Below, piece after piece: positions 1-64,000 of a stretch of 64,000 nt of DNA. The translations under genes and the position numbers were made by a program. How positions within the stretch are numbered: position 1 is the first letter of the stretch; each line of letters begins with the position of its first letter. The notes below the pieces were generated by a model. That model made no database searches and was not told the DNA's origin. It saw only the letters and a program-made list of their open reading frames with translations. This DNA comes from Pseudomonadota bacterium (GTDB taxonomy: Bacteria > Pseudomonadota > Alphaproteobacteria > Paracaedibacterales > JAKBAR01). Where the stretch lies: contig JAKBAR010000002.1 of assembly GCA_021808925.1 (NCBI GenBank), positions 5,922-69,921 on the forward strand. Direction: 5' to 3'.

Positions 1-1509
1 GATATTCCGCGTTACGTCGCGTGTAAACACGGTGAAGAGGCCGTCACGTATCTTCACCCCGCCCTTGAGCCGATTTTAAAAGATACTTATGGGGTCATGG
101 TGTATCAAGAACAGGTCATGCATATTGCTCAAAAACTTGGCGGTTATAGTCTTGGCGCTGCTGATATGCTTCGCCGTGCCATGGGTAAAAAAATAAAATC
201 AGAAATGGATGCACAGCGCGCAATCTTTACAAAAGGTGCGATCGAGCAGGGTGTCGCTCCCGATATTGCAAGCCAAATTTTCGATCAAATGGCAAAGTTT
301 GCAGGCTATGGTTTTAATAAATCTCACTCGGCGCCTTACGCACTTCTTGCGTATCAAACGGCCTATCTCAAAGCAAACTATCCAAGCGAATTTTATGCCG
401 CTTCCATGACGTATGATATGCATAATACCGACAAACTTAATGCGTTTCGTCAAGACATGGAGCGTCTTCAGATTCAACTTCTGCCTCCGGATATTAATTT
501 TTCTCAAGCAGAGTTTTGTGTGGAAGAGACCACAAGCCCCTACAAGGGAGGCGTGCGCTATGCTTTAGCTGCTCTTAAAAATGTTGGTACCAGCGCTATG
601 GAGTCCCTCACCCGTGAACGCGAGTTGAATGGTCTTTATAAAAGTGTCGAAGATTTTGTCCAACGCCTCGACCATAGCATTATGAACAAACGTCAGCTTG
701 AGAATCTGATTGCTGCAGGCTGTTTCGATGCTTTGGAAACCAATCGCGCCATGCTCTACCACCATGCAGAGGCGATGCTGCGTTTTGCAGCTTCTCGTAA
801 ACAAGGCGCCACAAGTTCACAACAATCCCTTTTTAGTGCCGCTCCGACTCATCAATCCTTTGCGATGGAGCCTGTGAAAAAATGGGGCCCCCTTGAAAAA
901 CTTACCCATGAGTTTAATGCTCTTTCTTTTTTTCTCTCCTCCCATCCCCTTCAAATTTATACTAACCTTAGAAAATTGGGTGCGATAACATCGGATAAAC
1001 TCTCAAATCTCAGTGATAATACGGCTATAAAGCTCGTCGGTGTTATTATTACAAAAACAGAGCGCACAAGCAAAAATGGCAACAAGTACGCCTTTGTTCA
1101 AATGTCTGATCAGCAAGGTGTTTTCGAGGTTGCCCTTTTTTCTGAGAACTATACAAAAGCACGGGATCTTCTTATTCCTGGCAAAGCCCTTTTTATTACT
1201 GCAACGTTGAGACAAGAGGGGGAAGGCTTTCGTCTGCTTGCGAACAGTGTGAGCTCTCTTGAGGATATTGTTCAAGATCTCACACACAGTCTTCGTCTTC
1301 GCGTGGATACGTCAACTTCTGTGCCGATGATGCAGGCTATTTTATCCGGCTGCGGCCAAGGGCAAACACGCCTTGTGATTCACATTGAGCTCGACAACAT
1401 CCCCACACCTGTGCAGATTTATTTGCCTCAGCGCTATCATGTCACAGCAGATGTGCGCTCCCGTCTCCTTGCGGTTGATGGTGTGAAAGGTCTTGAGGAT
1501 GCTGCTTAG
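1..1509 (+). CDS. dnaE: DNA polymerase III alpha subunit, C-terminal part (5' end lies outside the window)
   Basis: Frame 1 is open from base 1 (DIPRYVACKHGEE...GVMVYQEQVM). Conserved DnaE segments LGGYSLGAADMLRRAMGKK and FNKSHSAPYALLAYQTAYLKANYP are present, followed by an OB-fold-like tail. Stop codon at 1507-1509. Confidence 0.9.
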   Translation, partial: DIPRYVACKHGEEAVTYLHPALEPILKDTYGVMVYQEQVMHIAQKLGGYSLGAADMLRRAMGKKIKSEMDAQRAIFTKGAIEQGVAPDIASQIFDQMAKFAGYGFNKSHSAPYALLAYQTAYLKANYPSEFYAASMTYDMHNTDKLNAFRQDMERLQIQLLPPDINFSQAEFCVEETTSPYKGGVRYALAALKNVGTSAMESLTRERELNGLYKSVEDFVQRLDHSIMNKRQLENLIAAGCFDALETNRAMLYHHAEAMLRFAASRKQGATSSQQSLFSAAPTHQSFAMEPVKKWGPLEKLTHEFNALSFFLSSHPLQIYTNLRKLGAITSDKLSNLSDNTAIKLVGVIITKTERTSKNGNKYAFVQMSDQQGVFEVALFSENYTKARDLLIPGKALFITATLRQEGEGFRLLANSVSSLEDIVQDLTHSLRLRVDTSTSVPMMQAILSGCGQGQTRLVIHIELDNIPTPVQIYLPQRYHVTADVRSRLLAVDGVKGLEDAA

Positions 1510-1574
1510 GATTTTTATCTTTTTTTTCAAAGAAAAAGATTGAAACACAATAGAGTTAGCAAGCCATAAAAAAA

Positions 1575-2969
1575 CTAAAATTCCAACGTTATGGTACCGT
1601 TTAAAGCTTTTTTTAAAATAGACTTGCAATCCGCTTTCATCACTTCAAGATCATCTTGCGTTCTTCCTTCCATACGTACAATAAGGTGATTTCCCGTATT
1701 TGACGCCCGAATAAGCCACCAACCTTTGTCCGTTTCAAAACGCACACCATCTTCCTCACTAAAAGATTTTTGTTGATGTATAAGATCTTTTTTAACACGC
1801 TCAACAGTTGCAAAATTCTCGCCCACCTCAACAGATAATTTAATCTCTGGCGTTGCATCATAGGAAGGCAGAGCATTATTAAGCTCATGCAGTGACATTT
1901 GCATTTCATCAAGCATTCGTAAAACGCGCAAGGCCGCATAGAGACCATCATCATAGCCTTTATTTTCATCTGCAAAAAAAAGATGCCCACTCATCTCCCC
2001 CGCAAAAAGGGCACCTGTTTCTTTCATTTTTGTTTTAATGAAAGAATGGCCCGAACGGGTCAAAAGAGGCACACCCCCATTTTTTTCAATAACTTCCTTA
2101 AAAATCATACTGGATTTAATATCAGCAAGAACCGTTGTCCCTGGTTGATTTTTTAAAAAATGCGCCCCTAAAAGAGTCACTAAACGATCTCCTGCAATCA
2201 TCGCTCCTGTGTGATCCACAACGCCCAAACGATCACCATCCCCATCAAACGCAAAACCAATCGCACACCCCTTACTCACAACACACTCTTTCAAAAGAGC
2301 AAGATTTTTCTCCACTGTTGGATCCGGTTCATGACTTGGAAAATCGCCATTGAGTGTTTCACAAAGAAAAAAATGCTCGCCTGGGATATATTTTTTAATA
2401 TAAGGTGCAAGCACAGACATGGCCCCATGACCAAAATCCCACGCCACACGCAACTTTGTAGCCGTTTTCGCAAGTGCCTGACGGGTATGCTGTATATAAT
2501 CTTCGAATATATTTTTTGCATGATAGTGTCCTTTTTCCTCTGGAGAAGGGCACGCCGGCAGTGATGCAAACGCATGCAATGCATCACCACATATATTTTG
2601 CCCAAGGAGAAGAATTTTAAAACCATTATCCTGCTTAGGATTGTGGGACGCTGTAATTACAACAAGTCCTTCTATTTTCTCAAAAAACGAGGCGTAATAG
2701 CCAAGAGGTGACGGGCCTACACCAAAATCTAGAACGTGAATACCTTGACAAAGAAGCGATTCGATAAGGACTTTGTGAAGCGCGGGTGAACTATGGCGAC
2801 CGTCGCGCACAATCCCCATGGTACACGTCTTTGAGGGATGATACCGCTTAAAATACGCTGCGATTTTTTGCCCTAAAAGAGTGGCATCTTGAGGAAAAAG
2901 ATTTTCACCAAAGGTTCCGCGGATATCATAAGCACGCAAAATAGAAGGGTGAAAGGAAAGATCTGTCAT
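1575..2969 (-). CDS. phosphomannomutase/phosphoglucomutase (alpha-D-phosphohexomutase family)
   Basis: 464 aa. Carries the catalytic Ser loop TASHNP, the Mg loop FDGDGDR and the sugar loop GEMSGH. Confidence 0.85.
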   Translation of the reverse strand: MTDLSFHPSILRAYDIRGTFGENLFPQDATLLGQKIAAYFKRYHPSKTCTMGIVRDGRHSSPALHKVLIESLLCQGIHVLDFGVGPSPLGYYASFFEKIEGLVVITASHNPKQDNGFKILLLGQNICGDALHAFASLPACPSPEEKGHYHAKNIFEDYIQHTRQALAKTATKLRVAWDFGHGAMSVLAPYIKKYIPGEHFFLCETLNGDFPSHEPDPTVEKNLALLKECVVSKGCAIGFAFDGDGDRLGVVDHTGAMIAGDRLVTLLGAHFLKNQPGTTVLADIKSSMIFKEVIEKNGGVPLLTRSGHSFIKTKMKETGALFAGEMSGHLFFADENKGYDDGLYAALRVLRMLDEMQMSLHELNNALPSYDATPEIKLSVEVGENFATVERVKKDLIHQQKSFSEEDGVRFETDKGWWLIRASNTGNHLIVRMEGRTQDDLEVMKADCKSILKKALNGTITLEF

Positions 2970-3038
2970 ACTTGAAAATGAAAAAAGGATACCATTGATA
3001 TAGTATCCTTTTTAATTGTTTTGAAAGCGAAGAGAAAC

Positions 3039-3494
3039 TTATTTCTTTTCCTCAGGCTTTGCTTCTTCAGCCTTAGGCTCTTCTTTTTTCTCTTCAGCCT
3101 TAGCGCCTTCTGCAGCTTTTTCATCTTTTTTAGGTTCTTCTTTTTTTTCTTTTTTCGCTTTAGCAGCCTCAAGCTTTTTAGCAGCAGCCTCAAGTTTCTT
3201 AGCAGCGCCATCAACGTTCATCGCCGCTTGATGGATGGTCCTAAGGCATGTTTGGTCTTCATCTGTCACATGCTTCATTGCCTCTGTCATTTTTGCAACA
3301 GCCTCGTTCCACGCTTTTTCAACGTCAGCTTTTGTCATCTTTTCCTGTTTGTTTTTGTGATGAACAGGCGCATTTATTGCGACAGGCTCGGATGTAGGCT
3401 GATCAGCTGGAACTTCTTCCTGAGTAGCGAATACGGGTGTTACAAGAGTTGCGCTTGTCAAAAGCGCTGCGAGTGTAAAAAGTACTTTTTTCAT
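3039..3494 (-). CDS. secreted Lys/Glu/Ala-rich low-complexity protein (hypothetical)
   Basis: Sec-type signal peptide MKKVLFTLAALLTSATLVTPVFA. K/E/A/P-only C-terminal tail with repeated AAKKLEAA units. The ATG is preceded by an AT-rich leader. Confidence 0.6.
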   Translation of the reverse strand: MKKVLFTLAALLTSATLVTPVFATQEEVPADQPTSEPVAINAPVHHKNKQEKMTKADVEKAWNEAVAKMTEAMKHVTDEDQTCLRTIHQAAMNVDGAAKKLEAAAKKLEAAKAKKEKKEEPKKDEKAAEGAKAEEKKEEPKAEEAKPEEKK

Positions 3495-3593
3495 AAGAAT
3501 TTAATCCTTCAGTTAGTGTTAAATCACATCAATAAAATTTTAACATCTTTTAATCCAAATGGAAGAGCTGTTTTCACACAAATCTTCCAACCT

Positions 3594-4604
3594 ATGCTAA
3601 AAAGGTACAAGAAAATCCTTAATAAATCTTTAACGCCTGTGAGAATTTTAACCGTTATCCTCAATCATGACACCCCAGAACGCTTGGATAAAGGCCTTTT
3701 GCCACTCTTTCAAGAGCTTTGTCCAGAACTCACACGCAATCGCTTTCAAGACCTGATTCGACAAAAAAGCCTTTTGCATAATGATCATATTGTCCAGAAA
3801 AGTAACATAAAAGCCACACAGGGAATCTATAAACTGACACTGGATGACCCCAAACCCTCTCACATTATCCCAAAAGATATCGCGCTTGATATTCTTTATG
3901 AGGATGACGATGTCCTTGTCATTAATAAACAAGCAGACCTCACGGTTCATCCGGGCGCAGGCACAGAGGATGATACCCTTGTGAATGGATTGCTCCACCA
4001 CTTTGGTGATTCATTATCAGGCATCGGCGGGGTTCAGCGCCCGGGGATTGTGCACCGCCTAGATAAGAATACAACAGGGCTTATGGTCATTGCTAAAAAT
4101 GATTATGCGCATCAAAAGCTGAGTGAGCAATTTGCAGATCGCTCCTTGTCGCGCACATATATTGCTTTTGTTTTTGGCATACCTGTTCCAAGGGAGGGAC
4201 GCATTGATAAACCCATAGGCCGTCACCCCACACACCGGCAAAAAATGACCGTTGTGAAGGAACCTTATGGAAAAAATGCGATTACTCTTTATAAAACACT
4301 TCAAAGTTGGGTCGTCGATGAGAAAAAAAACCTCAGTTACGCCAAAGTCCGCTGCACTCTTTTGACTGGCCGCACCCATCAAATTCGTGTGCATATGCAA
4401 AGTATCGGTCACCCCCTCATTGGCGACCCTCTTTATGGCAAAAAAACCTTATCTCAATCCTGGCCAGAGGTGATTTTACACTTTCCCCGTCAAGCCCTTC
4501 ATGCAACAGAAATACGTTTTATCCACCCCCGCTCGGGAGAAACCCTCACCTTCACAGCGCCCCTTCCCTCTGACATGTCCATCCTACAAATGCACAATGA
4601 ATAG
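3594..4604 (+). CDS. rluD: 23S rRNA pseudouridine synthase, RluD-like (RluA family)
   Basis: S4-like N-terminus (ERLDKGL...). Catalytic motif GIVHRLDKNTTGLMVIAK, then TGRTHQIRVH. I placed the start at the ATG at 3594, because the upstream part of the 527-aa track ORF is an antisense shadow of 3039-3494. Confidence 0.8.
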   Translation: MLKRYKKILNKSLTPVRILTVILNHDTPERLDKGLLPLFQELCPELTRNRFQDLIRQKSLLHNDHIVQKSNIKATQGIYKLTLDDPKPSHIIPKDIALDILYEDDDVLVINKQADLTVHPGAGTEDDTLVNGLLHHFGDSLSGIGGVQRPGIVHRLDKNTTGLMVIAKNDYAHQKLSEQFADRSLSRTYIAFVFGIPVPREGRIDKPIGRHPTHRQKMTVVKEPYGKNAITLYKTLQSWVVDEKKNLSYAKVRCTLLTGRTHQIRVHMQSIGHPLIGDPLYGKKTLSQSWPEVILHFPRQALHATEIRFIHPRSGETLTFTAPLPSDMSILQMHNE

Positions 4605-4740
4605 AAAATCAAATTGTGAGGAGGGGCCGCATGCACTTTTTTTCTAATATAGAGCGCAAGGTTAACCCTTTCTTTACTTTTCTCTGTTATCTATAGAGAT
4701 GGGTGATCAATCATTAACTTTAATAAAATGGAGTAATTTT

Positions 4741-5429
4741 ATGAAAAAGATTTTAACACTAATGTCATTAATATCTATGGGGGGGGGGTAGCATTTGACC
4801 TTTCTCCTGTGAGGGCGAGTGAGGAGGAGACTCATGAACTGAATCAGGCCATGAATCAGATCAATAGTGAAAGAAGGGATATTGAAAAAATTCAAAAGCT
4901 TAAGAGTGAGTTTGATGAGAAAATCAAAAAACTCGAGGAGAACATAAAAAAGCTTGAAAAAGAAAACGACATTTGGGGAGAGAAGCACAGCGGGCTTTTG
5001 CAGGATATTTCCAAGCTTCACAAAAAACTCAAAGAAAAAGATGAGGAAATTGAACGCCTCACAAATAGCCCTAATAATATGCCCCCCGTGCTACAGCTCA
5101 TCATGCTTACTCGCGATTTAAAGAGTCTTGATCTTGATAAGAAGAATTTAACAAACAATGACAGAGATACACTTGATCGCGTCTTTGGTAGGGTTGCTCA
5201 TCAGTATCATTTTGAGATTTTTAAATCAATCTATGAGCTCCAAGACAAGCTCAAAGACACGATCTTGTTGGATGAAAAATCTCAGAAAATAGCGCAAAAA
5301 TGCTATGATAAGATCTTCCAGTCTTTAAAGAAAACTTATGATGATGAGTCAACGAGCGAGAATCTCCGCTCAGCAATAGAAAATCTTTTTGAAAAGTACG
5401 AATATTTTTCTGATGAAGATAAGGATTAG
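4741..5429 (+). pseudogene. coiled-coil protein gene interrupted at a G10 homopolymer (phase-variable or frameshifted)
   Basis: GGAG at 4730-4733 lies 7 nt upstream of the ATG at 4741. The reading MKKILTLMSLISMGGG then hits TAG at 4789. The 206-codon body (track ORF 4809-5429) is open in the frame reached by +1 G or -2 G, and it has no SD of its own. Confidence 0.55.
4779..4788. repeat. G10 homopolymeric tract
   Basis: Ten consecutive G read directly from the sequence (atatctatgg ggggggggta). Confidence 0.95.
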
Positions 5430-5445
5430 TATTTACCTAAAAAAA

Positions 5446-5470
5446 GGGAGCGCAGCACGTATGTGCTCCC
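5446..5470. terminator. stem-loop downstream of the coiled-coil gene
   Basis: gggagc...gctccc stem, extendable to about 9 bp, with an A7 run on its 5' side. There is no clear T run on the + strand. Confidence 0.35.
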
Positions 5471-5608
5471 TCAATCCAAAAAAATCAGTCAAATCCCCCT
5501 TAAAACACTTTAAAGATAGCTTTATCCCTTAAATTCACCTATTTTAAGGACGAGTGCCCTTTGGCCGCCAAGAACACTCTTTTTTTCAAAAATTTTTAGG
5601 ATACACCT

Positions 5609-6691
5609 ATGTCTTTTCGAGCTAAACTCAGCCGCGTTGTTGATCGGCACAATGACCTCAGCACACTCATGTCTGCACAGGGCCTTGACCCTGCTGAATT
5701 CGCAAAACTCTCCAAGGAATACTCGGATTTAACGCCTGTGAAAGAAGCAATCTTAGAGCTTTTTGAGGCAGAAAAACAGCTGGCCGACCTTGAGGAGATG
5801 CTCAAAGATTCAACAACGGACCGTGAATTTAAAGACCTTGCCCAGCAAGAAATTCTTGACCTTAAAGAAAAAATGCCAACCCTCGAGCTCAATATTAAAG
5901 TTCTCCTTTTGCCCAAAGACATGGATGACGAGCGCAATGCAATTTTAGAAGTCCGTGCAGGCACAGGCGGTGACGAAGCGGGTCTTTTTGCCGCAGATTT
6001 GTTTCGCATGTATCAACGGTATGCAGCGCTTAAGGGATGGAAAGTCGATATTTTAAACCTCAGTGAAACGGGTGTAGGCGGCGTTAAAGAGGCTAGCATG
6101 TCGATTATGGGCAAGGGTGTTTTCGCCCGTCTTAAATATGAATCCGGTGTGCACCGTGTGCAGCGTGTGCCAGAAACAGAGGCCAGCGGCCGCATTCACA
6201 CTTCTGCGGCAACTGTAGCTGTGCTTCCTGAAGCCGAAGACGTGGATATTCATATCGAAGAGAAAGACCTTTTGATTGATGTGTACCGTGCGTCAGGTGC
6301 CGGCGGACAGCACGTGAATACAACAGATTCGGCCGTGCGTATTACCCATCTTCCCACAAATACTGTTGTGACGTGTCAAGATGAGCGCTCTCAGCATAAA
6401 AACAAGGCTAAGGCCATGAAAATCTTACGCGCCCGTATTTACGAGGTTGAGCGTCAGCGCAAAGACGCAGAGCGTGCTGCATCGCGTAAATCACAAGTCG
6501 GCTCTGGAGACCGGTCTGAACGCATTCGCACCTATAATTTTCCCCAAGGGCGCGTGAGTGATCACCGTGTGAATTTGACGCTTTATAAAATTGCTTTGAT
6601 TATGCAAGGTGAGGCATTAGACGAAGTGATTGATGTTCTTATCTCAGAAGACCAAGCGGCAAAGCTTGCTGATGCGGGTATTGATAACTAA
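5609..6691 (+). CDS. prfA: peptide chain release factor 1
   Basis: 360 aa. GGQ motif ([19 protein letters not shown]). RF1-type PxT tripeptide region [17 protein letters not shown]. No SPF motif and no frameshift site. Confidence 0.92.
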
Positions 6692-6699
6692 TAAAAAAA

Positions 6700-6717
6700 G
6701 GGGGAATACAGCCCCCC
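6700..6717. terminator. bidirectional stem-loop between convergent prfA and the small minus-strand gene
   Basis: ggggg-aatacag-cccccc hairpin. It is flanked by an A7 run on the + strand, which is a T7 run after the hairpin on the - strand. Confidence 0.55.
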
Positions 6718-6729
6718 TCTCTTCAAAAA

Positions 6730-7145
6730 CTAGTTTTTATTCAAAATAGTCCTAATATCATCAAAATCGTTGCCACTGTATTGTACAAATACCTTGATAG
6801 ATATATCATCTGAAATACGATCACTTGAAATACGCGTCTTTTTTATGGAAAAATCACTCAATTCCTTTTCTGTTTGAGTAGCTATATATTGAAGACAACC
6901 TGGAACCTTGACCTCTTTGTTGTTTTTTCCAAGAATATAGTCTGCAATAGTCCAGCGATTTTCATTAAATTTTTGCTTACTTCGATATAATTTTCATTAT
7001 CTTTACCAGTCAGAAAAACAATGGCAGGAAGCAACGTTTTATAGTCTTTTTCATTAATGACAATTTTCTCACCCTCACTTGCAACGACCTGCGTTGCGCC
7101 GATACACAAAGTGAGAGCGATGATAAGTTTCTTTAGTTTTGACAT
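6730..7145 (-). pseudogene. small secreted protein gene split by a frameshift at an A6 run
   Basis: The track ORF 6882-7145 has the signal peptide MSKLKKLIIALTLCIGATQVVA and stops at 6882. The -1 frame continues open for 50 more codons (…ATQTEKELSDFSIKK…ILNKN) to a stop at 6730-6732. The two frames meet at the T6 run at 6923-6928 on the + strand. The terminator hairpin follows the distal stop. Confidence 0.45.
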
Positions 7146-7208
7146 ACTATTTTCCTTACATTACATATTAAAAGCTCATTGTTAGCACAAACAATAATTG
7201 ATTAAAAA

Positions 7209-7646
7209 TTATTCCCGGTGATAAGGATGCCCGTTAAGAATAAGCGTTGCACGGTACATTTGCTCCATCAACATACCACGCACAAGCATATGAGGCCACG
7301 TGAGCTTTCCAAAAGATAAAAGATGGTGACAACGCTGGCGCACACCATCACTTAAGCCGTCTGCGCCGCCGATGAGAAAACAAATATTTTTATAGGTTCC
7401 TAATTGCGCTGCCAAAAATTGCGCAAAGGGAATACTTGCATAGTCTTTCCCCTGTTCATCTAAACCTATGATACAGTCAGATTCCCTTATGTGCTTGAGG
7501 AAAAATTTTTCTTCTGCTTCCTTGGTCGATTGTTTCAGCTGGATAATCTCAACATGGCTAAGGCGTTTTTTATATTGCTGAAAAAGATCATACTCAGGAC
7601 CGCTTTTAAGCTGGCCCACAGCAATTATTTTAAAAGGAAGGTGCAA
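7209..7646 (-). CDS. rlmH: 23S rRNA (pseudouridine1915-N3)-methyltransferase RlmH
   Basis: 145 aa SPOUT protein with IGGADGLS and the C-terminal LILNGHPYHRE signature. Confidence 0.88.
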   Translation of the reverse strand: MHLPFKIIAVGQLKSGPEYDLFQQYKKRLSHVEIIQLKQSTKEAEEKFFLKHIRESDCIIGLDEQGKDYASIPFAQFLAAQLGTYKNICFLIGGADGLSDGVRQRCHHLLSFGKLTWPHMLVRGMLMEQMYRATLILNGHPYHRE

Positions 7647-7649
7647 GGT

Positions 7650-8045
7650 TTAGGCTGCCCACATTTTCTCAAGGTTATAACGCTCTCGAACCTCGGGACG
7701 AAAAATATGAACAACAACATCTCCGGCATCAATCAAAACCCAATCCCCTTGTTCCTCTCCCTCAATGGTTGCATAAATACCCTGGTTTTTAAGCACGCGC
7801 AGCAAATGATCGCCAAGCGCCACAACCTGACGAGAGACACTTCCCGATGCAATCACAAGAAAATCACAAAAACTTGCCTTTCCGCGAATATCGAGAGTGA
7901 TTACATTTTGTGCTTTTTTCTCATCTAAAACTTTCGCAAGCATCTCTGTTAAGGCTTGAGGTGAGAGAGTTTGCTCTTTCTGCGACACCTCAAAAGCAAG
8001 TGTTTCTGTCATTGAAGAGAATCTTTCATGATTTATTTTTTCCAC
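7650..8045 (-). CDS. rsfS: ribosomal silencing factor RsfS
   Basis: 131 aa with DWVLIDAGDVVVHIFRPEVRERYNLEKMW. Shows the conserved rsfS-rlmH adjacency. Confidence 0.88.
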   Translation of the reverse strand: MEKINHERFSSMTETLAFEVSQKEQTLSPQALTEMLAKVLDEKKAQNVITLDIRGKASFCDFLVIASGSVSRQVVALGDHLLRVLKNQGIYATIEGEEQGDWVLIDAGDVVVHIFRPEVRERYNLEKMWAA

Positions 8046-8156
8046 CCAGGTTAAACGTTTGCAACCTCAAGAGGCAAGAAAATTATGCCCATTCCTTGAA
8101 ATTATTATCTAAAAAAGAGCAGAAAAAATCAATTTATCATTACTTTTTCTTTGAAA

Positions 8157-9554
8157 CTACCCCACTTTTTTATGCAAAAAAGCATCCACAACTTTCGATA
8201 CATAGCTCCCCTTGGATCCTTTGACAAAAACAAGATCATTCTCATGAACAGCATGCATGACAATAGGGATTAATCCCTCGGGTGTTTCTGAATAGCCACC
8301 TTTTTTCGCAAGAGGCAGCACATCATAAAGATATTTCATATCCGTCCCTGACGCAAACACAAGGTCGACACCAACACTATCGATCACAAGAGAAAGGGCT
8401 TTGTGATATTCTGGACTCCCCTGCCCTAACTCCTTCATATCGCCAAGAACAGCTATTTTACGCCCCTTTTTATCAATCGAATCAATTGCGCCTAAAACAG
8501 AAAGCCCCGCACGCATCGAGGATGGATTCGCATTGTAAGCGTCATCGATCAATGTTAAATACCCATTTTTAAAAGGCAACACATGCCTCAACCCACGTCC
8601 TCGAACAGGCGAAAAATCCTTAAAGAACGGCAGCGCATCCTCGATCGATAGACCAAAAGATTCAACCGCAAGAAGTACCGCTAAGGAGTTAAGAGCAGAA
8701 TGTTCTCCCGGTATGCCTAAAATATATACGTAGGTTTTCTCACCTATTTTAACGGTAACTTCGCCCCCTGTTCCCTGATTATTGGGCTTAAACGTTAAAA
8801 GTTGCGCATAAGCCCCCTCTTGTTTGCCAAAAGTTTTAATATGTTCAATACTAAAAGAACGTGCTTTTTTAAGGAGAGTAGAGGTATGCTTTGTGTCATG
8901 GGGAAAAATCGCTGTACCATTTGAGTCAAGCCCCCGCATCACCTCAGATTTCTCCTCAGCAATCGCCTCCTCGGATCCCATTAAACCGATATGAGATTCC
9001 CCTAGACTCGTAATTATCGCAACATGGGGCCTTACCATCATCGTTAATGGCGCAATCTCGCCGGGATTATTCATGCCAACCTCAAAAACACCAAAGTCAG
9101 TATCTTTTTCAATGTGAGCTAAGCTGAAAGGCACACCAATATCATTATTGTAACTCTCCCGTGAGTATATCACTTTTCCTACTTTGCCCAAAATGAACGC
9201 AAGCATTTCTTTCGTTGTCGTTTTTCCAGCACTTCCTGTAATAGCAGCAACCTTTGCCTCTGTTTTTTGGCGTGCAAAAGCAGCCAATTGCTCCATTGCT
9301 TTTCGCGCGGAGGGAACAAGAATTTGTTTTGCTGCGGGAATGTGATCTTGGATTTTTTCAACAAAAACAGCTATGGCTCCTTTGTGAAGAGCCTCACTCA
9401 CATAAAAATGACCATCACTATTTTCACCTCTAAGCGCAAAGAAAAGATCACCTTTTTTAACTGTGCGGCTATCAATCGAAATCCCTGTACATGGCTGAGA
9501 AAGACTAATCCCACTTATATTCAGAGCTTGTTCAATCTCTTTTGATGTCCACAT
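8157..9554 (-). CDS. murF: UDP-N-acetylmuramoyl-tripeptide--D-alanyl-D-alanine ligase
   Basis: 465 aa Mur ligase. P-loop ITGSAGKTTTKEML and a C-terminal DAYNANPSSM motif. Confidence 0.85.
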   Translation of the reverse strand: MWTSKEIEQALNISGISLSQPCTGISIDSRTVKKGDLFFALRGENSDGHFYVSEALHKGAIAVFVEKIQDHIPAAKQILVPSARKAMEQLAAFARQKTEAKVAAITGSAGKTTTKEMLAFILGKVGKVIYSRESYNNDIGVPFSLAHIEKDTDFGVFEVGMNNPGEIAPLTMMVRPHVAIITSLGESHIGLMGSEEAIAEEKSEVMRGLDSNGTAIFPHDTKHTSTLLKKARSFSIEHIKTFGKQEGAYAQLLTFKPNNQGTGGEVTVKIGEKTYVYILGIPGEHSALNSLAVLLAVESFGLSIEDALPFFKDFSPVRGRGLRHVLPFKNGYLTLIDDAYNANPSSMRAGLSVLGAIDSIDKKGRKIAVLGDMKELGQGSPEYHKALSLVIDSVGVDLVFASGTDMKYLYDVLPLAKKGGYSETPEGLIPIVMHAVHENDLVFVKGSKGSYVSKVVDAFLHKKVG

Positions 9555-9662
9555 AGTGCACTTACTCCCTTTGTTTTGATAAATTACAAAAAAATTTTTC
9601 TAATTTACGTAATGTATCCTAATTTTCAGGATTTGATAACACTTATGCGCACTCTTGTGCAC

Positions 9663-9689
9663 AAAAAAAACCCCGCCAAGCTGACGGGG
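9663..9689 (-). terminator. Rho-independent terminator of gene 9718-10794
   Basis: ccccg(cc)-aagctga-cgggg hairpin at 9671-9689. On the - strand it is followed by a T8 run (A8 at 9663-9670 on the + strand). Confidence 0.65.
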
Positions 9690-9717
9690 TTCATTAAAAA
9701 TTAAAAAAATTAACGCA

Positions 9718-10794
9718 TTAATTCGTTGATAGTTTTTCAATTTCATTTTGAATAGTCACAAGATCAGTTAACACTTTGTTAACAGTTGCATTAAGATAAC
9801 CTTGAATCGCTTTAAAATCACCTTCTTGAAGAAGCGAGGAGCTTGTCTGAAGCGCCGCAAATGTTGCATAAATCGTATCTGGCACTTTTACTTCCCAGCT
9901 ACCATATTTTACACTTGCATTGCCCAGCCTAGAGGCATTGACCTGAGCTCCTTCCGAAGCATTGTCATTGGCTCGCTTAGAAAAAGGATCTTTAACTTTT
10001 TCATTGTTGATAAGGATAAGCATTGATCCATCAGGACGATTTTTCGTTCCTGGAAATGTAATATCTGTCGAATTATCATCAATTTCAACGGATTGGTTGA
10101 GATCATGACCGTTTTTATAGCTCCAAACTGTAGCTGTTATGGTGTTGTCATTATCATCCGTCGTCACAGATGTATAGTAGCTAAAATCAAGAGCTGTTCT
10201 TTTAAGTGATTTTAAAACAAGTTCACTTGGAAGGAAAAGATGTGGCCCTATGAAAAGAGGATTAATACCCTTTGAATTAAAAGGTTTTACGGAAAACTTC
10301 TTATCTTCCTCTGTGCTAAGCGTGAATCCATTCATATATTTCAAGGTCTCATTAACATGATTTTTAAGATCATCTCCTGTTTCGCTTGTGAGAGGAGTAA
10401 TGTAGTTTTTTTCAAAATCTAAAAGTGTTTGATGAAGCGTTCCAAAAATATCACAAGCCGCCCCCGAAGAAAGAATAGAATTTTTCTGCTTCAAAAGATT
10501 TTCATTTGTGATTTGCAATTCACTTAATTCTTTTTTCTTTTGGTCAATTTCTTTTTGACCTTCATCGTACTTATTACTTACATCCTCAAGACTTTTTGTT
10601 GAGTTATTCTTAAGAAAATTCCATTTATCTACTGTATCAATATTTTTTTCTATCTTAAAATTCTTTTTTTTAGATTTACTATTCTCTTCAATCTCAATAA
10701 ACTCTTCCTTTTTTTTCTCATTATTATTCTCAGAAGAATAAGAAAAACCCGTGGAAAGAGCGAGGATAAGCGCTGTGGATACTATTCTTTTCAT
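9718..10794 (-). CDS. secreted hypothetical protein (coiled-coil N-terminal half, Asn/Asp/Thr-rich C-terminal half)
   Basis: 358 aa with signal peptide MKRIVSTALILALSTGFSYS. I recognised no family motif. Confidence 0.6.
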   Translation of the reverse strand: MKRIVSTALILALSTGFSYSSENNNEKKKEEFIEIEENSKSKKKNFKIEKNIDTVDKWNFLKNNSTKSLEDVSNKYDEGQKEIDQKKKELSELQITNENLLKQKNSILSSGAACDIFGTLHQTLLDFEKNYITPLTSETGDDLKNHVNETLKYMNGFTLSTEEDKKFSVKPFNSKGINPLFIGPHLFLPSELVLKSLKRTALDFSYYTSVTTDDNDNTITATVWSYKNGHDLNQSVEIDDNSTDITFPGTKNRPDGSMLILINNEKVKDPFSKRANDNASEGAQVNASRLGNASVKYGSWEVKVPDTIYATFAALQTSSSLLQEGDFKAIQGYLNATVNKVLTDLVTIQNEIEKLSTN

Positions 10795-11026
10795 AAAAAA
10801 ACTCCCTTTTAAAAAACCAGAATTGGTTGACGGTTTTATTGTGGAAGAGAGATTCTTAACAAATGGTTAAGATTCATGGGTAAATTTGACAAGAGTTATC
10901 CACACGTGTACATTGGCGTCATCGCCGAGGGTGCTCTTTTGCCTATAAACTCAAGGGAGCTGAGAGAGCTTATTGCTCAACCTTTATTCACTTGATCTGG
11001 TTCATACCAGCGTAAGGAGTTGTGTT

Positions 11027-11860
11027 TTGACGAAAATGATAAAAAATTTATTTATTTTTCTGTGGTGCATCCACTTAAGCCATGCGTCTAATCCGGAGGA
11101 AAATTCTAAAAAACCACTCTCCCAAACAATTGTATACCGCGTCGTCGCAGAAAATACGCTCAAATTATTCAGCCAAACGATTACAACCTCGCAACAAATT
11201 CATCAAAATAATTTCCTTAAAACACTCAAAAATATTTATAATACAAGAGGCATCAAAGGTGTTTTAGGGCTGAATATACTTAAGGAAACAATTTCTATCA
11301 GCCTTTTGAAAAACACATATAAGTGGATTAGCTATCAAAATCTTCCGGGTATTCTCTCAACTTATTACCCAAAAGAGTGGGAAAGTTATAAAAACATAAC
11401 CAATCATCTCACGTCTGGGGCAACGTTTAGTTTTTGCGAAATCCTCACATCCCGCCTAGAGCGCATACGCACGCTAAAACTACTTGATAAGACCCCTCCT
11501 CCTTTGAAGTTCAAAAATTTTTTTGATGGGGGCAGCCTTATTTTTTGGCGATCGTTTATCGGATCAACCTCTTTTCTCATCACCAATGACTATCTGCAAA
11601 AAAATATGAAGCATTACCGAAAAGGGTCTCTCCGCCCAGAAGATTATTTCATCATAGGAACATTTTTGACATGCCAGCATGTGCTTTTAACACACCCCCT
11701 TACAAGTCTTTTGACGCATTTCTATAACGAGAAAGAAACGACTTCCCTCAAAAATATTTTAAAAAAACACACCTTAAAATCTCTTTATAAAGGGCTACCA
11801 ACACATTTTTGGGCAAGCTACCTTTTATTCACCCTAGACAGTTATTTAATGGATTTGTAA
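11027..11860 (+). CDS. hypothetical membrane protein, possibly a degenerate mitochondrial-carrier-family (tripartite repeat) protein
   Basis: AAGGAG at 11014-11019 lies 7 nt upstream of a TTG at 11027; an ATG alternative is at 11036. Three roughly 80-100 aa repeats each end in a carrier-like G-x-x-x-x-[aromatic/K]-G segment (RGIKGVLG, DGGSLIFWRSFIG, LKSLYKGLP). P-x-D-x-x-K-like segments are seen at TSRLERIRTLK and THPLTSLLTH. Confidence 0.4.
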   Translation: MTKMIKNLFIFLWCIHLSHASNPEENSKKPLSQTIVYRVVAENTLKLFSQTITTSQQIHQNNFLKTLKNIYNTRGIKGVLGLNILKETISISLLKNTYKWISYQNLPGILSTYYPKEWESYKNITNHLTSGATFSFCEILTSRLERIRTLKLLDKTPPPLKFKNFFDGGSLIFWRSFIGSTSFLITNDYLQKNMKHYRKGSLRPEDYFIIGTFLTCQHVLLTHPLTSLLTHFYNEKETTSLKNILKKHTLKSLYKGLPTHFWASYLLFTLDSYLMDL

Positions 11861-11941
11861 CGTCAAAAAAAATCAACGGCGCACACACGATGACTTTCCC
11901 CTTGAAAACTTTTACGAAAAAGCCTACATTTCCTCTATCGT

Positions 11942-12018
11942 CGGAACGTAGCGCAGCCTGGTAGCGCACTATTCTGGGGGGATAGGGGTCGTGGGTTCAA
12001 ATCCCGCCGTTCCGACCA
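11942..12018 (+). tRNA. tRNA-Pro (anticodon GGG)
   Basis: Hand-folded cloverleaf. Acceptor CGGAACG/CGTTCCG, D arm GCGC-AGCCTGGTA-GCGC, anticodon loop CTGGGGG, T arm GTGGG-TTCAAAT-CCCGC. The CCA end is encoded. Confidence 0.9.
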
Positions 12019-12040
12019 TTTTCTCTTTGAGGTCTCTCCT

Positions 12041-12358
12041 ATGATTCTTCTCTATGTCGTCTTCCCCAATGAAAAAGAAGCAGAGAACGTTGCACGTATG
12101 TCTCTTGAAAAAAAACTTGCAGCATGCGTGAATATTTTACCGCCTGTAATGTCTTTTTATAGATGGCCTGATGAAAAAGGTGTTGAAACAATCACACGCT
12201 CAGAGGAAGTCATCGCACTTTTTAAAACGATGGCAACGCATTCGAAAGCGCTTAAAAAACTTATTACAGAAAATCATTCCTATGAATGCCCTGCCCTTTT
12301 AAGTTTTCCTTGTAATCCTAACGAAGCCTTTGGAAAATGGCTATACACACAGCTATAA
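12041..12358 (+). CDS. cutA: divalent-cation tolerance protein CutA
   Basis: 105 aa with LAACVNILPPVMSFYRWPDEKGVE...EEVIALFKT, typical of CutA1. Confidence 0.85.
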   Translation: MILLYVVFPNEKEAENVARMSLEKKLAACVNILPPVMSFYRWPDEKGVETITRSEEVIALFKTMATHSKALKKLITENHSYECPALLSFPCNPNEAFGKWLYTQL

Positions 12359-12368
12359 GCATCCCTTT

Positions 12369-12677
12369 ATGAGTTTTTATCCTTGGCGCCCGCATAAAGA
12401 GGGGACTGAACTTTTTGTCCGCCTCACGCCTAAATCTTCCCATAACCGCATCCAGGGCCTTTATTACGATCCAGAAGGTCAAGCTTTTCTTAAAATTTCT
12501 GTGACAGCACCCCCCGTCGATGGCCTTGCAAACAAGGCGCTGATTACTTTTTTAGCCGATAAAATGGATATCCCGAAATCCTCCATTTCCCTGCTCAAAG
12601 GACAGACGGATCGTTATAAAATAATGCTTATTCATCAAAAAAATAACGAAGAAATTCAAAAAAAACTGCTTCCTTAA
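12369..12677 (+). CDS. DUF167 (YggU) family protein
   Basis: ELFVRLTPKSSHNRIQG...ISVTAPPVDGLANKALITFLADKM...ISLLKGQTDRYKIM. The start is set at the first ATG after the cutA stop. Confidence 0.8.
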   Translation: MSFYPWRPHKEGTELFVRLTPKSSHNRIQGLYYDPEGQAFLKISVTAPPVDGLANKALITFLADKMDIPKSSISLLKGQTDRYKIMLIHQKNNEEIQKKLLP

Positions 12678-12745
12678 ACAATTTGTTAACTTTTAATCCC
12701 TTAAAATAATCCCATAGAGACCTATAACATCAAAGGAGGTTTGAG

Positions 12746-13198
12746 ATGGGAAGAATTCTTTGGAGTTTTATTTTTGCGACGTCACTACCCCTGATGTCGG
12801 CCCTTGTATCCGCAGAAATGCTTGATACTGTACAACAAAAAAATGCGCGCCCCCTTGCTGGATCCCCGGCTATGACTGAGGAAAACATGACAGAAGACTA
12901 TCTTTTTCCAGAAGAAAATGATGAGGAAATGCTCGAGCATGCAAATTTTACGCCTTCCAAGCATAAAAAAACACCTCAAAAATCTGATGATAAATTGCAC
13001 AAAAAGAAAAAGTCACAAAAAATTCATCAAGAGGGCGAAGACCTTCAGCGCATGGCCTTAAAAGAAAAGCCTGTAACCACACGGAAACCGAATGTCAAAG
13101 CCCTTGATATTCTTTATAATGAGCCTCAAGAGGGTCTCCAAATCGATGATATTCAAAAAATGCCTGAAGGTGAGGCACCAATCGATATCGTCGCCTAA
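12746..13198 (+). CDS. secreted disordered acidic/basic protein (hypothetical)
   Basis: Strong SD (aaaggagg) upstream of the ATG. Signal peptide MGRILWSFIFATSLPLMSALVSA. Low-complexity K/E/Q-rich body. Confidence 0.65.
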   Translation: MGRILWSFIFATSLPLMSALVSAEMLDTVQQKNARPLAGSPAMTEENMTEDYLFPEENDEEMLEHANFTPSKHKKTPQKSDDKLHKKKKSQKIHQEGEDLQRMALKEKPVTTRKPNVKALDILYNEPQEGLQIDDIQKMPEGEAPIDIVA

Positions 13199-13222
13199 TT
13201 CCTTCTTTGTCACGTCGTTAAA

Positions 13223-13245
13223 AGCCGCGAGGGGATGTCGCGGCT
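13223..13245. terminator. bidirectional stem-loop between convergent genes
   Basis: agccgcga-ggggatg-tcgcggct, a perfect 8-bp stem, flanked by aaa on the 5' side and ttata on the 3' side. Confidence 0.55.
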
Positions 13246-13272
13246 TTATAAAAAGAGTTGGTCCAGCAATAA

Positions 13273-13899
13273 TTAGCCGTCAACTTCAACAAAACAAAGG
13301 AACTTCCGACCTGAATTATCCATACCAAAATATTTGGAGGACGCAAACATAATTTCTTTTTTGCCATTAATCGGAGCACCACCAATAGGGCTTTTTATAG
13401 AGGTTGGCACAGAAATACGTGCCACATCTTTATTACCAGCGAGCGCTGCTACAGCCTGAGACAGAATACTTTTTCCACTCGCATCCACCCATCCCGCAGC
13501 ACTTTTCCCGACATCCTTACCAGTCCCCGTCGCCGCCCAATTGCCATTCATAATACACTTAACGCCAGAAACACCATTGGAGGACACCGTAACTTCCTTG
13601 GCGTTCTCCTCTTGATCAATCTGCCCCTGATTATTGGTCGGGGTTTGATTATTAAGAATTTCGAAAACACGTTCCAAACTTTTATTATCGATAAAAAATG
13701 TTTTTGTTTTTTTTAAACGATTTTCAGCCTCTATAATTTTTGCTGTCAATGACGGATCTGTCAGTTGATTTTCTGTATTTTGTGAGGCGTCTGGAATCGC
13801 TGGATTCACAGTTGACCGGCCTTTATTTTTCTCCGCCATCGCCAAAGAAAAAGAGCCCGCCAAAAGACAAAAAGATGTAACAATAAAAATGGGTTTCAT
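13273..13899 (-). CDS. secreted hypothetical protein
   Basis: 208 aa with signal peptide MKPIFIVTSFCLLAGSFSLAMA. Gly/Ala-rich C-terminal half. No family recognised. Confidence 0.6.
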   Translation of the reverse strand: MKPIFIVTSFCLLAGSFSLAMAEKNKGRSTVNPAIPDASQNTENQLTDPSLTAKIIEAENRLKKTKTFFIDNKSLERVFEILNNQTPTNNQGQIDQEENAKEVTVSSNGVSGVKCIMNGNWAATGTGKDVGKSAAGWVDASGKSILSQAVAALAGNKDVARISVPTSIKSPIGGAPINGKKEIMFASSKYFGMDNSGRKFLCFVEVDG

Positions 13900-14069
13900 T
13901 GATAAAAAACTCCTAAAATTTTTCCAATTCCTATCATAAGATAATTTGCATAAAAAACCAATAAAATCATTTTATAATTTTTTATATTTTTATTGAAAAA
14001 ATACAATTGAATCACAAAGCAATAGTTATTACATTATTGATTAATAAAAACTTATACTAATTATTAAAA

Positions 14070-14582
14070 ATGAACATTAAAAACATATTCTTAATTTTTC
14101 TTAGCACATCATTAGTGAGTCTCTGTACGATGAATGTCGCAATGGCAGGAAAAGACTCTCTTAATGAGCGAAAAAAACGCCTAGCCACAAAAATCAACAG
14201 TCAAAAAACCGCTTTTGAGGCTGAAATAAAACCTTTTAAAATATGCACCGATGAAAAAAATGATAAAAATGAGGAAAACATAATTCTCATGCACGCTATA
14301 AAGGTCTTATGCAACAATAAAAACGATAAAATTGCTCCGTTCATAAGCAATATGAAAAAGTTTTTGGACAAAAAGTTCCCCAAGTACACGATCATTAGCG
14401 ATTCTTTAACGTTGACCCTCGACGCGAATTTGTCCTGCGAGGAAAATTATGAAACCATCAAAAAGACACTAATAGACACTAGTTTTGAGCGCCATAAGGG
14501 AAAAATTTCAAAAGAAAGCATCAAAACACAGCTTGAAATTATCGAGAGAGCAGGCTTCAAAAAGATAGAAGTAATAATATAG
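14070..14582 (+). CDS. secreted hypothetical protein
   Basis: 170 aa with signal peptide ...LSTSLVSLCTMNVAMA. A very AT-rich divergent leader lies at 13900-14069. Confidence 0.55.
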   Translation: MNIKNIFLIFLSTSLVSLCTMNVAMAGKDSLNERKKRLATKINSQKTAFEAEIKPFKICTDEKNDKNEENIILMHAIKVLCNNKNDKIAPFISNMKKFLDKKFPKYTIISDSLTLTLDANLSCEENYETIKKTLIDTSFERHKGKISKESIKTQLEIIERAGFKKIEVII

Positions 14583-14608
14583 AGAGGAGTGAAAACTCCC
14601 GCTCCTTT

Positions 14609-16009
14609 CTAGTATCCTGTCAAAATACGGTCAATAAGCTGACCGACGGTCGGGATAAAACTATCGTTGTAAAAAGCATCCTGTGCAAAGCGATAGGCCG
14701 CGTGCCCCGCAAACATCAACTCATGATCCGGATCACCGCGATGACTAATGGATTGCAGCGTTTTTTGAATACAAAAAGAACGCGGATCCGCTTTTTTACC
14801 CGTTGTGCCTTGCTCATTTTGTGCCCAGTTACTAAACAAACAGGCCGAAAGACATCCCATGCAATCGATTTGATCTTTTAAGATCTCATTTGATTTCTCA
14901 GGCGTGACAAAAATCAGCGTACTTTCCGGCGTACGCATAGGATTTGTAAACCCTTGCGATACCCAAAACTCTGCTTTTTCCTTATCGTGGGGCGTAAGGA
15001 AAACAAAACGCCCACGCGCCCCCACAGGAAAAGCGTCCGTGTGATCCCCAACGGACGTGACAGAATAGGCCACTTGGCGCTCTGAACGCGCTTGAAGCTC
15101 TGCCAAAAAAGGATTACGCACAGCGGATGAATAAAATCCTGTGGGGCTAAAACGATTGAGATTAATATCGCCGGGCTTAAGCGTGAGTAATTTTTCTTTC
15201 CACGCCGAGGATATGGGGCTTTCTTGTGTTAAAAGAGGCCTTGTTCCAAACTGAAACGCAATAGGACCAACCAAATCATTATCGAGCCAATCTGCCCACT
15301 CACTCAGCCACCACACGCCTCCCGCCATGATAATAGGAACGTGATTAAGGCCCAACTCATTCATAACAGAACGCAGCTCGATCACACGCGGCATGGGATC
15401 CTCCGGCTTTAAAGGATCCTCTGAGTTCGAAATACCGTTATGCCCCCCTGCACGCCAGGGATCTTCGTAGACAACGCCCCCTAAACCCGCTGCAAATTTA
15501 TGATAAGCACGCTTCCAAAGGATACGAAAAGCTCTTGCCGAGGACACAATAGGATAATAGTCAACCCCGTAATGCATACAAATTTCAGCAAGCTTATAAG
15601 GCATCCCAGCACCACATGTCACCCCATGCACAAGCCCTTTTGTTTGAGATAAAACACCATGCAAAATGGGTTCAACAGCCCCCATTTCCCACAAAACATT
15701 CATATGAATGCGACCGCGACCGTTCGATGTTTCATAGGCGATACGCGCTTGGGTAATCCCTCCCTTAATCGCATAATTGACAAGCTCTTCGTGGCGCTCT
15801 CGACGGGTCTTCCCATGGTAATACATCGGAATAATATTCCCCTCAGCATCGAAAGAGTCTGCATTCACGGCTGAAAATGTCCCAACACCGCCCGCTGCTG
15901 CCCACGCCCCAGAGCTCTCACCGTTTGAAACTGAAATACCTTTTCCTCCCTCGATCAAGGGAAGAATATCATCTTTTCCTGAAAAACGAAGGCTTTTGAG
16001 AGCGCGCAT
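14609..16009 (-). CDS. nitronate monooxygenase / NAD(P)H-dependent flavin oxidoreductase family protein (long form)
   Basis: 466 aa TIM-barrel-like protein with IEGGKGISVSNG, VTCGAGMP and IIMAGGVW segments typical of the NMO/2-nitropropane dioxygenase family. Confidence 0.65.
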   Translation of the reverse strand: MRALKSLRFSGKDDILPLIEGGKGISVSNGESSGAWAAAGGVGTFSAVNADSFDAEGNIIPMYYHGKTRRERHEELVNYAIKGGITQARIAYETSNGRGRIHMNVLWEMGAVEPILHGVLSQTKGLVHGVTCGAGMPYKLAEICMHYGVDYYPIVSSARAFRILWKRAYHKFAAGLGGVVYEDPWRAGGHNGISNSEDPLKPEDPMPRVIELRSVMNELGLNHVPIIMAGGVWWLSEWADWLDNDLVGPIAFQFGTRPLLTQESPISSAWKEKLLTLKPGDINLNRFSPTGFYSSAVRNPFLAELQARSERQVAYSVTSVGDHTDAFPVGARGRFVFLTPHDKEKAEFWVSQGFTNPMRTPESTLIFVTPEKSNEILKDQIDCMGCLSACLFSNWAQNEQGTTGKKADPRSFCIQKTLQSISHRGDPDHELMFAGHAAYRFAQDAFYNDSFIPTVGQLIDRILTGY

Positions 16010-16188
16010 ACAACAACTATCCTTATTTTTTTGATACGATCATTATTCTTGGTGAGACTATAGCCGATGCCTTTGTGTTTGTGGATTTTATTTTAAAAAA
16101 AAGAGATCACAAAAGAGTTCTTTGACCCTCTCAATTAATTTTTGTATACAATTAAACGACAGTACCAAAGATAGAAACGCTCGCTCTC

Positions 16189-16716
16189 GTGCCCTTCTCC
16201 ACTCCAGGTTTTTTATACGCATCCACACTGAATACCCCACTCGGAGAGATGGTGGCACTTTGCGATGAGAAATCTGTTTATTTTCTCGATTTCTCAGATG
16301 CGCCACAAAAGGACATAAAAATAAAACGCCTTTGCCAAAAACGCACTATGACCGTTGTTTTAGGAGAAACACCCTCTTCAATTCAGCTTACAAAAGAGCT
16401 TCAAGGGTATTTTTCCGGGGCAACTCAAACGTTTCTTACCCCCCTTTCTCTCACTGGCACTCCTTTTCAAGAAAAAGTATGGCAGGAATTACAGCGCACA
16501 AGCTATGGCACAACACGAAGCTATGGCGCACAAGCCGCGGCCATGCTGCATCCTTCAGCCTGTCGCGCTGTGGCCAACGCCAACGGTGCGAACCTTTTAT
16601 CGATTATCATTCCCTGTCATCGTATTTGCCAACAAACGGGCGACTTGGGCGGCTACGCAGGCGGAAGAGCGCGCAAAAAATGGCTCCTAGATCATGAAAA
16701 AAAGCACGCACTATGA
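16189..16716 (+). CDS. ogt: methylated-DNA--protein-cysteine S-methyltransferase
   Basis: Active site IIIPCHRI. Also TPFQEKVWQELQRTSYGTTRSYG. GTG start. Confidence 0.85.
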   Translation: MPFSTPGFLYASTLNTPLGEMVALCDEKSVYFLDFSDAPQKDIKIKRLCQKRTMTVVLGETPSSIQLTKELQGYFSGATQTFLTPLSLTGTPFQEKVWQELQRTSYGTTRSYGAQAAAMLHPSACRAVANANGANLLSIIIPCHRICQQTGDLGGYAGGRARKKWLLDHEKKHAL

Positions 16717-17426
16717 CCGCAATCATCTCGACCATTGAAGCCCTTCTCAAAAGCAACGCAACGCTCTCGCCGGAAAAAGCAGCGATGTTTTTTAAAACTG
16801 GTCCCGGCATGTACGGTGCCCATGATCGCTTTATAGGGGTCCCTGTTCCCAAAATCCGCCACATTGCCAAGGATTTTAAGGATCTGAAGCGCGATGATCT
16901 TAGCATTCTCATTGCCTCGCCTTTCAATGAAATGCGTTTTTTAGCCCTTGTGATTTTGACACACAACTATCAAAAATCTTCTGAGGATCACAAAAAAGAA
17001 TGGGTTGATTTTTACCTCAATCATAAAGCGCATGTGAATAATTGGAATCTTGTGGATGCATCGGCACACCTTATTTTAGGAGATTATTTACTGCATCGTG
17101 ATAAAAATTCTCTTTTAGAACTTGCCCAATCCAATGTGCTGTGGGATAGGCGTATAGCTATTGTGGCCACATGGGCCTTCATTAAAAATCATGACCTCAC
17201 GTGGACATTTAGGTTAGCAGAAAAGCTTTTGCACGACACCGAAGACCTCATGCACAAAGCCGTGGGATGGATGCTTCGAGAGGCCGGCAAACGCAATGTT
17301 TTAGCGCTTGAATCTTTTTTACACACTCACAAAACCACAATGCCGCGCACCATGCTGCGCTATGCGCTTGAAAAATTTCCAAAAGAACAGCGCGAGGATT
17401 TTATGGCTAGAGATTCGATTTTATAG
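16713..17426 (+). CDS. DNA alkylation repair protein (AlkD-like HEAT-repeat glycosylase family)
   Basis: 237 aa. The ATGA overlap with ogt suggests translational coupling. Contains NNWNLVD and LWDRRIAIVATW segments. Confidence 0.7.
   Translation: MTAIISTIEALLKSNATLSPEKAAMFFKTGPGMYGAHDRFIGVPVPKIRHIAKDFKDLKRDDLSILIASPFNEMRFLALVILTHNYQKSSEDHKKEWVDFYLNHKAHVNNWNLVDASAHLILGDYLLHRDKNSLLELAQSNVLWDRRIAIVATWAFIKNHDLTWTFRLAEKLLHDTEDLMHKAVGWMLREAGKRNVLALESFLHTHKTTMPRTMLRYALEKFPKEQREDFMARDSIL
17355..17395. repeat. 41-bp direct repeat, copy 1 (inside the 3' end of the AlkD-like gene)
   Basis: ctgcgctatgcgcttgaaaaatttccaaaagaacagcgcga. It matches copy 2 at 40 of 41 positions. Confidence 0.9.
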
Positions 17427-17465
17427 AATTCTCTTTTTTGGGCGTACAAAAACCGCTTCCACTTT

Positions 17466-17540
17466 ATGAACCCGCCGATAAAATCCATAAAACTGCGCTA
17501 TGCCCTTGAAAAATTTCCAAAAGAACAGCGCGAAAAAATT
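17466..17540 (+). pseudogene. remnant of a second AlkD-like gene 3' end (contains repeat copy 2 at 17493-17533)
   Basis: Reads MNPPIKSIKLRYALEKFPKEQREKIDF*. The intact gene ends ...MLRYALEKFPKEQREDFMARDSIL*. Confidence 0.5.
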
Positions 17541-17577
17541 GACTTTTGATACGTTATCCTCTAGAAATAATCATCGT

Positions 17578-17662
17578 GCCCAGATGGCGGAATTGGTAGA
17601 CGCGCTAGTTTCAGGTATTAGTGGGGAAACCCGTGGAAGTTCGAGTCTTCTTCTGGGCACCA
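17578..17662 (+). tRNA. tRNA-Leu (anticodon CAG)
   Basis: Type II tRNA. Acceptor GCCCAGA/TCTGGGC, D arm GCGGAATTGGTAGACGC, anticodon loop TTCAGGT, long variable arm, T loop TTCGAGT. The CCA end is encoded. Confidence 0.9.
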
Positions 17663-17721
17663 TCTTTTGACTCCTTCCCCCGTTAACGCTCTGCTGATTT
17701 CTTAAACATATTAGGATTATT

Positions 17722-18339
17722 ATGCAGATTTTTTTGCACCAAGGCGACCTCCCCGATCAACATCCCTTTCAACAGATTGATTCTGTCGCCGTTGATACAG
17801 AGACCATGGGACTTGAAGTCCATCGCGACCGCCTATGTCTTGTGCAGCTCTCCACAGGCGATGGCCACTGTCATTTGGTCCAAATCAAAAAAAATCAAGC
17901 CCCCCCTCCTCGCTTGTGCGCACTTTTGAGTGATCCTCAAATCCTGAAAATTTTTCACTTTGGACGCTTTGATATTGCGGCCCTCTATGCGTCTTTTGGT
18001 GTGCTCGCTGCACCTGTTTTTTGCACGAAGATTGCCTCAAAACTCACACGCACATATACGGACAAACACGGGCTCAAAGAACTTTGCAAAAGCATCCTCA
18101 ACATAGAAATTTCTAAACAAGAACAGACTTCCGATTGGGGTGCTGAAACGCTCACGGATGAGCAAAAAAAATATGCGGCCACCGATGTGTTGCACCTTCA
18201 CACGCTCAAAAATCACTTTGAGAAAACACTCAAAAGAGAAGATCGCGCAACGCTTGCAAAGGCGGCTTTTGATTATCTTCCTTACCGTGCCCAGCTTGAT
18301 GTTCTTGCAGGATCAACTTATGATGTTCTTAGCTATTAA
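17722..18339 (+). CDS. rnd: ribonuclease D-like 3'-5' exonuclease (short DEDD form)
   Basis: 205 aa with VAVDTETMGL (ExoI), FHFGRFDIAAL (ExoII) and YAATDVLHLH (ExoIII). Confidence 0.8.
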   Translation: MQIFLHQGDLPDQHPFQQIDSVAVDTETMGLEVHRDRLCLVQLSTGDGHCHLVQIKKNQAPPPRLCALLSDPQILKIFHFGRFDIAALYASFGVLAAPVFCTKIASKLTRTYTDKHGLKELCKSILNIEISKQEQTSDWGAETLTDEQKKYAATDVLHLHTLKNHFEKTLKREDRATLAKAAFDYLPYRAQLDVLAGSTYDVLSY

Positions 18340-18384
18340 AGTGGATTATTATTCGCAAAATTAAAAGAAAAAGAGGTCACACTT

Positions 18385-19377
18385 TTGTCACAAACAGCGC
18401 GCTTAAAGCCCCTCGAAAGCACAGCGATTGATCACGCCAAAGACGTCCTTTTAAGCGAGGCACGTTCCTTAGAGCAAGTCGCCACAGCGATTAATGGTGA
18501 TTTTTTAAAGGCTGTCACCCTTATTCAAAGCATTAAGGGACGCCTCATCGTTTCTGGCATCGGCAAAAGCGGTCATATTGCGCGTAAAATTGCTGCAACA
18601 ATGGCCTCTACGGGTCAGCCTGCTTTTTTTGTTCACGCCGCAGAAGCAAGCCACGGCGACCTTGGCATGATTACAAGCGAAGATGCTCTCCTTGTGCTCT
18701 CGTCATCGGGCGAAACCCAAGAACTTAAGCCGCTTATGGTTTATGCACGGCGTTTTGCAATCCCCGTGATTGGCATAACAAAAAACCCAGCAAGCGCTCT
18801 TGCAGCGTACGCAACCGTTGCGCTCATTCTTCCCGAAGTTCCCGAAGCCTGCCCCATGGGACTCGCCCCCACAACGTCCACAATAATGATGCTTGGCCTT
18901 GGCGATGCACTGGCTGTGTGCCTTTTAAAGGCAAAGGCTTTTTCCCCCAAAGACTATAGCCTTTTTCATCCAGGGGGAAGCCTCGGCGAGCAACTGACAA
19001 CCGTCGGCGACAAAATGCACGAAGGGCGGGAAATTCCCTTAGCTCCTCCCTCTACCTCTATGGAAGCAATTGTCCAGATCATGACCGATAAAAAATTTGG
19101 GTGTATTGGCATTGTGGACGAGGCGAACGTTCTTTTAGGAATCATTACGGATGGTGACCTTCGGCGCTCTCTCACCCAAGGAAAAGATCTCATGAGCCTT
19201 TGCGCCAGAGATATTATGAAAAGTGACCCGATTACCATCACAAAAGACATTCTTATGGCCGATGCCCTGAGGTTGCTGCAGGAAAAATCGATTACCTCCC
19301 TTTTTATTATTAATGAGGAAAAAAAACCGATTGGCCTTATTCATATCCACGATTTCCTTAAGAGCGGTGTTTTATAA
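18385..19377 (+). CDS. kdsD: arabinose-5-phosphate isomerase (KdsD/KpsF; SIS plus two CBS domains)
   Basis: SGIGKSGHIARKIAATMASTGQPAFFVHAAEASHGDLGMI, then tandem CBS domains. TTG start. Confidence 0.85.
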   Translation: MSQTARLKPLESTAIDHAKDVLLSEARSLEQVATAINGDFLKAVTLIQSIKGRLIVSGIGKSGHIARKIAATMASTGQPAFFVHAAEASHGDLGMITSEDALLVLSSSGETQELKPLMVYARRFAIPVIGITKNPASALAAYATVALILPEVPEACPMGLAPTTSTIMMLGLGDALAVCLLKAKAFSPKDYSLFHPGGSLGEQLTTVGDKMHEGREIPLAPPSTSMEAIVQIMTDKKFGCIGIVDEANVLLGIITDGDLRRSLTQGKDLMSLCARDIMKSDPITITKDILMADALRLLQEKSITSLFIINEEKKPIGLIHIHDFLKSGVL

Positions 19378-19382
19378 ACAGC

Positions 19383-19973
19383 ATGTTTCGTCTTTATCGC
19401 CAACTCAAATACGGTCTTATTATCATTTCAGTCCTCACGACTTTTTTTATTTTTTATCTTGTGCACACGAATGATCTTATGGAATCGGAAAAAGATAATG
19501 ACGCCCTTGACCCTTTGCACAATGCCCCTCCCACAGCAAAAACACAAACAACTGCAAAAAAAGCACTCTTCCACGCTACAGATGCCAAAGGGCAAGCGTA
19601 TAAAATTCAGGCCGAGTCCGCGAAAACACGGGAAAGCGATGGGCATATCCTTCTCACCCTTCCCTCCTATGCGATAAAACTCACAAACAACCTTGAGGTC
19701 ACAGTCACAGCGCTTAAGGGCGAACTTGATCAAAATACAAAGGAATTAACCCTCGAAGGGGATGTCGTTGTGACCTATGGCAAAGACACAGCGTTTAAAA
19801 TGCCCCACACGCGTATTGATCTGCAGAAGGGCGATGCCTTTGGCCATCAATCCATTCATATGACGAATGATAAAATACAGATTGATGCCGGCGCCTTTGA
19901 AATCTATCATAAAGGAGACAAAATTGTTCTCACAGATCGTCCTGTGCTAACCTTTGATATAAAGAGAGACTGA
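19383..19973 (+). CDS. lptC: LPS export periplasmic protein LptC (by context and architecture)
   Basis: 196 aa with a single N-terminal TM helix and a beta-rich body. Positioned between kdsD and lptA. Confidence 0.55.
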   Translation: MFRLYRQLKYGLIIISVLTTFFIFYLVHTNDLMESEKDNDALDPLHNAPPTAKTQTTAKKALFHATDAKGQAYKIQAESAKTRESDGHILLTLPSYAIKLTNNLEVTVTALKGELDQNTKELTLEGDVVVTYGKDTAFKMPHTRIDLQKGDAFGHQSIHMTNDKIQIDAGAFEIYHKGDKIVLTDRPVLTFDIKRD

Positions 19974-20536
19974 TGCGTTTTTGGATTCTTTTTTTCATTT
20001 TCACACCCCTTGCGCATGCGTCTCAGATGGTCATTACGGCGGAAAAAGTAACATGCGAAAAAAAAGATAATACATGCATTGCTGAAACAGATGTGCATGT
20101 CATCCGCAAAGCACCAGAAAATGAACCTCAGCAAACACCCCCTCCCAAAGAACAAAGCTTACGATCGGACACGCTCACGATTTTTTTTTCACCCAAAGAT
20201 CAAGTCCCTGAAAAAGCGCCACAAGAGGGAGACGCAGCACCTTTTGGAGCCACAGATATTCACGCTATTCACGCCAAGGGCCATGTTATGGTTGTCAATG
20301 ATGGCGTCACGATTCATTCAGACACAGCCGTTTATGATACGAAGACAGAGATCATTGAGTTTTTTGATGATGTGCGCATTTATGATGGCAAAACTTTTAT
20401 TAAAAGTGCGTATGCGTCGATGAATCAAAAAACAGGCCAGTATGAGGTCAATAGCTCTCAAACACCCCCGGGAGAACCGCTTAGACAAAAAAGTAAAAAA
20501 ATAGAAATTATTGTCCAACAAGGCAAAAAAGTTTAA
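19973..20536 (+). CDS. lptA: LPS transport periplasmic protein LptA (OstA N-terminal domain)
   Basis: 187 aa with a signal peptide ...FTPLAHA. Repeated beta-jellyroll-like segments (VITAEKV...AETDVHVI...AKGHVMVV...VTIHSDTAVYD). Its start overlaps the lptC stop. Confidence 0.65.
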   Translation: MRFWILFFIFTPLAHASQMVITAEKVTCEKKDNTCIAETDVHVIRKAPENEPQQTPPPKEQSLRSDTLTIFFSPKDQVPEKAPQEGDAAPFGATDIHAIHAKGHVMVVNDGVTIHSDTAVYDTKTEIIEFFDDVRIYDGKTFIKSAYASMNQKTGQYEVNSSQTPPGEPLRQKSKKIEIIVQQGKKV

Positions 20537-20572
20537 TAAAAAAGAACATTCATCCTTTGGATCCCTTGAAAA

Positions 20573-21262
20573 ATGAACCTCGCACACGCCTCTCTTCCAA
20601 AACCAAAAGCGATTCTTTTTGATTTTGATGACACGTTGATTGATACCTGGCCTTTTTTATGGCGACTATATCAAGATACGTTTGCGCAATTTAATATTGT
20701 TTTGACCGATCTTTTAACAGAAACAGCCTGTCGCGACAAAGCGGTGCGCGACGGCCGCAAAACCTTTGAGGACGTCCTTGGAACGACCTTGGGCCCCAAG
20801 GCTTGCGAGATTTTTTTAACCACCTATGCAAAAACATTTCCCAATCATATCACTCCCCTGCCAGGGGCGTCACACGCCCTTCAGAGCCTCTCCCAACAAA
20901 ATATCCCCCTTGGTATTGTGAGCAATAAACATTCGACGTTTTTGAATCAAGAACTTAAAATCCTTGGGTGGGAGGGATTTTTTAAAAGCATCGTTGGCTA
21001 TGACTGTGTCGGGCGCAAGCCCAATCCTCAGACGATTACTCATGCATTATCACACATGCATTTCGAGGACAAAAAAACTGATCATCACGCCGTTTGGTTG
21101 ATTGGTGACTCTTTTGTGGATTTTGAAACAGCTCAAAACAGCGGTTGTTTTTTTATTCATTTTGGTGAATACATTCCCTGTGATGCACGCTTTCAACCTG
21201 GTGCAAGTGTGGCAAATTGGAATCAGTTTCATGAGATTTTAAATAACATTAGGATAAAATAA
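20573..21262 (+). CDS. HAD-superfamily hydrolase (phosphoglycolate phosphatase-like, subfamily IA)
   Basis: Motif I ILFDFDDTLIDT, motif II GIVSNK, motif IV WLIGDSFVDFETAQNSG. Confidence 0.7.
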   Translation: MNLAHASLPKPKAILFDFDDTLIDTWPFLWRLYQDTFAQFNIVLTDLLTETACRDKAVRDGRKTFEDVLGTTLGPKACEIFLTTYAKTFPNHITPLPGASHALQSLSQQNIPLGIVSNKHSTFLNQELKILGWEGFFKSIVGYDCVGRKPNPQTITHALSHMHFEDKKTDHHAVWLIGDSFVDFETAQNSGCFFIHFGEYIPCDARFQPGASVANWNQFHEILNNIRIK

Positions 21263-21322
21263 CTCTAAAATTTGTGAAAATTTGTTAGACTCAACGCGAT
21301 AATAATAACAATGGAGTCTCTT

Positions 21323-21580
21323 ATGGCGACCGATAAGCCTGTTAATGTCCAAGATGTTTTTCTAAACCATGTCCGCAAACATAAAGTACCTGTCACTGTT
21401 TTTTTGATCAATGGCGTAAAACTCCAAGGTATTGTGACGTGGTTTGATAGTTTTTCTGTTCTCCTCAAGCGTGATGGCCACTCTCAGCTTGTCTATAAAC
21501 ATGCAATGTCCACCATTATGCCACAGGGGCCTATTCAGCTTTTTGATGGTCAAAATGATTCTATTGAAGAGCAAGAGTGA
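21323..21580 (+). CDS. hfq: RNA chaperone Hfq
   Basis: [63 protein letters not shown] lies 6 nt upstream of the ATG at 21323. Confidence 0.92.
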
Positions 21581-22875
21581 CCGCATCGTCTTTGATCAAA
21601 GCTTTTGTTCTTTGCCCAGAACTTAAACATAAAGGAAGTTTTCTCGAGCGATCGAAACAAGCACGCCTTGACGAGGCCGTTGGATTAGCTGCTGCGATTG
21701 ACTTGGATGTCATAGGTCAGCAGTTTATCAATTTAGAAAAATTCTCGCCAGCCACTTATTTTGGATCGGGTTTCGTTGAAGAACTCAAAGGAACACTTCA
21801 AAACCTTGGTGTGTCGCTTGTGGTTGTGGATGCAACGCTTTCACCGGTTCAGCAACGCAATCTTGAGCGCGCCTGGAAAGTTAAAGTAATTGATCGCACA
21901 GGCCTTATTTTAGAAATTTTTGGCAAGCGCGCACAAACCTCAGAGGGCGTTCTCCAAGTCGAACTTGCGGCTCTTCAATACCAACGCAGCCGTCTTGTGC
22001 GCCTTTGGACCCACCTGGAGCGTCAACGCGGTGGTTTTGGTTTCACAGGGGGGCCCGGCGAGTCTCAATTAGAACTTGACCGCCGTCTTATTGACGAGCG
22101 CATTATAAAAATTAAGTCTGAGCTTGAAAAAACTGTTCGCACACGGCGCCTTCAACGCAGTGCGCGAGAGCGTGTGCCCTACCCTGTTGTGGCTCTTGTA
22201 GGGTATACGAATGCAGGAAAATCAACGCTTTTTAACACACTCACCCACGCGGATGTCTTTGCCAAAGATCTTCTGTTTGCCACCCTTGATCCAACGATGC
22301 GCCAGCTTAAACTCCCCAGTGGCCAGACGGTTATTCTCTCGGATACCGTAGGTTTTATCTCGGATCTTCCAACCACACTTATTGCGGCGTTTCGAGCGAC
22401 ACTCGAAGAGGTCACCTCTGCGGATGTTATTTTGCATGTCCGTGATATGTCCCACGAAGACACAGAATTTCAAAAGAATGATGTGACGCATGTTCTCAAA
22501 GAACTTGGTCTTGAGCATGCGTATGAGGATGGTGTGATTATTGAAGTGTGGAATAAAATGGATCTTTTGACCTCCGAGGCCAGGACTGTGTATCAGAATA
22601 AACAAGTACTTCAAAAAAATAGTATTTGCGTTTCAGCTCTTCAGGGCGATGGTCTCGATGATCTTAAAAAGCGTATCGATGTGAAGCTTGCCGAAAGCCG
22701 TAAAGTTATTCACGCAACATTGCAGTCTTCTGCGGGTGAGCTTTTAGCCTGGTGTTACACAAAAGGTGCAATTAGCGAGCGCGTGGATGACGGCGAGCAT
22801 ATTCACCTGACGCTGCGTCTCCCAAAAGCCCTTGTCCCTCAATTTTGGAAGCGCTACCGCAAGGAAATTCAATAA
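21577..22875 (+). CDS. hflX: GTPase HflX
   Basis: 432 aa with G1 [13 protein letters not shown]3 DTVGF and G4 NKMD. GTGA overlap with hfq. Confidence 0.9.
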
Positions 22876-22889
22876 AAAAAGGACATATT

Positions 22890-23714
22890 ATGTTGATCAA
22901 AAAAATAAGAAAAGTACTGTTATTTTTCACCCTCGTTGTTTTACTCCTCAGCCTTTATATCTTCAGGGAAAATATTCTTTTTCAACTACTCACAAAAATA
23001 GATTTATCCCATCTTGATGTTCAGACAGCGCGCACCTTAGCAACACCTATTCTTGATGCTGCATCAATTCCGGACGGTGATTTATCGCTTACAAGCCACA
23101 CGGCTCATAGCAAAAGATATATTATCTCAAAATGGCAAAGGGCCGCTGTTGGGGCAAGTGTCATTGTCTTTGGGCGACACCCAGATGGGACATTATCGGT
23201 TATTCTTGGCCCCCAAAGAGGAATGCTCCGAAATCCTCAAGGGTATATGGAAATACCCCTTCCCAAAGAGGATTTAACAGGATTAAAAGCAAGCCATAGC
23301 AGCCGTTTGAATGGCAAAAAACTCAAAAAAGTGAAAGAGGATCTTTCCCTCGAAGATAATGCTGTGAGAGAAGTTTTTGAGGAAGCGGGTCTGACCATTA
23401 AAAAAGAAGATCTCGTACTCCTTAGGATCAATAGCGAAATCAACGCAAACCCCATATGTTTTGCAGCTCAATATATGGTTATTTTGAACGATACGCCTAA
23501 GCTCTCAAACCATGCGAGTGAGTTTGTCAACGATGACTTACAAAAGCCTACCTGGGTGAAGCTTTCGGATATTCATTATAATGCTCGTGACAAGCACTAC
23601 TTTGTCAAAGATTATCCCATGCCTATTGATCCGAAAACCATCGATTCGATGAATCTTGGGCTTTTAAAGATGGGACTGAATCCCCTTGCCCAAAATAGCT
23701 CTGAAAGAGGGTGA
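22890..23714 (+). CDS. membrane-anchored Nudix hydrolase family protein
   Basis: An ATG at 22890 follows aaagga. N-terminal TM helix VLLFFTLVVLLLSLYIF. Nudix box region LEDNAVREVFEEAGLTI. Confidence 0.65.
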   Translation: MLIKKIRKVLLFFTLVVLLLSLYIFRENILFQLLTKIDLSHLDVQTARTLATPILDAASIPDGDLSLTSHTAHSKRYIISKWQRAAVGASVIVFGRHPDGTLSVILGPQRGMLRNPQGYMEIPLPKEDLTGLKASHSSRLNGKKLKKVKEDLSLEDNAVREVFEEAGLTIKKEDLVLLRINSEINANPICFAAQYMVILNDTPKLSNHASEFVNDDLQKPTWVKLSDIHYNARDKHYFVKDYPMPIDPKTIDSMNLGLLKMGLNPLAQNSSERG

Positions 23715-23768
23715 AATTTGAAGAAAAGCACCGTATAGTACGCGTAAATGACTTAAGTTAATAAGACA

Positions 23769-24572
23769 ATGAAAATACTTTTTTGCGGTGATGTTGTTGG
23801 GCGCTCGGGACGTGATGCCGTGTTGGATCATTTGCCACGCCTCCGCCGTGATCTTAATGTGGATATTATCATTCTTAATGCCGAGAACGCTGCCCACGGT
23901 TTTGGCCTTACGCGCGGCATTGCAGAGGATTTTTATAAAGTCGGCGTGGATGTTATCACCCTTGGCAATCATGCTTTTGATAATAAAGAAATTTTGCGCA
24001 GCATTGATACAGATGCACGCCTTGTACGGCCACTTAATTATCCTCTCAAAACGCCTGGGCGTGGATTTACATTTATTGACCTACCGAATGGCAAAAAATT
24101 ACTTGTGACGAATGTCATGGCGAGGCTTTTTATGGATCCTTTGGATGATCCTTTTGCCGCGGTGGATGCGCTTCTTGCCAAATACCCCATGGGTGGGAGC
24201 ATTTATGGTATTTTTGTTGATTTTCACGGCGAGGCAAGCAGTGAAAAAATGGCGATGGGGCACTATTTGGATGGAAAAATCAGTGCTCTCGTCGGCACGC
24301 ACACTCATATTCCCACAGCAGACGCACAGATCCTTCCAAAGGGAACAGGCTATCAAACGGACGCCGGCATGTGCGGTGATTATAATTCTGTGATTGGCAT
24401 GGATAAGGCTGTTCCGATTCAGCGCTTTCGCACCAAAATGCCCACAGAGCGTATGCAGCCCGCAGGTGGCCCCGGTACTTTTTGTGGCACGTTCATAGAA
24501 CTTGATGAGCGCGGTCTTTGCACCCATATTGAGCCCGTGCGCGTTGGACCGCGGTTGATGAATACACATTAG
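23769..24572 (+). CDS. YmdB-like metallophosphoesterase (TIGR00282 family, 2',3'-cyclic-nucleotide phosphodiesterase type)
   Basis: MKILFCGDVVGRSGRDAV, NAENAAHGFG, VDFHGEASSEK, GTHTHIPTADAQIL. Confidence 0.85.
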   Translation: MKILFCGDVVGRSGRDAVLDHLPRLRRDLNVDIIILNAENAAHGFGLTRGIAEDFYKVGVDVITLGNHAFDNKEILRSIDTDARLVRPLNYPLKTPGRGFTFIDLPNGKKLLVTNVMARLFMDPLDDPFAAVDALLAKYPMGGSIYGIFVDFHGEASSEKMAMGHYLDGKISALVGTHTHIPTADAQILPKGTGYQTDAGMCGDYNSVIGMDKAVPIQRFRTKMPTERMQPAGGPGTFCGTFIELDERGLCTHIEPVRVGPRLMNTH

Positions 24573-24589
24573 AAAAGGATTATTTTCTT

Positions 24590-25666
24590 ATGAAAAAACT
24601 GTGCCTTCGCCTTACCTTTTTAATATTTTTTGCTATACCCTCGGTTTTTGCAAAGCCCCTTTTTGTGTTTTATGATGCAGGCACTGTGAACGCGCTCAAA
24701 CCTGTGATGGAGGCATTGGACAAGGAGGGAAAAGATTATAAAATTATTGCTTTTGGGGCTGCTGTCGCGTTACTCAAAGACCATCCAAAACTTGTTAGTC
24801 TCACACTCAGCGTCGATACAACAGCGCCGACATGGCACCGTTTAAAGACGCTCCCCAAGGAAGATCTGGATAAAATTTACAAACTATGGGACACGGATGG
24901 GGATATTGATCATGTTGTTGCGGGGCTTTCCTCGATGATTGAAGTACAAATCCTTAATCTTTCGTGTAAACATAAAAACAAGGCGTATTACGATAGTTTT
25001 AGTGTGCTTGGCGGTGATTTTGAAAAGATCCTTGACGCGCTTGATACAAATAATCAAACGATTCTTGTGCCCAGTCAGGCGGTTAAAGACGCACTTCAAA
25101 AGCGCAAACCTAAACAAATCATTCGTGTTGTGGGTCAACCAACACTGAACACATGGCGCGAAGAAGGTGCGAAAAAAAGAAAAACGCTTTTGTATCTTGG
25201 GAATTATGAAAATAATAACAATGGATATAACGATTCCTTTCGTTTGTTTATCAATGCCATCAAGGACAAGGATGTTAATGTTTTTATCAGCATTCACCCC
25301 AAAGTGGATGGTGCCTTTGAAAAAGAAATTGTCAAGGACCTCACACATATTCAAGTCATCAATAGCAAGGATTTTAAAACAGAAAAACTTGTTCACGCGT
25401 TAAAGGATCCTATTCTAGTCACGCAGCGCTCTACAGCGGGAGTGCAAGGGTATTTCTGCGGATATGCCGTGATTTATCTCGATGCTCAAAAAAATCAGTA
25501 CACTAATTTCCTTATTGAGGATAAGAAAGTACCTCAGTGCTTTGATCAAAAATCCTTTGAAAAAGCTCTTGAGGCAGCGAGCCCCCATGATGCGTCAAAC
25601 GCGTTTAAAGCGTGTAATATTCCAGAAAATGCGGTTGAGCTGATTTTGAATGAAATAAAGGACTAG
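24590..25666 (+). CDS. exported or anchored hypothetical protein (possible two-Rossmann, GT-B-like fold; unverified)
   Basis: 358 aa with N-terminal MKKLCLRLTFLIFFAIPSVFA. Alternating beta-alpha pattern (KPLFVFYDAGTVNALKPVMEAL..., ILVTQRSTAGVQGYFCGYAVIY). Lies 17 nt downstream of the ymdB-like gene. Confidence 0.5.
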   Translation: MKKLCLRLTFLIFFAIPSVFAKPLFVFYDAGTVNALKPVMEALDKEGKDYKIIAFGAAVALLKDHPKLVSLTLSVDTTAPTWHRLKTLPKEDLDKIYKLWDTDGDIDHVVAGLSSMIEVQILNLSCKHKNKAYYDSFSVLGGDFEKILDALDTNNQTILVPSQAVKDALQKRKPKQIIRVVGQPTLNTWREEGAKKRKTLLYLGNYENNNNGYNDSFRLFINAIKDKDVNVFISIHPKVDGAFEKEIVKDLTHIQVINSKDFKTEKLVHALKDPILVTQRSTAGVQGYFCGYAVIYLDAQKNQYTNFLIEDKKVPQCFDQKSFEKALEAASPHDASNAFKACNIPENAVELILNEIKD

Positions 25667-25706
25667 CGCCCGCTGACGCTTATTTACTTTGAGCTAAAAC
25701 ACTTTA

Positions 25707-25741
25707 TAATCCTAAAAAGTTACAAAATTTTTTTAGGATTA
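25707..25741 (+). promoter_or_regulatory. 12-bp perfect inverted repeat overlapping the def ribosome-binding site
   Basis: taatcctaaaaa (25707-25718) pairs with tttttaggatta (25730-25741) across an 11-nt loop. The right arm contains the AGGA located 7 nt upstream of the def ATG at 25746. Confidence 0.5.
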
Positions 25742-25745
25742 CTCT

Positions 25746-26312
25746 ATGACACTTTCCATTGTCACCACATGCAATAAAGACAAAGCGCAGGTCCTTCACA
25801 CCCCCGCTAAAGATGTGACGTTCCCTCTTTCTCACGACGTTAAAAACCTGATCAGCGGTATGAAAGATTTGCTCATAGAATTGCAAGGAGCGGGACTCGC
25901 AGCACCTCAAGTGGGTGCTGATGTCCGCGTGATTGTTTATCATGTGACCAAAGAAGCTTTGGCTATTCGCGAGGATGCACGAGACGTTGTACCGCTCACA
26001 GCGCTCATAAACCCTACGTACGAGGTCATAGAGGATTCAGATACCACCTATGACTGGGAATTTTGCTTTTCAGTCCTTGATTTGGGCGGAAAAGTTTATC
26101 GGCCACGAAGTATTCTTTACACAGGCTATGACGAAGAGGGACATTTTATTAAAGAAGTTGCCCACGGTTTTCTGGCACGGCTATTGCAGCATGAGATCGA
26201 TCACGTGAATGGCCTTTTGTGCTCGCGCCTTTACACAGAGGGAGATTTTTATGGTCCCCGCGATGAAATGATGGCCATCCGTAAAAAAGAAATTGAGCGT
26301 TCAAAGCGCTAA
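25746..26312 (+). CDS. def: peptide deformylase (divergent motif 2)
   Basis: Motif 1 GAGLAAPQVG and motif 3 QHEIDHVNG are present. Motif 2 reads EFCFS instead of the canonical EGC[LM]S. Confidence 0.75.
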   Translation: MTLSIVTTCNKDKAQVLHTPAKDVTFPLSHDVKNLISGMKDLLIELQGAGLAAPQVGADVRVIVYHVTKEALAIREDARDVVPLTALINPTYEVIEDSDTTYDWEFCFSVLDLGGKVYRPRSILYTGYDEEGHFIKEVAHGFLARLLQHEIDHVNGLLCSRLYTEGDFYGPRDEMMAIRKKEIERSKR

Positions 26313-26314
26313 TT

Positions 26315-27061
26315 ATGCAGCCTCAGCACGAATATTTTGACCCAGCGATTTATGATGCAGAATATGGCGGCTGGACCGGCGATTTTAATTTTTTTTGCGG
26401 CCTTAAAAGCCACGGCAGGGCCCTTGATCTCGCCTGTGGAACGGGGCGACTCACCATTGCCCTGGCCCAAAAAGGATTGCTCTGTACGGGCATTGATGAA
26501 AATGAAAAGATGCTCTCGCACGCTAAGAAAAAATCCGCCCACTTGTCCCCCAATGTAAAGATTCATTATGCAAAAATGGATATAAAGCATTTTAGTTTCG
26601 ACAATCCATTTGACCTTATCACCCTGGCAGGCAATAGTTTTCAAGCCCTTCTCACAGAAAAAGAGCAAAAGGAGATGCTGTATTGTGTCAAGACACATCT
26701 GAAAGAAGACGGCGTGTTTGCTTTTTGCACCCGCAATCCCAGGCAGGCGGATCTTAAAACAACAAAGGATTTTGAGTTTTGGCACACATTTACACATCCC
26801 AGCGGTGAGGATATTCGCGTCTATGGAAGGCAAACGTATACGCCAAAAAATCATCTTATGTTCTACGAAACACAAAGAATTGGAAAAGATCACACCACAC
26901 GCACATCGCTCACGCTGCGTTTTACAGCCTTTGATGCTTTAAAAGATCTTCTCCATAGCGAGGGACTCAGCATTATCCGTGTCTATGGCGATTTTGACCA
27001 AACTTCTTTTGACCCAAAGCAAAGCCCAGATATAATCCTCACATGCAGGAGAGCAGGATAG
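26315..27061 (+). CDS. class I SAM-dependent methyltransferase
   Basis: Motif I LDLACGTGRLTIAL. Post-I GIDENEKM. Motif II/III FDLITLAGNSF...LKEDGVFAF. Confidence 0.75.
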   Translation: MQPQHEYFDPAIYDAEYGGWTGDFNFFCGLKSHGRALDLACGTGRLTIALAQKGLLCTGIDENEKMLSHAKKKSAHLSPNVKIHYAKMDIKHFSFDNPFDLITLAGNSFQALLTEKEQKEMLYCVKTHLKEDGVFAFCTRNPRQADLKTTKDFEFWHTFTHPSGEDIRVYGRQTYTPKNHLMFYETQRIGKDHTTRTSLTLRFTAFDALKDLLHSEGLSIIRVYGDFDQTSFDPKQSPDIILTCRRAG

Positions 27062-27120
27062 TAAATTCATATATAATATGCTCATATATAATATAAATCC
27101 ATATAGTAAAACTGCATACA
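27059..27120. repeat. AT-rich intergenic repeat, copy A (TAGTAAAT...CATAT...ATGC core; internal 13-bp duplication)
   Basis: tagtaaattcatatataatatgc... is shared with loci 60413 and 62957. tcatatataatat occurs twice (27067-27079 and 27082-27094). The tail gtaaaactgcata is the reverse complement of tatgcagttttac at about 60461. Confidence 0.6.
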
Positions 27121-27132
27121 CTCGAGGCCCTT

Positions 27133-28023
27133 ATGACATCAGATTCGCTCAACATTACAACACAACTTGCACAAGAACTTATCCAAGAACAATTTCCAAA
27201 GTTTGCACGCCTCACTCTTCAGCCTGTCGCACGTCAAGGACATGACAATCGCACATTTCGCCTGGGCGAAGAGATGTCTATCCGCCTCCCCACAGCAGAA
27301 TCTTACGCCCTTAAAGTCCCAAAAGAACAAGAGCTGTTACCCTTCCTCGCCCCGCATTTATCCCTTTCGATCCCAAGCCCTCTTTTTATGGGAAAACCCT
27401 CTAAATATTATCCATGGCCCTGGTCCATTTATCAGTGGCTCCCCGGAAAAAGTGCCAATGAATTTACCGCGGTAGAGGATAATTTGTTAGAATCAATCGC
27501 CTATGACCTTGCACAATTCCTAAGAGAACTCCATCGCATTGATCCATCCCATGGGCCAACACCGGGCCTTCATAATTGGTGGCGCGGCGATCATATCCGT
27601 GTTTATGATGCCGAGGCACGCACATATATCGCTGCACTTTCTAAGGTTATCAACAGCGATCAAGCGCTTGATTTATGGGAAAACGCCATGGCAACACAGT
27701 GGAAAAAAGAACCTGTTTGGATTCATGGCGATATGGCTTATGGAAATATTCTTCTTCAGGAAGGAAAACTGACTGGTGTGATTGATTTTGGGGGGATGGG
27801 GATTGGCGATCCGGCGTGTGATCTTGTGATGGCATGGACTTTTTTCAAAGGAAAATCGCGTGAAATCTTTAAACAGTCCCTCAGTTTGGATAACAATACA
27901 TGGCTCAGAGCTAAGGCCTGGGCCCTTTGGAAAGCGGCATTTGAGTTGTGCCAGCTCGACGATACGGAAACTCAAAAGGCTTTTTTACACAAAAAAATTA
28001 TTAGCGATGTATTAACCGCATAG
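27133..28023 (+). CDS. aminoglycoside phosphotransferase (APH) family kinase
   Basis: 296 aa. Brenner/catalytic region VWIHGDMAYGNILL...GVIDFGGMGIGDPACDL. Confidence 0.75.
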   Translation: MTSDSLNITTQLAQELIQEQFPKFARLTLQPVARQGHDNRTFRLGEEMSIRLPTAESYALKVPKEQELLPFLAPHLSLSIPSPLFMGKPSKYYPWPWSIYQWLPGKSANEFTAVEDNLLESIAYDLAQFLRELHRIDPSHGPTPGLHNWWRGDHIRVYDAEARTYIAALSKVINSDQALDLWENAMATQWKKEPVWIHGDMAYGNILLQEGKLTGVIDFGGMGIGDPACDLVMAWTFFKGKSREIFKQSLSLDNNTWLRAKAWALWKAAFELCQLDDTETQKAFLHKKIISDVLTA

Positions 28024-28139
28024 ATTCATAACACTCTGTTTTAAAGAAAAAGATGCTCGGGTTTTTTGAAAAAATATATCTTTTTTAAAAAATTTTTATT
28101 ATATTTTCTTAAATATCTGGAGAACAGCGACTTAGGCTC

Positions 28140-29282
28140 ATGTCAACGTCCAATATAAAAAACGATGTCTTCCAAAACATTAGCTTAACTGCTGTGATGA
28201 ACACTGTTTTGGATGGTCTTATTATTATTGATTATTTAGGCATTATTCACGCATTTAATCCCTCTGCTGTACGTATCTTTGGGTATCAACCTAATGAAGT
28301 TCTTGGGAAAAACATTAAAATGTTGATGCCGGAGCCCTACCAAAGCGCTCACGATAGCTATCTTACAAACTACTTAGAATCGCACACGCCAAAAGTTATT
28401 GGTATAGGTCGCGAGGTTAAGGGACGGAGAAAAAATGGTGAGATTTTTCCGATGGACCTTGGCGTTAATGAAATGAATGTAAATGATATGGTGATGTTCG
28501 TGGGCACCGTGCGAGACATCACAGAGCGAAAAGCCTCAGAAGCTTCTATTGAAAGATATATAACAGCCCTTAAACAAAGCAACCAAGAGTTAGATGACTT
28601 TGCGTATATCGCCTCTCATGATCTTAAGGAACCGCTTCGAGGACTTAGTAATAATGCTCTTTTTTTAAAAGAAGATTGGGGGAATAAGCTCAATGAAGAT
28701 GCGATAAAACGCATTGATCGTATGATTTATCTTGCAGGTCGCATGGAACAACTCACCAACGACTTGCTTTATTTCTCCCGCCTTGGAAAGCAGGATTTAG
28801 CCATCAGTGAGGCACCGCTTGAGGATATTGTTCATGATGTAACATCGATGTTAGATGCTGTGATTGTCGAAGGTTCTGTGGAGGTTAAGATTGTTAATCC
28901 TTTGCCAACGGTCACATGCGACATCATACGCATTCGAGAAGTTTTTCGAAACTTGATCACAAATGCAATAAAATACAACGATAAACCTCTTAAAAAAATT
29001 GAAATTGGATCCATGGAAAACAATACGTTTTTTGTGCGCGATAACGGAATTGGCATTAAAGAGTGCTTTTATCACGATATTTTTCGCATCTTTAAACGTT
29101 TGAATACAGAAGACGACGCCACAAAAGGAACGGGCGTTGGCCTGACCTTTGTGAAAAAAATTATTGATCGCCATCATGGCTCTATTTGGGTACAGTCCGA
29201 AATGGGGCAAGGAACAACTTTTTATTTTACACTGCCACAAGGATTAAAAGATGACAGAAACACAACATATTATGCTCATTGA
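28140..29282 (+). CDS. sensor histidine kinase with a FixL-type (heme-binding) PAS domain
   Basis: The PAS core KMLMPEPYQSAHDSYLTNY..VIGIGREVKGRRKNGEIFPMDLGVNEM..FVGTVRDITE matches the remembered FixL heme-PAS, including the proximal His. H-box IASHDLKEPLRG. HATPase N box, DNGIGI and GTGVGLTFVKKI. Confidence 0.75.
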   Translation: MSTSNIKNDVFQNISLTAVMNTVLDGLIIIDYLGIIHAFNPSAVRIFGYQPNEVLGKNIKMLMPEPYQSAHDSYLTNYLESHTPKVIGIGREVKGRRKNGEIFPMDLGVNEMNVNDMVMFVGTVRDITERKASEASIERYITALKQSNQELDDFAYIASHDLKEPLRGLSNNALFLKEDWGNKLNEDAIKRIDRMIYLAGRMEQLTNDLLYFSRLGKQDLAISEAPLEDIVHDVTSMLDAVIVEGSVEVKIVNPLPTVTCDIIRIREVFRNLITNAIKYNDKPLKKIEIGSMENNTFFVRDNGIGIKECFYHDIFRIFKRLNTEDDATKGTGVGLTFVKKIIDRHHGSIWVQSEMGQGTTFYFTLPQGLKDDRNTTYYAH

Positions 29283-29676
29283 AGACAATAAAGATGACTG
29301 CGAAGCTATTATTCGTGGGTTTCAGTCCTGTGATTGTTTATACCCCCTTAAATGGTTTAAGGATTCGGATGATGCACTTGCCTCTTTAATTGAAAATGAA
29401 GAAGACATCCCTCTTTTTATCCTTCTTGATCTCAATCTTCCTGGGATGGACGGTCGATCTTTTCTCAAGTATATCAAAAACAATAAACAACTAAGGGGCA
29501 TTCCTGTCATTGTTTTGACAACATCTTCGGATCACAAAGATGTTCAGTATTGCTATGAGCACGGTGTCAGTGCGTATATTCAAAAACCTGTGAATTTTTA
29601 CCAAATGAAAAATATCTGTCATTCTATCCAAGACTATTGGTTAAACACCTGCCTTCTTCCAGAAAGGGCTCACTAA
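29251..29676 (+). CDS. stand-alone receiver-domain response regulator (Cys-rich)
   Basis: 141 aa with IMLIEDNKDD, a phospho-acceptor context FILLDLNLPGMDG, VIVLTTS and YIQKP. No output domain. Overlaps the kinase gene by 32 nt. Confidence 0.85.
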   Translation: MTETQHIMLIEDNKDDCEAIIRGFQSCDCLYPLKWFKDSDDALASLIENEEDIPLFILLDLNLPGMDGRSFLKYIKNNKQLRGIPVIVLTTSSDHKDVQYCYEHGVSAYIQKPVNFYQMKNICHSIQDYWLNTCLLPERAH

Positions 29677-30743
29677 TGGATCAAAAGGGGGAGAGTGATA
29701 TTAAACTGGCTTCCCCCTTTTTTAGGACGCATCACGTCAATTTGCCCGCCGTGTTGATCAACAATTGCTTTCACAATCGCTAGACCAAGGCCTGTCCCCT
29801 CTGCTTCGGACTTGTTCGGAACACGGTAGAAAGGGTCAAAAATCTTTTTACTGACACTTTTGGGAATACCAATACCATTATCCCTGATCGAAAGAGTAAC
29901 TGTATTTTTTTCCATCAATGCCTCCACAAAAACTTCAGGTGTCACAAGGCAGTACTTCAGCGCATTGGATAAAATATTTTGAAAGAGCTGCACAAGGGCC
30001 ACTTTTGACCCATAAATAGGCGGAAAAGACGTTGGAAGATGAATCATCGCTTTTTTTTCCTGAATAGGCATTTCCAAAAGGGCCACGGATTTTTTTATAA
30101 TCTCCATAAGATCAACAGGTTCTCTGTCCTCAAAGCTACGCCCAGACTCTGCATAGACTAACAATTTATCAATAAATTCGACGAGAAACGCCGCATCTTC
30201 GGTAATATAATTGATGTAAGCCTCGCTTTTTTGAGGTTTTTTTTGAGCCAGCATCGCATAAGAGCGAATACGCCCTATGGGGTTTTTAAGATCGTGCGCC
30301 AATGTATGCGCAAACAGCAAAAGCTCCTTCTGTTTTGCCTGCTCCCTTTTTTTTTGTCGATGAGAAGCACGCGCTTTTTGAATTGATTTTTTCAAAATAT
30401 TCGCCGTTAAACCATCCTTTTTGATATAGTCTGAGACATTAAGCTGCATAAAATTCACAGCAACGCTCTCATCGCCCTGCCCTGTCAAAACAATAATGGG
30501 AGCATCAAGTATGATGTTTTCTTGATGCAATTTTCTTAAAAAATCCATGCCATTCATGCCAGGCATATGGTAATCCAACAACATAATATCAAAAGGGTGA
30601 TTTTCTTTTGAAAGAGCCCCCAAAGCCTCCTCAGCTGACGCATAGTGCGCAATCGACACAGGGCCTACCTTCTGCAATAAGCGCTCATAAAGACACGCAT
30701 CATCCGGCGAATCGTCGATAATCAGAGCTTTTGATATATCCAT
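29673..30743 (-). CDS. hybrid receiver-histidine kinase (N-terminal REC, then HisKA and HATPase)
   Basis: 356 aa. REC (ALIIDDSPDD...IMLLDYHMPGMNG...IIVLTG). H-box LAHDLKNPIGRI. HATPase (RDNGIGIP, GTGLGLAIVKAIV). Confidence 0.85.
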   Translation of the reverse strand: MDISKALIIDDSPDDACLYERLLQKVGPVSIAHYASAEEALGALSKENHPFDIMLLDYHMPGMNGMDFLRKLHQENIILDAPIIVLTGQGDESVAVNFMQLNVSDYIKKDGLTANILKKSIQKARASHRQKKREQAKQKELLLFAHTLAHDLKNPIGRIRSYAMLAQKKPQKSEAYINYITEDAAFLVEFIDKLLVYAESGRSFEDREPVDLMEIIKKSVALLEMPIQEKKAMIHLPTSFPPIYGSKVALVQLFQNILSNALKYCLVTPEVFVEALMEKNTVTLSIRDNGIGIPKSVSKKIFDPFYRVPNKSEAEGTGLGLAIVKAIVDQHGGQIDVMRPKKGGSQFNITLPLLIH

Positions 30744-30771
30744 TGTGAAACTTTCTTTTGTTTATTGCGTC

Positions 30772-31236
30772 TCAAGATCGATTGAAAAGAAAATTTTCGA
30801 AAGACTCCCCATCCAACGGTTTTTCAAAAAAAGCATGGGCGTCAAGTTGATTAACGTGGGAAATATTTTTGTAATTGCTCATGGAAGAATGAATCACAAC
30901 GGGAATTTCCTTTGTTTGAAGAAGGCCCTTGAGGCGCTGTAAAACCATTTTTCCATTCATACTCGGCATTACAAGATCGAGAATGATAATATCAGGCTTC
31001 TCCTTTCTTTCAAGATGTTTCAATGCTTCATGCGCATCTGTGTAGGAAGAGAAAGTAAAATTAGCCCGACACTCTGTTTTTAAAATTTCTTTGACGAGAT
31101 TAATATCTTTTTTGCTGTCATCAATCATCATGACGTGAATGTTTCTATTATTCGTTGTAACCTCATCACTAAAACGCATACTTTTAAATGAGTAGTACTT
31201 TGGATGATTATATGACGGTTGCGTAGAGTTCCACAT
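30772..31236 (-). CDS. stand-alone receiver-domain response regulator
   Basis: 154 aa with VMMIDDSKKD, IIILDLVMPSMNG, VVIHSS and FFEKP. No output domain. The start may be an internal ATG (MRFSDE...). Confidence 0.8.
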   Translation of the reverse strand: MWNSTQPSYNHPKYYSFKSMRFSDEVTTNNRNIHVMMIDDSKKDINLVKEILKTECRANFTFSSYTDAHEALKHLERKEKPDIIILDLVMPSMNGKMVLQRLKGLLQTKEIPVVIHSSMSNYKNISHVNQLDAHAFFEKPLDGESFENFLFNRS

Positions 31237-31407
31237 AAAAAATCTCCTTTCATTAGCCTACCATTAATAACAGTGTTAAACAAAAGTGACTCTATTCAGG
31301 CCACAAATATAAATCTAACTCAAACAAGTAAATAAATGATTAACAATCACTAGAGTTTTATTTATATTTTTAGCTATTGTGGGGAAAAATTAAAGAGTAA
31401 ACGCTGT

Positions 31408-31866
31408 TTAAATCGTCTCAGGCACAAGGCGTAGTGCCATACTAAAGTAAACACCATCATTCAATTGCGCCCTGCGGTAATCAAAGCTTTCAAAGTGAAT
31501 CCCTGGCAACGGTTTTGTCAGCGTACTTTTCATTGCGCTTAGGTCTGCATTTTGAATATACGTCCCAAACGTCGTGTTTTTGTCAAGTTTTCCCGTTGTA
31601 TCTTCAAAGCTAAAGTAGCGAATCTTGTATTTTTGATGATTAATCGTAATGATTTTGCCCACAATCGCTTTGTCCACAAAAGCATTTGATTGGCTCATTT
31701 CGATTTCTTTGCAGGCTGTGATCAGTTGTTGCAGCATAAGCGCCCCCTCTTGAGTATCGATCACAACACGTTGAGGCTTTGTCTCCGCACACACCGTGTT
31801 CATAACGGGAAAAGTAACAAGGGATAACAGAATAAATAGTTTGAGCATAGTCACACTTTCTTTCAA
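31408..31866 (-). CDS. secreted hypothetical protein
   Basis: 152 aa with a signal-peptide-like LKLFILLSLVTFPVMNTVCA. The start may be the ATG at 31848. Confidence 0.55.
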   Translation of the reverse strand: MKESVTMLKLFILLSLVTFPVMNTVCAETKPQRVVIDTQEGALMLQQLITACKEIEMSQSNAFVDKAIVGKIITINHQKYKIRYFSFEDTTGKLDKNTTFGTYIQNADLSAMKSTLTKPLPGIHFESFDYRRAQLNDGVYFSMALRLVPETI

Positions 31867-31905
31867 GTTTATTGAAAAAATTTTAGCACAGGCCCCAAGA
31901 GACCA

Positions 31906-32799
31906 TCAAAAACCCTCCAGCGTATTTAAAATAGCTGTGGTTTTTTCAAAATACGTCGTAGGCAGCTGGTCTTCCTCGGCCCAAACCCAAGCAAGCACCG
32001 CTTGCACAAAACACCAATCAAGGATTCGTTGATAAGGCAATTCAAGGAGCTCAGCAAAGCGCGTGACGCGACCCTGAATACTATTTGGCGCATCTACGTG
32101 ATGCAGTAATTCTGGTATGGGATTGCGGATAAAAGCGGCAACCTCAAAGGCCCTCTCACCGATTACCCCTTTTGGATCGATCACCACCCAATCATTCCCC
32201 TGCCACAGAATATTATCATGATGCAAATCGCCATGCAGGAGGGTATCTGCACCACGTGTTTGCAATAAAAAATCGCGCATTTTTTTTGCTTTTTGAAGGG
32301 AACTCTCTGGGATACATGTTGCTGTGTCCAAGGCCTTCAGCCAATCTCTGATATGGGGGAAAGGATGATTTTGAGGAATCGCAGACCTATGCAAACGCTG
32401 CATAAGAGAACAGGCAATCTGGATGCTTTCCTCATCTTTGTGCGGAAAAAAAGACTTAAGCGACGTTCCAGGCACAGCACGCTCGAGCAAGAGCATGCCC
32501 GGCTCCTCGGCAATAGCAGTCACAGTTCCACGATCTTTAAAACACCGAAGAGCCATGGCTTCTCTTGCAAGACCCGCCGTATCCATACTTCGTTTTAAAA
32601 TGACAGGCACCCCTTTTTGAAAACCTGAGGCTACATAATTGTAGGTTAGAGAAGGGAACGGTGTAAGCTCTGTCAGATTGTATTTTAGAGCCATGTCACG
32701 CAGAAAACCCGGGAGCTCCTCTAACCACTTCGCGCCCTCTTTGCCATATATTTTTTCTATCGTCGTCTCAAAAGAAACGACGGATGTGCTTTTAGTCAT
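31906..32799 (-). CDS. APH(6)/streptomycin-kinase-like phosphotransferase (aminoglycoside/hydroxyurea resistance kinase family)
   Basis: 297 aa. Catalytic region LLHGDLHHDNILWQGNDWVVIDPKG. Its start overlaps the EamA stop by 4 nt. Confidence 0.65.
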   Translation of the reverse strand: MTKSTSVVSFETTIEKIYGKEGAKWLEELPGFLRDMALKYNLTELTPFPSLTYNYVASGFQKGVPVILKRSMDTAGLAREAMALRCFKDRGTVTAIAEEPGMLLLERAVPGTSLKSFFPHKDEESIQIACSLMQRLHRSAIPQNHPFPHIRDWLKALDTATCIPESSLQKAKKMRDFLLQTRGADTLLHGDLHHDNILWQGNDWVVIDPKGVIGERAFEVAAFIRNPIPELLHHVDAPNSIQGRVTRFAELLELPYQRILDWCFVQAVLAWVWAEEDQLPTTYFEKTTAILNTLEGF

Positions 32800-33680
32800 G
32801 GGTGTTTCACAGGAGATTCTTTTTTAGCCTTATGCCACTGATTAATAATGAGGCCCGCAAAAACAAGGAGGCACCCTGAAAATGTTGTGAGCGTATACGC
32901 CTCGCGAAAAACCATCCACGAAAGCGTCATACCAAAAACAGGAATCAGCAACGCATACGGTACGACAATCGCTGCATCATAAAGTTTAAAAAGATACGCC
33001 CAAAGCGTTGACCCAATCCATGTTCCGGCGACGACGATAAAAGCCAACGAGAGCACACCCTTCATCGAAATATGGCGCAAACTTTCGATTATAAGCTCTG
33101 GTCCCTCAAAAATAAAACTTAGGCCTAAAAGGGGCAAAGGCGGGACAAGCCCCATCCAAATCACAAGCCCAAAAGCATCCACATTTTTTGCCTTTCGAAA
33201 AAACATATTCGCAAAAGCCCAAAAGAGGGCTGCTATCATAATACAGGCAAACCCTATGATATTCGCCTGTCCCCCTGTTTGCTGCGCGATTAGCCCAATC
33301 CCCATAAAAGCAATGACCATGCCAAGGGCTTGCCGCGGGGAAACCTGACTTTTAAAGAAGATTTTCGACAGAATAATGGTAAAGAGCACTTGTGTTTGCA
33401 GCACAAGAGAGGCCAGCCCTGGGGAAAATTCAAAATAGAGACTCAGAAAAACAAAGGAAAACTTACACACCCCAAGAAGAAGCGCGATAGTCGACATAAG
33501 GGACCACGAAAGATTCTTAGGCTTTGGAATGAAAAAAATCAAAGGAAATGTTGAAAATATAAATCGCAAACACAAAAGTAAAAAAGGCGGCAGGTCATTC
33601 ATACACCACTTCGCCACCACAAAATTACTCCCCCACACAAAAGCGATCGTGAGGGCCAAAAAAACATGTCTAATATGCAT
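32796..33680 (-). CDS. EamA/DMT-family transporter
   Basis: 294 aa with 10 predicted hydrophobic helices in two EamA-like halves. Confidence 0.75.
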   Translation of the reverse strand: MHIRHVFLALTIAFVWGSNFVVAKWCMNDLPPFLLLCLRFIFSTFPLIFFIPKPKNLSWSLMSTIALLLGVCKFSFVFLSLYFEFSPGLASLVLQTQVLFTIILSKIFFKSQVSPRQALGMVIAFMGIGLIAQQTGGQANIIGFACIMIAALFWAFANMFFRKAKNVDAFGLVIWMGLVPPLPLLGLSFIFEGPELIIESLRHISMKGVLSLAFIVVAGTWIGSTLWAYLFKLYDAAIVVPYALLIPVFGMTLSWMVFREAYTLTTFSGCLLVFAGLIINQWHKAKKESPVKHP

Positions 33681-33872
33681 AAAAATTAATGAAATGAGGG
33701 CGAAAGAACAGCTGCCATTCTACGGGATGAAACCATCTTCCACAAGAGAGAAACATCGTTATTCCCACCATTCGCACCAAAGTTTAAGGAGAGAAATATA
33801 TGTATTAGAATACTCAAAGGATGCAAAACTATGTTAGAATGCACAGATAGAAAAAAACTTTTACACACATCC

Positions 33873-34343
33873 ATGCAAAAAAAATCCATTTTTTGGCTCA
33901 TTCTCCTCATCACTGCTGTTTTTTTAGGCGATGTTCTCTCCAAGCAATGGGTCGTTGCCCACATGACCACGGACAAAGTATGGCCCATCACATCCTTTTT
34001 TAACATCGTCCTTACGGTCAATCATGGGGTAAGCTTTGCCATGCTGTGGGCCAGCCATATCTATGGCGTTTATGCGCTTATTGGGCTTACAAGCCTGTTA
34101 TCAGCGGTTGTGCTTTATTTTCTTTTCATCAGCCCCACATTTTTCGAAAAAATGGCCTTCTCCCTTGTTTTTGCAGGGGCCCTTGGCAATCTTTTTGATC
34201 GCATTCGTATTGGCGGCGTTGTAGACTTTTTAGACTTTCATATGCTAGGTTACCACTGGCCTGCCTTTAATGTGGCAGACTCAGCCATTTGTATTGGCGT
34301 TTTTTTACTTTTTCTTTACCATTTCGTGTTACAAAAAAAATAA
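33873..34343 (+). CDS. lspA: lipoprotein signal peptidase (signal peptidase II)
   Basis: [24 protein letters not shown] and [11 protein letters not shown] motifs. The start is set at the ATG at 33873; an upstream ATG at 33831 is possible. Confidence 0.88.
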
Positions 34344-34364
34344 GAGAAGCAGGTTTTATTCATT

Positions 34365-34871
34365 ATGACGTATTATTACTCCCTTTTTTTCATGCTAAGC
34401 TCCCTAGCCCTTTTGCTCTCAGGATGCGACACTGTTCGCAGCACCCTGGGCCTTGATCACTATCAAGCAGACCCTTTTAATGTGCCCACAAATCCGCCCC
34501 TGACACTCCCCCCTGAATACACACTCCGGCCTCCTGCCCCCGGCGCTGCGCCGACGTTTTCAAAAACATCCAACACACAAGCCCAGCAAACGCTCTCCAC
34601 CTACAATGCTCAGGTCTATTCAAGCAATGCCACAGAAAATGGTCTTGTCGGACAAATGAAAACAGGGACACCTCCTGCCAATATTCGCGAACTTGTGGAT
34701 AAAGAGGCCCATGAGGAAAGTAATCTGGGTGGGAAACTTGGCAAACAAGTGGATGATTGGAAGACGCAGGCCAAGAAAAATATCGCAAGTATTTACACAA
34801 ACGATGGTGCAGAAAAACAGAAGGACTCCTCCCCTCCTCCACAACCTCAGGATCCAAAAACAACCTCATGA
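34365..34871 (+). CDS. DUF3035-like lipoprotein
   Basis: Lipobox LLLSGC. Pro/Ala-rich body. Shows the typical alphaproteobacterial position directly after lspA. Confidence 0.6.
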   Translation: MTYYYSLFFMLSSLALLLSGCDTVRSTLGLDHYQADPFNVPTNPPLTLPPEYTLRPPAPGAAPTFSKTSNTQAQQTLSTYNAQVYSSNATENGLVGQMKTGTPPANIRELVDKEAHEESNLGGKLGKQVDDWKTQAKKNIASIYTNDGAEKQKDSSPPPQPQDPKTTS

Positions 34872-36349
34872 TCGAAAGAATAATTGCATCCATCATAGGT
34901 TTTTTAGGGAGAGCCCTGATCATAGCACTCCCCCTCGGTTCGTTGGGTGCAAAGGATATGCAAAGCACAACGCACATTGTCTCACCCCCTCCACAAAAAA
35001 TTTTAGATCACCCACTCCACCTTCATCTTCCCTTTAAACTTTCTCCTCCAGGCACATCCCTTCAAAGCATAAAGATTCAAGATATTCACACGCCTCTTGG
35101 TTTTCATGGCTGGCTTGTGGAAAATAAAGATATCCCCGTTGTGACTGTCGAGTTTATGTTTGTTGATGCGGGATCTAAAAATGAAATAAAAGGTAAAAAA
35201 GGGCTTGTCGCACTCCTAGCGTCACTTATGGATGAGGGGGCGGGCGACTATACAAGTGATGATTTTAAAAAATTTCTCATCACGAATAATATTAATCTTA
35301 TTGTCAGTCAGGGAGTTGATAATTTTATTTTAGGTTTTTCTGTGCCTAAAACGCATGTCGCTCAGGCCTTTAAGGCCATGGACCTTATTCTTACACGCCT
35401 AAGATTTGACTCAGAACCCTTAGAGCGCATCAAAACACATCTTCACCTCCATTATACACAGAGAAAAGAAAATGAGGGTGAACGGGGCATGGAGGAACTC
35501 GAACAAACGCTCATGGCCGGCTCACCTTACGTATCGTCTCTTGATGATCGTGTCGCGGATCTTAGAAACATAAGTGCAACAGATCTTAAAGATTTCATGA
35601 AAAATCACTTTACCAAAAACAAATTAATTATCTCTGTATGCGGTGATATTTCCACAGACGAGCTGTCAAAGCTCATTGATACATCGCTAAAAAACCTTCC
35701 ACTTAAAGCAACACCCGAAGCACTCCCTGATGTAAGTTTTCAAAACCTTGGATCGTTACACCCTATTTTTATGGATATTCCTCAAAGCCTTATTCTTTTC
35801 GCCCACCCGGGATTTAAGCGCAGTGATCCTGATTATTTTGCACTTGATCTTGCGATGGATATTCTTGGAAGTGGCGAGCTTGGGTCCAGGTTAATGAACC
35901 GTGTCCGCGAAGAGAACGGCCTTGTCTATGGCATTGGGATCACAAAACCTATTTATAAACATTATCAACTCATTTTAGGAAATGCTTCTACCCACACAGA
36001 AAACGTCACAAAAGTAATTGATCTTATTCGAAGTGAGTGGAAAAAATTTATCGCAGCAGGCGTGACCAAAGAAGAGCTCGATCGTGCAAAACAACGCTCC
36101 ATTGGTCTTTTTCCACTACGGCTCGGAAATACGCAAAGTATCGCCTCGCTGCTGACATCCATTCAATATTATAACTTGGGGATTGACTACCTTGAAAAGC
36201 GTGCACAAGCCATCAATGATGTGACGCTTGAGAGGGTTAATAAGCTTATTCAAGAACGCTTTAAAGATGACGGGCTCACCTTTGTGATTGTAGGCCGTGA
36301 AAACTCTTCACACGCACCGATACAAAAAATCAAAGGAAAATCGTCATGA
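34868..36349 (+). CDS. M16-family (pitrilysin-like) peptidase, non-catalytic-type subunit
   Basis: ATGA overlap with the upstream gene. M16 fold segments are present, but no HxxEH zinc motif. Confidence 0.7.
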   Translation: MIERIIASIIGFLGRALIIALPLGSLGAKDMQSTTHIVSPPPQKILDHPLHLHLPFKLSPPGTSLQSIKIQDIHTPLGFHGWLVENKDIPVVTVEFMFVDAGSKNEIKGKKGLVALLASLMDEGAGDYTSDDFKKFLITNNINLIVSQGVDNFILGFSVPKTHVAQAFKAMDLILTRLRFDSEPLERIKTHLHLHYTQRKENEGERGMEELEQTLMAGSPYVSSLDDRVADLRNISATDLKDFMKNHFTKNKLIISVCGDISTDELSKLIDTSLKNLPLKATPEALPDVSFQNLGSLHPIFMDIPQSLILFAHPGFKRSDPDYFALDLAMDILGSGELGSRLMNRVREENGLVYGIGITKPIYKHYQLILGNASTHTENVTKVIDLIRSEWKKFIAAGVTKEELDRAKQRSIGLFPLRLGNTQSIASLLTSIQYYNLGIDYLEKRAQAINDVTLERVNKLIQERFKDDGLTFVIVGRENSSHAPIQKIKGKSS

Positions 36350-37746
36350 CCTATCTCGTGCGCTTTTTTCTTTGGATAATCATCACCTCTGTTAGCGTTG
36401 CTCAAAGTGCTGCCTCTCTTTTTAATCATCAAAGTTTTACATTAGCCAATGGCCTCAAGGTTTTTATCCTCCCCAACCATCTCTCGCCGCTTATTCATGT
36501 TGGTCTTTATTATAAAGTAGGTACCGCCGATGATGCTCCCGAAGAACACGGTTTGTCCCATTTTCTCGAGCATATGATGTTTAAGGGAACCGAAATGATC
36601 CCAAGGGGTATGCTGGACACACTTCTTTTGCAACAGGGCGTTGCGTATAACGCTCACACAACTCCCGACTATACATGCTACGAAGCCACGTTTGCTAAAA
36701 ATCAACTGGAGCTTATTCTTTTTCTCGAAGCTGATCGCATGACGCATCTTAATTTTACACGCGCAGATATTGAATCTGAGCGCAAGGTTGTTTTTGAAGA
36801 ACGTGCCATGCGCCTTGATAATCACCCCTTTGGAAAAGTGATTGAAATTTATCTAAGGTCCCTTTATTGGAAACACCCCTATGGCATTCCGGCTATTGGC
36901 TATCCAGAAAATATTGCACACTATAGTTTTGAATCTGTCCGCAAACACTACGAGACCTATTACACACCCAATAATGCGATTCTTATTATCGCAGGAGATA
37001 CTAACAGCGCCACGGTAAAGCCCCTTGTTGAAAAATATTTTGGCCCCATCCCTTTTAAAAAAGTTCCAGAACGCCTTCGCCCTAAGGAACCAAGCCATGA
37101 GGGAACGGTTATACGCATTGAACACACAGACGCCCGTAATCATGCCATTGTCCTGCAATATTCTTATCATGCACCCAGTGCCGTAAGTGAGGGGAAAAGG
37201 CATGCCCTGCCCCTTATTCTTCTCACACAAATTCTCTCGGGCAATGAACTCAGTCGCCTTTGGCAAAAATTTGTGAATCAAGAAAAAATCGCTGTGAACA
37301 TTGATTTTTCATATGACCCTTGGAGTATTGACCCTGAAACACTTGATATTATTATGACACTCAATGAAGGAGTCACCAAAAAATACGCGGAGAAACGCCT
37401 AGAGGAAGAGATCCAACTTCTCTTAAAAAAAGGTGTGACCCCTGAGGAATTAGCTCATGCAAAGCGTGATATTCTAGCCAGTCTTGCGTTTATTAAAGAT
37501 GGCCTTGAAAGCACTGTCCAAATGTTTTCAAGAGTTGTTTTTGGGGTTCCAGAAGAAGATATTGAGCATTTTGATCAGCGCATTGAAGCCGTAACTCTTG
37601 AACAAGTTAATGAGGCGATTCATGATGTTTTTGATAAAAAACCCGAAGTTATCCTCACACTTTTACCCAAAGGTTATGACCTGTCCAAAGAGGATACACC
37701 TCCCCTGGCACAATCTTTGTGGAACGCCCTGCGCTCTATTTTTTAA
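36346..37746 (+). CDS. M16-family zinc peptidase, catalytic-type subunit
   Basis: Inverted zinc motif GLSHFLEHMMFKGT plus a downstream EERAMR Glu region. 4-nt overlap with the upstream M16 gene. Confidence 0.8.
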   Translation: MTYLVRFFLWIIITSVSVAQSAASLFNHQSFTLANGLKVFILPNHLSPLIHVGLYYKVGTADDAPEEHGLSHFLEHMMFKGTEMIPRGMLDTLLLQQGVAYNAHTTPDYTCYEATFAKNQLELILFLEADRMTHLNFTRADIESERKVVFEERAMRLDNHPFGKVIEIYLRSLYWKHPYGIPAIGYPENIAHYSFESVRKHYETYYTPNNAILIIAGDTNSATVKPLVEKYFGPIPFKKVPERLRPKEPSHEGTVIRIEHTDARNHAIVLQYSYHAPSAVSEGKRHALPLILLTQILSGNELSRLWQKFVNQEKIAVNIDFSYDPWSIDPETLDIIMTLNEGVTKKYAEKRLEEEIQLLLKKGVTPEELAHAKRDILASLAFIKDGLESTVQMFSRVVFGVPEEDIEHFDQRIEAVTLEQVNEAIHDVFDKKPEVILTLLPKGYDLSKEDTPPLAQSLWNALRSIF

Positions 37747-37759
37747 AAACTATGCAGTT

Positions 37760-38758
37760 TTAAGAGCGCATTTTGATAAAAAGCATGGATAAAAAACTAA
37801 ATAAAATAACAGCACCACACTGATGCAAAAGAGCAAGCTTAATGGGCACAATGTAAAGCACCGTTATAATCCCAAGAGTGATTTGAAGACTTACGGCTAA
37901 GAAAAGAAGAACGGCCTCTGTCTTATAACGCAATACCCAAAGGCGGTTAATCAGCCAAAGGCAACTCGCACCTGTGAGCATTGCAAGCACACGGTGCACC
38001 CATTGAACCGTTGCAGGATTTTCAAGAAAATTAGTATAGACTGGCGTGTAAAAAAGCCACTCTGATGGCACCCAATCCCCCCCCATTTTAGGAAATGTGT
38101 CATAGAGTTTCCCCGCACGCAGCCCTGCGACAAACGCGCCATAAATAATTGTCACGCTTGTGAGAAAAAAAGTAATGCGCAGCGGAAAATTAAGCTTTTG
38201 AGGCGGTTTTTTTCGATCAGGGTACAAAGATAAAAGCGCACTCAACATGAAAAATAAAAGTAAAAAAGCCAGGCTTAGGTGAGCCGCAAGACGGTAGTGA
38301 CTGACATAAGGATTATTCACAAGGCCACTTTTCACCATGTACCACCCCATCCCTCCCTGGATCATCCCCAGGGCTAAAATCACCAAAAGTTTGCGGCGCA
38401 AGGGCTTTTCGCAGTGTTTCCAAAAAAAGAAAAGGGGGAGAAGAAAAACAAGCCCGAGAAAACGCCCCAACAGCCGATGACTGTATTCCATGTAAAAAAT
38501 GAATTTAAAATCACTTAGCATGAGATCCATGTGCTTAAGTTGATATTCGGGAAAAGCTTTGTATTTCTCGAACTCCAACGCCCATGCCTCTTCAGAAAGT
38601 GGAGGGATAATCCCTGTGATAGGTTTCCACTCCACAATCGAAAGTCCTGATTCTGTCAAACGCGTTGCCCCTCCCAGTAAAATCATCGCCACAACAAGTA
38701 AAATGCAAAGCAAAAGCCAAAGCGAGAGAGGGCCCCTTAAATTATTTTTTTTTAACAT
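37760..38758 (-). CDS. ctaA: heme A synthase (COX15/CtaA)
   Basis: 332 aa polytopic protein with conserved His-containing helices (EYSHRLLGR, HRLAAHL, WVHRVLA, LLHQCGA). Confidence 0.8.
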   Translation of the reverse strand: MLKKNNLRGPLSLWLLLCILLVVAMILLGGATRLTESGLSIVEWKPITGIIPPLSEEAWALEFEKYKAFPEYQLKHMDLMLSDFKFIFYMEYSHRLLGRFLGLVFLLPLFFFWKHCEKPLRRKLLVILALGMIQGGMGWYMVKSGLVNNPYVSHYRLAAHLSLAFLLLFFMLSALLSLYPDRKKPPQKLNFPLRITFFLTSVTIIYGAFVAGLRAGKLYDTFPKMGGDWVPSEWLFYTPVYTNFLENPATVQWVHRVLAMLTGASCLWLINRLWVLRYKTEAVLLFLAVSLQITLGIITVLYIVPIKLALLHQCGAVILFSFLSMLFIKMRS

Positions 38759-38793
38759 AAATTTGAGACTAATTTAAATAAAACTAATTTAGC

Positions 38794-39510
38794 TTAGAAA
38801 AACACATCCCCTGTTGCAAAGGTTTTTATCTCTCCCGTTTCTGTTTTTAAAAGAAGACATCCCTCTTTATCAATATTATGAAAGGATCCTTTGATAACAC
38901 GATCCCCTTGTTGAATCGTCATCATCGCGTGACGCTTGTCCCGCAAAGATATCCACTGATCACACAAATCCGGCCAGTGGCCTTGCGCTAAGTCGTTCAA
39001 ATATGCCAAGAGATAAGTTTTAAGGCCCTCTAAAAGATCACAAAGAGCAATAGAATACCCTGATGCTTTGAGGGATGTGGCAGGATACAACACCTCGACA
39101 AGCTCTGGCGCGTGCTCTCTATTCACGCCTATGCCTATGGATAACACAGAAAAATCCTGAGATTCTTCGAGGATTTCGATGAGAATCCCTGCTATTTTTT
39201 TTCCGCCCAGCAACACATCATTGGGCCATTTTAGGGATAAATCTTTTACCCCTTGAGTATCGAGTGCTTTATAAAGTGCAAGGGCTGCAACAAAAGAAAT
39301 AAATGTTTTATGTTGTAACGCACAAGGCAAGACAAACGTCGCAAAAAGATTTCCCTTGGCTGAAACCCATGAGCGCCCCCGCCGCCCCCTCCCCTTTTCT
39401 TGGGACTGCGCCGTGACATAAAAAGGAATGGGTGTTTTTTTCTGATAAAGATCACGTGCAACATCCATCGTACTGGACACATGATCAAACGCATGCAAAG
39501 AAAGTGTCAT
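38794..39510 (-). CDS. birA: biotin--[acetyl-CoA-carboxylase] ligase (class I, no HTH)
   Basis: GRGRRGRSW motif, KWPNDVLLGGKKIAGIL. 4-nt overlap with nuoN. Confidence 0.85.
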   Translation of the reverse strand: MTLSLHAFDHVSSTMDVARDLYQKKTPIPFYVTAQSQEKGRGRRGRSWVSAKGNLFATFVLPCALQHKTFISFVAALALYKALDTQGVKDLSLKWPNDVLLGGKKIAGILIEILEESQDFSVLSIGIGVNREHAPELVEVLYPATSLKASGYSIALCDLLEGLKTYLLAYLNDLAQGHWPDLCDQWISLRDKRHAMMTIQQGDRVIKGSFHNIDKEGCLLLKTETGEIKTFATGDVFF

Positions 39511-40964
39511 GTGTAAAAAAGCGTCGACGCCGCAATATTCGTCCAGTTCAAAAGGTATTTAGGCAGGAAAATAAGCCCTGTGAGAAGCGAAATAGACAGA
39601 ATAACGATAAGGTAGTTAAGACCAAGTTTGCCAGAAACATGCGTTAAGATTGATGGCTCAACAGGCCCATCAAAAAACATTATTTTGAGGATATTAAGAT
39701 AATAATAGGTTGTTATAACCGTTGTCAGAACCATCACAATAGCCACATTGTAAAATTCCGAACCAACGGCCGCCTGTAGTAACAGAAGTTTTCCCAAAAA
39801 CCCTGGAAAAGGAGGTAATCCCGACATTGTCAGCACAAGAATGGCAATAGCAATTGCGACAAAAGGCCTTTGTGTCGCAAGACCTTTAAGATCAGAAAGT
39901 TTATCGATAGTACTGCCCCGACGAAGCAAAATCATGACGCATGTCAAAAACCCAATCATCGAAAAGATATAGAGTGTTGTGTAAAAAAGACTTCCTCTTA
40001 AGCCTGATTCATTCGCAAAAGCAAGGCCCACAAGAGAAAAACCAATGCTACTAATGGATGCATACGCCAGAAACCGCCTCACATTGCCTTGCATGACAGA
40101 GGCCACAGCCCCAAAAACCATCGAGGCCACGGCAAGGATCATCAAAAGGGGCTGCCACGTAGAAATTTCCGTATAAAAGGGCCCCAGAAAAAGCCTCATC
40201 ATAAAACCAAGCGCTGCGATTTTAGGGGCTGTCGACACGAGAACAAGAAGCGGATAGGGTGTGCCTTGATAAACATCTGGCGTCCACATATGAAAAGGAA
40301 AAGAGGAGACTTTAAAAGCGAGACCGCACAGTAAAAAGGCAATACCAAGGTAAAGACTCAGAGGGGACTGAGCGCCATTATTGAGCAAAGATTCAAGCAC
40401 ATTAAAATTTGTCGTTCCAGAAAATCCGTAAATAAAACTTATTCCAAAAAGAATAAAACAACTCGCCACAGCTCCAAGGATAAAATATTTTAAAACCGCT
40501 TCCGGTACATTTTTTTCCTCATGAAAAAGCCCAATCATCACATAGAGGGCAAGACTTTGAATTTCAAGACCGATGTAAGCCGGGAGGAAATCATTCGCAG
40601 AAACAAGGATAAACATGCCTAAAACAGCACAAAGAAGCAGCACGACAAACTCAAAATGTTTCACTTTAAAAAAAGTCAAATGGGATTGAAGATTCAGCGC
40701 TAAAAGAGCTGCACAAAGTGCGATAATACTCTTGATAAAAAGACTAAAGCTGTCATTAAAAAAATGGCCATCAAAGGTCACATCACGCAACCCTGGCAAG
40801 AAAAAACAGCCAAAAGCGATGGCGAGTAACATCAACGAGGTTAAGCTAAAAAGCCATGCTTTACGTTGACCTTTGCTAAAAAGGCCTGCAACCGTTGCGC
40901 CTAGAGCGGCAAAAACGAGACAGACTTCAGGAGACGCTGGAAGAAAATAGCTGAGAACTGTCAT
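39507..40964 (-). CDS. nuoN: NADH-quinone oxidoreductase subunit N
   Basis: 485 aa antiporter-like subunit, last in the nuo gene order. Overlaps nuoM by 4 nt. Confidence 0.88.
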   Translation of the reverse strand: MTVLSYFLPASPEVCLVFAALGATVAGLFSKGQRKAWLFSLTSLMLLAIAFGCFFLPGLRDVTFDGHFFNDSFSLFIKSIIALCAALLALNLQSHLTFFKVKHFEFVVLLLCAVLGMFILVSANDFLPAYIGLEIQSLALYVMIGLFHEEKNVPEAVLKYFILGAVASCFILFGISFIYGFSGTTNFNVLESLLNNGAQSPLSLYLGIAFLLCGLAFKVSSFPFHMWTPDVYQGTPYPLLVLVSTAPKIAALGFMMRLFLGPFYTEISTWQPLLMILAVASMVFGAVASVMQGNVRRFLAYASISSIGFSLVGLAFANESGLRGSLFYTTLYIFSMIGFLTCVMILLRRGSTIDKLSDLKGLATQRPFVAIAIAILVLTMSGLPPFPGFLGKLLLLQAAVGSEFYNVAIVMVLTTVITTYYYLNILKIMFFDGPVEPSILTHVSGKLGLNYLIVILSISLLTGLIFLPKYLLNWTNIAASTLFYT

Positions 40965-42538
40965 CGTGCTGGATTCCCCGTCATTTTATCTTTTTTTCCC
41001 TTTGTATTGGTTAACTTTGGCGGTTTTTCTTGTTGCATAAAAAGATCGAGCAATGTCTCATCAGAACTAAATCTTTTGCCATAAGCATCAAGCATGTGAT
41101 GGGCATATACATTCAAAATCGATGTGACAGGCTTAGGATAAAGCCCTAAGATAAACACAGGCACGATAAGTGCTGTAAGCACAAAAAACTCAGAAAAACG
41201 AAGGTCAGCTATGTGCTTAATGTCTAAAAAATGAGCATTCAACTTATCATACACAATACGACGGTAAAGCCATAAACCGTAGGCAGCACTTAGTATAATG
41301 CCTAAAACAACAAAGGCTGTGAGTGTAGGAGACACTTGAAAAATGCCAAGGGTTACAAAAAACTCACCAAGAAATCCGCTTGTCCCCGGAAGCCCAATCG
41401 ACGCCAGTGTAAAAAGCATAAAAAACGTTGCATACCGCGGCATTTTTGCAGCAAGCCCCCCATAATAGGCAATCTCTCGTGTGTGAAAACGCTCGTAAAC
41501 GACACCCACACAAAAAAACAATGCAGCCGAAATAAGACCATGACTCAACATTTGAATAATACTTCCCACAAGACCGTAGTGGTTAAAAGAAAAAATACCA
41601 AGTGTCACAAACCCCATATGTGCGATGGAGGAATAGGCCACAAGCTTTTTCATGTCTTTTTGGGCAAGAGCCACAAGGGACGCATAAAGAATCGCAACAA
41701 CCGATAAAAAATAGACAAGGGGTGCAAAATAGACAGAGGCTTCGGGAAACAAAGGCAGTGAAAGCCTGAGCATACCATAGCCACCAAGTTTCAATAAAAT
41801 ACCCGCAAGCAGCATAGACCCTGCTGTAGGTGCCTCCACGTGCGCATCCGGCAACCATGTATGCACAGGCCACATCGGAATTTTAACGGCAAATGCGACA
41901 AAAAGGGCCCCCCATAGCCAGCCTTGGAGATAAAAAGGAAAATGCGCATGGTGCATTTCCACCATATTCGTCGTACCTACTTCGTAATACACAACGACAA
42001 ACGCCACGAGCATCAACACAGACCCAACGAGGGTATAAAGGAAAAATTTAAACGTCGCATAAATACGCTTTTCGCCCCCCCAAATCCCTATAATCAAAAA
42101 CATTGGAATGAGGACAGCCTCGAAGAAAAAATAAAACAACACAAGATCAAGGGCGCTAAAAACACCGATTAAGAAAGATTCTAAGAGCAAGAAACAGATA
42201 TAATATTCGCGCACACGCTTGAGGTGATAGTTATGCACCAGTGCGATGAGCGTAAGGAATGATGTGAGTACGATGAGAAAAAGCGATAGACCGTCAACGC
42301 CCAAATGATATGAACTATTAAAAGCGGAAATCCACGCATATTTTTCAACGAACTGCATCGTTGTCACAAGAGGCTCAAAGTGATGCCACGCATAAACACT
42401 TAAAAAAAAGTGAATCCCTGCAACAAAAAGAGCAACACGCGGTGTATTTTGAAGGCTTTGATTATCGCGAATAAAAAAAATTGTCACGGCCCCAAGAAGA
42501 GGCAGAAGGATCAAAAGGCTTAAAAGCGGCCATTGCAT
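40961..42538 (-). CDS. nuoM: NADH-quinone oxidoreductase subunit M
   Basis: Antiporter-like subunit. The start is set at ATG 42538 (MQWPLLSLL...), giving a TAATG junction with the nuoL stop. It has a polar C-terminal tail of about 30 aa. Confidence 0.88.
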   Translation of the reverse strand: MQWPLLSLLILLPLLGAVTIFFIRDNQSLQNTPRVALFVAGIHFFLSVYAWHHFEPLVTTMQFVEKYAWISAFNSSYHLGVDGLSLFLIVLTSFLTLIALVHNYHLKRVREYYICFLLLESFLIGVFSALDLVLFYFFFEAVLIPMFLIIGIWGGEKRIYATFKFFLYTLVGSVLMLVAFVVVYYEVGTTNMVEMHHAHFPFYLQGWLWGALFVAFAVKIPMWPVHTWLPDAHVEAPTAGSMLLAGILLKLGGYGMLRLSLPLFPEASVYFAPLVYFLSVVAILYASLVALAQKDMKKLVAYSSIAHMGFVTLGIFSFNHYGLVGSIIQMLSHGLISAALFFCVGVVYERFHTREIAYYGGLAAKMPRYATFFMLFTLASIGLPGTSGFLGEFFVTLGIFQVSPTLTAFVVLGIILSAAYGLWLYRRIVYDKLNAHFLDIKHIADLRFSEFFVLTALIVPVFILGLYPKPVTSILNVYAHHMLDAYGKRFSSDETLLDLFMQQEKPPKLTNTKGKKDKMTGNPAR

Positions 42539-44415
42539 TAATAAAAACCTCCTTGAACCCATAGATAAAGAAGCACACTCATCAGACCTACCATCATCGC
42601 AAACGCATAGTGATAAAGATAGCCCGTTTGAAGCTGCTTAAAAGCTGTTGATATTCGCGTCACAAGGGACGCAAGACCATTAGGGCCAAGGCGATCAATC
42701 GTCAAAAGGTCCCCTCTTTGCCATAAAATCGTCCCAAGTTCCAAAGAACCCTGTACAAAAATTTTAGAATATATTTTATCAAAAAACCACTTATTCAACG
42801 CAAAAAGGTAGAGGTATTTTAAATGGCGCGTGAGATTAAATGCTACATGAGGTTTTGTGAAAAAGAAGAAATAAGCGGCACCGACGCCCAAAAGAGCCGC
42901 AATAATGGGAGCTTGTAAAACCCAACTTGGCACACTTGCATGGTGATGAATAAAAAAATCCTCTGTCATAAATCCAAGAAAAGTAGCCCCTAGCGCAAGA
43001 CAAATAAGTGGTACCCGCATGACCCAGGGCGCTTCGTGAATATGGGCCATTACATGCTCATCTGCACGGGGACTGCCATGAAAAACTTTGATTAAAAGAC
43101 GCCAGCTATAAAGTGCTGTTAGAAACGCCACAAAAAGACCAATCCCAAAAAGCATCTTTGCCTGTGCCGTTCCCCCTGCATAGGTTGCCACAAGGATGCT
43201 ATCTTTTGAATAAAACCCTGAGAAAAAGGGAATCCCCGCAAGCGCAAGGTTACCAATCCACATCATGGCGTAGGTAAAGGGGATGCGCCGATAAAGCCCC
43301 CCCATTTTTTCCATATTCTGCTCATCCGACAAGGCATGAATCACAGCCCCTGCCCCCAAAAAGAGAAGCGCCTTAAAAAAAGCATGGGTAATCAGGTGAA
43401 AAAAAGCCGCATCAACGCCGCCCATTCCCGCTGCCATAACCATATAGCCCAGCTGGCTACACGTTGAATAAGCGATCACGCGCTTAATATCCTCTTGCAC
43501 AAGTGCTACTGTCGCTGCAAAGAAACACGTAACACCCCCAACCCAGGCAATAAAATGCTGAACCGATACCGCCATTTCAAAAAGAGGATGCAGGCGAATA
43601 AGCAAATACACTCCTGCTGTGACCATGGTTGCAGCGTGAATGAGTGCAGATACGGGCGTTGGGCCTTCCATAGCATCGGGCAACCACACATGCAATCCTA
43701 TCTGCGCTGATTTTCCCATCACTCCGAGGAAAAGAGCCATACATATTAAACTCACCGCATCAACCGAATAGCCAAAAAATAAAAATGTTTTTCCACTCAA
43801 GAGCCCTAATGTCGATGGTTCTAAAATCCGCTGTAGATCAAGCGTTTGTGTCATAAAAAACAAAGCAGCAAGCCCCACAACAAGGCCCGCATCTCCCACA
43901 CGGTTCACCACAAATGCTTTAATCGCAGCACTGTTCGCAGACGGTTTATGAAACCAAAAGCCAATCAACAAATAAGAAGCAAGACCAACACCCTCCCATC
44001 CTAAAAAAAGCTGGACAAGATTCGGTGCCATAATCAGGGAAAGCATAAAAAACGTAAAAAGACTTAAATACGCCATGAACCGCGGAATCGATGCATCGTG
44101 GGACATATACCCAACGGAATAAATGTGAATAAGCGCTGACACAACATTCACCATCACCATCATGGTAAGGCTCGTGCGATCCATCATCATCCCAAAGGTC
44201 ATATTCAGAGAATCAACGTCGATCCATTGCCAAAAAGTAAGGGTTGTTGTTTTAAAAGCGATAAACAGAAAAATAGAAGCGACGGCTGCAATCCCCATAA
44301 AACTACAGGAGAGCCATTGCACCAAGCGATCACTTACACGTTTATTCAAAAGGATTGCAATGAAAAAGCCCACAAGTGGCGAAAAAAAGGCATAGTAGGG
44401 TAAGTAGTGCGCCAT
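42538..44415 (-). CDS. nuoL: NADH-quinone oxidoreductase subunit L
   Basis: 625 aa antiporter-like subunit with a long C-terminal amphipathic extension. Confidence 0.9.
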   Translation of the reverse strand: MAHYLPYYAFFSPLVGFFIAILLNKRVSDRLVQWLSCSFMGIAAVASIFLFIAFKTTTLTFWQWIDVDSLNMTFGMMMDRTSLTMMVMVNVVSALIHIYSVGYMSHDASIPRFMAYLSLFTFFMLSLIMAPNLVQLFLGWEGVGLASYLLIGFWFHKPSANSAAIKAFVVNRVGDAGLVVGLAALFFMTQTLDLQRILEPSTLGLLSGKTFLFFGYSVDAVSLICMALFLGVMGKSAQIGLHVWLPDAMEGPTPVSALIHAATMVTAGVYLLIRLHPLFEMAVSVQHFIAWVGGVTCFFAATVALVQEDIKRVIAYSTCSQLGYMVMAAGMGGVDAAFFHLITHAFFKALLFLGAGAVIHALSDEQNMEKMGGLYRRIPFTYAMMWIGNLALAGIPFFSGFYSKDSILVATYAGGTAQAKMLFGIGLFVAFLTALYSWRLLIKVFHGSPRADEHVMAHIHEAPWVMRVPLICLALGATFLGFMTEDFFIHHHASVPSWVLQAPIIAALLGVGAAYFFFFTKPHVAFNLTRHLKYLYLFALNKWFFDKIYSKIFVQGSLELGTILWQRGDLLTIDRLGPNGLASLVTRISTAFKQLQTGYLYHYAFAMMVGLMSVLLYLWVQGGFY

Positions 44416-44422
44416 TAGTTCT

Positions 44423-44740
44423 TCATCCCTTCATCTGACTTAGATCATCCACACGGATAGAGCGATGCTGGCGATAATAGACAACCAGAATAGCAAGGCC
44501 AATCGCCGCCTCTGCAGCCGCCACCGTGAGAATAAATAATGAAAAGACCTGGCCGACCATATCATGGAAGTCACTTGAAAACGCCACAAAATTAATATTC
44601 GTTGCAAGCAACATCAGCTCAATCGACATCAACATGAGAATAAGATTGCGACGATTGAGAATAATGCCCAAAAGCCCTATGGAAAAAACAATGACACCAA
44701 GGATCAAATAGTGCTGTAAGGGAATAACCATATCAATCAT
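44423..44740 (-). CDS. nuoK: NADH-quinone oxidoreductase subunit K
   Basis: 105 aa with three TM helices and [13 protein letters not shown]. Confidence 0.9.
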
Positions 44741-45351
44741 GAGGATAATCCTTTGCCGGGTTTGACGTTCACCATTTTCAGTGTCTGCGCAGGATCGCGT
44801 TCCAACTGACGACGAATGTCCTGACGCTTGAGTGTTTTTTTCGTCTTAAGTGTCAGAGCAATCGCACCCACCATCGCGACAAAAAGAATGATGCCTGCAA
44901 GCTGAAACGCTAAGAAATAATTGGTATAGAGAATATGCCCCAAAGCCGCCGTATTTGTTGTTTTTTGAGAGATCCCATGACTAATGACATCCACAGCTTT
45001 AGTATTGCTTTGCCACACCCACACCATGGCCACAAGTTCTGTCAGGAAAAAAAGCCCACATCCCGCCGCAAGGAGACCAAAATGCTGCACCCGCTCCTTA
45101 ATTTTATCAAACGCCACATCAAACATCATCACCACGAATAGAAATAAAATCGCCACAGCGCCCACATAAACAATTGCTAGAATAAGCGCTAAAAACTCTG
45201 CTCCTGCCAGCAAAAAAAGAATAGAGGTGTCAAGAAATGCAGCAATAAGAAAAAGAACGGAATAAATAGGATTGCGCGCCAAAATAACACACCCACTGGC
45301 CATCACAAGCTTAAAAGCAAACATATAAAAAATTAAAAGCTCCGGCGTCAT
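44737..45351 (-). CDS. nuoJ: NADH-quinone oxidoreductase subunit J
   Basis: 204 aa with [12 protein letters not shown]...[16 protein letters not shown]. Confidence 0.88.
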
Positions 45352-45354
45352 GGT

Positions 45355-45843
45355 CTACCTATACTCCTCATCCGCCTTAATATTCTCTGCAATCGCTGTC
45401 TCCCATATTTTTCCATTATGAATGAGTTTGTCCTTGGAATACAAAAGTTCTTCATGCGTAAATGTTGCATATTCAAAATTCGGCCCCTCCACAATGGCAT
45501 CCACAGGACATGCTTCTTGGCAAAGTCCACAATAAATACACTTTGTCATATCAATATCATAGCGCACCGTGCGACGACTTCCCTCTGTAATCCCCTCACC
45601 TCCACGGGGTTCAGCCTCAATGACAATGGCTTGAGCAGGGCAAATCGCCTCGCATAATTTACACGCAATACAGCGCTCCTCGCCATTTGCATAGTGACGC
45701 AACGCATGTTGCCCCCTAAAGCGAGGACTCAAAGGCGCTTTTTCATTCGGATAGAGTAATGTGACTTTGCGTTTAAAAAGATACCGCAGTGTTGTCCAAA
45801 ATCCTTTGAGAATATCCAGGAGGAGAAAATCTTTTAGCCTCAT
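45355..45843 (-). CDS. nuoI: NADH-quinone oxidoreductase subunit I
   Basis: Two 4Fe-4S ferredoxin motifs, [12 protein letters not shown] and [12 protein letters not shown]. Confidence 0.92.
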
Positions 45844-46868
45844 TCGACAATCCCCCTCAAATCAAAGATAAAGACGACCGCTGCTGTAAGCACGAGCCAC
45901 ACAAGAGAAAAAGGCAAAAAGACTTTCCACCCAAGGCGCATCAGCTGATCAAAACGAAACCGTGGCAACGTGGCGCGCGCCCATAGAAAAATAAAAAGAA
46001 GCCCACAAATTTTAAAAATAAACCAAAACGTCTCAGGGATAAAGGCAAGCAGTGTACTATTAAAAGGAGGCAGCCATCCCCCCAAAAATAAAATTGTGCA
46101 AAGTGCACTCATCAAAATCATATTGGCATACTCGCCCAAGAAAAAAAGTGCAAAGGACAGCGAAGAATACTCCACATGAAAACCCGCAACGAGCTCTGAC
46201 TCAGCTTCTGGAAGGTCAAAAGGTGTGCGGTTTGTCTCTGCCAATGCTGAGATAAAGAAAATGACAAACATTGGGAAAAGAGGAATGCAATACCACATAT
46301 CCTTTTGCGCAAGGACGATATCTTTTAAGTTGAGCGACCCTGAGAGCAGGATGACAGTCACAAGCACAAACCCGATCGACACCTCATAAGACACCATTTG
46401 CGCCGCCGACCGAAGGGCTCCAAGGAGTGCGTATTTTGAATTACTGGCCCATCCCGCAATAATAATGCCATACACACCCAGCGACGAAATGGCAAAAAGA
46501 TACAAAAGCCCCACATTAATATCTGCAACCACAAACGTACTGTTAAAGGGAATCACAGCCCACGCCGCAAGGCTGAGTCCAAACGTGATGACAGGTGCCA
46601 GCAAAAAAAGAAATTTGCTCGACACAGTAGGGATAATAACCTCCTTGTGCAGGAGTTTTACAGCATCTGCAATGGGTTGCAAAAGGCCAAAAGGACCGCA
46701 CAACTGTGGCCCAACGCGCAGCTGCATAAACGCCATGATTTTACGCTCTGCATAGGTTAAATACGCAACACCTAAAAGCAGCGGCACCACAATCAACATA
46801 ATTTTCAATACGATCTCAATCACATAAAAACCATAGGTGTTAAAAAGAGAGAGCATGCTGTCAGCCAT
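45840..46868 (-). CDS. nuoH: NADH-quinone oxidoreductase subunit H
   Basis: 342 aa with [15 protein letters not shown] and [20 protein letters not shown]. Confidence 0.92.
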
Positions 46869-48951
46869 GGGTCACCTTCTTTTGATCATCATTGTTGCCC
46901 CCTTTTTGTTTAAGCTGAAGAGAGCATGACGCCATAATTTTAGAATTTTTAGCAATGACATTGTCCATATAAAAATCGCTCACAGGCATTGCAAAAGGTC
47001 GATTGCTCAATTTTGCCTTTGCCAAACGCTCATCCACGATGGGCTGATAATGCGGGCACATCATCCCATCGGTTGCGAAAAGGGGATAGTCTTTTTGAAG
47101 GTGTTGATGTAATTCCGCACGATGATTAAAGGGAAGGGCCTGACCACACATCTGTGACAGTACCCGTAAAATACGCCAATCTTCCTTTGCTTCTCCAGGT
47201 GCTTGAACAGCCTGACATGTTTGTTGAATACGCCCCTCGAGGTTGACATAAAGTGCATTTTTTTCCGTATACGCACACCCCGGCAGAATCACATCCGCCG
47301 CATTGGCCCCCTCATCCCCATGATGGCCCTGGTAAATCATAAAAGTATTTTGAAGACGACTAAAGTTAAGACAATCCGCCCCTAAGATATACGCTACCTT
47401 CAAATGATGCGCTTCAGAAGCTTCATACATCCCCTCCAAACTCAATCCCTTTTCACCCGGTAGAAAACCTACATCAAAGGCCCCCACCCTTGCCGCAGAA
47501 AGAGATAAAACATTATAGCCGTTCCAGTCATCCCGAATGATTTTGTGTGTCAGGCAAAAAGATTTAACAAGGTGTTCGATTTTATCCGCATCCGCATGCG
47601 TGAAAACAGCTTCGCCCAAAAGAATCATCGGTTTTTTCGCTGTAATTAATTTTTGTGTAAAGGGATGCTGAGCCTCACGCAAAAATTCAAGGGCAGTAGG
47701 TTTGTCGCCCAAATGCTCATATGTATACGTGAGATCCACAGCCTCTCCCACAAGTCCCACAGAAAAGTCGCCACTCCATGAGCGTTTTTTAAGACGCGCA
47801 TTGACAAGAGACGCCTCAAGCCTTGGGTTAGCACCAATTATAAGACAGACATCCGCCTGCTCGGTCCCTGCAATCGTTGTGTTAAAAAGATAGTCAGAAC
47901 GACTCTGAGGAGTAAGTTTTGATCCATTCGCACGCGACTCTAAGTTTTCAGAACCTAGCCCCTGCATAAATTTTTTAAGCGCATACATCGCCTCAACATC
48001 ACACAAATCCCCTGTAATCGCGGCGATCTCAGACGCCTTTGCCCCCTTGAACGCACCCACAACCGCGTTCAGAGCCTCATCCCACGATGCAGGCTGAAGT
48101 TTTCCTTTTTTATTGCGAATATAGGGCCTATCCAGGCGCTGATACTTAAGACCATCATAGGCAAAGCGTGTTTTATCAGAAATCCAGTCCTCATTAATGG
48201 CCTCAAACGCCCTTGGCAACACGCGCATTACCTCAAAAGGCCCCCTTGTATCAATGCGAATATGCGATCCCACCGCATCCATCACATCAATGCTTGGCGT
48301 TTTCGTAAGCTCCCAAGGCCGCCCGTGAAAGGCATACGGCTTATTTGTCAGCGCCCCCACAGGACAAATATCGATCAAATTACCCGACAGTTCTGAGGTT
48401 ATCGCCGTGTCCAAAAATGTTGTAATCTCCATGTGCTCGCCCCTGTGGAGCGTTCCAAGCTCAGAGGTTCCTGCGATTTCATGAGCAAACCGCACACACC
48501 GCGTACAATGAATACACCGTGTCATCTGTGTTTTAATGAGTGGCCCCATGTTTTTATCAGAAACAGCTCGCTTGTTCAGGTCATAGCGACTTTTGCCGCG
48601 ACCATAGCTCATCGTAATATCTTGAAGATCGCACTCTCCCCCCTGGTCACAAATAGGACAATCCAGAGGATGATTAATGAGGAGTAACTCCAGAACACCC
48701 TGACGTGCTTTTTGAACAACGTCCGTATTGGTGTGGATCACCATCCCCTCTGCCACGGGCATAGCGCAACTTGCAACAGGTTTCGGTGATTTTTCCATTT
48801 CCACGAGGCACATACGACAGTTGCCCGCAATGGAAAGTTTTGGGTGATAGCAAAAAAAAGGAACCTCAGCACCCGCTTCCTCGCATGCCTGAAGCACCGT
48901 GTACCCTTCGGGCACATCAATGGGCGAATGATTAATCGTTAGTTTGACCAT
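46861..48951 (-). CDS. nuoG: NADH-quinone oxidoreductase subunit G
   Basis: 696 aa with an N-terminal 2Fe-2S region ([18 protein letters not shown]), a [10 protein letters not shown] cluster and a molybdopterin-like domain. Confidence 0.92.
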
Positions 48952-48954
48952 AAT

Positions 48955-50223
48955 TTACACAGCCTCCCGCACACGCAAGCGCTCTTCCATCTCGTGGCGA
49001 AAATGACGGACAAGGCCCTGAATCGGCCATGCTGCCGCATCACCTAATGCACAAATTGTGTGTCCTTCCACCTGTTTTGTGACCTCCAATAAATCATCAA
49101 TATCTTTTGAGGTGCCACGCCCTTTAGAAATATTCACCATCATGCGCCACATCCACCCCGTTCCCTCCCGGCAAGGTGTGCACTGACCACAACTCTCATG
49201 CATATAAAACTTAGACAAACGCGCAATTGCCTTGATAATGTCTGTACTTTCATCCATCACAATCACACCGCCCGTACCAAGGCCAGAGCCCACAGCACGC
49301 AGGCTATCAAAATCCATCGTCACAGTTTCAGCAATATCTTTTGTAATAAGAGGCACCGACGATCCCCCGGGAATCACAGCCTTAAGATTATCCCATCCCC
49401 CACGCACACCCCCTGCATGTTTATCCATAAGTTCCTTGAGAGGAATCCCCATAGCTTCCTCCACATTACAAGGACGATTCACATGGCCCGAGAGACAATA
49501 AATTTTAGTCCCCGTATTATTTGGTTTTCCAATGCTTGCAAACCACTCGGCCCCACGTCGCAAAATTGTGGGCACAACGGCGATACTTTCCACATTATTC
49601 ACCGTCGTCGGGCATCCATAAAGGCCAATATTGGCAGGAAAAGGAGGCTTGAGGCGCGGCATTCCCTTGCGACCTTCGAGGCTTTCTAAAAGCGCAGACT
49701 CCTCTCCACAAATATAAGCCCCCGCCCCGCGGTGAAGAAAAAGATCAAAATCCCACCCCGCTTTGCACGCATTTTTTCCAAGAAATCCTTTGCTATACGC
49801 CTCATCAATCGCTTTTTGAAGAATCACAGCCTCATGATAAAATTCACCGCGAATATAGATATACCCCACATGCGCACCGATAGCCGTCCCCGCGATCAGC
49901 GCACCCTCAACAAGTTTGTGAGGCTCGTAGCGCAAAATATCACGGTCCTTGCACGTCCCTGGTTCACTTTCATCGGCATTAATCACAAGATAACTTGGCT
50001 TTGGGTGACTTTTAGGCATAAAGGACCATTTCATACCCGTACTAAAACCGGCCCCGCCCCTTCCTCGAAGGCCTGAAGCTTTTACGTGTTCAATGATTGT
50101 CTCGCGCCCCAAGGCTAAGATTTTTTTTGTCTCATCCCAATCTCCGCGCGCCATAGCCGCTGTCAGAAAAGGAGAGTCCTCTCCGCTCAGATTTGTAAAA
50201 ATACGATCTTTGGCATTAAGCAT
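48955..50223 (-). CDS. nuoF: NADH-quinone oxidoreductase subunit F
   Basis: 422 aa with [13 protein letters not shown] (FMN), [19 protein letters not shown] and [12 protein letters not shown]. Confidence 0.93.
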
Positions 50224-50803
50224 CTGTTTTTACCTTTTTTGTCGATGTTTTTTTGACCGATGCTTTTTTTATAGATTTTTCTTCTTGCTCTGATGATTTT
50301 TGAGATAATGCGGGCAACCCTTCCTTGGCACAGGTTTTTAAAAGCGCCACAACGGATTTCTCATCAAGATTTTCAAAATAAGTATCATTAATTTGCACCA
50401 CGGGCGCATTCACACAGGCACCAAGGCACTCGACTTCTTCAAGGCTAAAAAGGCCATCGCCCGTGACCTCTTTCATGCCCACCCCTAAATGCTTTTTGCA
50501 TGCATCGCGCACAGACTCTGCCCCCCTCAGCCAACAAGGTGTCGTTCCACACACCTGTATATGATAGGTCCCCACAGGTTCAAGGTGATACATGGAATAA
50601 AAACTCGCCACCTCATGCACTTTAAGCACAGGAATATGCAACACATTCGCCACCGCCTCCAGCGCTTCATAAGAAAGCCAGCCACCGTTTTGACGTTGCG
50701 CAAGATCGAGAAGAGGCAACAGCGCACTTTGCGAACGATCGCTTGGGTATTTTTTTAAATGCTCCGCAACACGTACTTGATTTTCTGGACTAAAAGCGAA
50801 CAT
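50216..50803 (-). CDS. nuoE: NADH-quinone oxidoreductase subunit E
   Basis: 2Fe-2S ligand regions VCGTTPC and [10 protein letters not shown]. Lys/Ser-rich C-terminal tail. Confidence 0.9.
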
Positions 50804-51987
50804 TAGCGATCAATTTCCCCAAAAACAATATCCATAGAGCCGACAATAGCCACAAGATCTGATAATAAAAAGCCCTTTGAAACCCACTCCGTTGACTGCA
50901 GAAAGGGAAAACCGGGTGCACGGATTTTACAACGGTAAGGTCTGTTGGAGCCATCAGCAACGAGATACACCCCAAACTCACCCTTCGGCGCCTCAACACA
51001 GGCATACACATCCCCCACAGGCACGTGAAAACCCTCCGTATAGAGTTTAAAATGATGGATCATCGCCTCCATCGAGGATTTCATATCGGCACGCTTTGGC
51101 GGCACTACTTTTGGATTATTCACAGCAATAGGCCCTTTAGGCATTTTCTCAAGGCACTGGCGAACGATTTTTAAAGACTCCCGCATCTCAGCCACACGGA
51201 CAAGATAACGATCATAACAATCCCCGTGGAGCCCTATTGGAATCTCAAAGTCAAGATCACTATAAACCTCATAAGGCTGTGCCCGGCGCAAATCCCACGG
51301 CACACCACTGGCACGAAGCATGGGCCCTGTGAAGCCCCATTCAATGGCTTGATCTTTGCTCACCACACCAATATCCACAGTGCGCTGTTTAAAAATGCGA
51401 TTATGAGTGACAACATTTTCCATATCCTCCACCATGGAAGGAAACGTCTCACAAAAAAGACCGATCTCCTCTAGCAGGCTTTCGGGTAAATCCTGATGCA
51501 CGCCCCCCGGCCTAAAGTAAGCCGCATGAAAGCGCGCACCACAGGCTTGCTCATAGAAATTGAGAATTTTTTCCCGCTCCTCAAAGGCCCATAAAAACGG
51601 GGTAAGCCCGCCTACGTCAATAATAAACGTTGTAATGTTAAGAAGGTGATTCGCAATCCGGGTCAGTTCTGAAAAAAGCACACGGATATATTGAGCCCGA
51701 AGGGGAATCTCAAGAGCCAACAGCTTTTCAATAGCGAGCACAAAGGCATGTTCTTGGTTCATCGGCGATACATAATCAAGACGATCAAAATACGGCAACG
51801 CCTGCAAATATGTTTTATGCTCAATAAGTTTTTCTGTGCCTCTATGCAAAAAACCAATATGGGGATCCGCACGCTCAACCACCTCGCCGTCAAGCTCAAG
51901 AACAAGGCGGAGCACGCCATGGGTCGCGGGGTGTTGAGGACCAAAGTTCAGCGTATAGTTTTGCTTGTCTTCTTTTTGCTGACTCAT
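50803..51987 (-). CDS. nuoD: NADH-quinone oxidoreductase subunit D
   Basis: 394 aa with [22 protein letters not shown] and RIANHLL. Confidence 0.93.
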
Positions 51988-52655
51988 GTCAAAGACTCCT
52001 TTCCATGCTTTGCACGAGTCTCTTGTGCTACGTCAACTGCTTTTTCGTCACCGGGAAGCGTATACCCTCCCAAAGCTCCTTCGAGCATTCCCTCCCAAGG
52101 ACTTATTGCATCAAAAACACGAAAAGCTTGGGGTAAAATGACGGGCTCATAGACTACTTTTTGAGCAATATCGTCATAGCGCACCTCGTAATAACCTGTG
52201 AGAGGAAAATCTTTGCGCAAAGGGTGCCCCTCAAAATTATAGTCCGTCAGAATACGCCTAAGATCGGGATGCCCTGAAAATGTAATCCCAAAAAGATCAA
52301 AAACCTCACGCTCGTACCAATTTGCTGCCTCAAAAACAGAGGTAATCGATGGCACTGATTCTCCATCACTCACAGAAACTTTCATGCGCAGACGTTTATT
52401 ATAATCCATGCTCAAAAAATGATACACCATCTCGAAACGCTTTTCACGCTCAGGATAATCCACAGCCGTGATATCAATAAGCTGACTAAAAAGACAGTCA
52501 TGATGATCCCTTAAAAAGGTCACACACCGCACGAGCTGATCTTTAGATGCTAAAGTTACGGCGAACTCACCCAATGTAAATTCGCACGCCGTACACGCGT
52601 CCTTCAAAAGATCTGTCACACGCACGTAAAATTCTTGATCCACAGATGTCATCAT
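51984..52655 (-). CDS. nuoC: NADH-quinone oxidoreductase subunit C
   Basis: [28 protein letters not shown]. The start is set at ATG 52655, 2 nt after the nuoB stop. The longer track ORF would overlap nuoB by 88 nt. Confidence 0.88.
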
Positions 52656-52657
52656 TG

Positions 52658-53170
52658 CTACGACCTCGCAAAGACTGTGCGATTTTGAATTTTTTGCCTT
52701 AAAAGCAAAATACCATAAAGCAATGCCTCCGCCGTGGGAGGACACCCGGGCACATACACATCCACAGGAATAATACGATCACACCCCCTCACAACCGAAT
52801 AGGAATAATGATAGTATCCCCCGCCATTTGCACAACTTCCCATCGAAATGACATAGCGCGGATCAGGCATTTGGTCATAAACTTTGCGCAGTGCTGGCGC
52901 CATTTTATTGGTAAGGGTCCCCGCTACAATCATCACATCTGATTGACGCGGACTTGGCCTGAAAAAAGAGCCAAACCGATCAAGGTCATAGCGACTCGCC
53001 GCCGTATGCATCATTTCAACGGCGCAACAGGCCAACCCAAAGGTCATGGGCCACAAAGAATTGCTCTGTGCCCATCCGGCAAGCTTATCAAGGTTTGTCA
53101 AAAGAAACCCCTGATCTTTGAACTGCTCGCGCATTTCTTTTGGAAGGGCCACTGCTTGTGGAGCTGTCAT
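52658..53170 (-). CDS. nuoB: NADH-quinone oxidoreductase subunit B
   Basis: 170 aa with [19 protein letters not shown] and GCPP (N2 cluster ligands). SD gaggtagga upstream. Confidence 0.93.
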
Positions 53171-53325
53171 TGTTAAGTATCCTACCTCAATCCGTTTTTT
53201 ATCTTATCACTTATTTAGAACAGAAGAATCCTAAAATTTCATTAATCATTGCAAAAATTTTAAAACACTTAAATCTAAAATCATTTTTTCTCAGCGACCC
53301 AATAAAACTTAAGACAATGAAAACT

Positions 53326-54015
53326 CTAAAGTTTTGAATGAAACCCAATGTGAAATCCAAGATAAAACATCAAATCATTGACTGACATTTTTTTCACAGG
53401 TTTTTCAGGCTCAGCCTCCCCATTTTTATTATCCACCTGCTTTTCTTTTTCAAGGATTTTTGGCGTCGTACCTTCAGGCATATCCCTTTTTTCAACGAAA
53501 AAAATATCGTTAAGCGCGATAAATGATTTCAAAAAAATGAGCATAAGCTCAAGAGGTGGCTCCACAGCCTTTGTCGGGGCCATCTCGATTTGAGGCATAT
53601 TCTTTTTCTCCCCCTCATCTCTTTGCTTGATAAGATGGAGCATATATTCCTCAACAGCCTTGTCCTCATTATAAGGGTATTTCCGTTTAAGAACCTCGAG
53701 AGTCGGCGCCTTTTCCTTAAAAAGCACCTCAAGATTTTCTTGTGTGCGATGGAGTTGATTCAGTTGAGTGATGTTGAGAAGTTTTTTTCTATAGTTATGC
53801 TTAAGGATTGTATCGATACCCTCAAGTTTCTCCTTAAGATGCCACCACCTCAGATTCCCCCAAGGCGATTTTTCTAAAGCTTTGTGCTCCAGTGGATTGA
53901 TATGACTCGCGCACGCACAGCCGATGCTGATTAAGATGCTGATTAAAAAAAGAACGATAGCATGACGCATTTGAGAAAATTTTATTAAAAAGAACTTCTC
54001 AGAACATCTTAGCAT
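53326..54015 (-). CDS. exported hypothetical protein (possible lipoprotein)
   Basis: 229 aa. An internal ATG at 53970 gives MRHAIVLFLISILISIGCACA. Lys/Glu-rich helical body. No family recognised. Confidence 0.5.
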   Translation of the reverse strand: MLRCSEKFFLIKFSQMRHAIVLFLISILISIGCACASHINPLEHKALEKSPWGNLRWWHLKEKLEGIDTILKHNYRKKLLNITQLNQLHRTQENLEVLFKEKAPTLEVLKRKYPYNEDKAVEEYMLHLIKQRDEGEKKNMPQIEMAPTKAVEPPLELMLIFLKSFIALNDIFFVEKRDMPEGTTPKILEKEKQVDNKNGEAEPEKPVKKMSVNDLMFYLGFHIGFHSKL

Positions 54016-54080
54016 CCATTCTCAACAGGTAAAGAGAGAAAAAATGAGGGATAGCCGCAACCATCCCCTATTCATGAGAT

Positions 54081-54707
54081 TTAGTTTTTATGAATACCAC
54101 CCCCCTTAGAATCTTCAAGGAAGCTCTTTTGGCTCTTGACAAGCCTCTCATAAATTTTGTTAAGCAGTTCTGCTTTTATTTTCGGCAGAATCTTTTCCTC
54201 AAAGAAATGCTTATCTTCGTTCGCAAGATTTTCGTCAATGATACCCGCTACATCCTTAAGCTCCCCTTTTTTGCCGTCAACAATTTCATCAAGAACCGTT
54301 TGAACGGCTTCCTTCGCCGATTCTTGATTCAAAATTTCGAGATTATTTGCGTAATTCTCTTTTTCATTTAGGGGCATAGAGTTATATTCTTCTTTAAAAA
54401 ACGGCCCCTCATTTGTATTTCTTTGATTTCGCAGTGCCTTATAAACAGGATCTTTACCATTGTATTTTCTATCGTTCTCTATTTGCTCCTCAAGGCTTTT
54501 GACAAGGCGATTAACAATTGTATATGTATCAACCTTTTGCGTTTCTTCCTGAGTATCTTCACCTTCTACGATCTCCCTCGCAAAAGAGTCATTCGTAAAT
54601 GCAGGCAAAAGAAAACAAGTTAGCATAAGTATTCTTTTATGGAGCAATCTCCTATAATTTAAATTTAAAAATATATACCTACATTCTATAACATAAGAAG
54701 TTAACAA
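54081..54707 (-). CDS. exported hypothetical protein
   Basis: 208 aa with a signal-like segment MLTCFLLPAFTNDSFA (start uncertain) and an acidic helical body. No family recognised. Confidence 0.5.
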   Translation of the reverse strand: MLTSYVIECRYIFLNLNYRRLLHKRILMLTCFLLPAFTNDSFAREIVEGEDTQEETQKVDTYTIVNRLVKSLEEQIENDRKYNGKDPVYKALRNQRNTNEGPFFKEEYNSMPLNEKENYANNLEILNQESAKEAVQTVLDEIVDGKKGELKDVAGIIDENLANEDKHFFEEKILPKIKAELLNKIYERLVKSQKSFLEDSKGGGIHKN

Positions 54708-54829
54708 CCAGTAAATAAAATGCTCAAAATATTATTTTTTTTATTGATCATCCTCCCTCGACCAGAAACAGGTCGCATTATGCGCCAATCGTCGTTATAT
54801 ATAGTAAAAAAATATCTTTTGATTCTTTG

Positions 54830-56197
54830 ATGAAAATTGCGCTTATTGGCCGCCCGAATGTGGGCAAATCGACCTTGTTTAATCGTCTCACAGGGCGCAA
54901 GCTTGCTCTTGTTCATGACCGCCCCGGTGTCACACGCGATCGGCGCTATGGCGATGCAAAGCTCTATGACCTGACCTTTCACATTATTGATACGGCCGGC
55001 CTTGCGGATCCAGACGATTCGGCCCTGACACAATCGATGTATGCACAAACAAAAAAAGCGATTGAAGAGGCGGATGTTCTTCTTTTTATGATTGATGGCC
55101 GCACACCTTGTAACCCTTATGATATTGACCTTGGGCGCCTTATGAGGGCTTATCACAAACCTCTTTGTGTGCTTGCCAATAAAGTGGAGAGTCATGATCA
55201 TATTGAGGGCGTAATTGACGCTGCACGCCTTGGCTTTGAAAATATTATTAGTATTTCTGCAGAGCATGGCCTTGGGATGGATGATCTTTATGACTTTCTA
55301 AGCCCCCTTATCCCAAAAACAAGTGAAAATGAAGAAAAAGCAGCGCCCCCCCTTCATCTGGCGATTATGGGACGCCCGAATGTCGGCAAATCCACACTTA
55401 TTAATGCGCTCCTTAGGGAGGAACGACAACTTACAGGCGATATGCCAGGCCTAACGCGAGATGCAATTCGTATTGAGTGGACCTATAAAGATCGTACGAT
55501 ACAGCTGATTGACACAGCAGGCATTCGGCGTATGGCCCGCATTGATGACTCGGTCGAGCATTTGTCCGTGCAAGATGCACGCAAAGCCTTGCAATATGCA
55601 GAGTGTGTTATCCTTGTGATTGACTGCACCCAGGCCCTTGAAAAACAAGATTTATCCCTTGCGTATGAAATTTATAACGAAGGGCGCGCCATGGTGATTG
55701 CGCTCAATAAGTGGGATCTTATTCCATTAAAAGAACAGCCTGCGTTTTTAAAAAATATTCAACACAAACTCACGCATCAGTTAGCTCAAGCTAAGGAAAT
55801 TCCTTTCATAGGGATAAGTGCTACGAAAAATCAGGGCCTTGGCAAACTTATGGATGCCGTCCTCAGAATGGATATGATGTGGAACAAGCGCATTTCCACG
55901 GCAAAGTTGAATGAGTGGCTCCGCGATGTTGTCGAACATCATCCAGCTCCCGCTGTGAACGGACGCCGCATTCGCCCAAAATATATCACTCAGGCCAAGT
56001 CTCGCCCGCCGACCTTTATTCTTTTTTGCTCTCAGGCAGAAAAACTTCCTGAATCCTACACACGCTATCTCACCAACAATCTGCGCATCAGTTTTAATAT
56101 CGAGGGCGTGCCGATTCGCTTTTGGGTACGTGGTCAAAAAAATCCCTATGATGGAAGGCGTAATGAGGACAAACAAAAGGACAAAAGAAAAAAATAA
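54830..56197 (+). CDS. der: ribosome-biogenesis GTPase Der (EngA)
   Basis: Two tandem G domains (GRPNVGKSTLFN twice; DTAG twice; NKVE/NKWD), a KH-like C-terminus and a Lys-rich tail. Confidence 0.92.
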   Translation: MKIALIGRPNVGKSTLFNRLTGRKLALVHDRPGVTRDRRYGDAKLYDLTFHIIDTAGLADPDDSALTQSMYAQTKKAIEEADVLLFMIDGRTPCNPYDIDLGRLMRAYHKPLCVLANKVESHDHIEGVIDAARLGFENIISISAEHGLGMDDLYDFLSPLIPKTSENEEKAAPPLHLAIMGRPNVGKSTLINALLREERQLTGDMPGLTRDAIRIEWTYKDRTIQLIDTAGIRRMARIDDSVEHLSVQDARKALQYAECVILVIDCTQALEKQDLSLAYEIYNEGRAMVIALNKWDLIPLKEQPAFLKNIQHKLTHQLAQAKEIPFIGISATKNQGLGKLMDAVLRMDMMWNKRISTAKLNEWLRDVVEHHPAPAVNGRRIRPKYITQAKSRPPTFILFCSQAEKLPESYTRYLTNNLRISFNIEGVPIRFWVRGQKNPYDGRRNEDKQKDKRKK

Positions 56198-56287
56198 AAA
56201 TTTTTGGAAAAATATTAACCTTTTGTTAACTTTTCCTGCTCTCTCATAAAACTGTTGGATTTATCTTTTAACAGAAAGGGTGGTTTT

Positions 56288-56737
56288 ATGAAAAAACTTT
56301 ACCTCATCACATTTCTATCCTTAGGGCTCCTCAGTAGCCCCGTGACCACAGCTTTTGCAAGCACCTTTGAGGATGATGTATTAAAAGAAAACAAAGAAGA
56401 GAAGAAGAGGAAGAGTTTTGTAAACTTCCAGCCCGTAGCTCATGCATTCACGGTCGATCCATATTATAAATTCGAAGGCGTTATCAAGGAAGTATCCGTT
56501 AACGAGTCTTCCGATTATAATAAGCCTTTTGGTATAATAGTATCCTTTGAAGATGGCAGAATTTTTAAGAATATTGTTGGAACGCCCTATGCAGGTACTT
56601 CTTTAGACCTCAGAAACCAAGAGAATAAATCTGAGACCTTAGTCCTACTTTACGACAAATATTCCGTAATAGCATTTGATGGTCAGGCAAAAGTATTTGA
56701 AAACCTCTTAAAATGTCATTTGGGTGTTAACGACTAA
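56288..56737 (+). CDS. secreted hypothetical protein
   Basis: An ATG at 56288 gives the signal peptide MKKLYLITFLSLGLLSSPVTTAFA. SD-like aaagggtgg upstream. Confidence 0.6.
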   Translation: MKKLYLITFLSLGLLSSPVTTAFASTFEDDVLKENKEEKKRKSFVNFQPVAHAFTVDPYYKFEGVIKEVSVNESSDYNKPFGIIVSFEDGRIFKNIVGTPYAGTSLDLRNQENKSETLVLLYDKYSVIAFDGQAKVFENLLKCHLGVND

Positions 56738-56743
56738 TCACGC

Positions 56744-56769
56744 AGGTGCCTCCCCCGACAGAGGCACCT
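56744..56769. terminator. stem-loop between convergent genes
   Basis: aggtgcctc-ccccgaca-gaggcacct, a perfect 9-bp stem. No clear U tract on either side. Confidence 0.5.
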
Positions 56770-56793
56770 CACTCATAATCCTTATAAAAAAAA

Positions 56794-64000: not shown

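What the first reader, a model, noticed from the sequence alone, without database searches (positions are those of the whole stretch)
11027..11860. Possible degenerate mitochondrial-carrier-family (SLC25-like) protein in a bacterium
Seen in sequence:
- The roughly 277-aa ORF can be cut into three segments of about 80-100 aa.
- Each segment is laid out as a hydrophobic helix, a short polar linker, a glycine-containing segment and a second hydrophobic helix.
- The segment endings resemble the carrier signature [DE]G-x4-[WYF][KR]G: NTRGIKGVLGLNILKE, FDGGSLIFWRSFIGSTS and HTLKSLYKGLPTHFWAS.
- Helix-1-type ends resemble P-x-[DE]-x-x-[KR]: EILTSRLERIRTLKL and LLTHPLTSLLTHF.
- Most of the charged salt-bridge residues are replaced.

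Established knowledge: mitochondrial carrier family (MCF) proteins are eukaryotic. A few intracellular bacteria, such as Legionella, carry horizontally acquired MCF effectors that are delivered to host mitochondria.

Inference: this may be a highly diverged eukaryote-derived carrier-like effector or membrane protein. The call rests on my pattern reading only and could be wrong.
Basis: inference. Interest (0 to 1): 0.55.

Follow-up and report, generated by a model that had tools for sequence, protein, structure and literature searches.

The report
Riboswitch-controlled mitochondrial-carrier-like transporter in a bacterium
A bacterium related to amoeba symbionts carries a much-diverged copy of the "mitochondrial carrier" membrane transporter. 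It has a bacterial export signal and sits behind a vitamin-B1 (TPP) riboswitch, so it most likely works in the bacterium's own membrane to take up thiamine cofactor rather than being injected into host mitochondria.

Summary
The ORF is real: 11027 (TTG) to 11860, + strand, 277 aa.

**Carrier homology**
- Pfam Mito_carr alone is marginal (20.3 bits, cut-off 22.3).
- An exhaustive HMMER search finds 11 full-length distant homologues. The 10 that were scanned all have clear Mito_carr hits.
- A family HMM built without the window protein scores it 158 bits end to end.
- The family profile hits only mitochondrial carriers in the PDB.
- An AlphaFold model (pLDDT 87, pTM 0.81) matches only UCP1, oxoglutarate carrier and ADP/ATP carriers.
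- The three repeats are detectably homologous to each other.

- A TPP riboswitch (RF00059, 10917-11035) lies directly upstream, and the Shine-Dalgarno sequence sits inside its 3' part.
- The same riboswitch-carrier unit occurs in front of a homologue only ~20% identical (P0006).
- The protein has an N-terminal Sec-type signal peptide, shared with most of its subfamily.
- Positive charges are concentrated on the matrix-side loops.

**Best reading**
This is a thiamine or TPP importer in the bacterium's own inner membrane, not a LncP-like effector. Both salt-bridge gate networks are largely lost, so the transport mode is uncertain. I found no prior report. The substrate and the transport itself are inferred, not shown.

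The parts
10886..10914 (+). Sigma-70-like promoter candidate: TTGACA, 17 nt, TACATT, ending 2 nt before the riboswitch
   Evidence: 10 of 12 consensus matches. This is a consensus match only. A similar TTGACA...TACAT element precedes the riboswitch in L090.
10917..11035 (+). TPP (THI-box) riboswitch aptamer, RF00059, in the 5' leader of the carrier gene
   Evidence: 57.5 bits (gathering score 54.3), E 1.2e-8 for the whole window, full model 1-105. The conserved CUGAGA and ACUUGAUCUGGUUCAUACCAGCG cores are present. The core pattern occurs in only 5 of 98 fetched loci, each time in front of a carrier gene.
11014..11019 (+). Shine-Dalgarno AAGGAG, embedded in the 3' strand of the aptamer's P4 helix, next to the P1 3' strand; 7 nt before the TTG start
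   Evidence: Sequence. The cmscan alignment places GCGUAAGGAG on the consensus GCGUAGGGA. It is paired in the MFE and centroid folds. L090 has the same arrangement, GCGGAGGAAG followed by ATG.
11027..11860 (+). Carrier-like ORF, 277 aa (TTG start; an in-frame ATG at 11036 would give 274 aa); stop codon at 11858-11860
   Evidence: MCF homology.
11027..11086 (+). N-terminal Sec-type signal peptide or signal anchor (MTKMIKNLFIFLWCIHLSHA|SN): two Lys, an 11-residue hydrophobic core, S-H-A at positions -3 to -1
   Evidence: Read from the sequence; Kyte-Doolittle score 0.87. It forms a separate low-confidence helix, residues 2-20, in the model. Equivalent N-termini occur in P0004-P0007, P0012 and P0014. 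No dedicated signal-peptide predictor was available.
11108..11365 (+). Carrier repeat 1 (residues 28-113: H1, matrix helix h12, H2). The signature is degenerate: F48-S-Q50-T-I-T53-T-S-Q-Q57
11366..11626 (+). Carrier repeat 2 (residues 114-200: H3, shortened matrix loop, H4). The signature is R143-L-E145-R-I-R148. G168 is invariant in the family
11627..11857 (+). Carrier repeat 3 (residues 201-277: H5, h56, H6). P224-L-T-S-L-L, with Y254-K-G256 intact. This is the only repeat Pfam detects directly
   Evidence: Mito_carr, residues 204-256 of the 274-aa form

Best explanation
The ORF encodes a much-diverged member of the mitochondrial carrier (SLC25/MCF) fold. A host-associated alphaproteobacterium, related to Paracaedibacteraceae, uses it in its own inner membrane as a thiamine-cofactor importer. 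The most likely substrate is thiamine pyrophosphate taken from the host cytosol. This is the job the SLC25 TPP carriers do for mitochondria.

Proposed mechanism:
1. A sigma-70-like promoter produces a leader that folds into a TPP aptamer.
2. When bacterial TPP is plentiful, the ligand-bound aptamer holds the AAGGAG ribosome-binding site in its P4 helix next to P1, and translation from TTG 11027 is blocked. When TPP is scarce, the site is free and the protein is made.
3. The N-terminal Sec-type signal peptide directs membrane insertion with the mature N-terminus in the periplasm. The six helices then take the mitochondrial orientation: matrix-side loops in the bacterial cytoplasm and the 'cytosolic' mouth facing the periplasm.
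4. Substrate crosses by alternating access of the three-fold pseudo-symmetric bundle. Both salt-bridge gate networks are largely lost, so it may act as a uniporter or an otherwise coupled importer rather than a strict exchanger.

Shown here: the MCF homology and fold, the presence and position of the riboswitch, the ribosome-binding site inside the aptamer, the signal-peptide-like N-terminus, and the charge bias.

Inferred: the membrane location, the direction of transport, the substrate, and that transport occurs at all.
For: **MCF homology**
- Mito_carr hit at E 4.5e-4.
- 11 full-length homologues at E 4e-9 to 4e-4 in 1.84 billion representatives. The 10 scanned carry Mito_carr at E 6e-26 to 1e-7.
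- A family HMM built without the window protein scores it 158 bits over residues 6-276.
- The family profile hits only mitochondrial carriers in PDB sequences: GGC1 at 2.6e-16, then OGC, UCP1/2 and AAC.
- The AF2 model has pLDDT 87.2 and pTM 0.81. Its 10 best Foldseek PDB matches are all carriers (probability 1.00, TM 0.53-0.67), followed by a sharp drop to noise.
- The internal three-fold repeat is detected.

**Thiamine link**
- The RF00059 hit is above the gathering score and ends at the base before the ATG.
- A second RF00059 hit (67.3 bits) lies directly upstream of P0006, which is only about 19-23% identical and has different flanking genes.
- The TPP core pattern is found nowhere else in the 98 loci.
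- Established knowledge (Rodionov et al. 2002 and later surveys): bacterial TPP riboswitches control thiamine biosynthesis and transport genes almost exclusively.

**Own-membrane location**
- The signal-peptide-like N-terminus is conserved in the subfamily.
- K+R count is 17 on the matrix-side loops against 7 on the other side, which fits the positive-inside rule for an N-out topology.
- LncP, by contrast, is described as having to avoid SecYEG/YidC (PMC3252375).

**Host association**
- MurF is closest to uncultured Alphaproteobacteria, then Ca. Paracaedibacter (42%) and Ca. Odyssella (39%).
- Homologue P0007 comes from a Ca. Paracaedibacteraceae MAG.
- The window encodes an ankyrin-repeat protein.
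- All homologue loci have low GC, 18-40%.
Against: - The window protein has lost nearly all charged residues of both gate networks, and two of the three helix-kink prolines. Degenerate carriers such as MTCH2 and SLC25A46 are not classical transporters.
- Only 2 of the 11 family members whose upstream DNA was scanned (P0010 was not looked up; P0012 has only about 110 nt upstream) carry the riboswitch. Thiamine specificity may therefore hold for a subset only.
- No thiamine metabolism gene was seen among the window genes I annotated, and the rest of the genome was not available. Thiamine auxotrophy is therefore assumed, not shown.
- The signal peptide was judged by eye, not with a predictor.
- The AF2 model depends on an alignment of carrier homologues. 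The single-sequence model was uninformative.
- No comparison with eukaryotic TPP carriers could be made.
Confidence: 0.62

Rival explanations
1. A LncP-like secreted effector. The carrier would be exported by a type IV or other secretion system and inserted into the host mitochondrial inner membrane to alter host metabolite fluxes.
For: - The only experimentally studied bacterial MCF proteins, Legionella LncP and Lpg1137, are Dot/Icm effectors (PMC3252375, PMC5621508).
- Relatives without a signal peptide (P0010, P0013, P0015, P0017) sit in Legionellales-like contexts with CBU_0592 and patatin genes.
- The helices are only moderately hydrophobic.
- A weak SidA-like ORF lies nearby.
Against: - A riboswitch that reads the bacterium's own TPP level makes little sense for a host-directed effector.
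- The N-terminal Sec-type signal peptide would send the protein into the bacterial inner membrane, which LncP is said to avoid.
- No secretion-system gene was seen in the annotated part of the window.
Confidence: 0.07
2. A carrier-fold protein that no longer transports. It could be a decaying relic, or it could have been repurposed, for example as a membrane insertase or scramblase like MTCH2, or as a thiamine-regulated membrane protein with another role.
For: - Both salt-bridge networks are almost completely lost, as are the H1 and H3 prolines. Matrix loop 2 is shortened.
- The Pfam score is below the gathering cut-off.
- The PDB profile search also hits MTCH2 chimeras.
Against: - The ORF is intact and identical in several independent assemblies.
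- The riboswitch, ribosome-binding site and start codon are intact.
- The fold is predicted with high confidence.
- P0006, the other riboswitch-linked member, keeps all three prolines and two of the three charge pairs. The ancestral riboswitch-linked function was therefore probably transport.
Confidence: 0.14
3. A transporter regulated by TPP whose substrate is not TPP. It could be free thiamine, ThMP, or a precursor such as HMP or thiazole. It could also be an exchanger that exports a thiamine breakdown product.
For: - Known riboswitch-controlled thiamine-related transporters (ThiT, PnuT, CytX, ThiXYZ, YkoEDC; established knowledge) carry thiamine or its precursors more often than TPP.
- The cavity residues are not conserved between the two riboswitch-linked proteins. 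For example, R175 in the window protein corresponds to N in P0006.
Against: - Mitochondrial carriers typically move phosphorylated cofactors, and a dedicated SLC25 TPP carrier exists in eukaryotes (review PMC9311062, listed; not read).
- A cytosol-dwelling symbiont has direct access to host TPP.
- Nothing here decides the substrate.
Confidence: 0.15

Closest known systems
Eukaryotic mitochondrial carrier family (SLC25; Pfam PF00153), in particular the mitochondrial TPP carriers (yeast Tpc1p, human SLC25A19)
   Same: - Three homologous repeats of about 85-100 aa and a six-helix bundle fold.
- Remnants of the PX[DE]XX[KR] and [WYF][KR]G motifs.
- The same predicted orientation relative to the cytoplasm/matrix-equivalent compartment.
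- The proposed job, importing TPP into a bacterium-derived compartment from the host cytosol, is what the TPP carriers do.
   Different: - It is encoded in a bacterial chromosome and has a bacterial promoter-like element, a riboswitch and a Shine-Dalgarno sequence.
- It has an N-terminal Sec-type signal peptide that mitochondrial carriers lack.
- The matrix and cytoplasmic salt-bridge networks are almost entirely lost.
- Repeat 2 lacks most of its matrix helix.
- The mature protein is only about 257 aa.
- Orthology to the TPP carriers was not tested.
Legionella LncP (and Lpg1137), bacterial MCF-type Dot/Icm effectors
   Same: An MCF-fold protein encoded by a host-associated bacterium, presumably acquired from a eukaryote.
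   Different: - LncP has canonical carrier motifs and no signal peptide.
- LncP is translocated by the T4SS into host mitochondria and transports nucleotides (PMC3252375).
- The window protein has a signal peptide and a TPP riboswitch, and it belongs to a separate, mostly unannotated ('hypothetical protein') subfamily.
TPP-riboswitch-regulated bacterial thiamine transporters (ThiT/ECF, PnuT, ThiBPQ, ThiV, YkoEDC, CytX, ThiXYZ)
   Same: A THI-box directly upstream of a membrane transporter gene, with translational control through a ribosome-binding site buried in or next to the aptamer.
   Different: The protein fold is entirely different. There is no Pfam or NCBIfam hit to any of those families. 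I found no report of an MCF-type protein under a TPP riboswitch.
Nucleotide/cofactor parasitism transporters of intracellular bacteria (Tlc/NTT ATP/ADP and NAD+ translocases of Rickettsia and Chlamydia)
   Same: The concept is the same: an intracellular bacterium imports a finished host metabolite through its own inner membrane.
   Different: NTTs have 12 transmembrane helices and an MFS-type fold, and are unrelated to the six-helix MCF fold.

Membership tests
Mitochondrial carrier family (SLC25 / Pfam PF00153 Mito_carr) | Significant match to the Mito_carr profile at the curated threshold | tested here: inconclusive
   The window protein alone scores 20.3 bits, E 4.5e-4, against a cut-off of 22.3, with only repeat 3 matched. 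The repeats scanned singly give E 0.14 or nothing. Homology is established transitively. The 10 scanned of 11 full-length homologues pass with 31-90 bits, and the family HMM built without the window protein scores it 158 bits.
Mitochondrial carrier family (SLC25 / Pfam PF00153 Mito_carr) | Three tandem homologous repeats of about 100 aa, each with two transmembrane helices | tested here: met
   hhalign on the repeat sub-alignments gives R1~R3 E 1.4e-12, R2~R3 E 3e-7 and R1~R2 E 6e-5. The repeats are short, 77-87 aa.
Mitochondrial carrier family (SLC25 / Pfam PF00153 Mito_carr) | Six-helix bundle fold with three-fold pseudo-symmetry | tested here: met
   AF2 with an 18-sequence alignment gives pLDDT 87.2 and pTM 0.81, with six long helices plus h12 and h56. 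The Foldseek PDB top 10 are all carriers, TM 0.53-0.67, probability 1.00.
Mitochondrial carrier family (SLC25 / Pfam PF00153 Mito_carr) | PX[DE]XX[KR]X[KR] signature on H1, H3 and H5 (matrix salt-bridge network) | tested here: not met
   H1 is F48-S-Q-T-I-T-T-S. H3 is R143-L-E-R-I-R-T-L. H5 is P224-L-T-S-L-L-T-H. No complete inter-helix salt bridge can form. Other family members, such as P0004 and P0006, keep two of the three.
Mitochondrial carrier family (SLC25 / Pfam PF00153 Mito_carr) | [FY][DE]XX[KR] on H2, H4 and H6 (cytoplasmic network) | tested here: not met
   H2 is Y98-K-W-I-S. H4 is N187-D-Y-L-Q(K). H6 is L270-D-S-Y-L. Acidic residues remain on H4 and H6, but the basic partners are missing.
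Mitochondrial carrier family (SLC25 / Pfam PF00153 Mito_carr) | Solute transport across the mitochondrial inner membrane | not testable with these tools
   Needs transport assays and localisation.
TPP riboswitch (Rfam RF00059) | Covariance-model score above the gathering threshold, with the conserved CUGAGA and pyrophosphate-sensor helix cores | tested here: met
   57.5 bits against 54.3, full-length match. L090 scores 67.3 bits. The core pattern is found only at these sites among the 98 loci.
TPP riboswitch (Rfam RF00059) | Located in the 5' leader of the regulated gene with an expression platform | tested here: met
   The aptamer ends at 11035. The SD at 11014-11019 lies inside its 3' strand, and the start codon is at 11027. 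No intrinsic terminator was found, so control is presumably translational.
TPP riboswitch (Rfam RF00059) | Binds TPP and changes expression | not testable with these tools
   Needs in-line probing or ITC, and reporter assays.
LncP-like T4SS-translocated carrier effectors | No Sec signal; avoids inner-membrane insertion; delivered to host mitochondria | tested here: not met
   The N-terminus MTKMIKNLFIFLWCIHLSHA|SN has the n-, h- and c-regions of a Sec signal. Riboswitch control points the same way. Translocation itself cannot be tested here.
Known bacterial thiamine transporter families (ThiT, PnuT, ThiBPQ, ThiV, CytX, YkoEDC) | Profile match to the family | tested here: not met
   Mito_carr is the only Pfam hit at E <= 10, and there is no NCBIfam hit.
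Eukaryotic TPP carrier subfamily (Tpc1p / SLC25A19) | Phylogenetic grouping with TPP carriers and shared substrate contact residues | not tested
   No reference sequences or eukaryote-annotated search were available. The best PDB sequence match of the family profile is yeast GGC1, which says little.

The most novel reading that the evidence does not exclude
This signal-peptide-bearing, riboswitch-wired carrier family in Paracaedibacteraceae-like Alphaproteobacteria may not be a recent eukaryote-to-bacterium transfer. It could instead be a surviving prokaryotic lineage of the carrier fold, close to the long-sought bacterial ancestor of SLC25. A 2026 preprint still describes SLC25 as having no known prokaryotic homologues (10.64898/2026.03.31.715626).

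My data do not exclude this:
- The gene's GC3 is native-like.
- It has fully bacterial expression and targeting signals.
- Its motifs are far from any eukaryotic subfamily.

The distribution argues for transfer from hosts. The family is very rare and patchy: 13 proteins (12 after excluding the spurious P0003, and one of those is the query itself) with E <= 0.001 among 1.84 billion representatives. Where the source can be judged, the members come from low-GC, host-associated bacteria.
Probability: 0.05. Interest if true: 0.95.

Novelty: new variant of a known kind. Interest (0 to 1): 0.72.

Why it matters
Mitochondrial carriers are treated as a eukaryotic invention. The few bacterial copies studied are weapons sent into host mitochondria.

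A carrier wired to a bacterial riboswitch and a Sec signal would be evidence that a bacterium has adopted this fold for its own membrane. It would add a new protein family to the known thiamine transporters. It would also show an intracellular bacterium meeting its need for host TPP the way mitochondria do. It offers a small, naturally bacterial carrier as a possible model for expression and mechanistic work, including how a carrier works without its salt-bridge gates. It is also relevant to the open question of where the SLC25 family came from.

Tried and rejected
- **Word-indexed homologue searches.** Searches with the window protein, the family alignment and P0006 returned almost only the queries themselves. 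Only the exhaustive HMMER search found the family.
- **P0003.** This was the second-best hit (1858 aa, 20 stretches). It is spurious: a tandem-repeat protein whose repeat resembles the short N-terminal linker.
- **Single-sequence AF2.** The model was useless, pLDDT 37.
- **PDB search with the single sequence.** It gave only chance hits.
- **The search for related loci on genome contigs with the family alignment.** That placed the organism among Alphaproteobacteria, but none of the 80 syntenic regions holds a carrier gene.
- **Metagenome scans.** The two scans that ran used poor peptide patterns and found nothing, so the survey of riboswitch linkage stays at 2 of 11.
- **Recent horizontal transfer judged by composition.** ORF GC is 36% against 43% for the window, but GC3 (39%) lies within the range of the neighbouring genes, so this gives no clear signal.
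- **Thiamine genes.** None turned up in the roughly 50 window ORFs I annotated. An APH-family kinase at 27133-28023 was checked as a possible thiamine kinase, but it only resembles aminoglycoside kinases weakly.

Full report
**1. The observation**

The ORF listing reports 10973..11860 on the + strand. The in-frame TTG at 11027 is preceded by AAGGAG (11014-11019) at a 7-nt spacing. It yields the 277-aa product that public assemblies also call (P0001; four contigs). An ATG at 11036 is an alternative start, giving 274 aa.

The three-segment layout is real; see section 2.

**2. Is it a mitochondrial-carrier-type protein? Yes, but a very diverged one.**

- Pfam gives Mito_carr as the only hit, at E 4.5e-4 and 20.3 bits. 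That is just under the 22.3-bit cut-off, and only the third repeat is matched. NCBIfam gives nothing.
- The exhaustive HMMER search of 1.84 billion representatives found 11 genuine full-length relatives, P0004-P0014, at E 4e-9 to 4e-4 and 21-31% identity.
- The ten relatives I scanned have unambiguous Mito_carr hits, E 6e-26 to 1e-7.
- A profile built from these relatives without the window protein scores it 158 bits from residue 6 to 276.
- The family profile, searched against all PDB sequences, hits only mitochondrial carriers: GGC1 at 2.6e-16, then oxoglutarate carrier, UCP1/2, AAC and MTCH2 chimeras.
- With an 18-sequence alignment, AlphaFold2 gives a confident model: pLDDT 87.2, pTM 0.81, six long helices plus short matrix-side helices.
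- Its ten best Foldseek matches in the PDB are all carriers, at probability 1.00 and TM 0.53-0.67. After them the list falls to noise.
- Profile-profile comparison of the three segments shows they are homologous to one another: R1~R3 at E 1.4e-12, R2~R3 at E 3e-7, R1~R2 at E 6e-5.

The gating motifs are mostly gone in the window protein.
- The three PX[DE]XX[KR] motifs read F-S-Q-T-I-T, R-L-E-R-I-R and P-L-T-S-L-L.
- The [FY][DE]XX[KR] motifs on H4 and H6 keep only their Asp; H2 has no acidic residue.
- The matrix loop of repeat 2 is shortened.

**3.

*(a) A TPP riboswitch.* An RF00059 hit at 57.5 bits (gathering score 54.3, full-length) occupies 10917-11035, directly in front of the ORF on the same strand.
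- A TTGACA-17-TACATT promoter-like element ends 2 nt upstream of it.
- The ribosome-binding site AAGGAG corresponds to the consensus "AGGGA" on the 3' side of the aptamer's P4 helix. It is base-paired in the predicted fold.
- No terminator follows. TPP binding would therefore repress translation directly.

*(b) The same unit elsewhere.* The same riboswitch-carrier unit, down to the embedded ribosome-binding site, precedes P0006 on contig L090 at 67.3 bits.
- P0006 is only about 19-23% identical to the window protein, and its flanking genes are different.
These are the four copies of this locus and L090, always in front of the carrier.
- The other members I could examine lack a riboswitch: P0004, P0005, P0007, P0008, P0009, P0011, P0014, P0015 and P0017. 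P0012 has only about 110 nt upstream.

*(c) A signal peptide.* The N-terminus MTKMIKNLFIFLWCIHLSHA|SN has the charged, hydrophobic and small-x-small regions of a Sec signal peptide. P0004-P0007, P0012 and P0014 have equivalent N-termini. The P0010/P0013/P0015-P0018 branch does not. That branch lies in Legionellales-like contexts with CBU_0592 and patatin genes.

*(d) Charge bias.* Lys+Arg are concentrated on the matrix-side loops, 17 against 7 on the other side. This fits the positive-inside rule if those loops face the bacterial cytoplasm. That is the orientation an N-terminal signal peptide would produce, and it equals the orientation of carriers in mitochondria.

**4. The organism**

The window is an ordinary alphaproteobacterial chromosome segment. 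It includes dnaE, prfA, murF, lptC/lptA, hflX, def, a nuo operon and atpB.
- MurF is 48% and 46% identical to two uncultured Alphaproteobacteria MAGs, 42% to Ca. Paracaedibacter symbiosus and 39% to Ca. Odyssella.
- Homologue P0007 is from a Ca. Paracaedibacteraceae MAG and is annotated "hypothetical protein".
- An ankyrin-repeat protein and several orphan secreted proteins around the carrier gene fit a host-associated lifestyle.
- All homologue loci look bacterial and have low GC, 18-40%.

**5. Most likely mechanism**

Bacterial TPP riboswitches control thiamine synthesis and uptake genes (established knowledge). A transporter-fold membrane protein behind one is therefore most simply a thiamine-family importer.

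The riboswitch reads the bacterium's own TPP pool and the protein carries a Sec signal. This argues that it works in the bacterium's own inner membrane, unlike LncP, which is described as bypassing SecYEG/YidC to reach host mitochondria (PMC3252375).

I favour TPP as the substrate for two reasons. Carriers commonly move phosphorylated cofactors, and a cytosolic symbiont sees the same TPP pool that mitochondria import through their TPP carrier. This step is inference. Thiamine, ThMP or a precursor remain possible.

Loss of both salt-bridge networks suggests a non-canonical transport mode, or less probably a loss of transport. P0006 keeps all three prolines and two charge pairs, so the riboswitch-linked ancestor was probably a working carrier.

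**6. Comparison with what is known, and novelty**

Bacterial MCF homologues are known from "a handful" of Chlamydiales, Rickettsiales and Legionellales, and are thought of as effectors acquired from hosts (PMC5621508).

I found no paper linking a carrier-family protein to a riboswitch or to bacterial thiamine uptake. A 2026 preprint still states that SLC25 has no known prokaryotic homologues.

I therefore rate this as a new variant of a known kind: a known fold and a known regulatory element, in a new combination and a new cellular setting. I do not rate it as a new kind of system.

**7. Limits**

- Only two riboswitch-linked members are known, and wider surveys failed for technical reasons.
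- The rest of the genome was not available, so thiamine auxotrophy is not shown.
- The signal peptide was not run through a predictor.
- No phylogeny against eukaryotic carriers was possible.
- Transport, substrate and location are all untested.

Noticed in passing
window 9718-10794 (-), 12746-13198 (+), 13273-13899 (-), 14070-14582 (+): Four orphan ORFs with clear Sec-type signal peptides flank the carrier gene. None has an NCBIfam hit, and none has a Pfam hit (tested here only for 9718-10794; '-' in the precomputed records for all four). Local GC is about 0.36 against 0.43 for the window. They may be secreted or host-interaction proteins of a symbiont.
   Followed up: partly
window 11942-12018 (+): A tRNA-Pro(GGG) gene lies 82 nt downstream of the carrier stop codon and has its own promoter-like element (11902-11930). 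tRNA genes are common insertion points for acquired DNA, but the carrier's GC3 is not anomalous.
   Followed up: partly
window 56794-58326 (-): A 510-aa protein combines a SAM-methyltransferase domain with C-terminal ankyrin repeats. This eukaryote-like architecture is typical of intracellular bacteria.
   Followed up: no
window 4809-5429 (+): A 206-aa ORF has weak, sub-threshold similarity to the SidA family of T4SS effectors (E 1.9e-5, 23.7 bits against a cut-off of 60) and a weak Vps53_N hit in the precomputed Pfam records.
   Followed up: no
window 27133-28023 (+) and 31906-32799 (-): Two APH-family small-molecule kinases. The second is next to an EamA-type transporter at 32796-33680. Neither matches a specific NCBIfam equivalog. 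The first was checked as a possible thiamine kinase, with no support.
   Followed up: partly
window 39507-53170 (-): A nuo (complex I) gene cluster: nuoD, F, G, L, M and N were identified. It coincides with a strong positive AT skew of up to 0.30 on the + strand.
   Followed up: partly
L093 (P0009 locus, 1054 bp): A carrier-family homologue sits on a contig with only 17.9% GC. This suggests the family also occurs in an extremely reduced, AT-rich symbiont genome.
   Followed up: no
L005 and L006 (P0015, P0017 loci): Carrier homologues without a signal peptide lie on 64-128 kb bacterial contigs beside CBU_0592-like, patatin and LRR genes. This looks like a separate, Legionellales-style (possibly effector) branch of the same family.
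   Followed up: partly
L095/L096 (P0014 loci): The carrier homologue lies about 600 bp downstream of a split DDE transposase (DDE_Tnp_1) in two independent metagenome contigs, which hints at mobility of the gene.
   Followed up: no

Follow-up and report, generated by a model that had tools for sequence, protein, structure and literature searches.

A sensor kinase with a FixL-like, probable heme-PAS domain joined to a phytochrome-type signaling cassette in an uncultured-lineage alphaproteobacterial genome

Introduction

A four-gene cluster in a Paracaedibacterales genome (assembly GCA_021808925.1, contig JAKBAR010000002.1) encodes a kinase whose PAS domain resembles that of the rhizobial oxygen sensor FixL, together with three receiver-bearing proteins. 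What does such a kinase signal to, if there is no FixJ for it to phosphorylate? Is the arrangement peculiar to this genome, or one instance of something more general? An initial annotation, made from the DNA alone, proposed an O2- or redox-responsive linear relay with a wiring not known to have been described for FixL-type sensors. The cluster is re-examined here, using the surrounding 64,000 nucleotides (“the window”), sequence and structure comparisons of the encoded proteins, and a gene-neighborhood survey of 80 related loci, many of them from closely related Rhizobium species.

Gene Arrangement

Table 1. Genes of the cluster, with positions in the window.
Gene	Position	Strand	Product	Source
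HK1	28140..29282	+	380 aa; PAS + HisKA + HATPase_c	ORF list, Pfam
RR1	29251..29676	+	141 aa; Response_reg only	ORF list, Pfam
HK2	29673..30743	-	356 aa; Response_reg + HisKA + HATPase_c	ORF list, Pfam
RR2	30772..31236	-	154 aa; Response_reg only	ORF list, Pfam

The RR1 start codon lies inside the 3' end of HK1 (32 nt overlap), and the RR1 and HK2 ORFs converge, sharing 4 bp at 29673-29676 as read from the sequence; RR2 is upstream of HK2, both in one operon. These positions, strands and overlaps are all as first annotated. The HK1-RR1 and RR2-HK2 operons are co-located but are separate transcription units, not co-transcribed. No terminator is found between them, the stop codons overlapping; promoter and terminator scans gave background-level signals and were left unused. 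Beyond the four genes, the window contains no other REC or kinase genes. Neighboring genes (Hfq-HflX, LptC, CtaA, M16 peptidases, nuo) and the nearest related loci both suggest an uncultured lineage resembling alphaproteobacteria. A plasmid megablast with the cluster returned no match.

In none of the four proteins does Pfam detect a domain for output, whether DNA-binding or enzymatic. The earlier description of the system as lacking an output domain therefore stands for this cluster, but not for the family: in 10 related loci, REC-GGDEF or REC-GGDEF-EAL proteins are encoded as well.

The Sensor Kinase

HK1 is annotated in public gene calls with two lengths, 361 aa, where Met20 is taken as the start, and 380 aa. 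The longer form is favored, since the alignment with FixL sets in at residue 15, ahead of Met20, and since the 28140 ATG is preceded by a GGAG. The protein is soluble, with its PAS domain at approximately residues 13-135; the PAS core quoted in the initial annotation is present verbatim. This domain aligns without gaps to the heme domain of Bradyrhizobium japonicum FixL (BjFixL, 1dp6; E = 5e-30), placing His71 at the proximal heme ligand (BjFixL His200) and Arg91 at the distal arginine (BjFixL Arg220). Both are invariant in 26 homologues, as are Tyr74, Tyr78 and Leu107, and hydrophobic distal residues are present (Leu107, Val109, Val86). Superposing the PAS part of an AlphaFold2 model onto FixL 8js5 gives 2.1 Å and 38% identity. 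The original observation of a FixL-like PAS domain with the proximal His and the GIGR Arg is thus upheld by alignment, conservation and model. Since both His71 and Arg91 are kept, heme binding is very likely, and HK1 is probably a kinase that senses oxygen or gas and has a heme pocket resembling that of FixL.

The resemblance to FixL ends with the PAS domain. The HisKA/HATPase transmitter has its His160 and its N-, G1- and G2-boxes intact, with catalytic residues invariant in the 26 homologues, and carries an ASHDLKEPLRG H-box. Its best matches are bacteriophytochrome kinases, with E = 2e-44 for 8uph/9ys3 and 7e-39 for that of RpBphP2 (8f71); the bacteriophytochrome score is 155 bits, as against 86 bits for the FixL kinase in YF1 (4gcz). 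By sequence, then, this is a transmitter of bacteriophytochrome class. That it differs from FixL's, the first annotator had already noted from the H-box. The NCBIfam FixL equivalog NF041777, a whole-protein model that demands a FixL-type transmitter, scores 167.9 bits on HK1, well under its cut-off of 850.

There is also no FixJ. A REC-LuxR HTH partner of that type is absent from the cluster, as first reported, and from the 64-kb window, and none adjoins the kinase in the 80 relatives, which disposes of the idea that a FixJ was lost here but retained elsewhere. Several apparent candidates in related loci proved to be something else. REC proteins of ~220 aa in two loci (L037, L044) lie beside other kinases, and one of similar length in a third (L050) is a truncated REC-HisKA; the long Rhizobium “RR1” ORFs have start codons called too far upstream. 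The LuxR-type neighbor in Rhizobium loci is SdiA/TraR-like, of the quorum-sensing type, and is not a response regulator. HK1 is therefore not a FixL orthologue: it reaches 168 bits where 850 are needed, its transmitter is of bacteriophytochrome type, and FixJ is missing both here and next to its relatives.

The Receivers and the Second Kinase

RR1 has an intact acidic pocket, acceptor Asp, Thr and Lys, and ends in a C-terminal extension (YWL...LPE) typical of phytochrome response regulators, through which the alignments extend. Its closest solved structures are RcpB (1k66, 2e-23), RcpA (5e-21) and Rcp1 (3e-19), with further relatives among the bacteriophytochrome response regulators (BRRs; 5brj, 5ic5) and RPA3017 (4zyl, 4e-15). 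A receiver-only protein with these features, encoded immediately after a phytochrome-class kinase gene, can be classed as an Rcp-type phytochrome response regulator.

HK2 is a REC-DHp-CA protein with acceptor Asp57 and phosphorylatable His150, and has no other sensor domain. It aligns over essentially its full length (residues 5-352) with LvrB (8vc9), and is best described as a Rec-controlled kinase like LvrB of Leptospira and LhfE of Rhodopseudomonas palustris. Within its family, the acceptor Asp is kept in 51/52 members and the phospho-His in 52/52; the L012 protein has a Glu where HK2 has Asp57. The spacing between them is 91 residues in 41 loci and 98 in three, and insertions in the REC-DHp linker are of 7 or 28 residues, that is, whole heptads only: the signaling helix joining REC to DHp keeps a heptad register. 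These linker lengths match the heptad rule published, together with an activation mechanism, for LvrB (PMC13269768). The spacing of 93 in the window's HK2 is not a break of this rule, as the additional two residues are in the α3-β4 loop, inside the REC fold.

RR2 has the receiver residues Asp87, Ser117 and Lys139. Its family consists of 12 proteins, all REC-only, whose genes always adjoin that of a Rec-kinase; orthologues in two of the loci (L003, L012) are 43-47% identical. As the first ~30 aa show no conservation, translation may really start further downstream.

Distribution

The three-gene core proved to be common. In the survey, with about 25 Rhizobium species contributing to its 80 loci, an RR1-type gene directly follows the kinase in 72, and the full trio of sensor kinase, RR1 and Rec-kinase is present in 57; in 56, from several phyla, the Rec-kinase gene is co-directional and immediately after RR1. 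Most of the 80 have the FixL-like PAS version. With 568 loci confirmed in species-representative genomes, the cassette occurs in hundreds of bacterial species, among Alphaproteobacteria, Gammaproteobacteria, Planctomycetota, Verrucomicrobiota and other phyla; Rhizobium leguminosarum and Pseudoalteromonas luteoviolacea are two of the carriers. The claim that the wiring is unusual is accordingly withdrawn: transmitter, RR1 and Rec-kinase form a widespread phytochrome-type cassette. A FixL-like sensor with such wiring was not found in the literature searched, though a paper describing one may still exist.

The exact four-gene set is more restricted. The phylogenetic survey that the initial annotation called for recovered it in four other genomes (L003, L012, L082, L083), in chromosomal contexts unrelated to one another or to the window, convergent in some and divergent in others; the cassette within it is no one-off. 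These recurrences support HK1, RR1, HK2 and RR2 as a conserved unit.

A Proposed Branched Cascade

How might the four proteins work together? The reading that we favor, at a probability of roughly 55%, is that of a heme-based sensor of gas or redox state in the cytoplasm, feeding a branched, two-tier kinase cascade, in which HK1 phosphorylates both RR1 and the HK2 REC, and HK2 phosphorylates RR2. Heme on His71 would, by its ligation or oxidation state, set autophosphorylation at His160, with Arg91 positioned to stabilize bound O2. HK1 would then serve two receivers with matching specificity surfaces, RR1 and the N-terminal REC of HK2. RR1, translationally coupled to HK1, would be a phosphate sink or modulator, as is LhfD in R. 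palustris. Phosphorylation of HK2 Asp57 would close the heptad-register signaling helix as in LvrB, so that the freed catalytic domain could phosphorylate the protein's own His150, and phosphate would pass to the co-transcribed RR2. Having no output domain, RR2 would have to act by protein-protein contact or by hand-over to an unlinked partner.

The case for branching rests on specificity residues and on genetics of a homologous system. At the α1 specificity positions, which we take to be those of the Spo0F and HK853 literature, RR1 has DDARA and the N-terminal REC of the Rec-kinases DDVRI, as against KDL(D/E)L in RR2 and ADLIK in C-terminal RECs; the comparison covers a handful of positions, in loci of which many come from Rhizobium species close to one another. 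Together with gene linkage, these residues suggest that HK2 may be activated through phosphorylation of its REC by the upstream kinase. In the Lhf system, the Rcp-type LhfD serves as a sink and is not essential, while LhfE is required and acts downstream of the sensor kinases, the route from kinase to LhfE being left open (PMC6879726).

The initial annotation had instead proposed a linear order, kinase-REC-kinase-REC, in which HK1 would phosphorylate RR1 only, and RR1~P would activate HK2, by binding or by back-transfer to His150, and through it RR2. RR1 is indeed the most tightly linked partner, overlapping HK1 and directly downstream of the kinase in the great majority of loci, and Rcp-type receivers are demonstrated phospho-acceptors of phytochrome kinases (PMC6879726). 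Such an order would, however, depend on phosphate moving from Asp to Asp or from Asp to His. The former does not occur, and Pfam finds in the four proteins no Hpt domain, the element that joins the receivers of a canonical His-Asp-His-Asp phosphorelay where no Spo0B-like phosphotransferase does so. HK2 also has its own, almost universally kept acceptor Asp, its REC has the specificity signature of RR1, and the LhfD homologue can be dispensed with for output. The linear order thus seems unlikely, and branched transfer appears to fit these comparisons better.

A different doubt concerns the input: the FixL-fold PAS domain might not report O2 at all, but sense NO, CO or redox through the heme iron, or work heme-free. 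The BjFixL heme-propionate contacts Arg206 and His214 are replaced in HK1 by Asn77 and Lys85, because of which its ligand affinity and signaling may differ from those of FixL. Among 85 PAS domains in related loci, His and Arg are both kept in 67; since one or the other is lost in the remaining 18, some paralogues would seem to use the fold without heme. HK1, however, keeps His71, Arg91 and the distal Leu107, Val109 and Val86, and Lys85 leaves a positive charge available for a propionate, making a sensor of this other kind rather improbable here. Least convincing is the notion of two independent adjacent pairs, HK1-RR1 and HK2-RR2, with another kinase feeding the HK2 receiver: the opposite strands, and a locus (L084) with RR2 and a Rec-kinase but no visible HK1, though the contig ends there, are set against the co-directional Rec-kinase right after RR1 across several phyla and the presence of all four genes together in at least five chromosomal contexts.

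Within the branched cascade, what RR2 acts upon is a matter for speculation. As a long shot, its target could be a cellular machine and not transcription, giving a transcription-independent O2 response from a heme-PAS kinase via a Rec-kinase amplifier, in which case the RR1 branch would set the gain of the response. That the RR2-like gene of L084 adjoins fliG may point to the flagellar switch; other candidates would be an enzyme of the cell cycle or one acting on c-di-GMP.

Comparison with Known Systems

The cluster is a heme-PAS input joined to a cassette best known from bacterial phytochromes, and one member among many. It indicates that bacteria employ the FixL heme-PAS module well outside FixL/FixJ, where it is one exchangeable input of this cassette. 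It follows from the neighborhood survey, in which no FixJ adjoins the kinase of any of the 80 relatives, that the automated label “sensor kinase FixL, LuxR family” misleads for these kinases. A small, soluble heme version of four proteins might also be easier to rebuild in vitro than those with phytochromes, as O2, CO or NO instead of light could be used to set its input.

With FixL/FixJ of the rhizobia (BjFixL, RmFixL), HK1 shares the heme-PAS domain and its predicted fold, down to the proximal His and distal Arg and a distal pocket lined with hydrophobic residues. It differs in its bacteriophytochrome-class transmitter, its lack of a FixJ partner and the R206/H214 to N/K replacements. In Cph1/Rcp1 and the bacteriophytochrome-BRR pairs, too, a phytochrome-class transmitter comes directly before a receiver-only regulator, ~145 aa long and extended at its C terminus, but HK1 has no GAF/PHY photosensory module, the heme-PAS domain being its input.

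The Leptospira LvrA-LvrB-LvrC system (PMC13269768) has in common with the cluster a REC-DHp-CA kinase, the heptad-register linker and an upstream sensor kinase encoded alongside. LvrA, however, is a hybrid kinase that includes a receiver, unlike HK1; there is no Rcp-type single-domain receiver corresponding to RR1; and in LvrC the Rec domain is joined to an anti-sigma factor, while RR2 has nothing beyond its receiver.

The R. palustris Lhf system (RpBphP2/RpBphP3, LhfD = Rpa3017, LhfE = Rpa3018, LhfA) has the same three signaling modules, homologous in sequence, including a downstream REC + kinase protein of ~40 kDa (PMC6879726). Its sensors have a biliverdin-binding photosensory core where HK1 has heme-PAS; its Rec-kinase gene is co-directional with the others, rather than in a convergent operon as here; and LhfA has an HTH, while the terminal receiver RR2 does not.

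Gene complement and surroundings

An ORF check in the window placed all four two-component genes where the initial annotation had put them, and Pfam agrees with it that neither the FixL-like PAS sensor kinase (HK1) and the Rcp-type receiver encoded just after it (RR1), nor the Rec-controlled kinase (HK2) and the receiver-only protein of its operon (RR2), carries a DNA-binding or enzymatic output domain. No further two-component genes were found across the 64-kb window, no Hpt domain in the cluster, and no terminator-like element between RR1 and HK2, whose convergent frames overlap by 4 bp. Catalytic residues are intact: His160 and the N, G1 and G2 boxes in HK1 (invariant among 26 homologues), Asp57 and His150 in HK2, and the acceptor Asp, Thr/Ser and Lys in RR1 and RR2. 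Public gene calls give HK1 361 aa (from Met20) or 380 aa; the longer form is more likely, since the FixL alignment starts at residue 15 and GGAG precedes the 28140 ATG.

Features of the window and of related loci in other genomes
Feature	Sequence	Position	Strand	Product	Domains or remarks
HK1	window	28140-29282	+	380 aa	PAS, HisKA, HATPase_c (Pfam)
HK1 start	window	28140-28199	+		alternative gene calls
RR1	window	29251-29676	+	141 aa	Response_reg alone (Pfam); 32-nt overlap with HK1
HK2	window	29673-30743	-	356 aa	Response_reg, HisKA, HATPase_c (Pfam)
RR2	window	30772-31236	-	154 aa	Response_reg alone (Pfam)
APH-family phosphotransferase	window	27133-28023	+		flanks cassette
APH-family phosphotransferase	window	31906-32799	-		flanks cassette
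ORF directly upstream of RR2	window	31408-31866	-	152 aa	hydrophobic, signal-peptide-like N-terminus
ORF	window	3021-4604	+	527 aa	Phe/Leu-rich, low-complexity N-terminus
HK2 orthologue	L012	6999-8471	-		substituted receiver
Extended cluster	L016	2004-4813			Rhizobium binxianense
RR2-like gene, frameshifted Rec-kinase	L084	1-6803			near fliG
Four-gene cassette	L082	1-6024			adjoins GTA/phage-tail-like genes

The cassette is bracketed by the APH genes, and GC content falls to 0.39 between 28 and 32 kb, from about 0.44 on either side; at another locus (L083), too, an APH gene lies some 3 kb away from the cassette. The cassette may thus have been horizontally acquired. The 152-aa ORF has no match in Pfam; the N-terminal stretch of the 527-aa ORF is unusual (MKAKRNLFLFLRLCFFSLRLFFFLFSL...).

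A FixL-like sensor on a bacteriophytochrome-like transmitter

The label “FixL-type,” given to the kinase in the initial annotation, fits its sensor domain only. HK1 residues 15-138 align without gaps to the heme domain of Bradyrhizobium japonicum FixL (1dp6, E = 5e-30; offset 129). His71 and Arg91 correspond to His200, the proximal heme ligand, and Arg220, the O2-binding arginine of the GIGR motif; among distal hydrophobic residues, Leu107 (Leu236) is retained and Val109 (Ile238) and Val86 (Ile215) are conservative changes, while the propionate contacts Arg206 and His214 are replaced by Asn77 and Lys85. His71 and Arg91 are unchanged throughout an alignment of 26 diverse homologues, and both are kept in 67 of 85 FixL-like PAS domains from 80 related loci. 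Superposition of the AlphaFold2 model of HK1 (mean pLDDT 80.5; about 90 in the PAS core) with the PAS domain of FixL (8js5) gives 2.1-2.2 Å across 138 columns, with 38% identity. From the gapless match, the kept His and Arg and the superposition, we strongly infer that this domain binds heme; conservation of the arginine makes O2 a plausible physiological ligand.

For the transmitter (residues 132-368), the nearest matches are kinases of bacteriophytochromes: 8uph and 9ys3 (E = 2e-44) and the RpBphP2 kinase domain 8f71 (E = 7e-39), which is also the best fit to the kinase core of the model (TM 0.86). The FixL kinase of the YF1 chimera (4gcz) scores far lower. Of the NCBIfam models FixL matches best, yet HK1 reaches 167.9 bits where the curated cut-off is 850. 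HK1 is no orthologue of FixL. A FixJ-type partner was found in none of the 80 best-scoring related loci. In Rhizobium, a gene of the LuxR family lies close to the cluster; it was rejected as a FixJ, being SdiA/TraR-like and without a receiver domain.

RR1, HK2 and RR2

The best solved relatives of RR1 are the cyanobacterial phytochrome response regulators RcpB (2e-23), RcpA and Rcp1, followed by the bacteriophytochrome response regulators 5brj and 5ic5 and R. palustris RPA3017 (4zyl), with alignments taking in the C-terminal YWL..LPE extension. HK2 aligns end to end with the Rec-controlled kinase LvrB of Leptospira (8vc9). In LvrB-type kinases, once an upstream kinase has phosphorylated the N-terminal Rec, a signalling helix built of heptad repeats closes and the catalytic domain is released (PMC13269768). 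Rec-kinases of related loci keep the acceptor Asp in 51 of 52 cases and the His in 52 of 52, 91 residues apart in 41 of 52 (variants 98, and 93 or 100, the +2 residues sitting in the REC α3-β4 loop), and linker insertions among the 52 are exactly 7 or 28 residues; judged from this conservation and spacing, HK2 fits the LvrB class structurally. The clade of RR2 is small, with 12 members at E < 1e-8, each of them receiver-only. An extra C-terminal REC is carried by 34 of 51 Rec-kinases. The L012 orthologue of HK2 has gained an additional N-terminal receiver, and in the receiver adjoining its kinase core Glu replaces the acceptor Asp, which could be a natural phosphomimic.

Distribution and linkage

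The HK1 family comprises 7321 proteins at E < 1e-20, many of which may match via the transmitter alone; at least 568 loci were confirmed in species-representative genomes. Among the best 80 of these, a top-scoring subset rich in Rhizobium with ORFs called mechanically, an RR1-type gene lies directly downstream of the kinase in 72, a Rec-kinase within 4 kb in 58 (same direction as the sensor kinase in 56, opposite strand in L003 and L012), and the full trio in 57. REC-GGDEF-EAL or REC-GGDEF proteins, present at 10 of the 80, suggest that in some lineages the output is c-di-GMP. Carriers include about 25 Rhizobium species, Sphingomonadales, Pseudoalteromonas, Thalassotalea, Opitutaceae, Planctomycetota and Rickettsiales MAGs. 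The cassette (RR1-type receiver and Rec-kinase after a sensor kinase) also follows kinases lacking a FixL-like PAS domain, and thus does not depend on which kind of sensor is present.

Exactly the same four genes as in the window occur together again in L003, L012 and L082 (convergent) and in L083 (divergent), with different neighbors each time, making the HK1-RR1 and HK2-RR2 operons one functional unit. At L082 the neighbors are GTA_TIM, Phage_BR0599, tail completion and lysozyme genes. In L016, as in most Rhizobium loci, more components lie upstream of the FixL-like kinase: a sensorless HisKA-HATPase (238 aa), a weak REC-like protein (145 aa), an SdiA/TraR-like LuxR regulator (236 aa) and a receiver-only protein (125 aa). 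At L084, the RR2-like gene and the frameshifted Rec-kinase diverge from fliG and the genes of two unannotated proteins (533 and 597 aa), a single-locus hint that motility may be involved in the output.

A proposed branched cascade

The initial annotation envisaged a linear chain (kinase, REC, kinase, REC). To our knowledge, receivers cannot phosphorylate other receivers, and with no Hpt domain to mediate, such a chain needs an unsupported step. Receiver specificity was compared as family consensus at five α1 positions, which we take to govern partner choice (Spo0F 14, 15, 18, 21, 22). The RR1 class (DDARA) and the N-terminal REC of Rec-kinases (DDVRI) both have Thr as β4 switch residue; RR1 and the HK2 REC have the appearance of shared substrates of a single kinase. 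The C-terminal REC of Rec-kinases (ADLIK) and the RR2 class (KDL(D/E)L) both have Ser, and RR2 resembles such a C-terminal REC that has become a separate protein. These positions, together with Lhf genetics and the LvrB precedent, lead us to favor a branched cascade over the linear chain. In the branched cascade, whose phosphotransfer steps are all predicted, the heme state of HK1 would set autophosphorylation at His160; RR1 and Asp57 of HK2 would both receive the phosphoryl group, in parallel; HK2 would autophosphorylate at His150 and phosphorylate RR2 Asp87; and RR2 would act on some target through protein-protein contact.

The suggestion that this wiring was undescribed does not hold for the cassette: its components and cascade logic are each already known, and the heme-PAS version is common across genomes. 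Heme-PAS input with a receiver-only terminus appears to be without experimental characterization so far, a literature search for such work having found nothing. The R. palustris phytochrome system Lhf is homologous to the cluster in the window. Its Rcp-type LhfD takes phosphate from bacteriophytochromes, is dispensable and has been described as a sink, and its REC-kinase LhfE is required and acts downstream (PMC6879726). LvrB provides the precedent for its kinase class: an upstream kinase switches it on by phosphorylating the Rec domain (PMC13269768).
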